A DNA stretch of 64,000 nt from a bacterium (lineage in GTDB: Bacteria; Krumholzibacteriota; Krumholzibacteriia; G020349025): the NCBI GenBank assembly GCA_031362565.1, contig JANLSU010000039.1, forward strand, positions 32,001-96,000, in the 5' to 3' direction. The notes under the pieces were generated by a model. That model was not told the origin of the DNA. It did not search any database and worked only from the letters and a program-made list of their open reading frames with translations. Within the stretch, counting starts at the first letter, position 1, and every line of letters begins with the position of its first letter. Position numbers and translations under genes: made by a program. This document shows, one piece after another, positions 1 through 64,000 of this stretch.

Positions 1-1072
1 GCACGTAGGCCGGCACGAAACCCGGGTAGTCGAAGGCCTGGGCGAGCCCGGCGCGTTGCGCCTGACCGCGCAAGTTGTTGCCGTAGTCGAATGCCACCGC
101 ACCGCGCGCTTGGAAATCGACAATCGCTTGGCAGTGCTGCGCCATCGATTGCAGGCTTCGTTCGATGTACTGCTGCGGACTGCGCTGCCGCAACTCGGCC
201 GCCGCTGCGAGATCGAGCCCCGCCGGCACGTAGCCGTTCAGTTCGTCGTGCGCCGACGTCTGATCGGTGACGATGTCCGGCCGGAAACCACGCCGTACGA
301 GTTCGGGTAGAACCTCGGCACAGTTCCCCACCAGTCCGATCGACAACGCCACTTTTTGAGTGCGGGCGGTTTCGGCGCGCTGCAGCGCGGCGTCGAGCGA
401 CGTCTCGAACACGTCGCAATACTTGGTTTCGACGCGCCGCTCGACGCGCGACGGGTCGACGTCGACTGCCAGACAGACGCCACCTGCCATGGTCACCGCA
501 AGGGGTTGCGCACCCCCCATACCGCCCAGTCCACCCGTCAGCACGATGCGCCCGGCGAGCGTGCCGCCGAAATGCTGCCGGCCGCACTCGACGAGCGTTT
601 CGTACGTGCCTTGCAGAATGCCCTGGGTGCCGATGTAGATCCAACTGCCGGCCGTCATCTGCCCGTACATCATCAGGCCCTTGCGGTCGAGCTCGTGGAA
701 GTGTTCCCACGTCGCCCACTGCGGCACCAAATTTGAATTGGCGAGCAGGACACGCGGCGCATCCGGGTGGGTGCGGAACACCGCCACCGGTTTGCCCGAC
801 TGCACGAGCAGCGTCTCGTCATTCTCGAGTTCGCGCAGCGTCCGCAGAATGGCGGCCAGCGATTCCCAGTTGCGCGCCGCGCGCCCGATGCCGCCGTAGA
901 CGACGAGATCCTCCGGCCGCTCGGCGACTTCCGGATCGAGGTTGTTGCACAGCATGCGAAAGGCAGCCTCTTGCAGCCAGCCCTTGCAGACGAGCGTCGT
1001 ACCGCGCGGCGCGCGAAGGGTGCGTGTCGCCAGCGCGGTTTCGAGATCGAACGGCGTGGTCGTGCCCGGCAT
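1..1072 (-). CDS. hutU: Urocanate hydratase (partial; 3' end runs off window start)
   Basis: Manual minus-strand translation from ATG at 1072 (GGAGG RBS upstream): MPGTTTPF...[50 protein letters not shown], the typical HutU N-terminus. Absent from the ORF track because there is no stop in the window. Confidence 0.95.
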
Positions 1073-1163
1073 CGAAAACCTCCGAGATCGCGTCCGGGGC
1101 ATCCTACCGCACCAGCTGCCGCCTTTGGAACAAGAGCGCTTCGGGCGGCGGTCGCGGCCGTCG

Positions 1164-1172
1164 TGCTAGGCT
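1164..1172 (+). promoter_or_regulatory. Possible extended -10 element (TGcTAGGCT), possibly a leaderless transcript
   Basis: TGn-TAnnnT ends 7 nt before the ATG at 1180, and there is no SD motif. Confidence 0.3.
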
Positions 1173-1179
1173 CCAGCAC

Positions 1180-1965
1180 ATGAGTCGCATCCTGCTCATC
1201 CACTGGAATGCTGCCGAAGCCGCCGTGCGTGCGGCGCGTCTCGAGCGCGCTGGGCATCGGGTGGCGATTTTTTCGGAGCCGCGCCAGGGTGACGCTCTCA
1301 AGGCGTTTCGCAGCCCGCCACCCGACGCCATCCTCGTCGATTTGGGGCGCTTGCCGTCGCACGGCCTGGCGGTCGCGCAATGGTTCCGGCAGAACAAGTC
1401 GACACGCCACGCCGCGTTGGTCTTCGTCGAAGGCACCGCCGACAGAGTCGCGAAGGCGCGCGCCCTCCTGCCGGACGCCACCTTCACGCGCTGGACGCGG
1501 CTTGCGACCGTGCTCACCCACGCGCTCCACCAACCGGTCGCGAAACCGGCCGTGCCGGGTACCATGGCCGGCTACTCCGGCACGCCCTTGCCCAAAAAAC
1601 TCGGGATTGGTGTTGGGGCCAGCGTCGCGCTTCTCGACGCGCCGCTGGATTTCGCGGCAACACTCGGTTCGCTCCCGCAAGACGTCACGGTGAGCCGGCA
1701 AGCGCGCGGCACCGCGGACGTTGTTCTTCTGTTCACGAAATCGCGCGCCGATCTCGACCGGCGCTTCGCCGCCGCCACGCGCGGCCTCGCGCCGCGCGGC
1801 AAACTCTGGATTGCCTGGCCCAAAAAGGCCTCAGGCCTGCAGACCGATCTCGGCGAAGCCACGGTGCGCACCTATGGTCTCGAACGCGATTTCGTCGACT
1901 ACAAGATCTGCGCCATCGACACCACGTGGTCCGGCCTCTGCTTCGCCCGCCGCCGCAAGGCCTAG
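1180..1965 (+). CDS. Receiver-like domain fused to a DUF3052-family domain
   Basis: N-terminus MSRILLIHW...PPPDAILVDLGRLPSHG resembles a REC fold. C-terminus MAGYSGTPLPKKLGI...LWIAWPKKASG...DYKICAIDTTWSGL is DUF3052-like. Confidence 0.7.
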   Translation: MSRILLIHWNAAEAAVRAARLERAGHRVAIFSEPRQGDALKAFRSPPPDAILVDLGRLPSHGLAVAQWFRQNKSTRHAALVFVEGTADRVAKARALLPDATFTRWTRLATVLTHALHQPVAKPAVPGTMAGYSGTPLPKKLGIGVGASVALLDAPLDFAATLGSLPQDVTVSRQARGTADVVLLFTKSRADLDRRFAAATRGLAPRGKLWIAWPKKASGLQTDLGEATVRTYGLERDFVDYKICAIDTTWSGLCFARRRKA

Positions 1966-2080
1966 AGTCCAGGACGAGCGGTCGAAGCGCGGACATGGGG
2001 ATCGATCAAGACGCTCTACCAATAGCCGGCGGCACGCGGGGGCACTGCTGTGCACCCTCGGGCTGTGCACGGTCGCAGTG

Positions 2081-3610
<1,530 letters not shown>

Positions 3611-3665
3611 GCTGCGCGCCTTCCTCTCTTCCTTACCGCATCGTGCCCGACCGCGGCAGGGCGCG

Positions 3666-4256
3666 TCAACCAACGCTCGAACGGCGCAGAATGCGCCGCA
3701 CAATTGCCTGGCGCTTGGAGCGTCGTGCCACCTCGGTGAAGCCGGCCTTCCGGAACGCCGAGATGAAGCCATTCCAGGCGAACACACTCGGCATCGACAC
3801 CGACTCCGGCACGATCGGGTAGCCCTCGACGGCCGGCGCACCGTGTTGGCGCGCGTATTTCACCGCCGCTTCGATCAAGCCCACCGTGATGCCGCGGCCG
3901 CGCCATTCACGCGCCACAAAGAGGCAGGGCACCGACCACACGGGTGTGTCATCGACCGGTTTGAGATTGCGGGCCCGCTCGAGGCGCGGATATTCGGTGC
4001 GCGGTGCAATGGCGCACCAGCCGACGGGTTCGTTGCCGGCGTAGGCGATGATGCCCGGCGCCCGTGCCGCGCCGACCAGCCGGCGCAAGAGGTGCTTGTT
4101 CAGAGCCCCCTTCCGGGTACGAAATTCGGCGGCGCTTTGCCGGTAGTACATGCACCAGCATCCGGCGCAGGCGCCGCGCGGCCCAAAGAGCTTTTCGAGA
4201 TCGTCCCAGTGATCGGCCGTCGCCGGCTTGAATTTCAAACGGGGTGTGTCTCGCAT
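3666..4256 (-). CDS. GNAT family N-acetyltransferase
   Basis: LFGPRGACAGCWCM, VGWCAIAPR, WSVPCLFVAREWRGRG (AcCoA motif), VEGYP. Confidence 0.85.
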   Translation of the reverse strand: MRDTPRLKFKPATADHWDDLEKLFGPRGACAGCWCMYYRQSAAEFRTRKGALNKHLLRRLVGAARAPGIIAYAGNEPVGWCAIAPRTEYPRLERARNLKPVDDTPVWSVPCLFVAREWRGRGITVGLIEAAVKYARQHGAPAVEGYPIVPESVSMPSVFAWNGFISAFRKAGFTEVARRSKRQAIVRRILRRSSVG

Positions 4257-6808
4257 CCCAATCCTTGGCGCGGCGAATGAATTTCGAACCACTCGCGGAC
4301 CGATTCGACGAGGGTCTCCGAATCCGCGAAGACCACCGGTTCGACCGGCAGGGCGCGGCGGAATGCGGCGCCGTAATTGCGCTCGCCGAGCCGCGAATCG
4401 AGCAACAGCACGACGCCCCGGTCGTGACGCGAACGCACCAGCCGGCCGAAGCCCTGCCGAAAACGCAGCACGGCATCCGGCAAGAGATAGGCGCCGAAAG
4501 GACTCTCGCCGCGCGCTTTCAGGCGTTCGCAACGGGCCTCGACAATGGGTTCATCCGGCACCAAGAACGGCAGCTTGCCGATGGCCAGCACTTCGAGCGC
4601 ATCGCCCGGGAAATCGACGCCTTCCCAGAAGCTCGCGGTGCCGAGCAAGATGGCGCCGGGTGTCGCGACGAAGCGTGCCGCCACCGTTTCGCGGCTGCCG
4701 GAGACTTCCTGCGCCAAGAGCGGCGCGTGCGGCCCGAGCCGCCGCAAGAGTTGCGAGTAGAGCTTGCGAACCGTGGCATGCGCGGTGAGCAAAACCAAAG
4801 TGCGGCGCCCGGTCGCGCCCAGAACTGCGGCGAGAAGCGCCGCCACCTCCACTTCGTAGGCGGGGTCGCCGTAGGCGGGCAAGTATTGCGCTTGGGCGAC
4901 GAAACACTGGGACGGGTAGTCGAAGGGCGACGGCACGACGAGCTGCCGCGTCGTACCCGGCAATCCGACCCGCTCGATAAAAGCGTCCAACGAGCCCTCG
5001 ATCGCCAGCGTCGCCGACGTGTACACCGCGCCGCCACCCGAGCCGAGTAACCGCCGCACCGCGGGCGCGACGTCGAGCGGTGAGGCCAAGACTTCCCGGA
5101 CGCGCGATCCGTCGAGGGCGACCGCGAACGCCCAGTCCTCGTCGTTGCCGGTGGTCACAAAGTCGAGCGCCGCCCGCAGTTCCCCGAGCAGCCCGTCCAA
5201 GACTTCGAGAACCGCGCTCGCCGCGTCGGCGGCGTCCGGTTCGGCACCGAGGGAGTGCTCTTGCTGCAGTTCGGCCGCCGTGCGCCGCGCCGCATCGAGT
5301 GCGAGGCCGCACCGCGCGACGGCCGCGCTGAGCGGCGCGAAGACTTCGTCGCCGTCACGATAGCGCTGGCGCGGCTTGCGGCCGGCGAGCGCCGGGATTT
5401 GCGCCTCGAGTTCGTCCAGCAGATCGAGGAGTGCGGTGCGCGCCGCCGCCACTTCCCGTGTCCAGGCGATAAAACGCGGCGCGAACTCGGCAGCGTTCGT
5501 CGGCCGCGCCGCAAGCCGGCCGAGCGGCGCGACGAGCGCATCGGCCTGGGAGCGGCCGAGCCGGACCGACAAGTGTTCGGTCGCCACGGCGTCCAACTGG
5601 TGTGCTTCGTCGACGACGAGTCCGTCGGTGCGCCCGAGGATGCCGCCCTCGGCAAGCGCATCGGAGAACAGCAACGCATGATTGACGACCACGAGATCGG
5701 CGCGCCGCGCGGCGTCACGCGCCACGTACACCGGGCACGGGTGATCGCCACGGCAGGATGGACCCCGGCACGTTTCGCGCCGGGCGGCGATTTCGCGCCG
5801 CACTCGCGCCTCGACGAAGGGCGCAATCTCGACCAGTTCACCGCCCGGACTCGACAGCGACCACATCAAGACCTGGGCGAGCTCGAAACTGCCCTCCGTG
5901 CTCGCCGCGGTGCGCGCCGCCCGCGTCAATGCCGCGCGGCAGAAATAGTTTTCGCGCCCCAGGAGCTTCGCGAACTGCAGTCCCGTCCCACCATCCGGCC
6001 GCAGATAGCTCTCGAGCGCAAAAGCCGCCCACAGTTCCGGCAGGTCGCGCGCCACGAGTTGGTGCTGCAGATTGCGGGTGTGCGTCGAGAGCACGATGCG
6101 GTCGCCACGCCCGGCGGCCAGCAACATCGCGGGCAGCGCATAGGCGATGGTCTTGCCGACGCCGGTTCCGGCCTCGACGACGAGGTCGTGTTTCGCGAGC
6201 AACGCATCCAACACCGAGTGCGCCATCTCGACCTGCTCGGGCCGCGGCTCGAAGGGCCGGTCGGACGCTGCACGCCGCCAGGCGTAGAGATGTAAGAAGG
6301 CGCGGTCGAGGAGTTCATGCGGCGCGACATCCGGCCAGTCGAACACCGGGGTGTCGGCAACTGGCGCGGTCGCTGGAGCGAGAACCAACGCCCCGGGACG
6401 CCCGCCGCGCATCGCCGCCATCGCCATCTCGGCGAGGGCGCGGTTCAGAAGCGTGCCGAGCGGCGCATCACCGGGCGGCATGAGTTGCGCCGCGACGCGC
6501 AACACTTCGCCATTCGGGGCGAGCCGCCTGACGGCCCGCACGTAGCTCGCGCCGATCTCGTGGCCCGATTTCCCGCCGCCGGTTTCCGCCGGCGCGATGA
6601 GCGCCATCACCCGGTCGGCGTGCACGCACAGCGCACCCGTCGTCTGCCACGTCCCCAGCGCCGCGCGATCGAGACCACGGTGCAAAACGAGCCGCGCGCC
6701 CGGGCGCGGCCCGGCGGCCGCGACACCCGCTTCGAAATGACACACCTCGACGCCATCGGCATCCTGCCGCACGACCACGAAGTCGAGCGGCAAGAGCATC
6801 GTTTGCAT
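4235..6808 (-). CDS. dinG: DinG/YoaA family ATP-dependent DNA helicase
   Basis: FEPRPEQ Q-motif, EAGTGVGKT, Fe-S cysteines (NYFC...CRGPSC...PC), DEAH, TSATL, SFWEGVD, FRQGFGRLVR. Start assigned to the ATG at 6808. Confidence 0.88.
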   Translation of the reverse strand: MQTMLLPLDFVVVRQDADGVEVCHFEAGVAAAGPRPGARLVLHRGLDRAALGTWQTTGALCVHADRVMALIAPAETGGGKSGHEIGASYVRAVRRLAPNGEVLRVAAQLMPPGDAPLGTLLNRALAEMAMAAMRGGRPGALVLAPATAPVADTPVFDWPDVAPHELLDRAFLHLYAWRRAASDRPFEPRPEQVEMAHSVLDALLAKHDLVVEAGTGVGKTIAYALPAMLLAAGRGDRIVLSTHTRNLQHQLVARDLPELWAAFALESYLRPDGGTGLQFAKLLGRENYFCRAALTRAARTAASTEGSFELAQVLMWSLSSPGGELVEIAPFVEARVRREIAARRETCRGPSCRGDHPCPVYVARDAARRADLVVVNHALLFSDALAEGGILGRTDGLVVDEAHQLDAVATEHLSVRLGRSQADALVAPLGRLAARPTNAAEFAPRFIAWTREVAAARTALLDLLDELEAQIPALAGRKPRQRYRDGDEVFAPLSAAVARCGLALDAARRTAAELQQEHSLGAEPDAADAASAVLEVLDGLLGELRAALDFVTTGNDEDWAFAVALDGSRVREVLASPLDVAPAVRRLLGSGGGAVYTSATLAIEGSLDAFIERVGLPGTTRQLVVPSPFDYPSQCFVAQAQYLPAYGDPAYEVEVAALLAAVLGATGRRTLVLLTAHATVRKLYSQLLRRLGPHAPLLAQEVSGSRETVAARFVATPGAILLGTASFWEGVDFPGDALEVLAIGKLPFLVPDEPIVEARCERLKARGESPFGAYLLPDAVLRFRQGFGRLVRSRHDRGVVLLLDSRLGERNYGAAFRRALPVEPVVFADSETLVESVREWFEIHSPRQGLGCETHPV

Positions 6809-6828
6809 GGGGTGCCGCCCGGCCACGT

Positions 6829-10087
<3,259 letters not shown>

Positions 10088-10100
10088 TAGACTCGGGTGC

Positions 10101-11321
10101 ATGACGCCCACGGCGACGAAATCAACCGCCTCGATCCCGGTCCAAGCCGCGCGCCGGCTGTTCTTGCACGCTCAAGGCATGCTCGACGATCCGGCGCGAC
10201 GCGCCACGCCCGCCAGCGTCTATGCCCTCATCGAGCGCATGGGATTCGTGCAGATCGATTCCATCCGGATCGTCGAACGCGCCCATCATCTGACCCTCGC
10301 CGCCCGGCTCGACGGCTACCGGCCGGCGATGCTAACCCGGCTCCTCGAACGCGACCGGCGCCTCTTCGAACATTGGACGCACGATGCCGCGGTGATTCCA
10401 ACCGTGTGGTTCGCGCATTGGCGGCAGCGCTTCGCGCGCTATCACGGCGTCATCGGGCGGCATAAATGGTGGCGCGAGCGTCTCGGCCCGGACAAGGAGC
10501 GGATCGTGGCCCAGGTCCTCGACCGGATCCGCGCCGAAGGGCCGCTGCAGGCGAAGGATTTCGAACCGGAGACACCACGCGGCGCGAGTGGCGGCTGGTG
10601 GGGTTGGACGCCCGAGAAAGCGGCGCTCGAGTTCCTGTGGCACACGGGCCAACTGGCCATCGCGCGGCGCGTTCAGTTCCAGAAGGTCTACGATTTGACC
10701 GAACGTGTCTTTCCCCAAGCCTTGCTGGCCGCCGCACCCGACGCGCGCGCCCTCGAGGATTGGATGTGCGGCGAAGCGCTGGCGCGCCTCGGCGTCGCGA
10801 CGGCGCGCGAGATTGCGGCGTACTGGGGCATGGTGTCGCTGCCGGAAGCGAAGGTGTGGTGCGAAGCGGCTGCCGGCCAGGGCGCGATTGTACCGGTCGG
10901 CGTCGAAACGGCGGATGGCAGCCGGCCGTTTCCAGCCTGGGCCGGCGCCGATTGGCAACGGCGCGTCGCGCGCCTACCCGAGGCGCCGGAGCGGCTTCGC
11001 GTCCTCTGCCCATTCGATCCCGTCGTGCGCGACCGGGCCCGCACCCGCCGTCTCTTCGGATACGACTACGCCTTCGAAGCCTTCACGCCCGCCGCCAAGC
11101 GCCAATATGGTTACTACGTGCTGCCGCTCTTCGAAGGTGAACGATTCGTCGGCCGCGCCGACGCGGCGCGCGAGAGCGAGCAACTGCTCGTGCGCCGTGT
11201 CTGGTGGGAGCCCGGCGTGCGGCCGACCACGGCTCGCAAGCGCGCCTTGCAGCAAGCCTTCGAACGTCTCGCAACCTCCGTCGACCTGGACACCGTCGTC
11301 GTGCCACGCGCCGCACGCTAG
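10101..11321 (+). CDS. YcaQ/AlkZ-like (HTH_42) DNA crosslink-repair glycosylase
   Basis: VQIDSI (QxD motif), LFEHWTHDA, WWGW, PFDPVVRDRAR, RQYGYYVLP. Confidence 0.85.
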   Translation: MTPTATKSTASIPVQAARRLFLHAQGMLDDPARRATPASVYALIERMGFVQIDSIRIVERAHHLTLAARLDGYRPAMLTRLLERDRRLFEHWTHDAAVIPTVWFAHWRQRFARYHGVIGRHKWWRERLGPDKERIVAQVLDRIRAEGPLQAKDFEPETPRGASGGWWGWTPEKAALEFLWHTGQLAIARRVQFQKVYDLTERVFPQALLAAAPDARALEDWMCGEALARLGVATAREIAAYWGMVSLPEAKVWCEAAAGQGAIVPVGVETADGSRPFPAWAGADWQRRVARLPEAPERLRVLCPFDPVVRDRARTRRLFGYDYAFEAFTPAAKRQYGYYVLPLFEGERFVGRADAARESEQLLVRRVWWEPGVRPTTARKRALQQAFERLATSVDLDTVVVPRAAR

Positions 11322-11379
11322 CATTCCGAAGGACTGGCGGAGTGCGGTCGATGCGCATCGGACGATGCGGCGCTGGAGT

Positions 11380-13218
11380 TCAGAAGCGCTGTTGGAAGGC
11401 GACGTGGACTTTGGTCGACGAGAAACTGTGCTCCTCGCCGATGCCGAACGAGACGTCGAGGGCGCCGGTCGCGACTTGCGCGCGCATGCCGACCCCGGTT
11501 CCTACATGGGCGCTTTCGTCGCGTGGCGCGGCCCGCACCCGGCGGCGTAACGCACCGGCATCCAGGAAGGCGTACAACTGCGCCACGCGCCGGTCGCCGT
11601 AGCGATATTCGAGGCCGCCATAGGCCACCTGGTCGCCGCGGAACTGCGCTTCGCGATAGCCTCGCAAGGTGCGCGCGCCGCCGAACTCGAAAAGTTCGCT
11701 GACCGGCACTTCGGCCTCGTCGCTCGTCAACGCGTGCCATTCACCACGCGCTGCGATGACGTGGCGCAGCGCGAGTGGCAGGCCGGCTTCGAACCGCCCG
11801 CCCCAGATCGTTTGGCGGACGCGATCGTGATCGGCGCCGGCCGGTGAACGCAGGTCGTTGCGCCGGTGCGCGGTTTCGGCACGCACTTCGAAGGTGCCGA
11901 ACCGGCCGCCATCCTCTTCACGCCCCAGACTCGTGAAACGCAGGCCGACGTTGCCCCGCCATCGCAGCGTGTTGCCCGTGACGCCGGCACTTGCTCCGCC
12001 GCCGGCGGCAATCGTCGGATGGAACACCGAGCGGTCGAGGGCTCCGCCTGCGGTGAGCGCGAGGTTGCGATTCAACGGCCACTCGGCCGCGAATCCCGCC
12101 GTCTGCCATGTCGAGGTCGAGTCGCGCTCGGTTTGCGACAAATCGACACCCAGGTCGAGCGGCAGGCCGAACCAGAAGCGCTCGCGATAGGCGACCGCGA
12201 GCCGGCTGCCGATGAGCCCATCGCGCTTCCATGCAAGATCGATATCGCGCCCACTGCCGACCAGATTGCGGAGCGCGAGCTCGACACTGCCGGTCAAGTA
12301 CGGCCGGTCGCGGCGCGGGTCGCGGGCGACGCCCACCGCTCCGAAGGCGCTGTTGCGCCGCGGCGCTTCGACAACGCGCAAGAGCACGCCGACATCATTG
12401 CCTTGAATCCGATAGATCCGCGGTGGCTCGACGGACGCGAACAAGCCGCTCCGTCGCAAGAGCGCCGGCGCGTCGCGAATCTGCCGAATGTCCGCCGCCC
12501 GCGGTGTCGCGAGCCCCGCGAGCCGCTCGACAAGGGCGGCACGCGACAGCGTGTTGCCCTGCACCTGCACCTCGGCGAGCCGGCTCGTTTCGCCCTCACT
12601 GATGGCGATCCCGGCGATGACGCCCGCGGGGCCGACCTCCCAGCGTTCGAGCACCGCTTCGGCGTCCAAATAGCCGCGGCGCGCATACTCCTCGACGAGT
12701 CCCACGAGCCGCGCTTCGACGTCGGCCGGACGCGCGATCGTGCCGGCCGGGAGCGCGAGGATTTCGCGCCCGACGGTTTCCGGGAGCGCGCGGCTGCCGC
12801 GCATGAACAATTGCGCCAGGCGCGTCTCGTGGCCCTCATCGATGCGAATGCGCAAGGTGTCGCCGCCCGCCGGCTCGAGGTCGAACGTCGCACCGAAAAA
12901 CCCGCGTTCGGTGTAGAGCGCGGCGAGCCGGCGGGCCGGCGCTTCCAGACTGTCGCGCGCCACGGACGCGCCCACGGCGTCGCGAATTGCCGCCGCGTCG
13001 ACGTGACGCGCGCCACGCACATCGAGCCTGGTGAACGGCGCGGCGGCGAGCGGCGGCGCGGCGGCGGCGGGAAGCTCCGTCCCGAACGCCGGCACGGTGC
13101 TCTGGCAACCAACGGCGAGCACCGCAGCGATCATCCGGCGGCGCGTCTCGCCCCCGACCCACGGCACCAAGCGCCGCCACTTTTGCCATGCACGCCGGCG
13201 CGGTTCAGAAGATCGCAC
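11380..13218 (-). CDS. BamA/TamA-family (Omp85) outer-membrane protein with POTRA domains
   Basis: POTRA-like repeats (YARRGYLDA, VQVQGNTLS), RNLVGSG, FGGARTLRGYRE, C-terminal FQQRF. Start is uncertain. Confidence 0.8.
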   Translation of the reverse strand: MRSSEPRRRAWQKWRRLVPWVGGETRRRMIAAVLAVGCQSTVPAFGTELPAAAAPPLAAAPFTRLDVRGARHVDAAAIRDAVGASVARDSLEAPARRLAALYTERGFFGATFDLEPAGGDTLRIRIDEGHETRLAQLFMRGSRALPETVGREILALPAGTIARPADVEARLVGLVEEYARRGYLDAEAVLERWEVGPAGVIAGIAISEGETSRLAEVQVQGNTLSRAALVERLAGLATPRAADIRQIRDAPALLRRSGLFASVEPPRIYRIQGNDVGVLLRVVEAPRRNSAFGAVGVARDPRRDRPYLTGSVELALRNLVGSGRDIDLAWKRDGLIGSRLAVAYRERFWFGLPLDLGVDLSQTERDSTSTWQTAGFAAEWPLNRNLALTAGGALDRSVFHPTIAAGGGASAGVTGNTLRWRGNVGLRFTSLGREEDGGRFGTFEVRAETAHRRNDLRSPAGADHDRVRQTIWGGRFEAGLPLALRHVIAARGEWHALTSDEAEVPVSELFEFGGARTLRGYREAQFRGDQVAYGGLEYRYGDRRVAQLYAFLDAGALRRRVRAAPRDESAHVGTGVGMRAQVATGALDVSFGIGEEHSFSSTKVHVAFQQRF

Positions 13219-16200
13219 GCGTCTCCGCTTTTACATCCCAAGTCGAGCGGCCGTCGGTATTGCGCACGCCGCTGTAGGACAAGTTGAGATTCAGATTCTG
13301 CCCGAGCCGGTAACTCCCCGACAGCGACCCGCTCGTCTTGGTGCCGGGTGCGTCGAAAAAGAACGGCGGCAGCACGTCCGGGGGTTTGTGCTCGACCACA
13401 TGCGTCGCCGCGAGACTCGCAAAGAGCCGCAAGTTGCGGAGCGGCGCGATCGTTGCAGACGGCGTCCAGGTGACGAGTTGTTGACGCGTCGTCGAGATGG
13501 CGTCATGTTGCGCCGTCCACTCGACGTCGAATTGCAGACGCTCGCTCGCCGACAAGCGATAACCAATCCGCCCGGCCAAAGCGCCGAACCGGACGTCGTG
13601 CGACCCCGACGACGACCGCCCGGGCACGACACCGTCGAGCGCGCCGCGGCGGGCACGCGACCCCAAACCGCTTTCCGCCCCTACGGACCAACGCTGCACG
13701 CCGGTCCGGTCCCAACGCAGAGTGCCCGACGATTGCCGCGTCCGAACGCCGGCGCCGGTGAAACGCCCGTCCAGTTCCTTCTCGGCTTCGAGACGCAGCT
13801 TCAGAGCGTCGCGCGATGCACCGCTCAGGAAGGACCATTCTTGGCGGGCATTGAACGACCCGAACACCGTGGCACCGGTTTGATACGCCGACGGCACCAA
13901 GAGGTAGAGGTCGCGGCGGTGATCCGAGCGCGATTGTTCTTTCACGCCGAGCGTTTGCAACAACGATACGTTGCGCCGGAACCAGCCCGGACTGGAATCG
14001 GGTGCGGCACTCGACAGCGTCGTGAAGCCACCGAGTTCGAGCCGCCAGGTTGCCTCCACGGAACCGACGTTCTCCGGATCGCCGCTGAAGCGAAAGACCT
14101 TGTCGAACAGGCCTTGGTCCTTGCCGACGGCGTGGCCTTCGGCGTCGTAGTCGCCGTGACCGTCGGGTGCCAGGACCAGCACTTGCTGCAACGTGCGCAC
14201 TGCTTCCTCGCCGATTTCATAGCGCCATTCGGTGCGCACCGCCGTGTGGCGCGGATTCCAGCTCAACACCGCCCGCGCCAAGTCGGAGCGCGTTGCAGCA
14301 CTTGCATCGCCGCCACGCGGCTCGTTCGTGCGGCGTGACACCCCCAGTTCGGCGCCGAATCCGAGGCTCGGGCGCGCCAGCATTTCGAGCCCCCAGGTAT
14401 CGTTGCGCCGCGCTTCTGCCCATTCGCCCAGACCCGCGGCGCGTTCCGTTCCGGGCCGGCGCGCATCGGTGTCGCGCCGGCCGAATTCCACCGCGGCGGT
14501 GGTGCGGTGGGTTTCGCGGAGCGCGATCCGCAGGCGTGTGTCGAGGTAACGGTAGCTCGAACGCGCGAATGAATCGGCGTCGGCGCGCACGAACTCGTCG
14601 CGCTCGACGTGCAGCTCGGGGACCACCGGGCCAAGCCCGAAACGCCCTGCCGCCTGGCGCAGTCCACGCGTCCGGCCGGCATCCGCGCCGAGCCCTGGAC
14701 GCGCCGTGTCGAGTCCTTGCCAGCGGAATTCGGCGCTGCGTTCGGCGTGCCCCAACCCCAGATCGAGTTGCAAGCGGTCGGTGCGCAGGTCGGCTCGCCG
14801 GTCGAGCCGGCCGGCGTTGGCGTCGATGCGTAGGCGGTTCGCGGCCGCCGCCCAGTGCAGCGTTGTCTCCGTGATGCGCTCGGTATCGCGCAGTGAATCG
14901 CTCTCGGCGTTCCAGTCCTTGTAGTAGAACGCCGGGCGGCCGCGATCCGGGGAGCGAAAGCGCGCCGAGCGTTCCGCCCAGTGGGCGGCGAGGGCCACGC
15001 TCCCGGCGCGTCCGAGCGAGCGGGCGCCGGAATCGCCGCTGATTTCGAGTGCCTCACCGCGGTTGTCGTCATCGTCGCGGCTCGAAAATTGATTCGCATC
15101 GAAATCCGAGAGCGACGCTTCGGCGCGGAGGTGGGCACCCTTCCATGGCGCCGTTTCGATGTCGCCGGTGACCAAGCGCTGCCGGCCCGCCGGTGTGAGA
15201 CGGCGGCCAATCGCGAAGTCACCGTGCGCCGCGCCGACGAAGCGGAAAATTCGCCGCCCCGACAGCGCGTCCAAGCTGTCGTCGTAGGCACCGCGCGACG
15301 GACCAGCCTCGTAGAAATCGACCTCGAGATCGCCCGTCACCGGGTCAAAGCGGACGATCGTCGAATCGATGCCATCGCGCCGGTACGAACCGTGCCCGGC
15401 GCCGACGACACGAATTCCGGCGGCGATGGCGCCACCATCACCGGCGGCCGTGAGCGCGGCGATTTCCTCCGGCCCATAGGCGCCGCCCACCGGCTTGTTG
15501 CGCACATCGCCATCGTCGAGCGCGAATCCCCGCCAACGCCACGCCGCCGCGCCGCCTTCGACGCGCGCGCTCTTTGTCTCGCGCCGATACCGTTGGTTCG
15601 CGACTTGGAAGTCGACGCCGATTTCGGTGTCGGCGGTCATGCGCCGGTGGCTCGTGAACCGCACTTCGCCGCGGTCGTAGTCGATGACGTAGTCCTGGTT
15701 CTCGCCGCGGCGTTGGAGCGCGCCGTCGACGTAGACGCGTTCACTGCCTGGGACCAGGGTCGAAAACTCGAGCCGGCGCACCGACAACAATTCGTACGGG
15801 CCTTGCTTGCCTTCCGTGCCGCGGAAGGTGGCGGTGGCGAATTCGCCACGCGCCAGGCCGGCGCCGAGCGCCAGAGTCTCGTTGCCGAAATGCAGCCGCA
15901 ATTCACCGCCGCGCAGGTCGCGCCGCACCGCGGTGAGATCGCCGGGGCGCTCGAGCGTGTAGTCGCCCAACACTCCGCCCACGACCGGACCCTGCACTTC
16001 GATGAACACCTTGCTCAAGTCGCCCAGTTCCTCGGTGTTGCCTTCGGGGAGCACCGGCAAATTGTCGTCGGCCAACACCGCGTTCACACGCAGGCCTTCC
16101 CCCAAGTCACCCGCCGCCTCGACGCGCAGGGATTGATCGATCGTCGCATCGCGATTGCGTCCCAGCGAGACGCCGATCGTCTTGGAGCCCGACAAACGCA

Positions 16201-16663
16201 ACGTCGGTGGGAGCGTGAGATCGCCGCGTGCCGGCGCGCCGGGCGTGGCGGCGGCCGGCGTGGTGCCGGCGGACGGCGTGCCGGGCGTCGCGAGTGCTTC
16301 GGCGCGCGGCACGATGTCGACGGCGCGAAAACGCTGGCGAGCCGGCGCCGGCAAGTACGCGTACGACACGTCGAGCACCAGGAGTGATTCGGCCGGGGCG
16401 AGCAGGAACAGCATGCCGCGCGCCGGGTCGATGCCATAGTCGCGATTGCGCACCAAGAGCGAATCGCCGCGGTGCACGGCGTCGCTGCCCTCTTGCAAGA
16501 ACGCGTGCGCCAGCGCGTGGCGCGCCTCACGCGGCGCGAAGCGCAGCGTTTCGTGGTTGTGGAAAAGCGTGTTCCACCCGACCGCGCCCGCGGCAGCGGC
16601 GGCGGCCGGCAGAAGCGCGTGGGCGGCACAAACGAAACCCAGGAGGAGACGCCGCACGCTCAC
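13205..16663 (-). CDS. Large (~1150 aa) putative outer-membrane beta-barrel protein, conserved hypothetical
   Basis: Signal peptide; GTG start overlaps the upstream TGA. Motifs GSERVYVDG...RG...DYVIDYDRGEVRF, many amphipathic strands, terminal ETRAIF. Confidence 0.7.
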   Translation of the reverse strand: MSVRRLLLGFVCAAHALLPAAAAAAGAVGWNTLFHNHETLRFAPREARHALAHAFLQEGSDAVHRGDSLLVRNRDYGIDPARGMLFLLAPAESLLVLDVSYAYLPAPARQRFRAVDIVPRAEALATPGTPSAGTTPAAATPGAPARGDLTLPPTLRLSGSKTIGVSLGRNRDATIDQSLRVEAAGDLGEGLRVNAVLADDNLPVLPEGNTEELGDLSKVFIEVQGPVVGGVLGDYTLERPGDLTAVRRDLRGGELRLHFGNETLALGAGLARGEFATATFRGTEGKQGPYELLSVRRLEFSTLVPGSERVYVDGALQRRGENQDYVIDYDRGEVRFTSHRRMTADTEIGVDFQVANQRYRRETKSARVEGGAAAWRWRGFALDDGDVRNKPVGGAYGPEEIAALTAAGDGGAIAAGIRVVGAGHGSYRRDGIDSTIVRFDPVTGDLEVDFYEAGPSRGAYDDSLDALSGRRIFRFVGAAHGDFAIGRRLTPAGRQRLVTGDIETAPWKGAHLRAEASLSDFDANQFSSRDDDDNRGEALEISGDSGARSLGRAGSVALAAHWAERSARFRSPDRGRPAFYYKDWNAESDSLRDTERITETTLHWAAAANRLRIDANAGRLDRRADLRTDRLQLDLGLGHAERSAEFRWQGLDTARPGLGADAGRTRGLRQAAGRFGLGPVVPELHVERDEFVRADADSFARSSYRYLDTRLRIALRETHRTTAAVEFGRRDTDARRPGTERAAGLGEWAEARRNDTWGLEMLARPSLGFGAELGVSRRTNEPRGGDASAATRSDLARAVLSWNPRHTAVRTEWRYEIGEEAVRTLQQVLVLAPDGHGDYDAEGHAVGKDQGLFDKVFRFSGDPENVGSVEATWRLELGGFTTLSSAAPDSSPGWFRRNVSLLQTLGVKEQSRSDHRRDLYLLVPSAYQTGATVFGSFNARQEWSFLSGASRDALKLRLEAEKELDGRFTGAGVRTRQSSGTLRWDRTGVQRWSVGAESGLGSRARRGALDGVVPGRSSSGSHDVRFGALAGRIGYRLSASERLQFDVEWTAQHDAISTTRQQLVTWTPSATIAPLRNLRLFASLAATHVVEHKPPDVLPPFFFDAPGTKTSGSLSGSYRLGQNLNLNLSYSGVRNTDGRSTWDVKAETRAIF

Positions 16664-17619
16664 TTCCGTTCGTCGGCCGCGCGCTCGACGCGCAGGCGTG
16701 CGAGCGCCGGCGGCGAGCCTTCGAGCACCCACGCCGTGTCTCCGACCACGGTGACGTCCACCGGGCTCTGCGGGCCCAGCTTGAGTTCGTCGCGCACGCC
16801 GCCCGCCGGGCCCAGGAGCCAGACCGATCGCCGGCCGGCATCGGCAACGAACAGCTCGCCGGTCGGACCCACGGCCAGGCCACGCGGCTCACCGAGCGAA
16901 TCACTGAAGGCGCCCGCGAAGTTTCCGACCGCCGTGAAACGTTGCAGGCGCGAGTTCCCGGTATCGGTGACGTAGAACGATCCGTCGGGCGCGAACGCCA
17001 CGCCGAGCGGCCGCGACAATTCACCGGGACGGGTGCCGAAGCCGCCGACCACGGTCTCGGTGCCCTGCGAGGCGTCGAAGAGCCGCACCTGGTGCCGCGA
17101 CGTTTGCGCCACGAGCACCCGCCCGAGACGGTCGACGGCAAGAGCACGCGGTGTCTCGACGCCGTCGGCGCGGAAGCTGCGCAAGACATCCAGGAATCCA
17201 CCCTCGTCGCCGAAGCGCAGGAGGGCGTTCGATTGGGCGTCCAAAACATAGACGCGGAATCCAGTCACTTCGAGATCGACTGGTTGAAGTGCCGCAACGT
17301 TGGGTGGGTTTTCGAATTCGTACCGCACCTGGCCGTCTGCACCGACGCGGAGCACCGTACCGCGCCCTACGTCGGCGATGAACAGCCGGCCCAGAGGTCC
17401 GGCGGCGATGGCGACCGGTTGGATGAAATCGCGCCCCGCGAGCAGGACAACCGACTCGAGGCGCAGCCGAGTTGCGGGCGGAACGTCGGCTTGGGCCGCG
17501 GCGCTCGCCGCGCCGCCCAAAGACCCCAAGAGCAGGAGGCACGCCAGACGCGCGCGACGACCACGGAGGATCGCAACACCGGCAGGAAAGCGCGGGAAAA
17601 ACCGCCGCGAACGCCGCAT
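16660..17619 (-). CDS. NHL-repeat beta-propeller protein, exported
   Basis: Repeats such as LSRPLGVAFAPDGSFYVTDTGNSRLQRF; signal peptide. Confidence 0.85.
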   Translation of the reverse strand: MRRSRRFFPRFPAGVAILRGRRARLACLLLLGSLGGAASAAAQADVPPATRLRLESVVLLAGRDFIQPVAIAAGPLGRLFIADVGRGTVLRVGADGQVRYEFENPPNVAALQPVDLEVTGFRVYVLDAQSNALLRFGDEGGFLDVLRSFRADGVETPRALAVDRLGRVLVAQTSRHQVRLFDASQGTETVVGGFGTRPGELSRPLGVAFAPDGSFYVTDTGNSRLQRFTAVGNFAGAFSDSLGEPRGLAVGPTGELFVADAGRRSVWLLGPAGGVRDELKLGPQSPVDVTVVGDTAWVLEGSPPALARLRVERAADERK

Positions 17620-17633
17620 GGCGGCGTCCCGGC

Positions 17634-18392
17634 TCAGAAGCGTCCGGCGAGGCCGAGGCGCCAGAGCGGCGCACCGGGCGCCGGCACCGCATCGAGGCGC
17701 AGCGACAGGGCGCGGTCGTCGCGTGCGTGGTCGCTGCGCACCGCCTGCACGACGCTCACGACGCTGACGATGCGATTGATGAGTGCGAACGCGAGCGCGT
17801 TGGTCGCACGGTCACCAGCCGCAAGTTCGGACTGGCGGAGATCGCGGAATTCATTGAAGCGCTGCACGCTCGTCCACGCCCAGGCCTCGCCGCCGGTGTA
17901 TTCCTGGCCGACAATTTCGCCCGTGTCGCGGGCCCGCTTGCGCACGAACTCGTTCCACATGCCGGGCCCTTCGGCGCGCAGGTACTGGCCCACGGCTTTG
18001 AAATAGTCATCGTTGCCGCTCGCGGCGGCGCCGCCATACGACACGGCGTATTCGATCGCCCGGTCGCCGCGCAGGTTTTCCTGCACCTTGAACGTCGTAT
18101 ACGACGTCCACACGGCGGCTTCGAGCGTGCCGGAGACGAGGGCGCGGGTGCGATGCCCGGTATAGTACTCGCCAAGACCCGGCACGAGGGCGGACAGCAG
18201 TGCGGCGCGATACACCGAATGATGCACATTCGCGGCCGTGACCGGCGCCGGGGCGTAACCGCCGCCGGCCGGGGTTTCGAGTGCCTGCAAGCCCGGCCGC
18301 GGCAGGAGGGAAACCGGTGCTGCAGCGTGCGCCAAGGGCACGCCGAGCGTCAGGACCAGCGCCCCAGCAACGGCGCTCGAGATCATTCGCAT
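17634..18392 (-). CDS. Exported hypothetical protein (DUF5683-like motif)
   Basis: Signal peptide, LSALVPGLGEYYTG, terminal LAGRF. Confidence 0.6.
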   Translation of the reverse strand: MRMISSAVAGALVLTLGVPLAHAAAPVSLLPRPGLQALETPAGGGYAPAPVTAANVHHSVYRAALLSALVPGLGEYYTGHRTRALVSGTLEAAVWTSYTTFKVQENLRGDRAIEYAVSYGGAAASGNDDYFKAVGQYLRAEGPGMWNEFVRKRARDTGEIVGQEYTGGEAWAWTSVQRFNEFRDLRQSELAAGDRATNALAFALINRIVSVVSVVQAVRSDHARDDRALSLRLDAVPAPGAPLWRLGLAGRF

Positions 18393-18421
18393 CGCTCTCT
18401 CCTCCCCATTCCGGACCGCCT

Positions 18422-19294
18422 TCAGTATCGCATGGTGAGCGCGATCCCGGTACCGTGCTCCGGCAGCGCCCGCGGTTCGACGGCAAACCGTTCGCGCTGC
18501 AAATCGCCGTGTACGAGATAGACGGTCTGAGCGACGCTCAAGAGGCGCGTCGCCATGCCGACCACGATCATGCTCGTCGCATGATCGAAGTTGGTGTTGC
18601 TTTCGATCCGCATCAGGCCAAAGGCGCGGCGATTGTGCGCCGAATCGCTGTTGACCGCGTTCTCGTTGTCGTTGTACGAGAAATCATCCCATCCCATATA
18701 GAAGAACTTGTATTTGCCGATGTTCTCGTAGTAGTGCTGGCGGTCCTGATCTTTGAAAATGAAACTGCACGTGCAGTTGTCGGCGGGGTCGCTCGAGTCG
18801 TACCAGCGAATGTCATCGTTCGTTTGCGTCACGCCATAGTGATCGCGTAGTTCTTGCTGCCAGCGACCGTAGTCCCAGTGCGTGTCGGCGAATTGTTCGT
18901 ACTTGCTGCGCCAGTCGCCGCCTTCGCGCCGGTAGTGCGCGTACCCGAGCCAGGTCGCGGCGTCCGCCCCCACGAGCGGCAAGCCGCGCCACCAATGGCC
19001 GGTCGAAATTTCTCCCGCCCCCGGCAAAATGGCGGAGAGCAGAACCGGCAGAATGTAGCGCTTGCGAGTCGACAACTCGGACGAGGCCGTTGCGGCTCCG
19101 CCGCCCTCTTGCACATCGACGTTCGGCGCGCGCCAAGCACGGCTTTGCTGCTGCCATGCAAGTCGCAACGGCGGCAGCAATGACTGGTTGGGCACCGCGG
19201 CCGGTTCGAGGGCTCGCGCGGCGCCGCATCCTGCGGCCACCAGCAGGCCGAGAGCCAGCCGCCACACCGGATGCGCGCTGCGATTCAGCATCAT
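18422..19294 (-). CDS. Exported hypothetical protein, paralog-like to its neighbour
   Basis: Signal peptide, LSAILPGAGEISTG, QHYYENIGKY..F.MGWDD, terminal LTMRY. Confidence 0.6.
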   Translation of the reverse strand: MMLNRSAHPVWRLALGLLVAAGCGAARALEPAAVPNQSLLPPLRLAWQQQSRAWRAPNVDVQEGGGAATASSELSTRKRYILPVLLSAILPGAGEISTGHWWRGLPLVGADAATWLGYAHYRREGGDWRSKYEQFADTHWDYGRWQQELRDHYGVTQTNDDIRWYDSSDPADNCTCSFIFKDQDRQHYYENIGKYKFFYMGWDDFSYNDNENAVNSDSAHNRRAFGLMRIESNTNFDHATSMIVVGMATRLLSVAQTVYLVHGDLQRERFAVEPRALPEHGTGIALTMRY

Positions 19295-19305
19295 TCGACT
19301 TTCGG

Positions 19306-22300
19306 CTAGCGGACGAGCGTGATCGGCGTCACGAGCGGGGACGCAACCCCAGCCGCGGCGCTCACGAAACGGCACAAATAGACCCCCGACGCCAAAGCGC
19401 CGGGACGCCAAGCGATTTCCTTGGTTCCCGCCGCCAGTGCCCCGCTCTGCTCGAACACGCGCTGGCCTTCGAGAGTGTAGATCGCCACCTGAAACGCGCC
19501 GTCGTGCGGCGTGGTCATCCGCAAGCGCACTTCCGTGCCGGCGCCACGGGCCGGATTCGGATACACGATGAACGGCCGCTCGGCGGCCAAAACCCGGGCC
19601 CCGGCGCCGATTGCCGCCGGCTTGGCGGTGAAGTTGGTGCGCGCCGCAGTGCCACCCAACCCCGCCCAACCTGGCCGCGCCGAGCCGCCGGCCGGATCGG
19701 TCGCCCCGGCAGAGATCGAGGATACCGCCAGGATCTCGGGCGTACCGTCGCCGTTGACGTCTTCGGCACGCAGCGTCGATGGAAACAAGTCCGGCAGCAT
19801 CTTGCGCGGATATCCGGACACGACGCGCCCGCCGGCATCGAACGCGTACACAAGTCCCAAATCCGTTCCAAAACAAATCTCCGGCAGCGAGTCGCCGGCG
19901 ACATCCGCGATCACCGGCGGCGTCACGATGCGGATCGGATTCAACAACGGATACGCATCGCGGATCACGAGCGGAGTGCGCGCCAAATGTGCGCCGCGGC
20001 TGGTGAGGCCCGCGAGGCGCGTCGCGCTGGTGGCGACGATGTCGAGTTCCCCATCGCCGTTGACGTCGGCGAGCGCCAGACCCAGATAGTGGTCGGGCGG
20101 CAAATCGCCAAAGTCGCTCCACAGGCCTTGGTCGGCATCCGCGACGCGCAACCGGCCGTCGGGCCGCAGGATGACGATTTGGGCGGCGCCGGCCGCCGAA
20201 CGCAAGTGGCCGCTCGCCACCAGCAACACCGAATCAGGCGCATCAAGGCCATGTTCGATCGATCGCGATGCGCCGCCGAAAGCCTGCACCACGACCCGAT
20301 TGCGGCCGACGAGCCCGACCCCCAACGCGCCGTTCGCAGCCACCGGGCCGACAACCGCCGGCTCGTGGCCCGAGTCGATATCGTACGTTTCGCCGACGCC
20401 GACAGCGTCGAGCCGCACCCAAGCGCCGCCGGCGGTCTCGACGAGCGCGCCCGCCGTGCCGGCGGTTTGCGAATCGAGTAACACGAGCCGCGCGCCGCAG
20501 CCCCCCGGCACTGTGACGGGGAAACCGGCGCGCACCGGTAGTGAATCGCCGGCAATCTGTGCATCCCAAAGCCAGACGCGCTCAGAATCGACGGCGGCGA
20601 TCGTGCCGCCCAGGTCACCGGGCGCCAGATGCGGATGGTAAGCGAGCGATGCCGGTTGCACCGGCGTCCGCACGACGCGATGCGCGAGCGCCGCATCGAA
20701 GGCCGACACGCCGGCCGAATCCGCCACCACGAGCACAGTCCCGAGCCCGCCGATCTGGGCCATGCATGCCCCCTGTGGATCGAGCGGCGGCAAGCTGTCG
20801 GCGGCGGTCCGCAATTGCCGCGGCCAGTCCCGCGTCCCATCCGCCACATGGATGGTGAGCGTGTGCGATTCGGGGGCCGCGAAACGCACGTTGGTGATTT
20901 CCAAACCGGTGTGCGCCCAGTCGGTGTTCCAGTTGTTCGGCCGTGAGGTGGCGTTCATGCGCGTCGCGAAGCCTTCGCGGAACGGATCGTTCCAACCGTC
21001 ACCGCTGAAGCCGTTGGTGGGAGTGCGCCAGTCGCCGATTTCGTAGTCGCCGTCGGCTTCCACGAGCCGCAGCCCACGCCGCCGGTCGTCGGTATTCACT
21101 TCGTTGAAAGCAAAGCCGTCGGCGATGACGCGTTCGTCGACCTTCCATACCAGCAGTCCAAACCCCAGATCACCACAACTACCGAATTGTTCTTCGGGCG
21201 CACTCGGTGAAGTGATGAAGAAGTCGTATTCGCCGCTGTTGCGCCGGTCGCGTGGCGGCTTCCTCGGCTCGTCACGGCTCATCCAGAGGATGACGCCCGT
21301 CGAGTCGCGATTCAAATACGGACAGGCCTCGACGTCATCGGGGCGCACGTCCAAGAAATCGCGCCGGTTCTCGACCAAGTAGTACTCGTCGGCCGAGACA
21401 TCGAGCCGCGCGATGCGCGGCCCCGTGCCTTGCGACGTGAGGCTCGGCCGCAATGTCACCGAGTCGTCCGGGGCGCGGAGCGCATACGGCTCCTCCCAAC
21501 CCAACAACACCCGGCTCATCGCCGACAGGCCGCCGGGTAAGAGGCCGAAGGCAATCGTCGGCTCGCTGGCGCCTTCTTCTTGAAATCCGAACACCAGCCC
21601 TGAACCCGAGTCCATGAGATCCCATTCGCCGACCGCCGGCAACCCGATATTCGTGTCGTACCAATCGGGCAATCCCAGTTGATGGCCCACCTCGTGACAC
21701 AGCACACCGGAGATGCCACCGACAAAACCATCCTGCGACGCCTGCTCCGGAACCACGAGCCCGTTGCGGATTTCGTGCGTGCCGCCCATGACCGCCACCG
21801 AGTCCGCGAGAGTGACGAAGAAACTCGGCAGGTCGTTGGGGCTGTCGCCGTTGATGTCGCTCTGCAGGTCGCTGCCCGGATGGACGAGGCAGATCGATTC
21901 CATGTCGCGCAAATCGATGCGCCCGGCGACCGCCGTGTCGGCGGCGCTCACCGCATCCTTGAACCACTTCACGAGTAACTCGATCGTCCAGTTATTGCCG
22001 GCGCCCGGACCGTAGTCGGCGGCATCCGAAAGCTTGACGCTCGGTTCACCGACCGGCGGAAACACGTGGCCGCGCACCTCTACCTGGCCGTGCGACACGA
22101 CGCGGTAATAATCGCGGAGCGCGATGAGCTGGGCATCGAAATAGGCGGCATCGTGCGGCGGCGGGTCGACGACGGCGGTCGAATCAGCGGTCAAGCGGAA
22201 GTCGCCGCTCGCATCCATGCTGGTGAGAGCCGGGTCACGGTTGGCGCGAAAACCAACCCGTACGAGGAGCAGGTCGACAGTATCGGGCGCGGCGCCCGCG

Positions 22301-22611
22301 CCACCGGCCGCTTTGGCGGCACGGGCGGCACGCGCCCGACGACTCGTGAGCACACCCTGCGACTGGACGTGGGCGTTATGCAGGCGGGCATCCGTCAAGA
22401 ACGCCGGCCAATGTGCCCGGTGCGCCAACCAGCGCTGCCGCATTCCGTCGGCTTGGGCCCGCGCCACGGTCTTCGGACTGGTGCGGAGCACGGTGGTCCG
22501 GCGGCGAACACCGTCGCGCGACGACGCCGCGGTGGCGAAGACGATTCCAAGGCCGGCGATCAACAGACTGATCCGAACCCACGACTGCCAACGGCCCGAT
22601 CCCAATTCCAT
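19306..22611 (-). CDS. M6 (immune inhibitor A-like) metalloprotease with FG-GAP repeats and T9SS C-terminal domain
   Basis: HEVGHQLGLPDWYD, WDLMDSG, EYYLVENR, DVNGDG repeats, CTD VYPNP...IYTLEGQRV...ASGVYLCR. Confidence 0.85.
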   Translation of the reverse strand: MELGSGRWQSWVRISLLIAGLGIVFATAASSRDGVRRRTTVLRTSPKTVARAQADGMRQRWLAHRAHWPAFLTDARLHNAHVQSQGVLTSRRARAARAAKAAGGAGAAPDTVDLLLVRVGFRANRDPALTSMDASGDFRLTADSTAVVDPPPHDAAYFDAQLIALRDYYRVVSHGQVEVRGHVFPPVGEPSVKLSDAADYGPGAGNNWTIELLVKWFKDAVSAADTAVAGRIDLRDMESICLVHPGSDLQSDINGDSPNDLPSFFVTLADSVAVMGGTHEIRNGLVVPEQASQDGFVGGISGVLCHEVGHQLGLPDWYDTNIGLPAVGEWDLMDSGSGLVFGFQEEGASEPTIAFGLLPGGLSAMSRVLLGWEEPYALRAPDDSVTLRPSLTSQGTGPRIARLDVSADEYYLVENRRDFLDVRPDDVEACPYLNRDSTGVILWMSRDEPRKPPRDRRNSGEYDFFITSPSAPEEQFGSCGDLGFGLLVWKVDERVIADGFAFNEVNTDDRRRGLRLVEADGDYEIGDWRTPTNGFSGDGWNDPFREGFATRMNATSRPNNWNTDWAHTGLEITNVRFAAPESHTLTIHVADGTRDWPRQLRTAADSLPPLDPQGACMAQIGGLGTVLVVADSAGVSAFDAALAHRVVRTPVQPASLAYHPHLAPGDLGGTIAAVDSERVWLWDAQIAGDSLPVRAGFPVTVPGGCGARLVLLDSQTAGTAGALVETAGGAWVRLDAVGVGETYDIDSGHEPAVVGPVAANGALGVGLVGRNRVVVQAFGGASRSIEHGLDAPDSVLLVASGHLRSAAGAAQIVILRPDGRLRVADADQGLWSDFGDLPPDHYLGLALADVNGDGELDIVATSATRLAGLTSRGAHLARTPLVIRDAYPLLNPIRIVTPPVIADVAGDSLPEICFGTDLGLVYAFDAGGRVVSGYPRKMLPDLFPSTLRAEDVNGDGTPEILAVSSISAGATDPAGGSARPGWAGLGGTAARTNFTAKPAAIGAGARVLAAERPFIVYPNPARGAGTEVRLRMTTPHDGAFQVAIYTLEGQRVFEQSGALAAGTKEIAWRPGALASGVYLCRFVSAAAGVASPLVTPITLVR

Positions 22612-22666
22612 CGGTTCCAATCTGACTCAAGGGGGGTTCGGGTGAAAGGCGTCGAGGTCGCCTTGG

Positions 22667-23650
22667 TCAGTACCGCAGCCAAAGGGCAAACCGGCTGACG
22701 CGGTCCAGCTCGGCGGCCTGCGGTACGTTCGCGTATTCGAACGTGGCGCGGTTCCAAGTGAATCCGAAGCCGGCAGCAACGCCGCGTACGGCACCTTCGT
22801 CGTCGTTCAAATAGCCGGCGCGCAACGCAAAGGCATTCAAATACACGAACTCGGCGCCCATGTGATACACCGGGCGGCGCTCCCAGCGCACCAAGGAGCG
22901 CTCGTATTCGACGCCGGCACGCAGCTGGCTGACCTCGCTCTGCACGAGATCGAACATGCCGCCCAGGCGCAGACTGCGCGGCAGCGGATCGCTCTGCTCT
23001 TGGTCGATGAACGTAATGTCGGGGCCGAGGTTGTTGACGACGGCACCGAGGCGAAAGCGTGGCCGGCGATACAAAGCGCCAAGATCGAAAGCCCACGAAT
23101 TGCCGCTGCCGCTTCCCGAACCGAGCTGATCACGGAGCACGTTCTCGGGAGCCAAATCGATTCGTACGTACTTCACCGAAACGCCGATCCCCAAGTCCGG
23201 GAGAAACTTGAATCCAAGCGAGGCAGCCGGCGACAGTTCGTAACTGCTGAACGTGCCGTGCGATTGGTTCGCTTCGTCCACGGCCTCGCTCTTGCCGTAG
23301 CTCAGGTAGGTGAGGTCGAGCTGGACGGTGCCGAGGCTTTTCGTCGGCACGACCCAACCGCCGTACATGAAATACACGTCATCGGCGAGACTCGGGACGA
23401 GCTTCGTGAACATCGTGCCGACGACGCCGCGCTCTACGAAGGCCAAGCCGCCGGGATTCGACCAACGTGCGGCATAGTCGTTGGCTTCGGTCACGAAGAT
23501 TCCACCCATGGCTTCGCCACGAGCGCTCGGACCGAACGTCAAACTGATGGCGCCGGCCTCGCTGCCCACAGCGTGGGCGCGCGGCGCGAGCGCAGCGATG
23601 CTGGCAAGTGCCAATGGCATGAAGGTGCGTGTGAGAAGCGGCGTGCGCAT
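22667..23650 (-). CDS. porV: PorV/PorQ-family T9SS outer-membrane protein
   Basis: PSARGEAMG, WSNPGGLAF, LVPSLADDVY, AFDLGALY, NLGPDITF, DPLPRSLRLG; adjacent to porU. Confidence 0.85.
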   Translation of the reverse strand: MRTPLLTRTFMPLALASIAALAPRAHAVGSEAGAISLTFGPSARGEAMGGIFVTEANDYAARWSNPGGLAFVERGVVGTMFTKLVPSLADDVYFMYGGWVVPTKSLGTVQLDLTYLSYGKSEAVDEANQSHGTFSSYELSPAASLGFKFLPDLGIGVSVKYVRIDLAPENVLRDQLGSGSGSGNSWAFDLGALYRRPRFRLGAVVNNLGPDITFIDQEQSDPLPRSLRLGGMFDLVQSEVSQLRAGVEYERSLVRWERRPVYHMGAEFVYLNAFALRAGYLNDDEGAVRGVAAGFGFTWNRATFEYANVPQAAELDRVSRFALWLRY

Positions 23651-23770
23651 CGTGGGGGGGACCTCCGGGTACTACGCGGGCATTGCAAGGGGAACGATTT
23701 CGGCCCCCGCGGGGTACGGCGACCAGAAACGGAGTTGCAACTTCCAGGCCCAGGTGTCCACGCGCCACAG

Positions 23771-23796
23771 GGTGCCGGCGAGGTCCCGCCGGCACC
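23771..23796. other. Perfect 10-bp inverted repeat between porU and porV
   Basis: ggtgccggcg-aggtcc-cgccggcacc, with no U-tract. Confidence 0.5.
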
Positions 23797-23835
23797 AGCC
23801 GTTACTTTGAGTTGAATCCGACCCAACCCGCACAA

Positions 23836-26800
23836 CTATCTCATGATGACGACTTTACCGACGGTTTCGAGGGGCGCAACGCCGGCTCGGTCGGGGCGGG
23901 CGCGGAGGCGGTACAGATACGTACCGTTCGCGACAGTGTCCTCTCGAAGGTCCACCCCGTCCCATCGAATGGACGCCTGGGTGCCGGCGTCGAACCGCTG
24001 GCGATGGTGCCAGATCTCGCGCCCCGAGGTCGTGAAGACCCGCAGTTCGACCTCCGCAGGATCGGTGATCTCGAAGAAAAAGCGCGTCCAGTCGCGGAAC
24101 GGATTGGGAAACGCGAGGACGTTCACGAGCCGCACGACTTCGGCGTCGACGACTTGAAATTCGATGGTTGCAGTCGCTTGGTTTCCCAAGTTGTCCGACG
24201 CGATCAGCGTCACCGAGTGCGCCCCCGCTTCCAAGTCGCTCGGGAGTGGCACATTCAAAGTCCCGGCACTATCGCTCCCGGCCGCGTACTGAAACAGCGA
24301 CGTGACATTGAGAGACTCGTTGCGGCCGTCGAAGTCGAGAAGGATCGAATTGGGCAGCGATGTCCCCTGGATGCCGATGCCATTTTCATCGTGGATGTCG
24401 GCCGTGAGAATCGTGCCGGCCTTCACCCGCGTCCGGTTGTTCGGGAAGTGCAGCGCGATCCGCGGCACCCCAGTCGACGAATCGCTGCTGGAGCCAATGG
24501 CCACGTTGACTCCCGATTGGGAGCCCTTCGCATCCCGCCCCGGGCTCGACGCATACGCACTGATACGCGCTTTGCGCCCCGCATGCGCGCTCTTGGGCAC
24601 GATGAACTGGAACGACAGTTGGCCGTTCCGCACCGGCACCGTGCCGCGATAGAGCGGCGGACCTGGCAGATCGTAGGGAATGTAGAGCGGTCCCTGCGGC
24701 GGCGGGACGCGAAAGCCGCTTTCGTCCGCCGTGCCAAAAACCTGCACTTCGGCCGTGCCATTGAAGCCGCCGATGACGTCGCCTTGGCTGGTCACGACTT
24801 CGCCCGTGATCTGGGTTCGGTTGCCGGTCTCGAGCGAGTCGGCGCCGGCCACGAACCGCACGAGATTCTGCGGGAAATCGAGCGTCATCGCCGGATCAGC
24901 GATGAGCATATAGCTCTCGGTGTTGCCGTTCGTGGTGCGCATCTTGGCGAGTTGCTGAACCGTGCCCAACGGGATGCGCCCCGTTGCGCCGTCCAGGAAC
25001 AACTCGCGAAAGAGTGCCGTGTTGAATTGCAAGTTGCTGCCCACAAAAGTCGGCGTCGTCGCGCCGACGGTCGCAATCGCCCCGCCGGCGGGGTCGGCGA
25101 ACAAGTCCTCGCACATGCTCTGGCGCTCAGGATCGTCGAACTCGCTCACCGTACAACTGATGGGCAAGAAGAGCGGCGCCTTCGAACCGTTGACAAGCGA
25201 CGGAATGTCGGTCGACAAGAAGAGCACTTCATCGGTCAGCTGCCGCGGCGCACCGTGCCCCTGGAAGTTCAACACCGCGCAGCCTTCGTTCCACGTCTTG
25301 ATGAAAGCGGCGCGCGCCAGCGGCTTCTGTCCGAGGACGCGCGGATACTCGGTTTCGTAGAACTTGACGACATCGAGATTGGCCGGCACCATCCGCGCCA
25401 GATCCTCGCTGTTGTCGGTGTGAAAGGCTTCGAAGCAGCCGCCGAGGGGGCTGCATTCATCGTCCGCCGCCAAGAGAACCCGCGTCCGCCAAGCGCCGAA
25501 CGGCGCCGCTTCATAGGCGATGAGCTTGTCGACGATGCGGTCCGCGTCGGCCGCGGTACGCGCCGGAATGCGGCCGATGGCGAGATCCGGAATCGGGTAC
25601 GGATTCGGGCCCGCCGGCGGTGTGCCCAGTTCCCCCAGCCAATCGTCCACCGCGTAGTCGGCCACCCAGGGCGTCCGGTCGATGCCGTAGTACCCACCTT
25701 GCACGGTGGGCACGAGGGTCAGTGCCGACGCACCACGCAACTGCCGCACATCATGGGTCGCATCCCCGAACAACGCGAGGTAGCGCAGGCGCGGCGTCAC
25801 GTCGAGGTTGTAGAGAAACTTGGCGTAGTTGCGAATCGCCATCGGATCGACGCGGCCGCCCGAGAAGTTGTCGTAAATATCCGCCACGTCGGCCACCAAA
25901 ATGTCGGGCGAACCACCGCCTGGGAAATGCCCGCGGCGGTACTGCGCCAAGCGATCGGCGGCGGCCCGCAGGCTCGAATGGGTCACGATGAGCATGTCGG
26001 GCGCCGTGGTGCGAGCCCGCAGCGGCACCACCGTGCGGAGCACGAGATCACGTGCCGCCGGGTGGATCGCGCCGCCGAGTGCGAGGTCGCCGACCGCCAC
26101 GTAGTGCGCCCGCACGTGTGCGGCACCGGTGCCATGGACCTGCCAGGTGGTCGCGGCCCCCGTGCCCTGCGGCGCGAGACCGGTCAAGACCCGCGGCGAC
26201 CAGGGATCGGTGATGTTGAAAGCGGTCGGCGCGTTGGCCCCGAACCCGGTCAGTTCGTATGCGATGCCGTCGCGTGCCGCGCGGTCCGTCCAGTCCAACA
26301 CATGCGCCGCGCCGGCCGCGAGCGGCCTTGCCCACACGACATCGAATTCGAGCAAGTCGGTGATCCGTGCCGCGTTGACGCCGGTGGGAATCGATAAGTC
26401 CAGGTTGTTGACCGCTTGCAATGCGACGCCGCTGAAGGTCTGCAGGTGCGCCTGTCCGGTGGCGCCAAAGCTGATGCGCGGCAGCGTCACGCCGTTCAAC
26501 TGCGGATCGACAATTTGTTGGGCGCCGTTCTCGTCGAATCCAAGTGCGAGCCGTAGCGCGCCGACAGCCGACGCCGGGCCCCCGAGGTCGAGTTGAAACT
26601 GCACCCGCAGCGGGCGCGTGTCGCGAATCTCTTGCCAAATCCACAGGTCATCGATGCGGGCGTAATCGAGGTCCTGCTCGACGTGCGTGCGGTTCGTCAC
26701 CGTCGTGACGACGGAGTCACCAGGCACGGACGGCGCCACAACGCTGCTCATGCGCTCGCCGAACACCCCGTCGCCCCACACCAGCCATGCATATTGGTTG

Positions 26801-27906
26801 CGATCGAACGGATGCCGGAAATAGGCCAGCGAATCGGCCGTCGCCTCGGAATCGATTTCGTATCCCTCGGGACCAAGCGCATAGAAAACGACCCGGTCAT
26901 TCGGATCATTGGACGTAAAACTACCGTCGCCCTCCCCCGGCACCCAAATCGCCGCCTGGCGCATCTCCGCGCCCGGCTGCCAACTGCCGGCCGAATCGAC
27001 GCCCAAGGCTTGCGGTTTCCACTGGTCGAAATAGATGCGCAGCGTGCGCGGATCGAAGGCCGGCTGATCGACGCCGACGCCGGCGGCCTTGAGTTCGGCA
27101 TAGCTCAGTTCGTAGATGCCACGCTGCGCGATCTTGATGCGCAGGCGCTGGGCGGGCAGAGCCGCGACCTGCGGCGCCCGCGGCGCCGACGCCGCGGCAG
27201 GACTCGCGAGCGCCCAACGCGCGGCGCTCGCGGTGTTGACCAGGGCCGCATGCAGTGGTTCGCGTGTCGTTCCAAGCACGGCCGGCAGAACGCGGACGCG
27301 ATCCGCGAAGGTAATTCGCACCCGCACGAGCGTCACGGCGCTGACGTTGCCATCAGGCTGGATTTGCACCGGATGAAAGGTGAGTGGCAGGACGGCGCGG
27401 CCGCGCAAATCGCCACCGGGCCCCAATTCTACGAATGCGGCGGGCCACGCAGTTGCGAACGCCCGCGCCGGCACGTCGTGCAATTCCGGCACGCTGCGGC
27501 CGGCAGCCTCGGCCGCGAGCCGTTCAGCCCGGCGCGTGACACCCTGCAGGCGCGGCCACTCGAGCCTGCCGAGATCACGCTTCGCCGTCTCCAAGATCTC
27601 GAGGCGCGCGCCGTGCACTCCGGCCACACCGAGCCAGGTGCGACGTTCGAAGAGCACCGGCATGCCAGCCTCGCCCCCCCGGTCGAAGCCCGGCACCGTC
27701 CAGCCCGACGCGTCGTGCACCGGCTCCGGGGCGCGCAACTCGAGGGTCACGCCGGCGTCGCTCTCTTCAAGGACGCGGACCCAATCGTCACCCGGCGCGG
27801 CCGCGATCGCGACGCGCGGCGTGGCAGGCAGCGACAACAGGGCCACGAGGCACACGACGGGCCCGAATGGCATGACAGGCAGGCGCCGAAAAAATCGGCT
27901 CGGCAT
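23836..27906 (-). CDS. porU: T9SS sortase PorU-like C25 peptidase, copy 1
   Basis: IKIAQRGIYEL, IYDNFSGG, YLALFGDA, IGRIPAR, NFQGHG plus ISC catalytic dyad, DENGI, ASDNLGN, CTD FPNPF...ANGTYLYR. Confidence 0.88.
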   Translation of the reverse strand: MPSRFFRRLPVMPFGPVVCLVALLSLPATPRVAIAAAPGDDWVRVLEESDAGVTLELRAPEPVHDASGWTVPGFDRGGEAGMPVLFERRTWLGVAGVHGARLEILETAKRDLGRLEWPRLQGVTRRAERLAAEAAGRSVPELHDVPARAFATAWPAAFVELGPGGDLRGRAVLPLTFHPVQIQPDGNVSAVTLVRVRITFADRVRVLPAVLGTTREPLHAALVNTASAARWALASPAAASAPRAPQVAALPAQRLRIKIAQRGIYELSYAELKAAGVGVDQPAFDPRTLRIYFDQWKPQALGVDSAGSWQPGAEMRQAAIWVPGEGDGSFTSNDPNDRVVFYALGPEGYEIDSEATADSLAYFRHPFDRNQYAWLVWGDGVFGERMSSVVAPSVPGDSVVTTVTNRTHVEQDLDYARIDDLWIWQEIRDTRPLRVQFQLDLGGPASAVGALRLALGFDENGAQQIVDPQLNGVTLPRISFGATGQAHLQTFSGVALQAVNNLDLSIPTGVNAARITDLLEFDVVWARPLAAGAAHVLDWTDRAARDGIAYELTGFGANAPTAFNITDPWSPRVLTGLAPQGTGAATTWQVHGTGAAHVRAHYVAVGDLALGGAIHPAARDLVLRTVVPLRARTTAPDMLIVTHSSLRAAADRLAQYRRGHFPGGGSPDILVADVADIYDNFSGGRVDPMAIRNYAKFLYNLDVTPRLRYLALFGDATHDVRQLRGASALTLVPTVQGGYYGIDRTPWVADYAVDDWLGELGTPPAGPNPYPIPDLAIGRIPARTAADADRIVDKLIAYEAAPFGAWRTRVLLAADDECSPLGGCFEAFHTDNSEDLARMVPANLDVVKFYETEYPRVLGQKPLARAAFIKTWNEGCAVLNFQGHGAPRQLTDEVLFLSTDIPSLVNGSKAPLFLPISCTVSEFDDPERQSMCEDLFADPAGGAIATVGATTPTFVGSNLQFNTALFRELFLDGATGRIPLGTVQQLAKMRTTNGNTESYMLIADPAMTLDFPQNLVRFVAGADSLETGNRTQITGEVVTSQGDVIGGFNGTAEVQVFGTADESGFRVPPPQGPLYIPYDLPGPPLYRGTVPVRNGQLSFQFIVPKSAHAGRKARISAYASSPGRDAKGSQSGVNVAIGSSSDSSTGVPRIALHFPNNRTRVKAGTILTADIHDENGIGIQGTSLPNSILLDFDGRNESLNVTSLFQYAAGSDSAGTLNVPLPSDLEAGAHSVTLIASDNLGNQATATIEFQVVDAEVVRLVNVLAFPNPFRDWTRFFFEITDPAEVELRVFTTSGREIWHHRQRFDAGTQASIRWDGVDLREDTVANGTYLYRLRARPDRAGVAPLETVGKVVIMR

Positions 27907-27983
27907 CGTAACACTCCCCCCTTGGGCAAGGCTCTGGAGTTGGACCGGGCAGCAGAAAGCGAACCGCAAGCGCGGCGACCCAC

Positions 27984-28148
27984 TCAGCAGGGAACCGCCT
28001 CCTCGATCAACATGATCGGGATGTCCTCGCGAATCGGATAGCGGAGCTTGCACCGTTCACAGCGCAGGAATTCGCCGCTCGCCTCCAGGACGACGCGGTC
28101 TTTGCATTTCGGGCAGGCCAGGATTTCGAGCAGTTCGGGCTTGAGCAT
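27984..28148 (-). CDS. Trm112 (UPF0434/YcaR) family protein, copy 1
   Basis: MLKPELLEILACPKCK...LRCERCKLRYPIREDIPIMLIEEA; GGAGG RBS. Confidence 0.9.
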   Translation of the reverse strand: MLKPELLEILACPKCKDRVVLEASGEFLRCERCKLRYPIREDIPIMLIEEAVPC

Positions 28149-28175
28149 CGACGCCTCCGGCGAGTTCGACTCTGG

Positions 28176-28205
28176 AGTATAGGAAGTGCACCCGAGCCCT
28201 GTCAA
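28176..28205 (-). promoter_or_regulatory. Sigma70-type promoter TTGACA-N18-TATACT
   Basis: Near-consensus -35/-10 in the unique spacer, 27 nt upstream of the trm112 copy 1 ATG. Confidence 0.7.
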
Positions 28206-28279
28206 AGCAGGCGATTGGCGCGCTGGGGGCCGCGGCGTCGCGGCTTCGCCCGCCAGGGCCGGCCACGGTATCGCTGCGA

Positions 28280-31200
28280 CTATCGCATGATGACGACTTT
28301 GCCGACGGTTTCGAGGGGCGCCACGCCAGCCCGGTCGGGGCGGGCGCGGAGGCGGTACAGGTACGTCCCGTTCGCCACCGCATCGTGCCGAAGGTCCACC
28401 CCCTCCCATCGAATGGACGCCTGGGTGCCGGCATCGAACCGCTGCCGATGGTGCCAGATCTCCCGTCCCGACGTCGTGAAGACCCGCAGTTCGACCTCCG
28501 CCGGATCGGTGATCTCGAAGAAGAAGCGCGTCCAGTCGCGGAACGGATTTGGGAACGCGAGCACGTTCACGAGCCGCACGACTTCCGCGTCGACGACTTG
28601 AAATTCGATCGTCGCGGTCGCCTGGTTTCCCAAGTTGTCGGAAGCGATCAAGGTCACCGAGTGCGCCCCGGCTTCCAAGTCGCTCGGGAGTGGCACATTC
28701 AAAGTCCCGGCACTATCGCTCCCGGCCGCGTACTGAAACAGCGACGTGACATTGAGAGACTCGTTGCGGCCGTCGAAGTCGAGAAGGATCGAATTGGGCA
28801 GCGATGTCCCTTGGATGCCGATGCCATTCTCATCGTGGATGTCGGCCGTGAGAATCGTGCCGGCCTTGACCCGCGTGCGGTTGTTCGGGAAATGCATCGC
28901 GATCCGCGGCACCCCGGTCGACGAATCGCTGGTGGCGCCAATGGCAACGTTGACGCCCGATTGGGCGCCGGTGGCATCGGCCGCGGGGCTCGACGCATAG
29001 GCGCTGATGTGCGCTTTGCGCCCCGCATGCGCGCTCTTGGGCACGATGAACTGGAACGACAGGCGGCCGTTCTGCACCGGCACCGTGCCGCGATAGAGCG
29101 GCGGACCCGGCAGATCGTAGGGAATGTAGATCTGCACGTGCGGCGGCACCTGCGGCGGCGAGAGGAGAAAGCCGCTTTCGTCCGCGGTGCCGAACACCAG
29201 GACTTCGGCAGTGCCGTCGAAGCCGCTGATGACGTCGCCCTGGCTGGTCACGACTTCGCCGGTGATCTGGGTCCGGTGCCCGGTCTCGAGCGAATCGGCG
29301 CCGGCCACGAACCGCACGAGATTCTGCGGGAAGTCGAGTGTCATCGACGGGTCGCCGATGAGGACGTAGCTCTCGGTGTTGCTGTTCGTGGTGCGCGTCT
29401 TGGCGAGTTGCTGGACCGTGCCCAGCGGGATGCGTCCTGTTGCGCCCTCCAGGAACAACTCGCGAAAGAGCGCCTGATTGAACTGCAAGTTGCTGCCCAC
29501 GAAGGTCAGCGTCGTCGCGCCGACGGTCGCAATCGCCCCGCCGGCGGGATCGGCGAACAAGTCCTCGCACATGCTCTGGCGTTCCGGATCGTCGAACTCG
29601 CTCACCGTACAACTGATGGGCAAGAAGAGCGGCGCCTTCGCACCGTTGACGAGCGACGGAATGTCGGTCGACAAGAAGAGCACTTCATCGGTCAGCTGCC
29701 GCGGCGCGCCATGCCCCTGAAAATTCAACACCGCACAGCCCTCATTCCAGGTCTTAATGAAGGCTGCCCGCGCCAGCGGCTTTTGTCCGAGGATGCTCGG
29801 ATACTCGGTCTCGTAGTACTTGACGACATGGAGATTGGCCGGCACCTGCCGCGCCAGATCCTCGGAGTTGTCGGTATGAAACGTCTCGCCACAGCCGCCG
29901 CGGGGGCTGCATTCATCGTCCGCCGCCAAGAGAACCCGCGTCCGCCAAGCGCCGAGCGGTGCCGCTTCGTAGGCGATGAGCTTGTCGACGATACGATCCG
30001 CGTCGGCCGCCGTACGCGCCGGAATGCGGCCGATGGCGAGATCCGGAATCGGGTAGGGATTCGCTCCCGGGGGGGGTGTGCCCAGTTCCCCGAGCCAATC
30101 GTCAACCGCATAGTCGGCGACCCAGCCGGCGCGGTCGATACCGTAGTACCCGCCTTGCACGGTGGGCACGAGAGTCAGCGCCGACGCACCGCGCAACTGC
30201 CGCACATCATGGGTCGCATCCCCGAACAGGGCGAGATAGCGCAGGCGCGGTGTGACGTCGAGGTTGTAGAGAAACTTGGCGTAGTTGCGAATCGCGATCG
30301 GATCGACGCGGCCGCCAGAGAAGTTGTCGTAGATATCTGCCACATCGGCGACCAGAATGTCGGGTGAACCGCCGCCTGGGAAATGCCCGCGGCGGTACTG
30401 CGCCAAGCGGTCGGCAGCGGCCCGCAGGCTCGAATGGGTGACGATGAGCATGTCGGGCGCCGTGGTGCGAGCGCGGAGCGGCACCACACTGCGAAGCGCG
30501 AGGTCACGCGCCGCCGGATGGATCGCGCCGCCGAGTGCGAGATCGCCCACCGCCACATAGTGCGCCCGCGCGTGTGCCGCACCGGTGCCGTGGACCTGCC
30601 AGGTGGTCGCGGCCCCGGTGCCCTGCGGCGCGAGACCGCTCAAGACCCGCGGCGACCAGGGGTCGGTGACATCGAAAGCCGTCGGCGCGTTGGCCCCGAA
30701 GCCCGTCAGTTCATATGCCACTCCGTCGCGTGGCGCGCGGTTCGTCCAGTCCAACACATGCGCCGCGCTGGCTGCGAGCGGCCTTGCCCACACGACATCG
30801 AATTCGAGCAAGTCGGTGATCCGTGCCGCGTTGACGCCGGTGGGAATCGACAAGTCCAGGTTGTTGACCGCCTGCAACGCGACGCCGCTGAAGGTCTGCA
30901 AATGCGCCTGCTCCGTTGCGCCAAAGCTGATACGCGGCAGCGTCACACCGTTCAACTGCGGATCGACAATTTGTTGGACACCGACCTCGTCGAATCCAAG
31001 TGCGAGCCGTAGCGCGCCGACAGCCGACGCCTGGCCTCCAAGGTCGAGTTGAAACTGTACCCGCAGCGGGCGCGTGTCGCGAATCTCTTGCCAAATCCAC
31101 AAATCATCGATGCGGGCGAAATCGAGGTCCTGCTCGACATGTGTCCGGTTCGTCACCGTCGTCACGACCGAATCACCAGGCACGGACGGCGTCACAACGC

Positions 31201-32368
31201 TGCTCATGCGCGCGCCGAACACCCCGTCGCCCCACACCAGCCACGCATATTGGTTGCGATCGAACGGATGCCGGAAGTAAGCCAGCGAATCGACCGTCGC
31301 CTCGGAATCGATTTCGTAGCCTTCCGGGCCGAGCGCATAGAAGACGACGCGGTCATTCGGATCATTGGATGTAAAACTACCGTCGCCCTCCCCCGGCACC
31401 CAGATCGCCGCTTGGCGCATCGCCGCGCTTGGCTGCCAACTGCCCGTCGAATCGGCCACCAGGGCTTGCGGCTTCCAACGGTCGAAATAGATCCGCAGCG
31501 TCCGCGGATCGAACGCCGGCTGATCGACGCCGACACCGGCGGCTTTGAGTTCCGCGTAGCTCAGTTCGTAGATGCCACGCGCGGCGATCTTGATGCGCAA
31601 ACGCTGCGCCGGCAGCGCGGCGACGCGCGGCGCGCGCGCCGCCGATGCCACGGTGGGAGCCGCGAGCGCCCAATGCGCAGCACTCGCCGCGTTGATGAGC
31701 GCTGTATGCAATGGTTCGGGTGTCGCACCAAGCGCCGCCGGCGCGACGCGGACGCGATCCGCGAAGGTGATGCGCACCCGCACGAGCGTCACCGCGCTGA
31801 CGTTGCCATCGGGCTGGATTTGCACCGGGTGAAAGGTGAGCGGCACCACGGCGCGGCCTCGCAAGTCGCCACCGGGCCCCAATTCTACGAATGCGGCCGG
31901 CCACGCCGAAGCAAACGCCCGCGCGGGCACGTCGTGCAACTCCGGCACACTGCGGCCCGCAGCCTCCGCTGCCAGCCGGTCGGCACGGCGCGCCACACCC
32001 TGCAGGCGCGGCCACTCGAGCTTGCCGAGATCACGCTTCGCCGTCTCCAAGATCTCGAGGCGCGCCCCGTGCACTCCCGGCACCCCGAGCCAGGCGCCAC
32101 GTTCGAAGCGCACCGGCATGCCCGGCTCCCCGCCCCGGTCGAAGCCCGGCACCGTCCAACCCGACGCCTCGCGCACCGGCTCCGCGGCGCGCAATTCGAG
32201 CGTCACACCGGCGTCGCTCTCTTCGAGGACGCGCAGCCAATCGTCACCCGGCGGGGCCGCGGCGGCGGGCGCGGTGAACGGCGCGGTGAGCAATAACAAT
32301 AACCCCACGCACCGTTCGACAGTCCCAAATGACCTGACATCCAGGCGCCGAAAGAATCGGCTCGGCAT
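28280..32368 (-). CDS. porU: T9SS sortase PorU-like C25 peptidase, copy 2
   Basis: Same motifs as copy 1, with the catalytic His/Cys intact. Confidence 0.88.
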   Translation of the reverse strand: MPSRFFRRLDVRSFGTVERCVGLLLLLTAPFTAPAAAAPPGDDWLRVLEESDAGVTLELRAAEPVREASGWTVPGFDRGGEPGMPVRFERGAWLGVPGVHGARLEILETAKRDLGKLEWPRLQGVARRADRLAAEAAGRSVPELHDVPARAFASAWPAAFVELGPGGDLRGRAVVPLTFHPVQIQPDGNVSAVTLVRVRITFADRVRVAPAALGATPEPLHTALINAASAAHWALAAPTVASAARAPRVAALPAQRLRIKIAARGIYELSYAELKAAGVGVDQPAFDPRTLRIYFDRWKPQALVADSTGSWQPSAAMRQAAIWVPGEGDGSFTSNDPNDRVVFYALGPEGYEIDSEATVDSLAYFRHPFDRNQYAWLVWGDGVFGARMSSVVTPSVPGDSVVTTVTNRTHVEQDLDFARIDDLWIWQEIRDTRPLRVQFQLDLGGQASAVGALRLALGFDEVGVQQIVDPQLNGVTLPRISFGATEQAHLQTFSGVALQAVNNLDLSIPTGVNAARITDLLEFDVVWARPLAASAAHVLDWTNRAPRDGVAYELTGFGANAPTAFDVTDPWSPRVLSGLAPQGTGAATTWQVHGTGAAHARAHYVAVGDLALGGAIHPAARDLALRSVVPLRARTTAPDMLIVTHSSLRAAADRLAQYRRGHFPGGGSPDILVADVADIYDNFSGGRVDPIAIRNYAKFLYNLDVTPRLRYLALFGDATHDVRQLRGASALTLVPTVQGGYYGIDRAGWVADYAVDDWLGELGTPPPGANPYPIPDLAIGRIPARTAADADRIVDKLIAYEAAPLGAWRTRVLLAADDECSPRGGCGETFHTDNSEDLARQVPANLHVVKYYETEYPSILGQKPLARAAFIKTWNEGCAVLNFQGHGAPRQLTDEVLFLSTDIPSLVNGAKAPLFLPISCTVSEFDDPERQSMCEDLFADPAGGAIATVGATTLTFVGSNLQFNQALFRELFLEGATGRIPLGTVQQLAKTRTTNSNTESYVLIGDPSMTLDFPQNLVRFVAGADSLETGHRTQITGEVVTSQGDVISGFDGTAEVLVFGTADESGFLLSPPQVPPHVQIYIPYDLPGPPLYRGTVPVQNGRLSFQFIVPKSAHAGRKAHISAYASSPAADATGAQSGVNVAIGATSDSSTGVPRIAMHFPNNRTRVKAGTILTADIHDENGIGIQGTSLPNSILLDFDGRNESLNVTSLFQYAAGSDSAGTLNVPLPSDLEAGAHSVTLIASDNLGNQATATIEFQVVDAEVVRLVNVLAFPNPFRDWTRFFFEITDPAEVELRVFTTSGREIWHHRQRFDAGTQASIRWEGVDLRHDAVANGTYLYRLRARPDRAGVAPLETVGKVVIMR

Positions 32369-32443
32369 CGCAACACTCCCCCTGGGCAGGCTCTGGAGTT
32401 GGACCGGGCAGCAGAAAGCGAACCGCAAGCGCGGGCAACCCAC

Positions 32444-32608
32444 TCAGCAGGGAACTGCTTCCTCGATCAGCATGATCGGGATGTCCTCGCGAATCGGGTA
32501 GCGGAGCTTGCACCGTTCACAGCGCAGGAATTCGCCGCTCGCCTCCAGGACGACGCGGTCTTTGCATTTCGGGCAGGCCAGGATTTCGAGCAGTTCGGGC
32601 TTGAGCAT
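32444..32608 (-). CDS. Trm112 family protein, copy 2 (missing from ORF track)
   Basis: Identical 54-aa protein to copy 1; I counted 4 nucleotide differences, all synonymous. Confidence 0.9.
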   Translation of the reverse strand: MLKPELLEILACPKCKDRVVLEASGEFLRCERCKLRYPIREDIPIMLIEEAVPC

Positions 32609-32629
32609 CGACGCCTCCGGCGGGTTGGC

Positions 32630-33610
32630 CTAGCCCGCCAGGCCGGCCTGGGCGTCCGCGAAGACCCCCATGTGCATGAACTTCTGAAAGCGATTTTCGA
32701 GCAACTCGGGTACCGGCAGTCGCGCCAAGTGCTCGAGTTCTTCCGCGAGTGCGGCGCGCAGCGTCTCAGCCATCGCCGCGGCATCACGGTGCGCCCCACC
32801 TTTCGGTTCTTCCAGGACGCGATCCACGACACCCAGCGCCGCCAGATCGCGCGCCGTGAGACGCAAAGCCTCGGCAGCACGCGGCGCTTGTGACCGGTCG
32901 CCCCACAGGATCGCCGCGCAACCTTCGGGCGAAATGACCGAGTACACCGAGTTCTCGAGCATGAGAATGCGGTCGCCGCAGGCCATCGCCAAGGCGCCGC
33001 CGCTGCCACCCTCGCCAATGATTACGACGACGATCGGCACCGGGATCCGCACCATCTCGCGCAGATTCCGCGCGATGGCTTCGCTTTGACCGCGTTTCTC
33101 CGCATCGACGCCCGGGAACGCCCCGGGTGTGTCGACCAAGGTGACGATTGGCCGCCCGAACTTCCCCGCCATTTGCATCAGGCGGAGCGCCTTGCGATAG
33201 CCTTCCGGGTGCGGCATGCCGAAGTTGCGTGCCAGGTTCTCTTTCACATCACGGCCCTTTTGGTGGCCGAGCACCAGCACCTGGCGGCCCGCCAAGATCG
33301 CCATGCCGCCGACAATGGCGCGGTCATCGCCGAACTGGCGGTCGCCGTGCAGTTCCGTGAACTCGTCGCACAACAAACCGACGTAATCGAGTGTGAACGG
33401 GCGTTTGGGATGGCGCGCCAACTGGACGCGCTGCCACGCAGTGAGGTTCGAGTACACCTCTTCGCGCAATTGCTCGGCTTGGCGCTCGAGCGATTCGATC
33501 TCACGCCCGGCGTCCATGCCCTTGGATGTCGCGAGTTCTTTCAGTTCGCGAATCTTGCCTTCGAGTTCCAAGATGGGGCGCTCGAATTCGAGCCAGCCGC
33601 CGCTCGCCAT
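32630..33610 (-). CDS. accA: Acetyl-CoA carboxylase carboxyltransferase alpha
   Basis: LEFERPI, WQRVQLARHPKRP, ELHGDR, FGMPHPEGYRKALR, GEGGSGGALA, YSVISPEGCA. Confidence 0.97.
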   Translation of the reverse strand: MASGGWLEFERPILELEGKIRELKELATSKGMDAGREIESLERQAEQLREEVYSNLTAWQRVQLARHPKRPFTLDYVGLLCDEFTELHGDRQFGDDRAIVGGMAILAGRQVLVLGHQKGRDVKENLARNFGMPHPEGYRKALRLMQMAGKFGRPIVTLVDTPGAFPGVDAEKRGQSEAIARNLREMVRIPVPIVVVIIGEGGSGGALAMACGDRILMLENSVYSVISPEGCAAILWGDRSQAPRAAEALRLTARDLAALGVVDRVLEEPKGGAHRDAAAMAETLRAALAEELEHLARLPVPELLENRFQKFMHMGVFADAQAGLAG

Positions 33611-33730
33611 GAACCCTCCCCGCCCGCATCACCGGGCACAGCCACCAAGTCTACTCCTCACCGGGCCGCCGGCGACAGGTCGTCGTCCGGAGCGCCCGTG
33701 CCGCGCCGCGGGTTCCACCGGCAGTCCGCC

Positions 33731-34465
33731 TCATAGATGCAGCAGATAGAAGAAGTTCAGCTCCCGGGCCACCTTGCCGCGCGATTCGTAGTTGCCCAGC
33801 AAGTCGCGCAACAGGAAGCGCAGATGATTGCCGGAGCCAAACCGCCACTGGAACCCCAGGTCCAGGTAACCGCGATTGCCGTCGCTCGCCTTCCGGTCGT
33901 CGAGATTGAAGTCGTAGTCGAGGAGCACCGCGAGGCCCCGGCCGAACGTTTGCGACGCACCCGCGAACATGTCCATCGCCTGCTGGTTGGGCTCGAGCGA
34001 ATAATTGACGCCGCCCGAAATCGAGGTCAGCAGATCATAGGACGTCACGAGCAGATTCTGCGTCGCGACGACGTAGAATCCCGGCGACTTGCGTTCATAG
34101 CGGTTTAGATCCGCGAGCCACAACCCGTGGCCCTGAGAGTCGTAGCCGATGCCGATCGCCGGCAATTGCGGCTCGTCCAAGATCAAGGCGTGAAATTGAA
34201 TCCCGGGGCGAGGATTGGCGACGACGCTGCCGCGGCCCAAGACTTCGGCCATCCCGTAGGACATGCCGATCGACATGCGCTCGAACAACCCGACATTGGC
34301 GCCGGTCAACACCGAGCCGTCGGGTCCCGCTCCGATCTCGAGCCGCACTTCCCCGTGCGCCGGCACGAGCGCCGTATGACAATCGATGATTCGCGTGTCG
34401 GCGTCCGCCCGGCCGCACACCATGCCGAGCGCGACCAGCACGCCCAGTCTCTTCCGTCCGCCCAT
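33731..34465 (-). CDS. Exported hypothetical beta-barrel (YjbH-like)
   Basis: Signal peptide, IDCHTALV, GIGYDSQG, alternating beta strands. Confidence 0.55.
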   Translation of the reverse strand: MGGRKRLGVLVALGMVCGRADADTRIIDCHTALVPAHGEVRLEIGAGPDGSVLTGANVGLFERMSIGMSYGMAEVLGRGSVVANPRPGIQFHALILDEPQLPAIGIGYDSQGHGLWLADLNRYERKSPGFYVVATQNLLVTSYDLLTSISGGVNYSLEPNQQAMDMFAGASQTFGRGLAVLLDYDFNLDDRKASDGNRGYLDLGFQWRFGSGNHLRFLLRDLLGNYESRGKVARELNFFYLLHL

Positions 34466-34511
34466 CCCAGCCTCCCTTGCGACCGCCGCAAGGGGCGCCG
34501 CGCGAGCAGCG

Positions 34512-37500
34512 TTACGGACTTACGGGAGCCCTGTCAATCGCGCGCGGACCGGCGTCCCGCCTGGGTCCAGGCGGCCCACCACGGCCGAACCCCCCGGCGC
34601 CCGGCGAACGGACCGGCGGCGGCGCCGCGCAGGTCAGCCGGACCGACGTCGCACCGAGCAGTTCGCGGAGCGCATCGAGGAGGGCGCGCGTCGGCGCAAT
34701 GCGCGCATTCCGCGCCTTGACGCGGACGTCACGGGTCGCATTGCGCAAGCGCAGGAACACCTCGCACGGACCGGGGCTGGCAGCCAGAAGGCCTTGCAAG
34801 TGGTCGACCTCGTCGCGCGTCAGCGACTCGGCATCGAGGTCGAGATGCAGCGTGCGGCCGAGCGTCGCCACCGCCTCATCGAGCGTCAGCACCGTGTCGC
34901 AGAGCAGTTTTGTTTCCTGTTCCTCGCGCGCCGAGGCGCGGCCGCTCGCGACCACGACCGCGTCCTCGACGAGCAGTCCTTGGTATTTCTGATACGCGTC
35001 GGCGAACAGGATCAATTCGGCGGCGCCCAGGAAGTCTTCCAACTTCACGAACGCCATCGGCTTGCCTTTTTTGTCGAAGATGATCTTGCAGGACGCCACC
35101 GCGCCGGCAATGACCACCGGTTCGTTGTCGTCGCTCTCCTGCAGCTCGAGCGTCGTCCGCGAGGCGACATCGCGCAGCAACGGCTTGTGTTCGGCGAGCG
35201 GGTGGCCGCTCAGATAGAAGCCGAGGGCCGTCTTCTCGCGCGCCAGGCGATCCGACTCGCTCCACTCCGGCACCAGCGGCAATGCCGGCGCGAGGCCATG
35301 GAGCGCGTGCGCCGCGGCATCGCCGAACAGCGACGTCTGGCCGCGCGCCTTCTCGTTCTGGACCCGTTGGGCGTTGTCGATCGCCATGTCGAGCGCCATG
35401 AGTTTCTGGGCGCGGTGCCCCGGCAATGAATCCATCGCGCCGCCTTGGATGAGGCTTTCCAACACCCGCCGGTTCCACGACCGGCTCTCGACGCGCTCGC
35501 AAAAATCGAACAGCGAGGCGAACGGGCCGGCTGCGCTGCGCTCGCGTTCGACCGCCTCGACCGTGCCGGCGCCGACATTCTTGATGGCGTTCAGGCCGAA
35601 GGTGATCTTGCCGTCGCGCACCCGGAAGTCCGTGACGCTCGAGTTGACGTCCGGCGGCAACACCTCGACACCACGCCGCCGGCAGTCCTCGATGAGCACG
35701 ACGATGCGCGAGGTGTCTTCCATTTCCGACGACAGCGTGGCCGCCATATATTCGGCCGGGTAGTTGGCCTTGAGATAGGCGGTTTGCACCGACACCACAG
35801 CGTAGGCCACCGAGTGCGATTTGTTGAACCCATAGCCGGCGAAATGCACGATCTGCTCCCAGATCGTGGTGGCGACCTCGCGCTTGGCGCCACGCTGCAC
35901 GGCGCCATCCACGAACATGGACATCTGCGCGTCCATGACTTCTTTCTTCTTCTTGCCCATCGCCTTGCGCAAAAGGTCGGCCTGCCCGAGCGAGAAGCCG
36001 GCGAGTTCGCTGGCGATCCGCATCACCTGCTCCTGGTACAGGATGACCCCGTAGGTGTCGCGCAGGATGGGTTCGAGCACCGGGTGCAGCGATTCGATCT
36101 TGCGGCGCTTGTGCTTGCGCTCGATGAAATCGGTCACCATGCCGCTCTTCAGCGGCCCGGGCCGGAAGAGGGCGTTGATGGCCGCGATGTCTTCGAACCG
36201 GTCGGGAGCGATCTTGCGCAGCAAATCGCGCATTCCCGACGACTCGAGCTGAAAGACCCCGACGGTGTCGGCGGCGCGCAGCAGTTCGTAGGTCTTGGGA
36301 TCGTCGAGCGGAATGGCGCGCCAATCCAAGTCGATGCCGCGCGCGTCGCGCAGGAGGCGCGTCGCGCCCGACAGCACGGTGAGCGTGCGCAGCCCCAGGA
36401 AGTCCATCTTGAGCAGCCCGATGTTCTCGAGCACCGTCATGTCCCACTGCGTCGTGACTTCGTCCTTCACCGACTTGTAGAGCGGCACGTGATTCACGAG
36501 CTCGGTGGGCGTGATGACGATGCCGGCGGCGTGAATCGACGCGTGACGCACCAGCCCTTCCAGGTTCTTGCAAATGCTCATGAGCTCGTGCTGCGGATGC
36601 TCCGGCGCATCCATGTCCTTGAGTTCAGGGACGCTCTCCTGGGCCTTCTCCAGCGTCATACCGATCGCATTCGGGATTTGCTTGGCGATCTTGTCGGTGT
36701 CGGAATAGGACAACTTCAGGACCCGGCCCACATCCCGCACCACGCCGCGCGCCGCCATCGTGCCGAAGGTGATGATCTGGCAGACGTTGCTGCGGCCGTA
36801 TTTCTCCTTCACGTATTCGATGACCTCGGCGCGCCGCTCGTCGAAATCGATGTCGATGTCGGGCATCGAGACGCGCTCGGGGTTCAAGAAACGTTCGAAC
36901 AGCAGGTCGTGGGCGATGGGATCGACGTCGGTGATCCCCAGGCAGTAGCACACCAAGCTGCCGGCGGCCGACCCGCGCCCCGGCCCGACGGCGATACCGC
37001 GCTCGCGCGCCGCACGGACGAAATCCGCCACGATCAAGAAATATCCCGCGAACCCCATCTTCTCGATCACCGAGAGCTCGTAGCGCATGCGCTCGCGCAC
37101 GACGTCGTTGGAGTTGGGGTAGCGGTGTGCGAAACCGCGTGCGGTTTCGGATTCCAGGAATGCATCCGGGGTCGCGAAGCCGGGCGGGATCGGGAAATGC
37201 GGCAGGGTGAACTTGCCGAGATCCAACTCCAGCTTGCAGCGGTCAGCCACCAAGAGCGAGTTCTCGACATACTCCAAATGATCCGGCACCAGCGCCGCCA
37301 TGGCGTCGCCGTCCTTGAAGAAGACCTCTTGGGTCGTGAACCGGAAGCGCTTCGGGTCGTCAAAGTCCTTGCCCGTTTGAATGCACAACAAGACATCGTG
37401 CGCCGCGGAATGGTCCTCGCACGTGTAGTGGCTGTCGTTCGTCAGCACGATCGGCGCGCCGGAGTCGCGTCCGAGCTTCGGCAGGAGCGCGTTCACCTGC

Positions 37501-38048
37501 TCCTCGAGATCGATGCCATGCTTCTGCATTTCGATGAAGTAGTGGTCCGGTCCGAACAGCTCGCGCGACTCGTGCACGTGCCGCAGGGCGTCGTCGTAGC
37601 GATCGGCGAGCAGCAATTGCGCCACTTGGCCCTTCAGACACGCCGACAACGCCACGAGACCCTCGGAATGTTTCGCCAACAGCTCCTGATCGATGCGCGG
37701 CTTGTAGTGAAAGCCGGTCAGATAGGCGTCGCTCGCGAGCCGCAGCAGGTTGTGGTAGCCGGCGGTATTCCGCGCCAAGAGCACCAGATGATAGTAGTCG
37801 GACGGGCGCTTCGGTTTGTCGAGACGCGAGCCCATGGCGACGTAGGCTTCCATCCCCAGGATCGGTTGCACACCGGCGGCACGCGCCGCCTTGTAGAAAT
37901 GAATCGCGCCGAACAAGTTGCCGTGATCGGTGAGCGCCAGCGCCGGCATGCCGAATTGCTTGGCACGTTCGACGAGGGTCGGAATGCGTTGCGCGCCATC
38001 GAGCAGGCTGTAGTCGGAGTGCGTATGCAAATGTACGAACGGACGCAT
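34512..38048 (-). CDS. dnaE: DNA polymerase III alpha subunit
   Basis: FVHLHTHSDYSLLDG, ALTDHGN, GPGRGSAAGS, MPDIDIDF, KMDFLGL, GYGFNKSH, OB fold. Confidence 0.97.
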   Translation of the reverse strand: MRPFVHLHTHSDYSLLDGAQRIPTLVERAKQFGMPALALTDHGNLFGAIHFYKAARAAGVQPILGMEAYVAMGSRLDKPKRPSDYYHLVLLARNTAGYHNLLRLASDAYLTGFHYKPRIDQELLAKHSEGLVALSACLKGQVAQLLLADRYDDALRHVHESRELFGPDHYFIEMQKHGIDLEEQVNALLPKLGRDSGAPIVLTNDSHYTCEDHSAAHDVLLCIQTGKDFDDPKRFRFTTQEVFFKDGDAMAALVPDHLEYVENSLLVADRCKLELDLGKFTLPHFPIPPGFATPDAFLESETARGFAHRYPNSNDVVRERMRYELSVIEKMGFAGYFLIVADFVRAARERGIAVGPGRGSAAGSLVCYCLGITDVDPIAHDLLFERFLNPERVSMPDIDIDFDERRAEVIEYVKEKYGRSNVCQIITFGTMAARGVVRDVGRVLKLSYSDTDKIAKQIPNAIGMTLEKAQESVPELKDMDAPEHPQHELMSICKNLEGLVRHASIHAAGIVITPTELVNHVPLYKSVKDEVTTQWDMTVLENIGLLKMDFLGLRTLTVLSGATRLLRDARGIDLDWRAIPLDDPKTYELLRAADTVGVFQLESSGMRDLLRKIAPDRFEDIAAINALFRPGPLKSGMVTDFIERKHKRRKIESLHPVLEPILRDTYGVILYQEQVMRIASELAGFSLGQADLLRKAMGKKKKEVMDAQMSMFVDGAVQRGAKREVATTIWEQIVHFAGYGFNKSHSVAYAVVSVQTAYLKANYPAEYMAATLSSEMEDTSRIVVLIEDCRRRGVEVLPPDVNSSVTDFRVRDGKITFGLNAIKNVGAGTVEAVERERSAAGPFASLFDFCERVESRSWNRRVLESLIQGGAMDSLPGHRAQKLMALDMAIDNAQRVQNEKARGQTSLFGDAAAHALHGLAPALPLVPEWSESDRLAREKTALGFYLSGHPLAEHKPLLRDVASRTTLELQESDDNEPVVIAGAVASCKIIFDKKGKPMAFVKLEDFLGAAELILFADAYQKYQGLLVEDAVVVASGRASAREEQETKLLCDTVLTLDEAVATLGRTLHLDLDAESLTRDEVDHLQGLLAASPGPCEVFLRLRNATRDVRVKARNARIAPTRALLDALRELLGATSVRLTCAAPPPVRSPGAGGFGRGGPPGPRRDAGPRAIDRAPVSP

Positions 38049-38068
38049 GCTCGCCTTCTCGCCGTGGT

Positions 38069-40333
38069 TCACGGCACCCGGAACACGAGCTGGCGCTCGG
38101 CCCGATTGCCCAGTTGATCGGTGGCTCGGACCTGCAGCCGGTGCAGCCCGCGGCCGAGCTTGCGTTCGAGATCCAAGACCACACCGCCGGTTTCCGGATC
38201 CCACTCTGGGATCGCGAGCCCGCCATCCAATTCGGTCTCGACGCCGCCATCGCCCATTTCGGCGCCGGCATCGGTGACCACGAACCGTACCCGCTGCGGC
38301 AGTGCACCGCGCGGCGTGACTCGCACGTCGCCGATGACCGGCGGCGTGTCGTCGGCCAGCACGGCGATCCGCGTCAACTGCCGGGCGGTCGCCACAAGCC
38401 TGCCATCCGGATCGCGTTCCGACGCAACCACGGTCAGTTTGCCGTTTTGGTTCGTCGCGAACAATCCCACGTGCGACCCCGCGCCCGCCGGCAGGCGGAC
38501 CTCGATTCGATACGGCGCGTCGAACGCGGCGGTGGACGGTTCCAGGTCCCACCCGGGTCCGGCGCGACGCAGTTCGGGCCGCAGAGTCAGCGGCCCGGCC
38601 CTGGCGCGGGCCCGCACCACGACGTCATCGAGCAGCACCCCGGCGGGCAGGTCGAGCCCCAGCGCCGCATCGAGGTCCTCGATGCGCGCCGCCTCGCCGC
38701 GCCGCACGCCATGCGCCGCGAGCCCGACGCGCTCGACCGCGCGCCGCCCGTCGAGCGCCCGGGCCCGCAGTTCGAGCGCCGCCCAGGGACCGGCGAGATC
38801 CGAGTAGGCGGCGGTGGCACGATAGGCGCGCGTCGCCGTCTGCTCGACACGCAGCGCGAGGCGCCCGCCATCCGGCCTGACCGCCTCGACGCTCGGCGGC
38901 GCCTCTAAGAGCGCCGGCGATGTCACCGCAATGTCGAGCCAGCCCGCTCGCCACCGGGGCGTAATCTCCACTGCGAGTTCGGCGTCGCGTTCGCCGGCCG
39001 CACTCGTCGTCCAAGTGCGGATGACGCTCGTGCCCCCCATGCCCCGGAGCGTGGCGCGCAAGGCAAGCGATCCGTCGACCGGGGTGACCACGCCGCGCCA
39101 TTCACAGCGCTCGCCCGTGACGGTCCCCCGCGGCACCGCGAGCGCCTTCCAGGTCTCACCCCGGTCGCACGAAATCTCCATGCCGAGGCGCAAGGAATCG
39201 CCGCCGGCACCCACGAGGCGCCCGATGCACGTCCAAACGCGCTCGCCGCTTGCCGCCGCACCGCTCCAAAGACTATCGATCCGCGCCGCCGGGACGACGT
39301 CGATCAGGCCGTTGAAACGCGCCACGTGGCCGGCCACGTCGGCGGCTTCGACGCCGATCCGGTGCCGGCCCGGAGCGGCTTGCACGGTGAGGTTCGGGCG
39401 CGGCACCCCGGCCCACAGAGTGCCGTCGGTGCCGTCAGCCACCTGGCGTCCTGCGAGCCGGTTGCCGACATGCCGGTACAACCATTGGATGCGTTCGCCG
39501 CGCCGCAAGCGTTCCGCATCGTACTCCACATTCAACAGGTGGTTGTGCGCGTAGTCGAAGCGTTCGTGCAGCAGCCGGAAGAGCATGTGGCCGTCCACCT
39601 GCAGTTCATACCGGTACGGCGCTTGGCGGTATTCACCCGGCGCGGCGGTATCGGCAGCACGGACTTCAAAGGCCAGAGTTCCAGCCACCCGTAACGGCAC
39701 GCCGCTCCGCAAGATGGCGGCGCTGTTCTTGCCATCGATGGTGGATGCCGCGTCGAGCGGTACGACGCTCACTTCACCAATGGCCGGACTCATGGTATCG
39801 CGGACTGGAAACCCGGCGGTCTGCGGATTGCGCGCCACATCGCCGTCGCGCAATTCGAAATGGAAGTGCGGCACGCCGATTCCGGTGTCGCCGCTCCAAG
39901 CGATGACCGCATCCCGTTGGACGCGAATTTCGCCGGGCGGCAAGTTGACATCGAACGTGTAGCGCCGGCCGCGCTGTTGCTCGGCACGCGCCCGGGCAGC
40001 CATCGGTGCCGCGAAGCGCGACAAATGCGCGTAGACGACCAGCGGCCCGTCATCGAGTTGCACGTAGAGGGCTTTGCCGTACCCGTACGGCGACATGCGC
40101 ATGCGGACGACCGATCCATCGCCGACCGCATGGCAGGCGGCACCAGTGCGGCCGCCGGTGCCCAGATCGATCCCCGCATGGAGGCGTCCGGGACGGTACT
40201 CGCCGAAGCTGCTGGTGAGGACCGGAGGCAGGTCGAGCGGCCAGCGCGGCGGCGGCGACGGCGCCTCGGCCGCACGGGCCGCGCCGAAACCCAGGAGGAG
40301 CCAGGCAATCTTCGGAAACGAGCCGCGATGCAC
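38069..40333 (-). CDS. M23 family metallopeptidase with long C-terminal extension
   Basis: SSFGEYRPGRLHAGIDL, GYGKALY, YAHL, SGDTG..PHFHFELR. GTG start is inferred. Confidence 0.82.
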   Translation of the reverse strand: MHRGSFPKIAWLLLGFGAARAAEAPSPPPRWPLDLPPVLTSSFGEYRPGRLHAGIDLGTGGRTGAACHAVGDGSVVRMRMSPYGYGKALYVQLDDGPLVVYAHLSRFAAPMAARARAEQQRGRRYTFDVNLPPGEIRVQRDAVIAWSGDTGIGVPHFHFELRDGDVARNPQTAGFPVRDTMSPAIGEVSVVPLDAASTIDGKNSAAILRSGVPLRVAGTLAFEVRAADTAAPGEYRQAPYRYELQVDGHMLFRLLHERFDYAHNHLLNVEYDAERLRRGERIQWLYRHVGNRLAGRQVADGTDGTLWAGVPRPNLTVQAAPGRHRIGVEAADVAGHVARFNGLIDVVPAARIDSLWSGAAASGERVWTCIGRLVGAGGDSLRLGMEISCDRGETWKALAVPRGTVTGERCEWRGVVTPVDGSLALRATLRGMGGTSVIRTWTTSAAGERDAELAVEITPRWRAGWLDIAVTSPALLEAPPSVEAVRPDGGRLALRVEQTATRAYRATAAYSDLAGPWAALELRARALDGRRAVERVGLAAHGVRRGEAARIEDLDAALGLDLPAGVLLDDVVVRARARAGPLTLRPELRRAGPGWDLEPSTAAFDAPYRIEVRLPAGAGSHVGLFATNQNGKLTVVASERDPDGRLVATARQLTRIAVLADDTPPVIGDVRVTPRGALPQRVRFVVTDAGAEMGDGGVETELDGGLAIPEWDPETGGVVLDLERKLGRGLHRLQVRATDQLGNRAERQLVFRVP

Positions 40334-40512
40334 CGCCACCCCCTCGGAGCCCCGCGCCCAAGGCGGGTCGCGAACCGAACGCTGAAGATCGAGTCGTTTG
40401 CCGCTCGGGCACCGCGCCGCGGTGGCGGCGACGAGCGATAGCACCGCCGCTCGGGCGCGTCAACCCGACCGGCGCCGTGCGCGCCGCACACCGCGCCTTG
40501 CGGCACCGCGAC

Positions 40513-40521
40513 TGCTATGAT
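40513..40521 (+). promoter_or_regulatory. Extended -10 element TGcTATGAT
   Basis: Lies in the divergent intergenic region upstream of the PpiD-like gene (AAGGAG RBS). Confidence 0.45.
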
Positions 40522-40598
40522 AGTTTGCGCCGTTCGGCACCCTGGAGGCATGCGCGCACCAAGGGCAACGGACTCCGGCCCTACAAGGAGACTTCGGC

Positions 40599-42392
40599 AT
40601 GCTGCAACAGATGCGTTCGATGAAAACGCTGATTTTTTGGTTCGTCGCCATCACGTTCTTAGTCGGTTTCGTATTCTTGGGCGACGGCCTCAAGGTCGGC
40701 CGCGCCGATCGCCAGAGCCAAAAGTCCTACGTCGCCGAGATCAACGGCGAGAAGGTTCCGTACGAGACCTACAGCAGCTACGTGAACCAGCTCGTGGAAA
40801 TGGACCGGCGCCAGTACCAGCGCGAGGACCTGTCGACCTCCGACTACGACCGCATCGAAGCACAGGCTTGGGATGGAATCATCTCCGAAATGCTGGTGCG
40901 CCAAGAAGCCCAAAAACTGAATCTGCGGGCCGGCGACGACGAGATCGTCGCGACGCTCACGCAGAGCCCGCCGTCGTTCATTCGCCAGCGCTTCACCGAC
41001 GAGCAGGGACAGTTCAACCAAGCCGCATTTCAGAGCGCCGTCAACGATCCCAATTTCAACTGGGGCCCTGCGGAACAGTATCTGCGTTCGGCGCTTCCAT
41101 CATTGAAACTCGAAAAGATGGTGCGCGCCCGGGCCCAGGTCAGCGAAGACGAAGTGCGGCAGGAATTCGCCCGGCGCAATCAGCGCACCAAGGTGCGTTA
41201 TGCCGGTACCGCATGGCAGTCCATCGATTTGGGCAGCTGGACGCCAACCGACGCCGACATGCACGCGTTCTATGACAAGCACCCCGAGCGTTTCATGCGC
41301 GGCGAAACGGTGTCGCTCGAAATCATCAAGGTTGCCAAGAAGCCGAGCGCCGACGACGAGGCGGACGCCACCGACAACATCAAAAAGGCGCTCGACGACG
41401 AAAAGGCCGGCGAAACGTTCGCGCAAGTCGCCGAAATCTATTCCGACGATGCATCCGCGACGCGCGGTGGCGACTTGGGTTGGCTGAATCCGTCTGCACT
41501 GCCGGGACCGCTCGGCGAAGCGGCCGCGAAGCTGGCCGCCGGGCAGACGACACCCGAGGCAGTGCGCACCGAGAGTGGATACGTGCTCCTGCATGCCGAC
41601 AGCGTGCGCGCGACGGCCGCCGGCACCCAGATGCGCCTGCGGGAGATCGTTGTCATCCCTAAAACGAGTGGCGAGACTCTCGACGCGCTCCGCAGCCATG
41701 TGTTCGAAGTCGCACCCCGCGCCCAGAAAGACTTTGAAGCCGCGGCGCGCGAACTCGGCACCACGGTCGAGAAACTCGAGCCCGTGGAAGCGATGGGCTT
41801 TCTGCCGACTATCGGCTTTGCGAAGCGCCTGGTGGACTGGGCTTTTGCAGCGCAGCCGGGCGAAGTTTCCGACCCGATCGGCACGGACGGCGCGATCCTC
41901 ATCGCCAAACTAGTGGCCAAGAACCCCAAGGCGCCGCGGCCGTTCGACCAAGTGGTCGATCAGGTGCGTGCCGGTGCCCAGGAGCAGGCCAAGAAGGACC
42001 GGGCCCGGGCGCAGGTCGAGCGCGTGCTGGCGCAAGTGAAGGGCGGCGCGACGCTCGACGCCGCGGCCAAGGCGCAGGGCCTCACGGCGGGCGATCCGGC
42101 GCCGTTCAACTACTACGAGAGTGTCCCGGGCGTCGGTGGTGCGAACGAGTTCACGGCCGTGGCGTCGACGCTCGAGCCCGGCAAGACGAGCGGCGTCATC
42201 GAAACGAACGCCGGCACGTACATCGTCCAAGTCGTGTCGCGCGATGCGTTCGACGACAACGCCTACAAGACGCAACGCCAGAACGCGTACCAGAGCCTGC
42301 TCCAGCGGCGCGAGGCCGAAGTCTACGAGGCGTGGATCAAGGACGTTCGGGACCACGCATCGATCAAGGACCACCGGCGCCCACGCGTCTGA
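40599..42392 (+). CDS. PpiD/SurA-like peptidyl-prolyl isomerase chaperone
   Basis: MLQQMR plus N-terminal TM helix, VAEINGEKV, parvulin domain FAQVAEIYSDD...GGDLGW. Confidence 0.88.
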   Translation: MLQQMRSMKTLIFWFVAITFLVGFVFLGDGLKVGRADRQSQKSYVAEINGEKVPYETYSSYVNQLVEMDRRQYQREDLSTSDYDRIEAQAWDGIISEMLVRQEAQKLNLRAGDDEIVATLTQSPPSFIRQRFTDEQGQFNQAAFQSAVNDPNFNWGPAEQYLRSALPSLKLEKMVRARAQVSEDEVRQEFARRNQRTKVRYAGTAWQSIDLGSWTPTDADMHAFYDKHPERFMRGETVSLEIIKVAKKPSADDEADATDNIKKALDDEKAGETFAQVAEIYSDDASATRGGDLGWLNPSALPGPLGEAAAKLAAGQTTPEAVRTESGYVLLHADSVRATAAGTQMRLREIVVIPKTSGETLDALRSHVFEVAPRAQKDFEAAARELGTTVEKLEPVEAMGFLPTIGFAKRLVDWAFAAQPGEVSDPIGTDGAILIAKLVAKNPKAPRPFDQVVDQVRAGAQEQAKKDRARAQVERVLAQVKGGATLDAAAKAQGLTAGDPAPFNYYESVPGVGGANEFTAVASTLEPGKTSGVIETNAGTYIVQVVSRDAFDDNAYKTQRQNAYQSLLQRREAEVYEAWIKDVRDHASIKDHRRPRV

Positions 42393-42403
42393 CGGCGGCT
42401 GCT

Positions 42404-44629
42404 TTGTCCACCGCGACCGCGCCGCCCGAGACACGCAGACTCCCCGGTCTCGGGATCGTGTTCGCGCTCGCGGCGCTTGTGCGGGTCGTGGCGTTGGCGC
42501 TGCAACCCGGACTGACCTACGACGGCACGTACTACTTGCGGCAGGCCGAACGCCTGGCGCACGGCCATTTCAATGTCATCGGCTTCCCGCCCGGATTCCC
42601 CTGCCTCGTGGCGCTCGTGACGCCGCTCGTGGGCGATCCGGTGCTGGCGGCGCGTCTCGTCTCACTCGTAGCGGGCCTCGCGACGCTCGGACTCGCGCTC
42701 AGTCTCGCGCGCGGCATGCTGACGCCACGCGCCGCGTTCGTCGTCGGCGTGTTCTTGGCGCTCGATCCCGACTACGTCCGCACCAGTGTCGAAGTGCTGA
42801 GCGAACCGCTCTACGGTGCTCTGCTCTGCGGCGCGTTGGTCGCCTTTCGCGCCCGGCGTGATGCAATGGTCGGGGCGCTGCTGGGTCTGGCGTTTCTCGT
42901 CCGTCCGGAAGCGGCGATCGTGCTCGCCGCGCTCCTCTATTTGCGCGCCCGGGAGACCAAACGCGTCCCGTGGCAGGCCTGTCTCGGATGGATTCCGGTC
43001 GTCGCGTATGCGGGACTCGCATCGCACGCCGTGGGACATCCGGTGCTGACGCCGAAACAGGATCAGTGGGACTTGGGCGCCGCCACCTGGCAACGTGCCG
43101 GCACGCTGCTATGGACGCTGCACGGCATCTTCCCGATCGTGCTCGTACCCGGCGCCGTGTGGTGGGCCGTGCGGCACGATCGCAGTTTGCTCGTACCGCT
43201 CCTCCCCACCGTGCTGCTGCCGTTTTTCGCGATTCATATTCAGGAGCGTTTTCACGTCCCGGCGCTGCCGATGCTGGCAATTCTGGCGGCGGCTTGGGTC
43301 GAGTCGCTCGGAGCGCGTCCCCGCCGAGCGTGCCTCGTCTTGGCGGCGGTTGCTTGCGCGGCCGGGACCGCGCCGCGCTGGCACCACCTCGTGCGCCCCG
43401 AACCGCTGACGCCACGCGGGCGCGAAATCGGCACCGCCCTGCGCTCCAGCGTGCGCTTCGACGATCAGATCGCGGCGCGATTCCCCATCGTCCCGTACTA
43501 CGCCGGCGCCGGTTTCGTCCGCGCGCCGCGCACCGCATCGTATGAGGCGATGTTGGATTCGGTGCGCGCCGCCGGCGCGACTCACTTGCTGGTGCTCGAA
43601 AACGAGACCGCTGCCATTCTGCCACAACTGCGGCCGCTGTTCGACAATGCTCAGGTGGCCAGTTCGGAATCGCGTCTCGAAGCGGTCGCGTGGGTGGATG
43701 CACCGGTCGGCGCACGGGCCCTCTTGTACCGCTTCCGGCCGGTGCCGGTGCCGGCGGAGAGCGTCCGAGTCCTCGCGTCCGATGTCGTATCGCTGGCTTG
43801 GAACGATCCGTGGCTCTGTACGAGCGACCGCGGTGGCCGCCTCCGCATCGTGGAGCCGGGCGAATTCGGGTCGACGCCGCTGCCGCCCGGCCGCGAACCC
43901 AGTGCTGGGGCCGGCGACGCCGCCATCGTCACGGTGCGCAACGACGGCCTGACGCGTTGGATCTGCAGTACCGACTTGCGCACCGGACACAGCACCGAGT
44001 TTGCCGCGACGCGCGGCGACGCACCCGCCTGGCCGGCGGCAACCGGCGACGCGATCCTCTATGTGCGTACCGCGCCACCCGGCGGACTGCGAGCCCTCGA
44101 TCCCGAGAGCGGCGAAATTCGCCCGGTGCGCTTCGCGGCCATCGAAGCCAGCGTCGCACGGCCGGTTTTCATCACGGCGCGCGGCCGCGACCTCAGTGTG
44201 ACGTTCGAGCGCGGCGGTAAGTCGAGCGTCGTCGCGACCGGCGAGTGGCCCGGTTGGACTGCGGGACACGACACGCTCGACGTGCCCGGTCGCTGGGCGA
44301 CGGCGTTGCAACTCCACGATCCACGCACCGCGTGGGTTCCCGACACCGACGCATTGTTTGCAAGTGTGACGCTCGCCGACTCGACTCCCGACGTCGCGGC
44401 GCTCTGCGTCGTGCAGGGCGCGACGCTCCGCCGGCTCACGTACGGCGTCGTCGAACCGCGTGCCGCCATCGCGCAGCGTCGAGCCGGTGGGCAACTGACG
44501 CTCGTCTTCGTGGCCGGGCGCAACGACTTGTGCCGCGCCCCCCTGCGCGTCGAGGACTTGCGCATTCCCACCGTGCGCGTCTTCCCAGCCCCCTCGGCCC
44601 GGCACGAATCCGGCTCTTTTCGCCCCTAA
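42404..44629 (+). CDS. GT-C (ArnT/PMT-like) membrane protein with C-terminal beta-propeller-like domain
   Basis: TYDGTYY..QA, FPPGFP, LSEPLY, GLAFLVRPEA, many TM helices, soluble C-terminus. Start is uncertain. Confidence 0.6.
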   Translation: MSTATAPPETRRLPGLGIVFALAALVRVVALALQPGLTYDGTYYLRQAERLAHGHFNVIGFPPGFPCLVALVTPLVGDPVLAARLVSLVAGLATLGLALSLARGMLTPRAAFVVGVFLALDPDYVRTSVEVLSEPLYGALLCGALVAFRARRDAMVGALLGLAFLVRPEAAIVLAALLYLRARETKRVPWQACLGWIPVVAYAGLASHAVGHPVLTPKQDQWDLGAATWQRAGTLLWTLHGIFPIVLVPGAVWWAVRHDRSLLVPLLPTVLLPFFAIHIQERFHVPALPMLAILAAAWVESLGARPRRACLVLAAVACAAGTAPRWHHLVRPEPLTPRGREIGTALRSSVRFDDQIAARFPIVPYYAGAGFVRAPRTASYEAMLDSVRAAGATHLLVLENETAAILPQLRPLFDNAQVASSESRLEAVAWVDAPVGARALLYRFRPVPVPAESVRVLASDVVSLAWNDPWLCTSDRGGRLRIVEPGEFGSTPLPPGREPSAGAGDAAIVTVRNDGLTRWICSTDLRTGHSTEFAATRGDAPAWPAATGDAILYVRTAPPGGLRALDPESGEIRPVRFAAIEASVARPVFITARGRDLSVTFERGGKSSVVATGEWPGWTAGHDTLDVPGRWATALQLHDPRTAWVPDTDALFASVTLADSTPDVAALCVVQGATLRRLTYGVVEPRAAIAQRRAGGQLTLVFVAGRNDLCRAPLRVEDLRIPTVRVFPAPSARHESGSFRP

Positions 44630-44686
44630 AGCCGTCCGGGCGCCTGGACGCGACTTGACTTCGACATTCACTTCTTGCGGCAGGGC

Positions 44687-46243
44687 ATGACGTTTCCGAC
44701 CACCGAACGGCGTTTGCGCCGCGACCTCGCTGCCATTCGTGGCGATGGGGTCGCGTTCAGCCTCATGGTGGGGTTGGGCGAGACCTATATTCCCGCCTTC
44801 GCACTTGCCGCCGGACTCGGTTCGGTCACGGCTGGATTGGTGACGAGCGTGCCGCTGCTCGGCGGCGCCTTGTTGCAGCTCGTGTCGCCATTCGCAGTGC
44901 GGAAAATCGGCTCACGGCGCACTTGGGCGGTCGCTTGCGTGACCCTGCAGGCGGCGTGCTACGCACCGCTCGCGATCGCGGCGTGGTGCGGACGTGTTCC
45001 GGCCGTCGCCCTGTTCGCGATCACGTGTCTCTACTGGGGCGCGAGCATGGGCGCCGGGCCGGCGTGGAGCGGCTGGGTCGGAACGATCGTCCCGGCTCGA
45101 GTGCGCACGACGTACTGGGCGGAGCGCAGCCGTCTCGGCCACGTGGCGCTGCTCGCCGGCTTGCTGGTGGGCGGCGCGGTGCTGCACTTTTGCGCGCCGC
45201 CGCATCGCACGGATCTCCTGGCCTTCGCTGCACTGTTCGCCGCGGCCGGGCTCTGCCGCGCCGTTTCGGCGCGTTGCTTGGCAAGCATCCCGGGCGAAGT
45301 CGCCCCGCCACCGGCACGGGTCTTGGGAACGCGCGCGGTGATCGCGCGTCTCGGCAGCGGCGAAACCGGTCGCTTGTTGCGTTTCGCGCTGGCGCTGCAA
45401 GCCGCGGTGCAAGTCGCGGGGCCCTTCTTCACGCCCTACATGCTGCGGCAACTGCATCTGCCCTACACGGCGTATGTCATTCTGCTCGCCGCGTCCTACG
45501 GCGCCAAGATCATCAGCATGCCGCTCGTGGGCCGCGCCGCACGCCGTCACGGTGCGCTGCGTTTGCTGCGTCTCGGTGCTCTGGGCATCGCGCCCTTGCC
45601 GGCCCTTTGGCTCGTGTCGTCATCGCTGCCCTGGCTCATCGCGGTGAACGTGCTCTCGGGCGTCGTCTGGGCGACCTACGAACTGTCGCTCTTTTTGTTG
45701 GTGTTCGAGACCATCGAGGACACCGAGCGCACGAGTGTGCTCGCGGCCTACAACGTCGTGAATGCATTCGTGACCGTCGGCGGTGCGGCACTCGGTGGGA
45801 TTCTCTTGCAGCATGGCGGCATCTTCGCGCCGGTGTTCGCGCTGTCGTCGATCCTGCGCGTTCTGACCCTGCCACTCGCAGCGCGGCTCCGCGCGACAGG
45901 TTCCGGCCGCACGCTCCCGAGCTGGACGTACGGGGTCACCGGGCGCCAGGTTTTGGCGGCTTGTCGGGCACCGCGGGCACAACAGGCGCTACGGGCGCCG
46001 GGCGTACGCGCTTTGGGTTGCCCCGCACTTCCAGATTCGGGCCGAGATGGCACTGCACGCACAGAGCCCGTTTGGGTTCGCGGAGCAACAACCGTTCGTA
46101 GTCGCTGGAATGCGGCGAGTGACACGAGGTGCACTCCAAATCCATCCCCGTCCGTGGATCCTTCGCCGGGCCCTGATACGGATGCGGGTGCACCTTCGAC
46201 ACATCGTGGCATTGCATGCACAACACCGACTGCGGTGCCTTGA
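44687..46243 (+). CDS. MFS transporter (frame runs on into the cytochrome gene)
   Basis: About 12 hydrophobic helices, AWSGWVGTIVP..R..Y, GPFFTPYML; the last ~100 aa are antisense to the 42-heme gene. Confidence 0.78.
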   Translation: MTFPTTERRLRRDLAAIRGDGVAFSLMVGLGETYIPAFALAAGLGSVTAGLVTSVPLLGGALLQLVSPFAVRKIGSRRTWAVACVTLQAACYAPLAIAAWCGRVPAVALFAITCLYWGASMGAGPAWSGWVGTIVPARVRTTYWAERSRLGHVALLAGLLVGGAVLHFCAPPHRTDLLAFAALFAAAGLCRAVSARCLASIPGEVAPPPARVLGTRAVIARLGSGETGRLLRFALALQAAVQVAGPFFTPYMLRQLHLPYTAYVILLAASYGAKIISMPLVGRAARRHGALRLLRLGALGIAPLPALWLVSSSLPWLIAVNVLSGVVWATYELSLFLLVFETIEDTERTSVLAAYNVVNAFVTVGGAALGGILLQHGGIFAPVFALSSILRVLTLPLAARLRATGSGRTLPSWTYGVTGRQVLAACRAPRAQQALRAPGVRALGCPALPDSGRDGTARTEPVWVRGATTVRSRWNAASDTRCTPNPSPSVDPSPGPDTDAGAPSTHRGIACTTPTAVP

Positions 46244-49226
46244 GAATCTTGCGCGTCGTACTGCCGTGTGGAGAGTGGCAATTCGTACAAGTCTCTACAT
46301 CCGGGTGTTTGTTCTTCTTGGCAAACAGCCCGCGGTCATGACACGCGACGCAGGTCGATTGCAGATCGGCCTTCCGCAACAATGCGTCCGTGGTTCCGCC
46401 ATGCGGGGAGTGACACTCGAGACAGCTCTTGCCACGCAGTAGCGCCACATGCGGCGCGGTCTTGGTCAGATCCGCCTTGTGGTCGTCGTGGCAGGTCAGA
46501 CACAACTCGGGTGCTGGCGCGACGAGTTGCTTCTGCGGCGTGTGGCATGCATCGCATTGGTTTTCGGCGAATGGCGCGTGCTGTTTGGGTGGCAAGAGTG
46601 CGCGCTGACCACTGCCGTGGGGATCGTGGCACTCGGTGCAGGCTTGAATGCCGTCCGCGAATCCTTTGTGTTTGGTGCGGAACACGGCGGCGTTCGCATC
46701 ATGACACTTCACGCACAGTTCGCGATCGGTCGCCGTCCGGCGCAGCCCGCGCGCCTTGCCCTCATGCGGGGCGTGACATTCCAGGCACTTGCCGCTACGC
46801 GCCGGCGAATGCCCATGCGCGCCCTGGGCACGTTTGACGATGTCGGCGTGACACGTGGCACACAGCTCCGCAACCGGGCGCACCAGCAACCCAGGCTCGA
46901 CGCCTTCGTGCGGCCGGTGGCACGTGATGCACTGGCCCTCGCGCACGGGGCGGTGCACGAGCGTGGTATCGCCGGCAGTCGTGACATCGGTGTGACATTC
47001 ACGACACATCTGTCCTGGCTTGGCGACGAGCAGTGGCTTGATGCTGGACGCATGCGGCGCGTGGCAGCTCGTGCACTCACCCGCTTCGAACGGCGCGTGT
47101 TGGGCGTGTCCGGGCGGGGTCTTCGGCGGCGTGTGGCATGTCCCGCAAGTTTCGCCCACCGCGGCCGCCAGTTCAACCTTCGCCCCGGGGGCGGGCGGTT
47201 TGTGGCAGGACGTGCAATCACCTTCCGCAAACGGCGCGTGGACTTGGGCCCGCAGCAGTCCCTTCTTGTCCGACCGATGCGGGTCGTGACACGTGGTGCA
47301 CGAGGCCTCGGTGACTGGGAACTCCTTGTGCGCAGCGCGCAGTTTCGAGGTGCCCAGATCGTGGCAGGCGGTGCAGGCCTTCACGAGCGCGATCTTGCCG
47401 TCCGCGCCGCGCGTCCGGTGGGCGTCGTGGCAGGTGTTGCATTCTCCGGCCCCGACCGGGGCGTGGACAACACCCTTCGACATCAGTGCGTCATGCAAGG
47501 CCGTGTGGCACTGGAAACAAAGCTCCGACCCTGTATTCACGAGCAGCGCCTTGGTTCCGGCCGTTGCATGCGGGCTATGGCAATCGATGCACTCGCCCTT
47601 CCGAACCGGTGTGTGCATCTGGGCCGCGGGCACGGCCGCCAGTTTCTCTCCATGACATTTCGCACACAGACCGGCGGCGTTCTGGACCAGCAGGCCAGGC
47701 GTCGTCGACTGGTGCGGAGCGTGGCAGGTGCCGCATTCGCCCGCCGCGAAAGGCGGGTGCTGGGTGGCCATGCGGAGTTCGTCGGCTTGGGCACGGTGGC
47801 AACTCAGACACAGTTGCGGGGTGGGCTTTTGCAGCATCGCCTTCTGATCATTGCCATGCGGGTCATGGCACGTCGTGCATTCACCGCTCGCATAGGGCAG
47901 ATGGATCACATCGTTCGGTCCGGCAGGCTTGGCCGCGCCATGGCATTCACGGCAATCCGATTCGACATCCTTCTTCAACAGCGCATGCTCGGTGCTCGCA
48001 TGCGCCACGTGACACGTCGAGCAGGCCTCCTGCGCCGGCGGATGGGGTGACTTCGCGGCCTGCACCTTGGCGGCCAACGGGCCGTGACACGCCGTGCACA
48101 GTGCGGGGTCCACCTTTTGCGTCATGTGCGGCGCCCCGCCGCCGTGCGGCGTGTGGCACACCGTACAATCGAAGTCGCGGAAGGGTGCGTGCACCGAGGC
48201 CTTCTTGGCCTCGTCGCGAATGCCCTGATGGCAAGGAGTACACAGCGTTTCAGCGTCGCCGCGCAGCAGCGACGGGCGTTGCGACTGGTGCGGCGCATGA
48301 CAAAACAGGCAGTCGCCCTCGGCGGCCGGTGGATGGCCATCCTTTGCCGCGGCAACCGCCTGCACCGGCGCGTGGCAGGTGACACACAGTTGTTTCTTGT
48401 CCGCCTGCAGTTTCTCGGGATGCGCCGGCAGGTCGGTGTGGCATGCCTCGCACTGGGCGCGCCCATAGGGCGCGTGAATGTACGCGCCCTTCTTCGCGGT
48501 CGACTCGGCGTGCGGGTCGTGGCACGAAGTACAAGATGCGCCCGCCACTTCTGGTTTACGGTGCAGTTCCGGCAACCGCGCGACGTCACCATGGCAGCGG
48601 GCGCACATTTTCGATTCGGGTTCCAGTAAGAGGTGCTTTTCGGGAGCCGAGTGGCCACCGTGGCATTCCTGGCAGCGCCCTTGCGCGAAAGGCGCGTGCT
48701 GCTTCGGGGATGCCATCGCTGCGGCGATCCGGGTGTGGCACGCGGCACACGCTGGTGCCCAGGAGGCAGTGGATGTCGTCGCCGCAGCAGCCGGTTTCTT
48801 CGCCGCGATCGCGCCTTTCGGCGCCGGCGGGCGCGTCGCGGTCGAATCGCTGCGCGCGGCTTCGCGCAAGAGGCCTTTGTTGTTTGCCGCATGCGGGTCG
48901 TGGCACGACGTGCACGAGACATCCGCTTGGTGCAAGTGATCGGAGCCGGCTCCGCCGGGCGCTTTTACGTTCTTGTGGCACTCGAGGCAGAGTTCGGGTT
49001 GTTTGGCGGTGAGAACGAGCTTTTGCGTGAAGCCATGCCGCTTATGGCAGGCCTCGCAGTTCTCTTTCTTGACGGGGTCGTGGACGAAGGCCTTCGCGTA
49101 GGTCTTGCGCGCCGCGGCATGACACTCGTAGCACGAGCGACTCGCCTGCCCGAGAACGCGCCCGGGCCATGCACACAGCAGCAGGGCGAGCAAAATCTGG
49201 CCGCCGACCCACCGACCCGTATTCAT
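45936..49226 (-). CDS. Giant multiheme cytochrome c (42 CxxCH motifs, paired-CxxCH repeats)
   Basis: Manual count of 42 CxxCH in HxP..CxxCHxPH...LCxxCH repeats; signal peptide; Pro-rich tail. Confidence 0.95.
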   Translation of the reverse strand: MNTGRWVGGQILLALLLCAWPGRVLGQASRSCYECHAAARKTYAKAFVHDPVKKENCEACHKRHGFTQKLVLTAKQPELCLECHKNVKAPGGAGSDHLHQADVSCTSCHDPHAANNKGLLREAARSDSTATRPPAPKGAIAAKKPAAAATTSTASWAPACAACHTRIAAAMASPKQHAPFAQGRCQECHGGHSAPEKHLLLEPESKMCARCHGDVARLPELHRKPEVAGASCTSCHDPHAESTAKKGAYIHAPYGRAQCEACHTDLPAHPEKLQADKKQLCVTCHAPVQAVAAAKDGHPPAAEGDCLFCHAPHQSQRPSLLRGDAETLCTPCHQGIRDEAKKASVHAPFRDFDCTVCHTPHGGGAPHMTQKVDPALCTACHGPLAAKVQAAKSPHPPAQEACSTCHVAHASTEHALLKKDVESDCRECHGAAKPAGPNDVIHLPYASGECTTCHDPHGNDQKAMLQKPTPQLCLSCHRAQADELRMATQHPPFAAGECGTCHAPHQSTTPGLLVQNAAGLCAKCHGEKLAAVPAAQMHTPVRKGECIDCHSPHATAGTKALLVNTGSELCFQCHTALHDALMSKGVVHAPVGAGECNTCHDAHRTRGADGKIALVKACTACHDLGTSKLRAAHKEFPVTEASCTTCHDPHRSDKKGLLRAQVHAPFAEGDCTSCHKPPAPGAKVELAAAVGETCGTCHTPPKTPPGHAQHAPFEAGECTSCHAPHASSIKPLLVAKPGQMCRECHTDVTTAGDTTLVHRPVREGQCITCHRPHEGVEPGLLVRPVAELCATCHADIVKRAQGAHGHSPARSGKCLECHAPHEGKARGLRRTATDRELCVKCHDANAAVFRTKHKGFADGIQACTECHDPHGSGQRALLPPKQHAPFAENQCDACHTPQKQLVAPAPELCLTCHDDHKADLTKTAPHVALLRGKSCLECHSPHGGTTDALLRKADLQSTCVACHDRGLFAKKNKHPDVETCTNCHSPHGSTTRKILKAPQSVLCMQCHDVSKVHPHPYQGPAKDPRTGMDLECTSCHSPHSSDYERLLLREPKRALCVQCHLGPNLEVRGNPKRVRPAPVAPVVPAVPDKPPKPGAR

Positions 49227-49233
49227 GGCAGCG

Positions 49234-49911
49234 TCACTCGGGCTTCCGGGTTGGCGTGCTGTTGTCGACAGCGGCAGGCTTGACCGGCGTTGCCGGCGCC
49301 GCATGCTTCACGGGGCGCATCGTGGCAGGCGGAGCCAGCCGTGTTGAACGGGGGGCCGGCTTGGCGCTCGCGGCCTGCAACGGCTTCGCAACGCCCGGGC
49401 CCGTCCATCCCTGGATTTCCTTGAGCTGGAAAGTGAAGAAGGACTTCGGAGAGAAGTGCGGCGGGAAATTCAAGAAGGCATAGACACTGTCCGCCATCGC
49501 GCTGTCGCCGCGCACGAAGACATGAATCGCAGGGTTTTTCAGCGAATCGGATGCGGACAGGACCTTGCCGTCGATGGTGCGGAAGTCGGGATACAGATCC
49601 CGGACGACGGCCTCGTTCTGCGTGTCCCCGAGCATGAAGGGCTCGCCGATGTGGACCCGATGTTCTTCCTTCCAGTCCGGATACAGGCGGCTGCCGGCTT
49701 CGATCACCAGCAGCAGCCGGGGGTCCTGGACCGGCGGGGAACTCCGAACCGTTACGGGCTTGAGGGCGGCCGGGGCCTCCGCCGCCGGAACCATTGCGAC
49801 GGCGAGTACAAGCACCATCCCGAAGACCACCGCACCAAGGCCAGCCATCCACAACAAGTCGCCGAGTGCGAGCCTGGGTGGCGATTGATTCGTGGACTCA
49901 AGGTCTTTCAT
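49234..49911 (-). CDS. Membrane-anchored hypothetical protein (DUF2155-like)
   Basis: N-terminal TM helix; PDF...SASDSLKNPAI motif. The family assignment is from recollection. Confidence 0.5.
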   Translation of the reverse strand: MKDLESTNQSPPRLALGDLLWMAGLGAVVFGMVLVLAVAMVPAAEAPAALKPVTVRSSPPVQDPRLLLVIEAGSRLYPDWKEEHRVHIGEPFMLGDTQNEAVVRDLYPDFRTIDGKVLSASDSLKNPAIHVFVRGDSAMADSVYAFLNFPPHFSPKSFFTFQLKEIQGWTGPGVAKPLQAASAKPAPRSTRLAPPATMRPVKHAAPATPVKPAAVDNSTPTRKPE

Positions 49912-49916
49912 CCGAC

Positions 49917-50573
49917 TCACTTCCTTTCGCGAGAAGCGACGCGAGATTGCTGCGCCTGTTCCATGGCGGCCGCGAACGGGCGCACCGCTTCGTGTGCGAC
50001 CGCCGCGGAAAGCTGTTCCATCGCATTGACGCGGCCGAGGCCGAACAGCCATTCGCCGTCCGCGCCATCTCTGCCGTGAACCGTCGACCACACGACACGT
50101 GAGCCGGGCGTGCGCACCAGCCGCAGTGCCAGCGAAACTTGCGGTGTCCGTCCCTCGCGGTCGTCCCGGCCGCCGTACGCGAGCAACGCACCCTGGAGGA
50201 GCCCGTCTGCATGCAGTTCCGCGCCGATTCGATCGGCCAAGTCCGGCGGCAAACGGTCGAGCAGCAACCAGGGCTCCTTGGCGAGCGCGTCTTCGACGGC
50301 GCCGGGATCCACGACCTCGAGGCCTGGAATACGCGCCAATTCGTTCGCGAGTGCCAAGCCGAGCCGTTGCGGCGCATCGCGATCGGGCGAGTAGTTGGCG
50401 AGTGGTAACAGCGCGACGCGGAAAGGCCGGCTGGAGCTATCGGCCGACGCGAAGGGCCGCTCTTCCGGCGCGATGAAGGTGCGTGGTTGCGGCACGCAGC
50501 CCAGGGCGCAAGCCAGCAAGGCGAAAGCACTGGCCCGAGCTGCACGCCGTACTTCACGACGCAGGTTTCGCAT
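49917..50573 (-). CDS. Lipoprotein, PelC/CsgG/LpoB-like alpha-beta fold
   Basis: Lipobox ALGC; RVALLPLANYS; ADGLLQG; VSLALRLV...RVVWS. Confidence 0.7.
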   Translation of the reverse strand: MRNLRREVRRAARASAFALLACALGCVPQPRTFIAPEERPFASADSSSRPFRVALLPLANYSPDRDAPQRLGLALANELARIPGLEVVDPGAVEDALAKEPWLLLDRLPPDLADRIGAELHADGLLQGALLAYGGRDDREGRTPQVSLALRLVRTPGSRVVWSTVHGRDGADGEWLFGLGRVNAMEQLSAAVAHEAVRPFAAAMEQAQQSRVASRERK

Positions 50574-51147
50574 GCCGAGTCACCTCCGGCAACGTGCGCA
50601 AGAGTTGGCGACAAGTCGCCGCAGCCAGACCGTCGATCGTGCGTTCGGGGCGGCCCAAGAAGGGCACTCCGGGGCCGCTGTGCCGCGTGGCACTGGCGCT
50701 CCACACGAGCCGCCCGGTCGCCACGTCCACGAAGCGCACTTCCAGCGCCACCAGCGGATAGGAATCACGCCCATTCTGCACCATCGTGAATTCGCGCACC
50801 GTGCCGATGAATACGCCTTGCACGTCGGTTTCCTTGCCTAACTTCGTGAGTTCCCCGCTGGACCATGGGTTCGCATAGGGCGTGCCGCCGCGCACCCGCG
50901 TCATGGCGCTTGCGAACTGGCCGGGTTCCAACACTTGATCGAACTTCCGTTGCAGCAGTTCTGAAAAGAACACGTCAGTCACCTTCTCGCCCGCCAGCCG
51001 GTCTTGCGCCAGTGACGAGAACGGAATGACGGCGACTCGCTCGTAGAAGGGCATGTCCGCATCGGGATGCACGAAGCGTGTCATGCCTCCGCAGCCGCAC
51101 AGGAGGGCCAGGGTCGTGACCCACGCCGTCTTGCACCCCATTCTCAT
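50554..51147 (-). CDS. Lipoprotein, PelC/CsgG/LpoB-like alpha-beta fold
   Basis: Lipobox LCGC; RVAVIPFSSL; VQGVFIGTVREF; VALEVRFVDVATGRLVWS. Start is uncertain. Confidence 0.72.
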   Translation of the reverse strand: MRMGCKTAWVTTLALLCGCGGMTRFVHPDADMPFYERVAVIPFSSLAQDRLAGEKVTDVFFSELLQRKFDQVLEPGQFASAMTRVRGGTPYANPWSSGELTKLGKETDVQGVFIGTVREFTMVQNGRDSYPLVALEVRFVDVATGRLVWSASATRHSGPGVPFLGRPERTIDGLAAATCRQLLRTLPEVTRHAKPAS

Positions 51148-51184
51148 CGTCGTCCTTTGCAACCATGACGCGCCCGAGCGCTGG

Positions 51185-52762
51185 TCAGAAGGTCTTCTCG
51201 ACGGTCACACTGTACGAGCGGCGGTCCACGAGACCGGTACTTTGCGTTTCACGGGCATTGCCGCGCAGGCGCGTGCCGTTCGGAAGTTCGAATCCCAGAT
51301 CGAACCCGAACACCCGCTCCGACCCCACGTCGGCCTTGCCACTCACCTGGCGCCACAGCCCGTTCGCTGCCGCCACCATCCGCGGCGTCAGCCGCCAGTT
51401 CGCATTGAGTCCCGTGTGGTGTTCCGCACGGCGAACACGACCTTGGCCGGACAACCGGCGCCAGGTGCCACTGACACTCGTCGAGGCCGACGGATCGAAC
51501 GAACCAGTGACCTGCCACTCACGATCCTGTTGCCCGAGTCCCTCGACGTCCGGCAACTCATCCTGACGCCACGAGACGTTTATGCGCGTGGCGGCGGTGG
51601 GGCGGGTGCGCACTTCGGCCAACTCATGCCATTGCGTTCCCACCGAGCTCGCAGCGCGAATGCGGGCCGCGCGCACCTCCGCCCGGGCCTCGAGGCCGGG
51701 CCGCAGGCGGCCGTCGAGCGAGCCGTACGCCGTGCTCCGCGGCGCGTCGCCGCCGGCACCCGCGAACTGCACCGCGCTCATCCATCCAGTCTGCAGCACG
51801 ACGGCGCGCCAAACGTCGTGACGATAGAGCATTTCGAGCTGCATGTAGTCACTCACATGATTGCTGACCCCGTCGCCTTGGCGGCGGTACTCGCGCACGG
51901 CGCGCAGGTCGAGCCCGGTAAACGGACGCACGCTGAGGTCGGCGGTCAGATCGCGCTCGCCGATCCTCTGGTTACTGGGCGCCGCGTTGTCGTCAGCCCG
52001 GCCCCAGCGTTCGATCACATTGGCGCTGGCCGAAACGCGCCGCTCCGGTGTCCACGCCGCTTGCCCCTGGAGGGTTTGCGTCTGGGTCGAGCGCCGCCGT
52101 GCGAAAGATTGGTATTTCGCCACCAGGCCGTCGTACTGCCCCGTCGTGGTCAATTTCGTCCACGAACGCTCGGCGTGGACACCGCCGCGAAATTCGTCGG
52201 TGCGTTGCGGGGCACCGATGGCGCCGTTGGCTCGAGCGTCAATGCGCCGCACCCCGGCGTTCACACCATACCCGTTGCGACCCCATCCGGCGCGCAGTTG
52301 GCGATCCTCGGACGACGATCGCAGCCCGGCGATTTCACGGTCGAGTCGATTGTATCCGGCGTCGACTTGCGGGCCCCGGCGGGGCGTCCAATGGAGTCCG
52401 AGCTGGGATTGGCGTTCACGCGAGCTGCGGTTGCCGGCGACGTTGCGCTGCCACGGCGCCAGTTGCGCATCGGCGCGCCACCGCGTCGCGCGCAGGTCGG
52501 CAAAGACGCGGCTCCGCAGCAAATCGGTTTCTCGGACGGGCAGGAGCGACTGGTATTGGAGCGAGGCGCGAAGGTGCAGGTCCAAGCCGCGCGGCAGGGG
52601 CTGGCGGCCGCCGATTTCGTACAGATGCCGCATCGCGTCACCTCCGTCGATTCCCTGGACCCGGTTCACGGTTCCCAGGTACCGGCCTTCGATCGCGAGC
52701 GCGGGGTGCACGGCGAGCGCGGCGCCGATCCCGATCGCAAGCTGCAGGTGCCGGGTCCGCAT
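51185..52762 (-). CDS. Putative outer-membrane beta-barrel (porin-like)
   Basis: Signal peptide, continuous amphipathic strands, C-terminal YSVTVEKTF beta-signal. Confidence 0.75.
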   Translation of the reverse strand: MRTRHLQLAIGIGAALAVHPALAIEGRYLGTVNRVQGIDGGDAMRHLYEIGGRQPLPRGLDLHLRASLQYQSLLPVRETDLLRSRVFADLRATRWRADAQLAPWQRNVAGNRSSRERQSQLGLHWTPRRGPQVDAGYNRLDREIAGLRSSSEDRQLRAGWGRNGYGVNAGVRRIDARANGAIGAPQRTDEFRGGVHAERSWTKLTTTGQYDGLVAKYQSFARRRSTQTQTLQGQAAWTPERRVSASANVIERWGRADDNAAPSNQRIGERDLTADLSVRPFTGLDLRAVREYRRQGDGVSNHVSDYMQLEMLYRHDVWRAVVLQTGWMSAVQFAGAGGDAPRSTAYGSLDGRLRPGLEARAEVRAARIRAASSVGTQWHELAEVRTRPTAATRINVSWRQDELPDVEGLGQQDREWQVTGSFDPSASTSVSGTWRRLSGQGRVRRAEHHTGLNANWRLTPRMVAAANGLWRQVSGKADVGSERVFGFDLGFELPNGTRLRGNARETQSTGLVDRRSYSVTVEKTF

Positions 52763-52775
52763 GGCGACCGTGCCT

Positions 52776-53867
52776 TCATTGCCCCGGATCGGGGTTGTGC
52801 ACGTTGTGTGCCGCGGGTGAGGTGTAGTCGTTGCCGTGGCAGCCATAGCAGCTCTTGAGGTCGCTCGTGGCGTGCCCATCGCGCCCGGAGAGAGTGTTCA
52901 TGACGATCCCTTGCACGGACTGCGAGCCGGGGATTCCGTCCGCCGGGATGTGACATCCAAAACAGAATTGGCGGGCTTGCGCCGGGTCGTTGACGGTGTC
53001 GTCGAGGCCGCTCCAGCCCGGACGTTGGTCCGAGATCAGGTAGGCGTTGGGGCGCACTCCGTCATTCCCCACCGAGCCATGGACACCGTGGCAGTCGTAG
53101 CACGCCAGTTTGTCGCCGACTTGCACCTGCGGCGGCCAGGACAGCGCGATGGCGGGATTCTTCCGGATGCGGTGGCCGGCGTTCGGTCCGGAGACCGCCG
53201 AGTCATAGAAGTCACCGATGGTGCGATTCGACACATCCATTCCCGGCGGGCCTGCATCCGAATGGCAACGCACACACTGTGCGTAGGCCGCGGGCGGGCC
53301 CGTCTCGGCATGGCCTGAGATCCCGCCGTACGTTCCCACCAACAGGTCGCGCGCCTCCGTGCCATGCGGGTCGTGACAGTTCATGCACGAGCCCTCGCCG
53401 CTCGGGTCGTGCCGCGGCATATCGGGGTCGCTGGCATGCGGCGATACGTAGTGGCCCGTGGAGGTCGTGGTCGGATCGCGGTACGTGCGCTCGCCGGGCC
53501 AGCGGCCGCGCAGGTCGAGCCCCGCCCGCCGCACCCCGCCGGAGTTTATTTCGAAATACCCGGCATCCGGAGTTCCCGTGGGGAGTCGATCCAATTCACG
53601 CAGTGGATACGTCGACGGCCGCACCGAATGACACGTCAGGCACAGCCCGTTGTCGTTGGTCGTGAAGAGCAGGTTCGGGTTCGTGGCGCCCGCATCGCCA
53701 TGTTGCGGATGGCACTGGATACACTGGCCGCGAGTCGAGGGCTGGGTGACGACACGCGAGACGCCGTCTTGGGCATCGCCATGGGGATCGAAAACCGGGG
53801 TTTGCGCAATTGCGGGTTGGGCAGAGGCGGTAAGAATCAGGAGGATCAGGAAGAGGGCCGGTCGCAT
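52776..53867 (-). CDS. Heptaheme cytochrome c
   Basis: CIQCH, CLTCH, CMNCH, CVRCH, CYDCH, CFGCH, CYGCH; signal peptide. Confidence 0.9.
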   Translation of the reverse strand: MRPALFLILLILTASAQPAIAQTPVFDPHGDAQDGVSRVVTQPSTRGQCIQCHPQHGDAGATNPNLLFTTNDNGLCLTCHSVRPSTYPLRELDRLPTGTPDAGYFEINSGGVRRAGLDLRGRWPGERTYRDPTTTSTGHYVSPHASDPDMPRHDPSGEGSCMNCHDPHGTEARDLLVGTYGGISGHAETGPPAAYAQCVRCHSDAGPPGMDVSNRTIGDFYDSAVSGPNAGHRIRKNPAIALSWPPQVQVGDKLACYDCHGVHGSVGNDGVRPNAYLISDQRPGWSGLDDTVNDPAQARQFCFGCHIPADGIPGSQSVQGIVMNTLSGRDGHATSDLKSCYGCHGNDYTSPAAHNVHNPDPGQ

Positions 53868-53917
53868 CGTGCACTCCCACCCCGGCCCGACGCGACGCCG
53901 ATGCGACTCTGTGTTCG

Positions 53918-53993
53918 GTCCGGGCTCCGACAGTGGCCGGATTGGCGGAGCCCGGACGATGCAGCGATCCCGTGGAACCAGGGCCGTTCCACG
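53918..53993 (-). terminator. Two tandem stem-loops after the OmcS-like gene (stabiliser or partial terminator)
   Basis: 12-bp stem 53918-53929/53946-53957 and 8-bp stem 53971-53978/53986-53993; no U-tract. Confidence 0.5.
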
Positions 53994-54002
53994 CCGAACG
54001 CG

Positions 54003-55112
54003 TTAGAAGGCAGTGCTGCTGCCACCCATGCTATGGCACTGGCGGCACAGGTTGCGAGTATCGACGCCCGCATCACCCTGCTCGGTAACCGCGCCCGAAC
54101 CCAACATGAAGATCAGACCGAACGCGTTCTGATTCCCATGACCCTTGTGGCACGACATGCAGGACGCCGTCAAGTCCGTGTTTCCAATCGCGTAACTGCC
54201 GGCACGCACGCCGGTCGGCGACATGACTTGCACTTGGTTGCGATTTGGGACGACGGGGCTCGTACCCACGAAGCGCGCCAGGCTCGAGTGTCCGCCACCG
54301 AGCGCGCCGATGTTCACCGTCGATGCCGGGTGACGCTTGAACTCGTCCAACAACCCGAGCGGGTTCGGGGCGGGCGCGAGCACACCGCCAATTTCCGCGC
54401 CACCAAGCGAGCCATGGAAGTCTGTATGACAGCTCTTGCAGAAGGTCGCGTACTGCGATTCCGTCGTCACTGGTTCGTTGAACGTGATGTGGTTGTAACC
54501 GTAGTGGTTGGCGTTCACGCCGCTCGACACGTCTTCGAACACCCAACGAGTCAGGTCGTTCGAGGGTTCGACGTCGCCGCGCGAGTAGCTGAGGCTGATT
54601 CCCGATGGGCCGTACAAATTGCGGTAGCCGCCGTTGCTCGGCAGACCGCTCTGCGTCCGGCCATGCGGTGCGTGACAATCGACGCAGTTCAAGCCGGTCA
54701 GGTTGCGCCACGTTCCGCCAGGGGCCACCAGGCCCGAACCCAGAGTGTGGCCGTTTTCCGGATGGTAGCTGCCGGTGCTGCTCACGTCATTCAGTGCGCC
54801 CGCTTGACGCACGTACCCGGCGCTATGGGTTTCGAGAACGTCAGGCGCGAAGTTCTGGCCGTCATGGCAGGACAAGCACAGGTCGTTGATGTCATTGCGC
54901 AGCAGGAATTCGTACGGTCCGGCGGCGCCGAGCGCCGTGAAGTTTCCGCCACCATTGGCGTTGTAACCGTGGGACTGGCTGGCGTGCATCACATGGCAAT
55001 CTGCACAAATGAGATTGACGCCGGTATGCCAGTCGCCCGCAAAGGCAACTCCGGCCACCAGAGTCATCACGCTGCTCAAGACCACGACGTTTCTTAGGAT
55101 CTTCTTCGTCAT
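54003..55112 (-). CDS. OmcS-like hexaheme cytochrome c (candidate nanowire subunit)
   Basis: Six CxxCH. WHTGVNLICADCHVMH parallels OmcS FHSGGVAECEGCHTMH; shared APGGT, CxxCHxPHG, YRxL, CHTDxH, RHPA and RxLCxxCH landmarks. Confidence 0.85.
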   Translation of the reverse strand: MTKKILRNVVVLSSVMTLVAGVAFAGDWHTGVNLICADCHVMHASQSHGYNANGGGNFTALGAAGPYEFLLRNDINDLCLSCHDGQNFAPDVLETHSAGYVRQAGALNDVSSTGSYHPENGHTLGSGLVAPGGTWRNLTGLNCVDCHAPHGRTQSGLPSNGGYRNLYGPSGISLSYSRGDVEPSNDLTRWVFEDVSSGVNANHYGYNHITFNEPVTTESQYATFCKSCHTDFHGSLGGAEIGGVLAPAPNPLGLLDEFKRHPASTVNIGALGGGHSSLARFVGTSPVVPNRNQVQVMSPTGVRAGSYAIGNTDLTASCMSCHKGHGNQNAFGLIFMLGSGAVTEQGDAGVDTRNLCRQCHSMGGSSTAF

Positions 55113-55126
55113 GATGTCTCACCTCT

Positions 55127-56131
55127 TCAGTTCGACCCTGGCTCCTCTCGCCGTGGAGTCGGAGCCGTCGTGTTGGACTCGGAACCGGGGTCCGGGCTCT
55201 TCGTCATCCCGACTTCAAGAATCTGGATCCGGGCGCCCGCCCGCTCCAGGACCACGAGTCGATCGGCGGCGAGAAACGCGCACGAAACCGGGTGGATGAA
55301 CTCTCCTGGTTCGCGACCTCGTCCACCGATACGGCCAAGGTACTTTCCCTCCGTGCTGAACACGCTGATGGAGCTTCGAATCGTGTCGGTGATCCACAGC
55401 GTGTTCTCAGGTCCCCAGGCGGCGTGCGTTGGCAACGAGAAGGTGCCGGCGCCCTCGCCATGTGATCCAAACATCGCAATCTGTGTGCCATCGGATTTGA
55501 ACACCCCAATCGGAGTCTCCGCATCCGCATCGACGGTTGAAATCAGCGATTCGTCAGCATTCACCGCGACACAAACCGGGGCCCGAAACGGTGCTTCGCC
55601 GACGTGATCGATGCGCAGGTCGATCGTGCCGTTCGGCCGAACGGCGAAGATCGACGAACTCGGCCCGCCGATCGCCAGCCAAATACGGCCACTCGGCGCC
55701 ACCGCGACGTCGTTGATTTGACCTGCCGGCAGCGAATCGAGCCATGCCAGGGTCGCGCCGGTCGCCGTGAGGACCTCAAGGCCCCGGCCATTGCCGGCGA
55801 CGTACAGCCGGGCCCGTGAATCGAACGCTACGGCCCGCGGTTCGCACTCCCGCCCCTCGGAATCGCTTGTGGCACAAGGGATTCCGCCGCGGGACCGGCC
55901 CGTGCCATCGAACAGCAGCAGGCGGTGATTGCCGGTATCGGCGACCACGAGGAGGCCGCGAGCAGGGTCAGCAGCCAGTCCGAGTGGGCCATGGAAGGCG
56001 TCGAGCGGCGACGGGCCATACCAGATCCGCGGCACCGAAAGGATGACGGGCGCCTGCGCCGCGGCGGCCGCGGCGACGCCGGCGAGGATCGAGGCGTACA
56101 CGAGGGTCCGGCAGAGGCGGCGGGCGCGCAT
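55127..56131 (-). CDS. NHL-repeat beta-propeller, exported
   Basis: FHGPLGLAAD...VVADTGNHRL; FGSHGEGAGTFSLP; IGGRGREPGEFIHP; signal peptide. Confidence 0.88.
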   Translation of the reverse strand: MRARRLCRTLVYASILAGVAAAAAAQAPVILSVPRIWYGPSPLDAFHGPLGLAADPARGLLVVADTGNHRLLLFDGTGRSRGGIPCATSDSEGRECEPRAVAFDSRARLYVAGNGRGLEVLTATGATLAWLDSLPAGQINDVAVAPSGRIWLAIGGPSSSIFAVRPNGTIDLRIDHVGEAPFRAPVCVAVNADESLISTVDADAETPIGVFKSDGTQIAMFGSHGEGAGTFSLPTHAAWGPENTLWITDTIRSSISVFSTEGKYLGRIGGRGREPGEFIHPVSCAFLAADRLVVLERAGARIQILEVGMTKSPDPGSESNTTAPTPRREEPGSN

Positions 56132-56350
56132 GGTTTTCCTCCGCAGAACAGGGCTGGGGTAACCCACTTCCTCCGGTTCTTCGGTGCGAGGATTCGGTGT
56201 ATTCAAACGACTCAACGCGCGGGTCGAGTGTGTCCTTTCGCTCGGGCAGGTCCTTTGGCAACGCTCGAACGGACGCACTGTGTCCTTTCGCATCAGGCTC
56301 GGGGCCCCCCCTCGGCGCCCCAACGGGGGGTCGGCCGTTGGGTGGAGAAC

Positions 56351-56366
56351 GCAGCTTGCACGCCAA
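56351..56366 (-). promoter_or_regulatory. Sigma54-like promoter TTGGCGTgcaagCTGC
   Basis: GG-N10-GC spacing, about 220 nt upstream of the cytochrome operon. Confidence 0.55.
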
Positions 56367-56538
56367 CGCAACGCATGGGGATCGTGAAATCAACGCCGAT
56401 CGACAGGCAGTTGGACCTGCCGTACGTCGTGCATGCACGTGCGCCGCGAACTTGCGCTGCGGGGTGGAGTCCGCGGCATTGTGGGAACGACGCGCCGGCG
56501 CCGCGGCACGGCCGCCGGCGTTTCATCGCTCCCCAGGG

Positions 56539-57309
56539 TCACATGGGATGCGTCAGCTTGATCGCTGCGAGAACGGCGCCGGACGGATCCGCAAAAATGG
56601 TGAAGCGCCCAACGTTCTCGATCGTCATCGGCGGCATGTAGACCTGGCCGCCGAGTTCGCCGGCCTTCTTCGCGACGCTGTCGCAATCGTCCACCATCAC
56701 ATACGGCGTCCAGTTCGGCGGCATGTTGCCTTGCTGGGGCTTCATCGCCATCATGCCGGCCACCGAACGGCCGCCGACTTGAAACTCCGTGTACTCGTTC
56801 TTCGGATCCGGCTTTGCGGTCCAATTGAAGAGTTCGGTATAGAACGCCTTGGCGCGCGCCGTGTCACGGGTGGCGAGTTCGCTCCAACCGAAGGGGCCCT
56901 TGTCCGAAGTACCGGGATGCTGATCGAGCAGCGCGATGCCAATCGCCGCGCCGGTCGGATCTTGCAGGAACCCGATGCGGCCGACGCCCGGCACGTCCAT
57001 CGCCGGCATCATCGCCTGGCCGCCCAAGGTGGCGGCGCGCGTCAAGGTTTCGTCGACGTTTTCGACCGCGACGTAGGTCGCCCAATTGGACGGTACGCCT
57101 TCGAACTGCGGCCCTGCCATTTGGTACAAGCCGGCGATGTCCTCGCCGCCCGCCTTGAGAATCGTATACGCGCCGGCCCCACCCGGCATCGGCACTTCCA
57201 TCGCTTCCCAGCCGAAGAGGCGGGTATAAAAACTCTTCGCCTTCGCAGCGTCGCGCGTGGCGCATTCGAACCAGTTGAATGTCCCGGGCGCATGCTTGGA
57301 TGCGGACAT
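56539..57309 (-). CDS. VOC/glyoxalase family protein (two domains)
   Basis: PGTFNWFE..TRD..AKSFY; GPFGWSELATRD; DPTGA/DPSGA. Confidence 0.9.
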   Translation of the reverse strand: MSASKHAPGTFNWFECATRDAAKAKSFYTRLFGWEAMEVPMPGGAGAYTILKAGGEDIAGLYQMAGPQFEGVPSNWATYVAVENVDETLTRAATLGGQAMMPAMDVPGVGRIGFLQDPTGAAIGIALLDQHPGTSDKGPFGWSELATRDTARAKAFYTELFNWTAKPDPKNEYTEFQVGGRSVAGMMAMKPQQGNMPPNWTPYVMVDDCDSVAKKAGELGGQVYMPPMTIENVGRFTIFADPSGAVLAAIKLTHPM

Positions 57310-57520
57310 GACCAGCCTCCGGTTGCGGTGGGCGGATTCTCGGCGTCGAGTCGAGCGAATCGTCATCGCACGCCTCGAAGCGACATCTTGATCACGGAGC
57401 CAGCGAGGAGCCTGAGTGTAGCCGATTCGCAGGCGGTGTGAAGGTCCGAGGTGAGGGCGCCCGGGAGGGCTGGCGGCGGCCCTCCGGCCATCGGCTATAC
57501 TGCCCCACTGACGAACCCGG

Positions 57521-58924
57521 ATGACTTTTGGAGCGAACCGCATGCGCAAGAGCAAGGCGATGTCCGTGGCACTGGCCGTCTGGTCGCTGGCGGCGATTCT
57601 CTGGGTCGGCGCCTCGCACGGCCTGTCGATCCCGCCCGCCATGATCGCCATGGTGCGTTGGATCGGCATCGCCGCCCTCGTCATCCACGCGTACCGCCGT
57701 CGCTCGCTCACGACGTGGATCCTGGTCGCAATGGTCGCCGGCGCCGCGGTCGGCCATGACTGGCCCACGGCCGGCCAGAACTTGCGCATCCTCAGCCAAA
57801 TTTTTCTGCGCTTGATCAAGACCATTATCGCGCCGCTGATCTTCTCGACTCTAGTGGTCGGCATCGCCGGACACAGCGACATCAAGAAGGTCGGGCGGAT
57901 GGGCATCCGGGCGCTCATCTACTTCGAGGTCGTGACGACGATCGCACTGTTCATCGGGCTCGCCGCAATCAACCTGAGCAAAGCCGGAGTGGGTGTGCAA
58001 CCGCCGGCCGAGATGCACGCCGAGCTCCCGAAAACGGAGAAGCAGTCTGCCACCGACGTCATCCTGCACGCCTTTCCCGAAAACATCTGCAAGTCGATCG
58101 CCGAGGGCCAGGTTCTGCAGGTGGTCATTTTTTCGATCCTCTTCGCAATTGCACTGGCCTCGCTCCCCGAGGTACGCCGCGCGCCGATGATGCGTTTCTG
58201 CGAAAGCCTGTCGGAGACGATGTTCAAGTTCACCAACATCGTCATGCTCTTCGCCCCGATTGGGGTCGGGGCGGCGATTGCCAACACCGTCGGCCACATG
58301 GGACTCGGCGTCCTCGTAAACCTCTTCAAGCTCTTGGCAACGCTGTATGTGGCGCTCATCGTGTTCTTGTTGTTCGTACTGCTGCCGATCGCGCTCCTCA
58401 TGCGCGTGCCGATCCGGCGCTTCGTGCGCGCGATCGCCGAGCCGGTATCGATCGCGTTCGCGACGACGAGCAGCGAAGCCGCCCTGCCACGCGCCATGGA
58501 AGCCATGGTCGCGATCGGCGTGCCGCGCCAGATCGTCGCCTTCGTCATGCCGACCGGTTACAGCTTCAACCTGGACGGTTCGACGCTCTATCTGTCGCTG
58601 GCAGCGGTCTTCGTGGCGCAAGCCGCTGGAATCCATCTCGACTTCGGCCAACAGCTCGCCATCGTGTTCACGTTGATGCTGACGAGTAAAGGCGTCGCCG
58701 GAATTCCGCGCGCCAGTCTCGTCATCCTCCTCGGCACCGCGGCCTCGTTCAACCTCCCGGAATGGCCGATCTTCATCATTCTCGGCATCGACGAGCTGAT
58801 GGACATGGCGCGCACCTCCGTCAACGTCATCGGCAATTGCCTCGCCACCGTCGTCGTCGCGCGCTGGGAAGGCGACTTCGGCCGGGAGCGTCCCTCCGTC
58901 ACAGTTCTGGAAGCCGCCGAGTAA
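57521..58924 (+). CDS. Dicarboxylate/amino acid:cation symporter (GltP/DctA family)
   Basis: FLRLIKTIIAPL, AFATTSSEAALP, GYSFNLDG, LTSKGVAG, MDMART. Start is uncertain. Confidence 0.92.
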   Translation: MTFGANRMRKSKAMSVALAVWSLAAILWVGASHGLSIPPAMIAMVRWIGIAALVIHAYRRRSLTTWILVAMVAGAAVGHDWPTAGQNLRILSQIFLRLIKTIIAPLIFSTLVVGIAGHSDIKKVGRMGIRALIYFEVVTTIALFIGLAAINLSKAGVGVQPPAEMHAELPKTEKQSATDVILHAFPENICKSIAEGQVLQVVIFSILFAIALASLPEVRRAPMMRFCESLSETMFKFTNIVMLFAPIGVGAAIANTVGHMGLGVLVNLFKLLATLYVALIVFLLFVLLPIALLMRVPIRRFVRAIAEPVSIAFATTSSEAALPRAMEAMVAIGVPRQIVAFVMPTGYSFNLDGSTLYLSLAAVFVAQAAGIHLDFGQQLAIVFTLMLTSKGVAGIPRASLVILLGTAASFNLPEWPIFIILGIDELMDMARTSVNVIGNCLATVVVARWEGDFGRERPSVTVLEAAE

Positions 58925-59046
58925 CCCCCTGGAACGGACGCGGCGCGGATGGGATAGTCCAAAGCGCTGCGGCGGCGCTACAATTCGCCCGGCCGCGCTG
59001 CGAGACACGACCGGCCGTATTCGCTCGAACACGAAAGAAGGAAAAC

Positions 59047-59700
59047 ATGTCAGTACGCATCGGTGACGAGGCGCCGGACTTCACGGCCGACACGACGGAA
59101 GGGCAGCTCCGTTTCCACGAGTGGATCGGCGACAAGTGGGCGATCCTGTTCTCGCATCCGAAGGATTTCACACCGGTGTGCACGACTGAACTCGGCTACA
59201 TGGCCGGCCTGAAGCCCGAGTTCGAGAAGCGCAACACCAAGGTCATCGGATTGTCCGTCGATCCGGTGACCGACCACCAGTCGTGGGTGAAGGACATTCA
59301 GGAGACACAGGGCCATGCCGTGAACTATCCGCTCATCGGCGACGCCGATCTCACGGTGGCGAAGCTCTACGACATGATTCACCCGAACGCCGCCGGCGGG
59401 AAGCGCACCGCGGTCGACAACATGACCGTGCGGTCGGTGTTCGTCGTGGGGCCCGACAAGAAGGTCAAGGCAATGCTCGTCTACCCGATGAGCACGGGCC
59501 GCAACTTCGACGAAGTCCTGCGGCTCCTCGACTCCTGCCAGCTGACCGCCAAGCACACGGTGGCGACACCAGTGAATTGGCAGCCGGGCCAAGACGTGAT
59601 CATCCCGACGTCGGTTTCCGACGAGGATGCCAAAAAGAAATACCCGCAGGGCTTCAAGACGCTCAAGCCCTATCTCCGGACGGTGGCCCAGCCGAAGTGA
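59047..59700 (+). CDS. 1-Cys peroxiredoxin (Prx6)
   Basis: FSHPKDFTPVCTTE, TGRNFDE, VATPVNW. Confidence 0.95.
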   Translation: MSVRIGDEAPDFTADTTEGQLRFHEWIGDKWAILFSHPKDFTPVCTTELGYMAGLKPEFEKRNTKVIGLSVDPVTDHQSWVKDIQETQGHAVNYPLIGDADLTVAKLYDMIHPNAAGGKRTAVDNMTVRSVFVVGPDKKVKAMLVYPMSTGRNFDEVLRLLDSCQLTAKHTVATPVNWQPGQDVIIPTSVSDEDAKKKYPQGFKTLKPYLRTVAQPK

Positions 59701-60593
59701 GGCGCAGCCGCTTGCTCGCCTTGCTGGCCACGCTCATCTCGAGCTGTGCCCCGGTCACTGCCGTCGGCGTGAAGTTTCTCTATCGCCGGGCCGACCTGCC
59801 ATCCGCGCAGGTCGTCCGGCACATCTGCTACGCGTCGACCGGGGCTCGCGCCAGCGACGCGCAGACGCTCGATCTATACCTGCCGCTGGGCAAGGGCTGG
59901 CCGGTCATCCTGTTCGTCCACGGGGGCAATTGGGATGCGGGCGATAAGCAACTCCGCGTCGGCGGCGCCGACGTCTACGCCAACATCGGCCGTTTCTTCG
60001 CGTCGCAGGGCATCGGCACCGCGGTGATCAACTACCGGCTGCAACCCACGACCGACTGGCGCGGCCAGGTGGACGACGTGCGGCAAGCCACGCTCTGGGT
60101 TCAGAACAACCTTCAGGCCCGCAGCGGCCGGCCCGAGGAACTCTTCCTGATGGGTCATTCCGCCGGCGCGCACCTGAGTTCGTTCGTAGCGCTCGGCGCG
60201 GCGGATTCACTGCACATTCGCGGCGTGATCGCGGTCAGCGGCGCCGCCCTGGACCTGACCGACCAACAAACCTACGACCTAGGCGAAGCCCCCGACTACT
60301 ACGCCAAACGCTTTCGGGCCAACGACCTCGCCGACCAGTGGAAAACCGTTGCGTCCCCCGTCCACTACGTGACACCCAACGCGCCGCCCTTCCTGATCGT
60401 CTACGCCGGCGGCGAAAAGAAAGCCCTTCAGCGCCAAGCCCGCTGCCTACAAAAGGCGCTCGACACTGCACACGTAGAAAACCAGCTCGTCGTCGTGCCC
60501 GGTGAAAGCCACACCCGCATAGTCCTCACCCTAAGCCGCCCCGATAAAACGTCAGCGCCGGCCATCCTCGATTTCATCCACAAGCACGTGTGA
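59697..60593 (+). CDS. Alpha/beta hydrolase (HSL-like), probable lipoprotein
   Basis: GTG start overlaps the prx stop; LISSC; FVHGGNW, INYRL, GHSAG. Confidence 0.82.
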   Translation: MRRSRLLALLATLISSCAPVTAVGVKFLYRRADLPSAQVVRHICYASTGARASDAQTLDLYLPLGKGWPVILFVHGGNWDAGDKQLRVGGADVYANIGRFFASQGIGTAVINYRLQPTTDWRGQVDDVRQATLWVQNNLQARSGRPEELFLMGHSAGAHLSSFVALGAADSLHIRGVIAVSGAALDLTDQQTYDLGEAPDYYAKRFRANDLADQWKTVASPVHYVTPNAPPFLIVYAGGEKKALQRQARCLQKALDTAHVENQLVVVPGESHTRIVLTLSRPDKTSAPAILDFIHKHV

Positions 60594-60657
60594 AGCACCA
60601 GGCGCCGTCGAGCGTCGCAACCGCAGCGTGCTCCCGCCCCGCGCACGTGGTCCGGCG

Positions 60658-62646
60658 CTACCACACTTCGTGCGGCAACTGCACCGGCACGATAATGATG
60701 TCGAGCCCGCGGTACAGCAACCGCCGCTGCAGCGCAAACGCCACTTCATTGTGCAAGAGCCGCATGGTGAGCGTTTCCTGTGGGAAGACGACCTGTCCCG
60801 CCACAAAGACCGTCTGCGGCTGCTCGCTCGCGATCGTCGTCGCGAGCCGCTCCAGTTCCTGCACGACGTCCGTGCCCACCGCCCAGCGTGTCTCGACCTC
60901 GAGCCCCGCGCCGCGCGCCACACCTTCGTAGCGCTCCAGTTCCTTGCGCCGGGTGTCGTTCAACATTGCCAAGTGATTTTCGTCGCGGAATTGATCCGAG
61001 TCCACTTGGACGACGCTCAGGAAGATGACCTTTTGCAGGTCGCTCCCCATGAGGGCGCGCACCCGTCCGAGCGTGTGCAACCCGAGCCCGTCATAGCGGT
61101 TGACGAAAATCGCCGCAACACGTTCGCGACGCGGCTCGTCGCCGGAGTCGAGGGTGTTTTCGACGAGCAAATTCAGCATCGTGAGCGCGAACTGGAAGCG
61201 CCGGTAGTGGTGCCGCACCAGGAAGGCGACGCCCACCGTGCTCCCCGTCACCAAGACGGTGAGCCAGCCACCCTGGAAAAACTTCAGCGACACCGTGACG
61301 ATCAAGATGGCGAAGGAAATCAGCATGCCGGTGCCGTTCAGACAGAAGCGCCAGAGCCAGTCATGGACCCGGTGCCGTTCGATCCACCAATGCCGGACCA
61401 TGCCGAGTTGCGACAGCGTGAACGTCACGAAGACGTTGATGCTGTACATGATGACGAGCTGTTTGACCGACGCACGGGTGTAGAGCAGCGCGATCGCTGC
61501 GCCCACGCCCATGAGGATCACGCCGTTACCGGTGACGAGGCGGCTGCTCAGGTTGGCGAACCGGTTCGGCACCCAGCGATCGACGGCCATCGACGCCAAG
61601 ATGCGCGGCCCCCCCAGAAACCCGGTCTGCGCCGCCACGAAAAGCAGCGCGCCCTCCGACAAGAGCGTGAGGCCGATGAAAACGCTGCCGAGCTGCCAAC
61701 TGTTCGTATTCCAGCCGTCCGCGACCCGGTGCACCAGCGTCGCGTTCAAGGTGCGCCCCGGTTCGTGCGTCAGGTCGAAGAGCCGGTACGCGATGAGGAT
61801 CCCGGCGGCGGTGATCGCCAACGACACCGCCATGGCCAGCATGGTGCGCTTGCCGGTGCGAACCCGCGGCTCGCGCAGCACCGCCATGCCGTTCGAGACC
61901 GCTTCGATCCCGGTGTAGGTCCCGGCGCCGAGACTGTAGGCGCGCAGGAACAGAAAGACCGTCGCCCACAGGCCCATCGTCCGGATGCTCTCGGCCGTTC
62001 CCGAAACCGATTCACGGAATAGCGCCGGAACGCCGGTTGCATGCCCGCCGAGCGCCACCGAGATGAGGATCGCATGCGTCACGACAAAGATGACGAAGAT
62101 CGGCAGCAGAACGCGCACCGATTCCTTGACGCCGCGCAGATTCAGCATGATGAGCGCCGCAATCGACACCAAACAGATGATGGTCTTGTGCGGCGAGTCG
62201 GCGTGGGCCCCGAAAGAGAGCAACGCGTCGACGCCGCTCGCCACCGACACCGCGATGGTCAGCACATAGTCCACGACCAACGCACAGCCGCTGATGACGC
62301 CGGCGGTCGAATTGAGCAGCGTCGTGGCCACCACGTAGCCGCCGCCACCGCCCGGAAACGCCTCGATGATTTGCGAATAGCTGGCGGCAATCACCCCGAC
62401 CGTGAGCGCGGTGGCAAGGGCCAGAAAGAGCGCCAGATGATTGTGCCCATGCAAAGCGAGATAGGCTTCTTCGGGGCCGTAGCAGGACGACGACAGCCCG
62501 TCGCTCCCCAACCCGACCCAGGCGAAGAACGCCACGAGCGACATGCTGTGGAACACGCCGCGCTCGAGCGGGCTCTTCTCGCGGCCGAGGAGCACGCGCT
62601 CAGTGCGCCGGAACGCCGTGCGGACTCTTTGAGAAGGACTGGGCAT
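60658..62646 (-). CDS. APC-superfamily permease, KimA/YdaO-like
   Basis: SDGLSSSCYGPEE, SYSQII.AFPGGGGGY, DYVLTIAVS, TGIEAVSNG; soluble C-terminal domain. Confidence 0.82.
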   Translation of the reverse strand: MPSPSQRVRTAFRRTERVLLGREKSPLERGVFHSMSLVAFFAWVGLGSDGLSSSCYGPEEAYLALHGHNHLALFLALATALTVGVIAASYSQIIEAFPGGGGGYVVATTLLNSTAGVISGCALVVDYVLTIAVSVASGVDALLSFGAHADSPHKTIICLVSIAALIMLNLRGVKESVRVLLPIFVIFVVTHAILISVALGGHATGVPALFRESVSGTAESIRTMGLWATVFLFLRAYSLGAGTYTGIEAVSNGMAVLREPRVRTGKRTMLAMAVSLAITAAGILIAYRLFDLTHEPGRTLNATLVHRVADGWNTNSWQLGSVFIGLTLLSEGALLFVAAQTGFLGGPRILASMAVDRWVPNRFANLSSRLVTGNGVILMGVGAAIALLYTRASVKQLVIMYSINVFVTFTLSQLGMVRHWWIERHRVHDWLWRFCLNGTGMLISFAILIVTVSLKFFQGGWLTVLVTGSTVGVAFLVRHHYRRFQFALTMLNLLVENTLDSGDEPRRERVAAIFVNRYDGLGLHTLGRVRALMGSDLQKVIFLSVVQVDSDQFRDENHLAMLNDTRRKELERYEGVARGAGLEVETRWAVGTDVVQELERLATTIASEQPQTVFVAGQVVFPQETLTMRLLHNEVAFALQRRLLYRGLDIIIVPVQLPHEVW

Positions 62647-63995
62647 CAGAACCGCGTCGCGCTCGTGAAACGGAACCCGTCGGCCACGAGCGGCGGCGCG
62701 ACCGCGAGATTCGTGGCTTCGGGCCGGCCGAGAGCGCGCACATTGCGCAGCACTTCCAACACGCTTTGATTGAAGCGTAGGTTCAAGACCGCGTGTCGCA
62801 CCCGCCCCTCCTCGATCCAGTACGTGCCGTCGCGCGTCATGCCGGTCACCACCAGGTCCCGGGCCTCGACGACGCGCGAGTACCACAGCCGCGTCACGAG
62901 AAGTCCCCGCTCGACGCCCGCCGCGAGATCTGCCGCCGTCCCATCGCCGCCCTCGAGCACCAGATGGCTGGCGGCAGCGCCGTCCGGCGACGGCACGCGC
63001 AGGCCATGCCCCGTGGGCGCGACACCGTGGCGGGCAGCGGACGCGCGATCATAGACCATTCGGCGGGCGGCGCCTGCCTCCACCAGGAGCACGGCGTCGG
63101 TCGGCCAGCCCTCGGCATCGAACGGCGTCGACTGGTGGAGGGCGTGGTACGGGTCGTCCCAGAGCCGGAGGCTCGGCGCAAACAGTGGCGTCCCGAAGCG
63201 TTCCGAGAGGCAGCTCCGGCCCTCATCGACGACCGTCGCGGCGAATTCCGGCGTCAGGAAGGCCAGGAGGTCGGCCACTGCCGCAGGTTCCAGAAGCACA
63301 GTGTAGGAGCCCGGCGCGATCGCCTGCAGGGACTGGGCTGCGGCCGCCTTGTCGGCCGCCCGGCCGGCCAGCGCCGGCACGTCCACCTGGCCGGCGCTCC
63401 GGCCTGTGCCCTCGACCCAACCCGAGCCGTCCTTGCCCATGACCGTCGCCGACACCTGAAAGGTGGTGCCGGCGTGGAACGCCTCCAGGCCGCTGGAATT
63501 GACGATAGCGACCGCGCCCCGTTCGCCATAATCACCGACCCGGCCGCATACGGTGCGGACGAAACCCGCCGCGACCAGGTTCTTGGCGCGCGCCGCATCG
63601 ATGAACTCGGCGGCCGCGTCGGCGCGCGCCCCGGCGTCCAACCGCGCGGTCGCATCGTCGTAGGCTCCCGGCACCGGTCGATAGGCCTGCGGCCCGGCGA
63701 GCGACAAGACGTCGGCGCTCTCCGGCGCGAGGCGCGCGGCGCGTTCGGAGGTTTCGACCGCGGCGCGAATGCCGTCCGCATCCAAACGCGTCGTCGACGC
63801 CCGGCCCGTGCGCCGCCCCAGAAGGCTGCGCACCGAAATTTCGTACGACTCGCTCGCCATGCTCTGATGCACCTCGTTGGCAGCGAAGCGCGTCCACGCA
63901 TCATTGCCGCCGCCGAGCGTGACCTCGCAGGCGTCGGCCTTGGACGCGTCGAGTGCCGCGCGGCACCATTCGAGAGCCCGGTCACGATCCAGCAC
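62646..63995 (-). CDS. TldD/PmbA (TldE-like) family protein
   Basis: TRFAANEVHQ, PGSYTVLLEP.AV, PFDAEG, GLLVTRLWY, TGMTRDGT, NLRFNQS. The start may lie beyond the window end. Confidence 0.88.
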   Translation of the reverse strand: MLDRDRALEWCRAALDASKADACEVTLGGGNDAWTRFAANEVHQSMASESYEISVRSLLGRRTGRASTTRLDADGIRAAVETSERAARLAPESADVLSLAGPQAYRPVPGAYDDATARLDAGARADAAAEFIDAARAKNLVAAGFVRTVCGRVGDYGERGAVAIVNSSGLEAFHAGTTFQVSATVMGKDGSGWVEGTGRSAGQVDVPALAGRAADKAAAAQSLQAIAPGSYTVLLEPAAVADLLAFLTPEFAATVVDEGRSCLSERFGTPLFAPSLRLWDDPYHALHQSTPFDAEGWPTDAVLLVEAGAARRMVYDRASAARHGVAPTGHGLRVPSPDGAAASHLVLEGGDGTAADLAAGVERGLLVTRLWYSRVVEARDLVVTGMTRDGTYWIEEGRVRHAVLNLRFNQSVLEVLRNVRALGRPEATNLAVAPPLVADGFRFTSATRF

Positions 63996-64000
63996 GCGCC

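Follow-up and report, generated by a model that had tools for sequence, protein, structure and literature searches.

The locus described here raises the question of whether an uncultured FCB-group bacterium from sediment, assigned to the Krumholzibacteriota, encodes a cytochrome nanowire system of the kind built around OmcS in Geobacter. Within the window, which is the whole stretch of 64,000 nucleotides that was analysed, eight tightly packed genes were found on the minus strand at 45936-56131 (Table 1). The gaps between successive genes, calculated from their coordinates, are 14, 135, 13, 37, -20 (an overlap), 5 and 7 nt, and the products carry 55 CxxCH motifs in total (6+7+42). The original prediction had proposed a self-contained nanowire operon made of an OmcS-like subunit and its export machinery, and its inventory of eight co-oriented, closely spaced genes with 55 motifs was recovered in full, including a 'TM protein', which corresponds to the small protein at 49911-49234 and its hydrophobic N-terminal helix.

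Table 1. Coordinates of the cluster genes and of the upstream region within the window.
Feature	Position	Strand	Remarks
NHL propeller, 334 aa	55127..56131	-	first cluster gene; Sec signal peptide; Pfam NHL
OmcS-family hexaheme, 369 aa	54003..55112	-	six CxxCH; candidate filament subunit
Heptaheme cytochrome, 363 aa	52776..53867	-	seven CxxCH; distant OmcS-family relative; specific to the present cluster type
Outer-membrane beta-barrel, 525 aa	51185..52762	-	28 strands (AF2)
LP1, PelC-like outer-membrane lipoprotein, 197 aa	50554..51147	-	profile match to PelC; lipobox Cys
LP2, PelC-like lipoprotein, 218 aa	49917..50573	-	LP1 paralogue; lipobox Cys
Small conserved protein, 225 aa	49234..49911	-	N-terminal hydrophobic helix; family unassigned by Pfam/PDB search
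42-heme cytochrome, 1096 aa	45936..49226	-	42 CxxCH; Paired_CXXCH_1
Upstream non-coding region	56132..56538	-	possibly control region; membership of the system uncertain

Setting of the cluster and its host

The grouping of these genes is not due to chance, because only 19 stop-to-stop frames with at least three CxxCH motifs were found in the whole 5.4 Mb genome, the largest being the 42-motif frame, and because these genes are found side by side elsewhere as well. Dozens of MAGs with labels of FCB-related lineages contain the eight-gene module, set between unrelated flanks. Among 79 related loci, the NHL gene was present in 70, the heptaheme gene in 62, LP1 in 64, LP2 in 60, the small protein in 34 and the 42-heme gene in 63, and four flanking genes were conserved in none (0/79). 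A chimeric contig, which had been a concern, is countered by an independent Logan contig of 22 kb that covers the entire cluster and its flanks, although the run that it comes from may be the source sample.

Three other genes of the window were considered as parts of the system and rejected. The gene for a PpiD-like PPIase (40599-42392) is not conserved beside the module, as the 79 related loci yielded a single match to it (E 3.7e-6, in L020), and its similarity to the SurA-like PPIases of OmcS-type loci was weak (E 2.7e-6) and limited to the rotamase domain. A PMT_2 glycosyltransferase-like gene (42332-44629) and an MFS gene in the window were each found in 0/79 related loci. No inner-membrane quinol oxidase was found within the cluster.

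The region upstream of the cluster (56132..56538) is possibly its control region. A GGAGGA sequence lies 8 nt ahead of the ATG of the NHL gene, and further upstream GCGAAAGGACACA occurs twice without a mismatch (56229-56241 and 56279-56291); the window as a whole holds these two occurrences, where 0.06 would be expected by chance. All other loci compared lack the repeat, the sole further match (L080) being this very region. No sigma-70-type promoter or minus-strand terminator was found by a scan that does not cover FCB-type promoters. The composition of the cluster gives no sign of recent transfer, because the GC3 ranges of the cluster genes (0.74-0.79) and the housekeeping genes (0.77-0.86) overlap. 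In a soil metatranscriptome (X3), three short contigs with about 93-98% identity to the cluster were seen, covering the 3' end of the NHL gene, the 5' end of the heptaheme gene and the spacer between the hexaheme and heptaheme genes; they are not evidence of expression, because they derive from a relative, their depth is low and carry-over of DNA is possible.

That the host does not belong to the Desulfobacterota is indicated by two PorU genes above the NCBIfam cut-off, which agree with the porU genes from which an FCB-related host had been predicted, and by its GTDB class, which is common to MAGs titled Krumholzibacteriia or Latescibacterota. DnaE identity to ten named MAGs was 39-54%, a range that barely separates phyla. 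When the genome was checked for Ccm/Ccs maturation genes, two CcsB-like genes were detected.

The hexaheme cytochrome as a relative of OmcS

The proposal of an OmcS-like subunit was borne out by family-level comparison. The hexaheme family profile gave a single significant match in the PDB, OmcS itself (6EF8, E 8.7e-9), colinear across three stretches, and hhalign of this family with 44 OmcS-type sequences gave 99.8%, E 7.3e-28, over 291 columns with 25% identity. With the hexaheme sequence alone, a phmmer search of the PDB did not detect OmcS and returned nothing meaningful. All six CxxCH motifs are invariant in 50 hexaheme homologues and are kept in the OmcS order, with OmcS motifs 1-5 aligned by hhalign and motif 6 by HMMER; exactly six CxxCH were present in 74 of the 77 called hexaheme orthologues. 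The signal peptide of the hexaheme ends in AFA. A FastTree phylogeny (88 rows) parted the hexaheme family from the OmcS-type family by a long branch with 100% support.

Outside the motifs, the histidines at positions 29, 43, 122, 150, 233, 261 and 325 are invariant in the 50 hexaheme homologues, and H28, H42, H136, H173, H285 and H364 are invariant in the 44 sequences of the OmcS-type family. The latter align with H29, H43, H122, H150, H261 and H325 of the hexaheme, respectively, and these six conserved histidines are candidate second axial haem ligands, as in the OmcS family. We take the N-terminal pair of the family to be His2 and His16 of mature OmcS, and one conserved histidine of the hexaheme is presumably the equivalent of OmcS His16, which ligates the haem of the next subunit.

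Structure prediction was less informative for this protein. The AF2 model, made without haems, was poor (mean pLDDT 51), and a Foldseek search of the PDB with it returned nothing at E <= 0.001. A complex prediction with two hexaheme copies and four haems scored 0.18 against a mark of 0.42 and counts neither for nor against a filament. Paralogues of OmcS in Geobacter share the same motifs and are not known to form wires, according to the accessible part of the source (bioRxiv 2025.11.06.686851), so the conserved motifs do not predict polymerisation. That the hexaheme truly forms filaments is a serious possibility, which in our judgement falls a little short of an even chance.

Companion genes compared with the osc cluster

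In Geobacter sulfurreducens, the osc (omcS-companion) cluster spans GSU2504-GSU2493 and also holds the beta-propeller OscD, the prolyl-isomerase chaperone OscH and OscEFG, which are described as 'channel-like' in the available passages of the two sources (PMC13194489; bioRxiv 2025.11.06.686851). GSU2495, of the OscI/OscJ class, has 26 haems according to the latter (bioRxiv 2025.11.06.686851). The osc machinery was published in 2025 (Shen et al., Cell Chem Biol) as 'widespread', in the wording of a citing paper (PMC13194489); Shen et al. is known to us from citing papers, and a full-text literature search found no further descriptions of OscG/OscE or of the osc cluster. For comparison we used metagenome loci with OmcS motifs, of which 23 were mapped. 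The two hexahemes tested from these loci both matched 6EF8 over their full length (E 1.2e-134 and 5.5e-100). NHL, LP1 and LP2 companions matching the cluster profiles were found in 15 of the 23, and the eight loci without lipoprotein companions consist of two without a hexaheme ORF, two or three lone hexahemes and a remainder that is incomplete.

The expectation that homologues of the companions would be found near omcS proved correct for the NHL protein, the barrel, LP1, LP2 and the 26-heme plus 16-heme proteins, which adjoin true OmcS relatives; with the hexaheme, six of the eight cluster products are homologous to components beside OmcS. The NHL protein scored 47.6 bits against Pfam NHL (cut-off 20), and NHL genes adjoining true OmcS relatives matched the cluster NHL profile at E 1e-19 to 8e-34. 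The barrel, which ends in ...EKTF with F as the last residue, aligned end to end with a protein of about 740 aa adjoining OmcS genes (hhalign 98.8%, E 5.6e-17). LP1 and LP2 are paralogues (hhalign 100%, E 1.2e-44), with lipobox cysteines that are invariant in 41 and 40 homologues, respectively. Homologues adjoining OmcS genes were detected at E about 1e-32 to 1e-41 for LP1 and at E up to 3.9e-58 for LP2, the latter being longer (375-420 aa). The barrel, LP1 and LP2 can be inferred to be the counterparts of OscE, OscF and OscG, a mapping of names that rests on their descriptions.

The 42-heme protein consists of 21 paired-CxxCH units (Pfam Paired_CXXCH_1, 21 stretches), with 26 motifs up to residue 677 and 16 beyond. 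By BLAST, residues 2-675 were colinear with the 26-heme protein of one comparison locus (L083, E 2e-86) and residues 678-1060 with the 16-heme protein of the same locus (E 4e-54). As judged from these alignments, the protein corresponds to the 26-heme and 16-heme neighbours of OmcS genes joined into one chain. The uncut 42-motif frame was present in 27/79 related loci and split 26+16 forms were seen in L023 and L069, the accessory cytochromes totalling exactly 42 haems whether split or fused.

Common to the two gene clusters, and arranged in the same relative order, are a hexaheme of the OmcS family, an NHL propeller and a large barrel, along with two PelC/CsgG-like lipoproteins and multihaem cytochromes of very large size that total 42 haems. 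The present cluster differs in having a hexaheme shorter by about 70 residues, a barrel without the insert of some 200 aa, an LP2 of about half the length, a single fused protein in place of the 26-heme and 16-heme pair, and an additional heptaheme and small protein. It also lacks the YncE-like propeller (about 480 aa in the comparison loci; OscD) and the SurA-like PPIase (547-641 aa in OmcS-type loci; OscH). No YncE-like propeller was found in the window by tblastn with five queries, and it was present in 4/79 related loci; in its stead the cluster has the NHL propeller, whose homologue in OmcS-type loci is a gene of its own, upstream of the omcS-type gene. Homologues of the SurA-like PPIase were likewise found in 4/79, none of them of the present cluster type.

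The heptaheme is a more distant member of the family, aligning with the hexaheme family over 120 columns (hhalign 97.6%, E 2.9e-12) and with the OmcS-type family over 113 columns (95.7%, E 9.1e-9). Its N-terminal part carries the OmcS-family three-haem module with a CxxCHxxH motif, and its sequence alone gave nothing meaningful by phmmer against the PDB. In the small protein, D96, F110, N126, A128, P151, H152 and F161 are invariant in an alignment of 30 homologues. Their N-terminal hydrophobic stretch is read as a putative signal peptide, and the G-C or A-C that ends it in several homologues is a possible lipobox. The small protein had no Pfam family, no PDB relative and no match in OmcS-type loci, and in the Atlas its leads were below 0.9, with DUF2155 on 13-22% of the members of look-alike clusters. 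On these comparisons, the gene cluster is very probably homologous to the osc/OmcS system.

For the lipoproteins, a further relationship was found outside the osc clusters. The LP1 family profile matched PelC in the PDB (5T11, E 2e-9; 9H80, E 2.8e-7), and also GNA1162 and LpoB; by Pfam, 18 of its 41 members were assigned to LpoB and 16 to CsgG. In Pseudomonas aeruginosa, twelve PelC lipoproteins assemble into a ring on the periplasmic face of the PelB barrel, as the available text of PMC12141448 describes it. Because the lipoproteins here are PelC-like, a lipoprotein ring beneath the barrel is suggested by analogy. However, the cargo of Pel is a polysaccharide and here would be a haem protein, Pel has one lipoprotein where there are two paralogues here, the 28-strand barrel showed no relationship to PelB in the comparisons made, and the cluster contains no other Pel genes.

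Assembly, alternatives and significance

We consider that the cluster is probably a divergent, self-contained version of the Geobacter OmcS/osc system. In the mechanism proposed for it, all eight products would go to the periplasm, in line with the signal peptides and lipoboxes seen in their sequences, and haem could be attached by System II (Ccs), encoded elsewhere in the genome, where the CcsB-like genes may serve this purpose. The outer-membrane channel would consist of the 28-strand barrel, with the PelC-like LP1 and LP2 as a ring below it in the periplasm; we infer the function of ring and channel from the PelBC analogy and the 'channel-like' description of OscEFG. The hexaheme would pass through this channel or dock at it and, given its homology, would most likely polymerise at the surface in the head-to-tail manner of OmcS. 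The 42-heme protein could be the periplasmic conductor that feeds the channel, as counterpart of the 26-heme and 16-heme pair, and the heptaheme and NHL propeller might, speculatively, be adaptor or assembly factors. Electrons would move either outward to minerals or inward from minerals. A more detailed version of this proposal is a minimal trans-envelope cable, in which the 42-heme protein would be a conductor of fixed length, the heptaheme an adaptor that starts or anchors the polymer inside the 28-strand barrel via its OmcS-type histidine-donating module, the mixed PelC-like ring a gate of the barrel, and the extracellular part a homopolymer of the shortened hexaheme, assembled without the propeller and PPIase of Geobacter; with this amount of detail, we regard it as rather unlikely to be right in full.

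The main alternative is a porin-cytochrome conduit without a filament, in which the hexaheme, the heptaheme or both would lodge in the barrel or be bound to it as monomers, like MtrA and MtrC in MtrB, while the 42-heme protein would deliver electrons. As in MtrCAB of Shewanella, a large barrel adjoins multihaem cytochromes, and the AF2 model of the barrel (mean pLDDT 93.6, 28 strands) had MtrB as its top PDB match by TM-score (6R2Q_B, 0.51, 7% identity). This is a likeness in overall shape, as there is no sequence-level family match to MtrB, and it is generic, since TonB-dependent receptors, ushers and LptD gave E-values like that of MtrB. The conduit would fit with most Geobacter OmcS paralogues not being known to polymerise, in the accessible part of bioRxiv 2025.11.06.686851, and with the lack of the propeller and PPIase that are linked to OmcS wire morphology and folding. 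Against it, the hexaheme and the heptaheme are both below the MtrA/DmsE family model cut-off (TIGR03508 requires 192 bits, and they scored 22.7 and 37.5, respectively, with only the repetitive 42-heme protein above) and below the cut-offs of the OmcA/MtrC models, the hexaheme has no lipobox, a PelC-like ring would be a feature of polymer export and not of Mtr-type conduits, and the NHL protein, the barrel, LP1 and LP2 have homologues encoded next to true OmcS relatives. We treat the conduit as the less probable explanation, though one of some weight.

A filament made of the heptaheme, or a mixed polymer of heptaheme and hexaheme instead of the hexaheme alone, is improbable. The heptaheme has the three-haem OmcS-family module with CxxCHxxH and is conserved in most of the related loci, but colinearity with OmcS over all six haems is confined to the hexaheme. 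Moreover, no heptaheme accompanies true OmcS genes, where there were just weak matches on hexahemes, and in Zixibacteria and Ignavibacteria loci its position is taken by a 12-motif protein of about 715 aa. We give the least credence, and very little, to a role outside extracellular electron transfer, such as storing electrons in the periplasm or acting as a detoxifying reductase, with the barrel serving another export task. The organism is uncultured and the function of all family members is predicted from sequence, which leaves room for such a role; however, six of the eight components have homologues beside OmcS, and a role confined to the periplasm would hardly account for a dedicated 28-strand barrel and its ring-type pair of lipoproteins.

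The OmcS/osc-type reading that we prefer also has a parallel in the OmcE clusters of Desulfuromonadia, in which a filament cytochrome is encoded with multihaem cytochromes, beta-propellers and a large beta-barrel, the latter proposed as a secretion pore or anchor in the available passages of PMC13712944 (mBio 2026). The present cluster likewise encodes a candidate filament cytochrome with multihaem cytochromes, a propeller and a large barrel. It differs in its subunit, which is of the OmcS family, whereas OmcE is a tetrahaem protein without sequence similarity to OmcS, as far as the accessible text states (PMC13712944). The five phyla listed there for OmcE homologues include no FCB lineage.

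The suggestion that FCB-related lineages would be new as nanowire producers holds in part. A divergent FCB variant was found, but its novelty is weaker than proposed, as OmcS homologues in Krumholzibacteria had already been reported in 2020 and the 'widespread' osc machinery in 2025; the cluster is therefore a variant of a described system.

Solved structures of cytochrome filaments come from only a few cultured Desulfobacterota and archaea, and their outer-membrane crossing and anchoring are described as open in the available part of PMC13712944. The possible range of such filaments is widened by a compact variant of eight genes, conserved in many uncultured lineages of sediment and soil. Its PelC-like lipoproteins, which recall a ring-under-barrel exporter, its 28-strand barrel and the constant number of 42 haems sharpen hypotheses on the machinery. 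As the variant does without two Geobacter accessory proteins, it suggests which parts are dispensable, and it offers a smaller gene set for heterologous reconstruction. If the trans-envelope cable were true, these would be the first cytochrome nanowires of the FCB group, and the base or anchor of a cytochrome nanowire would be identified for the first time. The finding supports a capacity for electron exchange with minerals or between species in organisms of the Krumholzibacteriota, Eisenbacteria and Zixibacteria type.

Cluster content and relation to OmcS

The eight-gene cluster of the original prediction was confirmed, with the same total of 55 CxxCH motifs (table). The genes run on the minus strand from 56131 to 45936 with intergenic gaps of 14, 135, 13, 37, -20, 5 and 7 nt, and frames with at least three CxxCH number only 19 in the whole 5.4 Mb genome. 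The 13-nt repeat GCGAAAGGACACA, approximately 100-150 nt upstream of the NHL gene, occurs twice in the window against 0.06 expected, with no further copy there, and was not found in any other comparison locus searched; it may be a regulator site. OmcE clusters of Geobacter are accompanied by glycosyltransferase family 39 genes, according to PMC13712944. The plus-strand trio beside the cluster has no conserved place: in the 79 related loci the PPIase was found once, and neither of its two partners in any.

Features of the window, of its genome (contigs C105 and C129) and of two OmcS-type metagenome loci (L090 and L141)
Feature	Location	Strand	Description
Gene 1, NHL	55127-56131	-	NHL-repeat propeller; signal peptide; Pfam NHL 47.6 bits (cut-off 20)
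Gene 2, hexaheme	54003-55112	-	369-aa cytochrome; six CxxCH
Gene 3, heptaheme	52776-53867	-	363-aa cytochrome; seven CxxCH
Gene 4, barrel	51185-52762	-	525 aa; no family match
Gene 5, LP1	50554-51147	-	lipoprotein, ~200 aa
Gene 6, LP2	49917-50573	-	lipoprotein, ~200 aa
Gene 7, small protein	49234-49911	-	225 aa; single N-terminal hydrophobic helix
Gene 8, 42-heme	45936-49226	-	1096-aa cytochrome; 42 CxxCH as 21 paired-CxxCH units
Direct repeat	56229-56241, 56279-56291	-	exact, 13 nt; copies 50 nt apart
Plus-strand trio	40599-46243	+	PpiD/SurA-like PPIase, PMT_2 (GT39-like) membrane protein, MFS transporter; converge on cluster 3' end
PorU paralogue	23836-28053	-	538 bits (cut-off 420)
PorU paralogue, tandem	28280-32443	-	535 bits (cut-off 420)
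M6-like protease	19306-22620	-	T9SS-dependent M6-like inactivated metalloprotease homologue; adjoins PorU pair
Second propeller	16660-17619	-	NHL/ScyE-like; far from cluster
Multiheme frames	C105:42215-45761	+	adjoining frames with 20 and 16 CxxCH
Multiheme frames	C129:13413-22694	-	group of frames with 10, 9 and 3 CxxCH
LP2-like fusion	L141:1268-4561	-	1097-aa protein joining an LP2-like domain to four MBG-domain repeats
Inserted gene	L090:2709-5693	+	MFS/spermine-synthase fusion protein between hexaheme and propeller

For the hexaheme, predicted to be OmcS-like, the single sequence found no match among PDB sequences, and an AF2 model without haems (pLDDT 51) gave no Foldseek match. Among the candidates scored there were 794 homologues at E <= 0.001, of which the best 120 were listed. 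In an alignment of 50 homologues (A1), the six CxxCH and seven other histidines were invariant, and the sole significant PDB match of its profile was OmcS (6EF8, E 8.7e-9), colinear in three stretches that begin at the very start of mature OmcS and reach its last haem motif. True OmcS relatives were sought in metagenome contigs with a degenerate pattern for the 8-residue haem-1 motif of OmcS, which gave 119 stretches and 77 loci kept. Both of the hexahemes tested from these loci matched 6EF8 over the full length (E 1.2e-134 and 5.5e-100). An alignment of 44 such OmcS-type proteins (A7) matched A1 in a profile-profile comparison with 99.8% probability (E 7.3e-28, 291 columns), and its invariant non-motif histidines H28, H42, H136, H173, H285 and H364 align with the invariant H29, H43, H122, H150, H261 and H325 of the window hexaheme. 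H43 sits in CxxCHxMH and is the counterpart of His16 of mature OmcS, which, in the 2019 structure papers, reportedly serves as a ligand to a haem in the neighbouring subunit. On both profile comparisons, homology with OmcS holds.

Companion genes and two architectures

ORFs from all 77 OmcS-motif loci were searched with profiles built on orthologues in the related genome loci, and 23 of these 77 loci were mapped. A common gene order was found in 15 of the 23: a 300-400-aa NHL propeller (E 1e-19 to 8e-34 against the window-family NHL profile), then one or two hexahemes, a ~480-aa propeller (YncE-like by Pfam), a 720-790-aa protein (family A8), an LP1-like lipoprotein (E between about 1e-32 and 1e-41), a 375-420-aa LP2-like protein (E as low as 3.9e-58), a 547-641-aa protein (SurA-like prolyl isomerase by Pfam) and, last, cytochromes with many haems. 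In the other eight mapped loci no lipoprotein companions were found; two of these have no hexaheme ORF, some hold lone hexahemes and some are cut short. The window barrel family (A3) aligned end to end with A8 (98.8%, E 5.6e-17, 515 columns); A8 has an insert of ~200 aa that A3 does not have. Relatives of NHL, barrel, LP1 and LP2 are thus present beside OmcS-type genes, as had been proposed.

In the 2025 work of Shen et al. on the omcS-companion (osc) cluster of Geobacter sulfurreducens, OscD is said to be a beta-propeller and OscH to be a prolyl isomerase, while the term for OscEFG is 'channel-like'. The gene order of the OmcS-type loci fits the descriptions of this cluster in citing papers. 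In these, OscD is linked with the morphology of the wires, OscH with folding, and OscE, OscF and OscG with secretion (PMC13194489), and GSU2500-2493 is described as an eight-gene block downstream of a hexaheme, GSU2495 being a 26-heme protein (bioRxiv 2025.11.06.686851).

A scan of a genome collection for hexaheme relatives gave 265 encoding stretches, of which 79 loci were kept, with titles naming Eisenbacteria, Krumholzibacteriia, Zixibacteria, Ignavibacteria, Latescibacterota, Gemmatimonadota, Fibrobacteraceae, Acidobacteriota, Armatimonadota and Planctomycetota. By tblastn, NHL was detected in 70/79, heptaheme in 62/79, LP1 in 64/79, LP2 in 60/79, the small protein in 34/79 and the 42-heme protein in 63/79, and each of four genes flanking the cluster in 0/79. 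The barrel was found by sequence in only 13/79; a right-sized ORF occupies its position in 45 loci. Among the 79 loci, the YncE-like propeller is confined to L020, L023, L055 and L067 and the SurA-like PPIase to L020, L023, L055 and L069, all labelled Acidobacteriota or Planctomycetota. There are therefore two architectures, one Geobacter-like and one compact, the latter being that of the window.

In a FastTree phylogeny of 88 hexahemes, covering ORFs of 320-430 aa with six motifs, a long branch with 100% support separated 74 compact-type rows from the 14 of OmcS type. The window hexaheme groups, also with 100% support, in a clade of 12 rows that includes Eisenbacteria-, Krumholzibacteriota- and Gemmatimonadota-labelled ones. 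The trait is patchy, since the hexaheme was found at E <= 1e-10 in 20 of 201 sampled genomes of the GTDB phylum of the window, its own genome counted, and in one of six other genomes sampled from the family of the window. Locus L040, titled Candidatus Saccharimonadales, carries a full compact-type cluster, but in the tree its hexaheme clusters among Eisenbacteria-labelled rows. Misbinning or a wrong label looks likelier here than an outer-membrane system in a CPR bacterium.

The other cluster proteins

The heptaheme family (A2) aligns with the hexaheme family over ~120 columns (97.6%, E 2.9e-12), and a second part of it resembles the three-haem module at the N terminus of the OmcS-type family (95.7%, E 9.1e-9). 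Judging from these alignments, it is a distant, rearranged relative. Most homologues have six standard motifs and one variant, in which only the second Cys and the His (C79, H80) are invariant, and this position may be a haem site. In L021, L027, L031, L041 and L058 (Zixibacteria and Ignavibacteria titles), the heptaheme position holds a ~715-aa protein with 12 CxxCH, and the genes are rearranged into the order large cytochrome, heptaheme position, barrel, LP1, LP2, NHL, hexaheme. In the small protein a domain of ~120 aa is conserved (invariant D96, F110, N126, A128, P151, H152 and F161); no family match was found for the protein. Among the ORFs from the 77 OmcS-motif loci, the profile search found no counterpart of either the heptaheme or the small protein.

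In locus L083 a 26-motif protein adjoins a 16-motif protein, and the window 42-heme protein is colinear with the pair (residues 2-675, E 2e-86, and 678-1060, E 4e-54), although other registers also score as the protein is repetitive. The protein is a 26+16 fusion, its motifs dividing into exactly 26 up to residue 677 and 16 beyond. Since an uncut 42-motif frame occurs in 27/79 related loci, and Acidobacteriota- or Planctomycetota-labelled loci carry 26+16 (L023, L069; 25+16 in L055), the total of 42 haems has been kept over very distant lineages, split or fused.

The AF2 model of the barrel (pLDDT 93.6) has 28 strands with short turns, and Foldseek matched it to large outer-membrane barrels generally, with MtrB of the Mtr complex at the top TM-score of 0.51. 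The two lipoproteins are paralogues of each other (hhalign, LP1 against LP2, E 1.2e-44). Against PDB, the LP1 profile matched PelC first (5T11, E 2e-9; 9H80, E 2.8e-7), then GNA1162 and LpoB, and Pfam assigned 18/41 family members to LpoB and 16/41 to CsgG. PelC is described as twelve lipoproteins that ring the PelB barrel at its periplasmic face (PMC12141448); by analogy, LP1 and LP2 would form a ring beneath the 28-strand barrel.

Host and standing of the system

The genomes of L007 (title Krumholzibacteriia) and L033 (title Latescibacterota) belong to the same GTDB class as the window's genome, and that of L004 to the same family, the three having been recognised in the phylum sample by their match coordinates. 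DnaE identity was highest for L007 and L033 (54% and 53%). Because of these relatives, the two PorU paralogues and the M6-like protease, the host is an uncultured FCB-group bacterium, as had been suggested, most likely of the Krumholzibacteriota as drawn by GTDB; Desulfobacterota is ruled out. By eye, no obvious T9SS C-terminal domain was seen in the cytochrome-cluster proteins. In a freshwater-sediment run, perhaps the source sample, a Logan contig of 22 kb covers the whole cluster and extends into the flanks with two letters different. The check for Ccm/Ccs maturation genes found two CcsB-like System II genes elsewhere in the genome.

In 2020, the detection by FeGenie of OmcS homologues in a MAG of Krumholzibacteria was described as a first (bioRxiv 2020.09.22.307553), and among the taxa for which a survey of a deep mine gives iron-cycling genes are Zixibacteria, Latescibacterota and Eisenbacteria (PMC8478452). 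The compact architecture, the PelC likeness and the 26+16 fusion had no description in the literature searched, a scope set apart from the content of Shen et al. 2025, whose title calls the osc machinery widespread and ancient.

To summarise, the observation and the interpretation behind the predicted nanowire system stand, as homology to the published osc/OmcS system; filament formation itself has somewhat less than an even chance. The cluster is a divergent variant of that published system and not a new kind.
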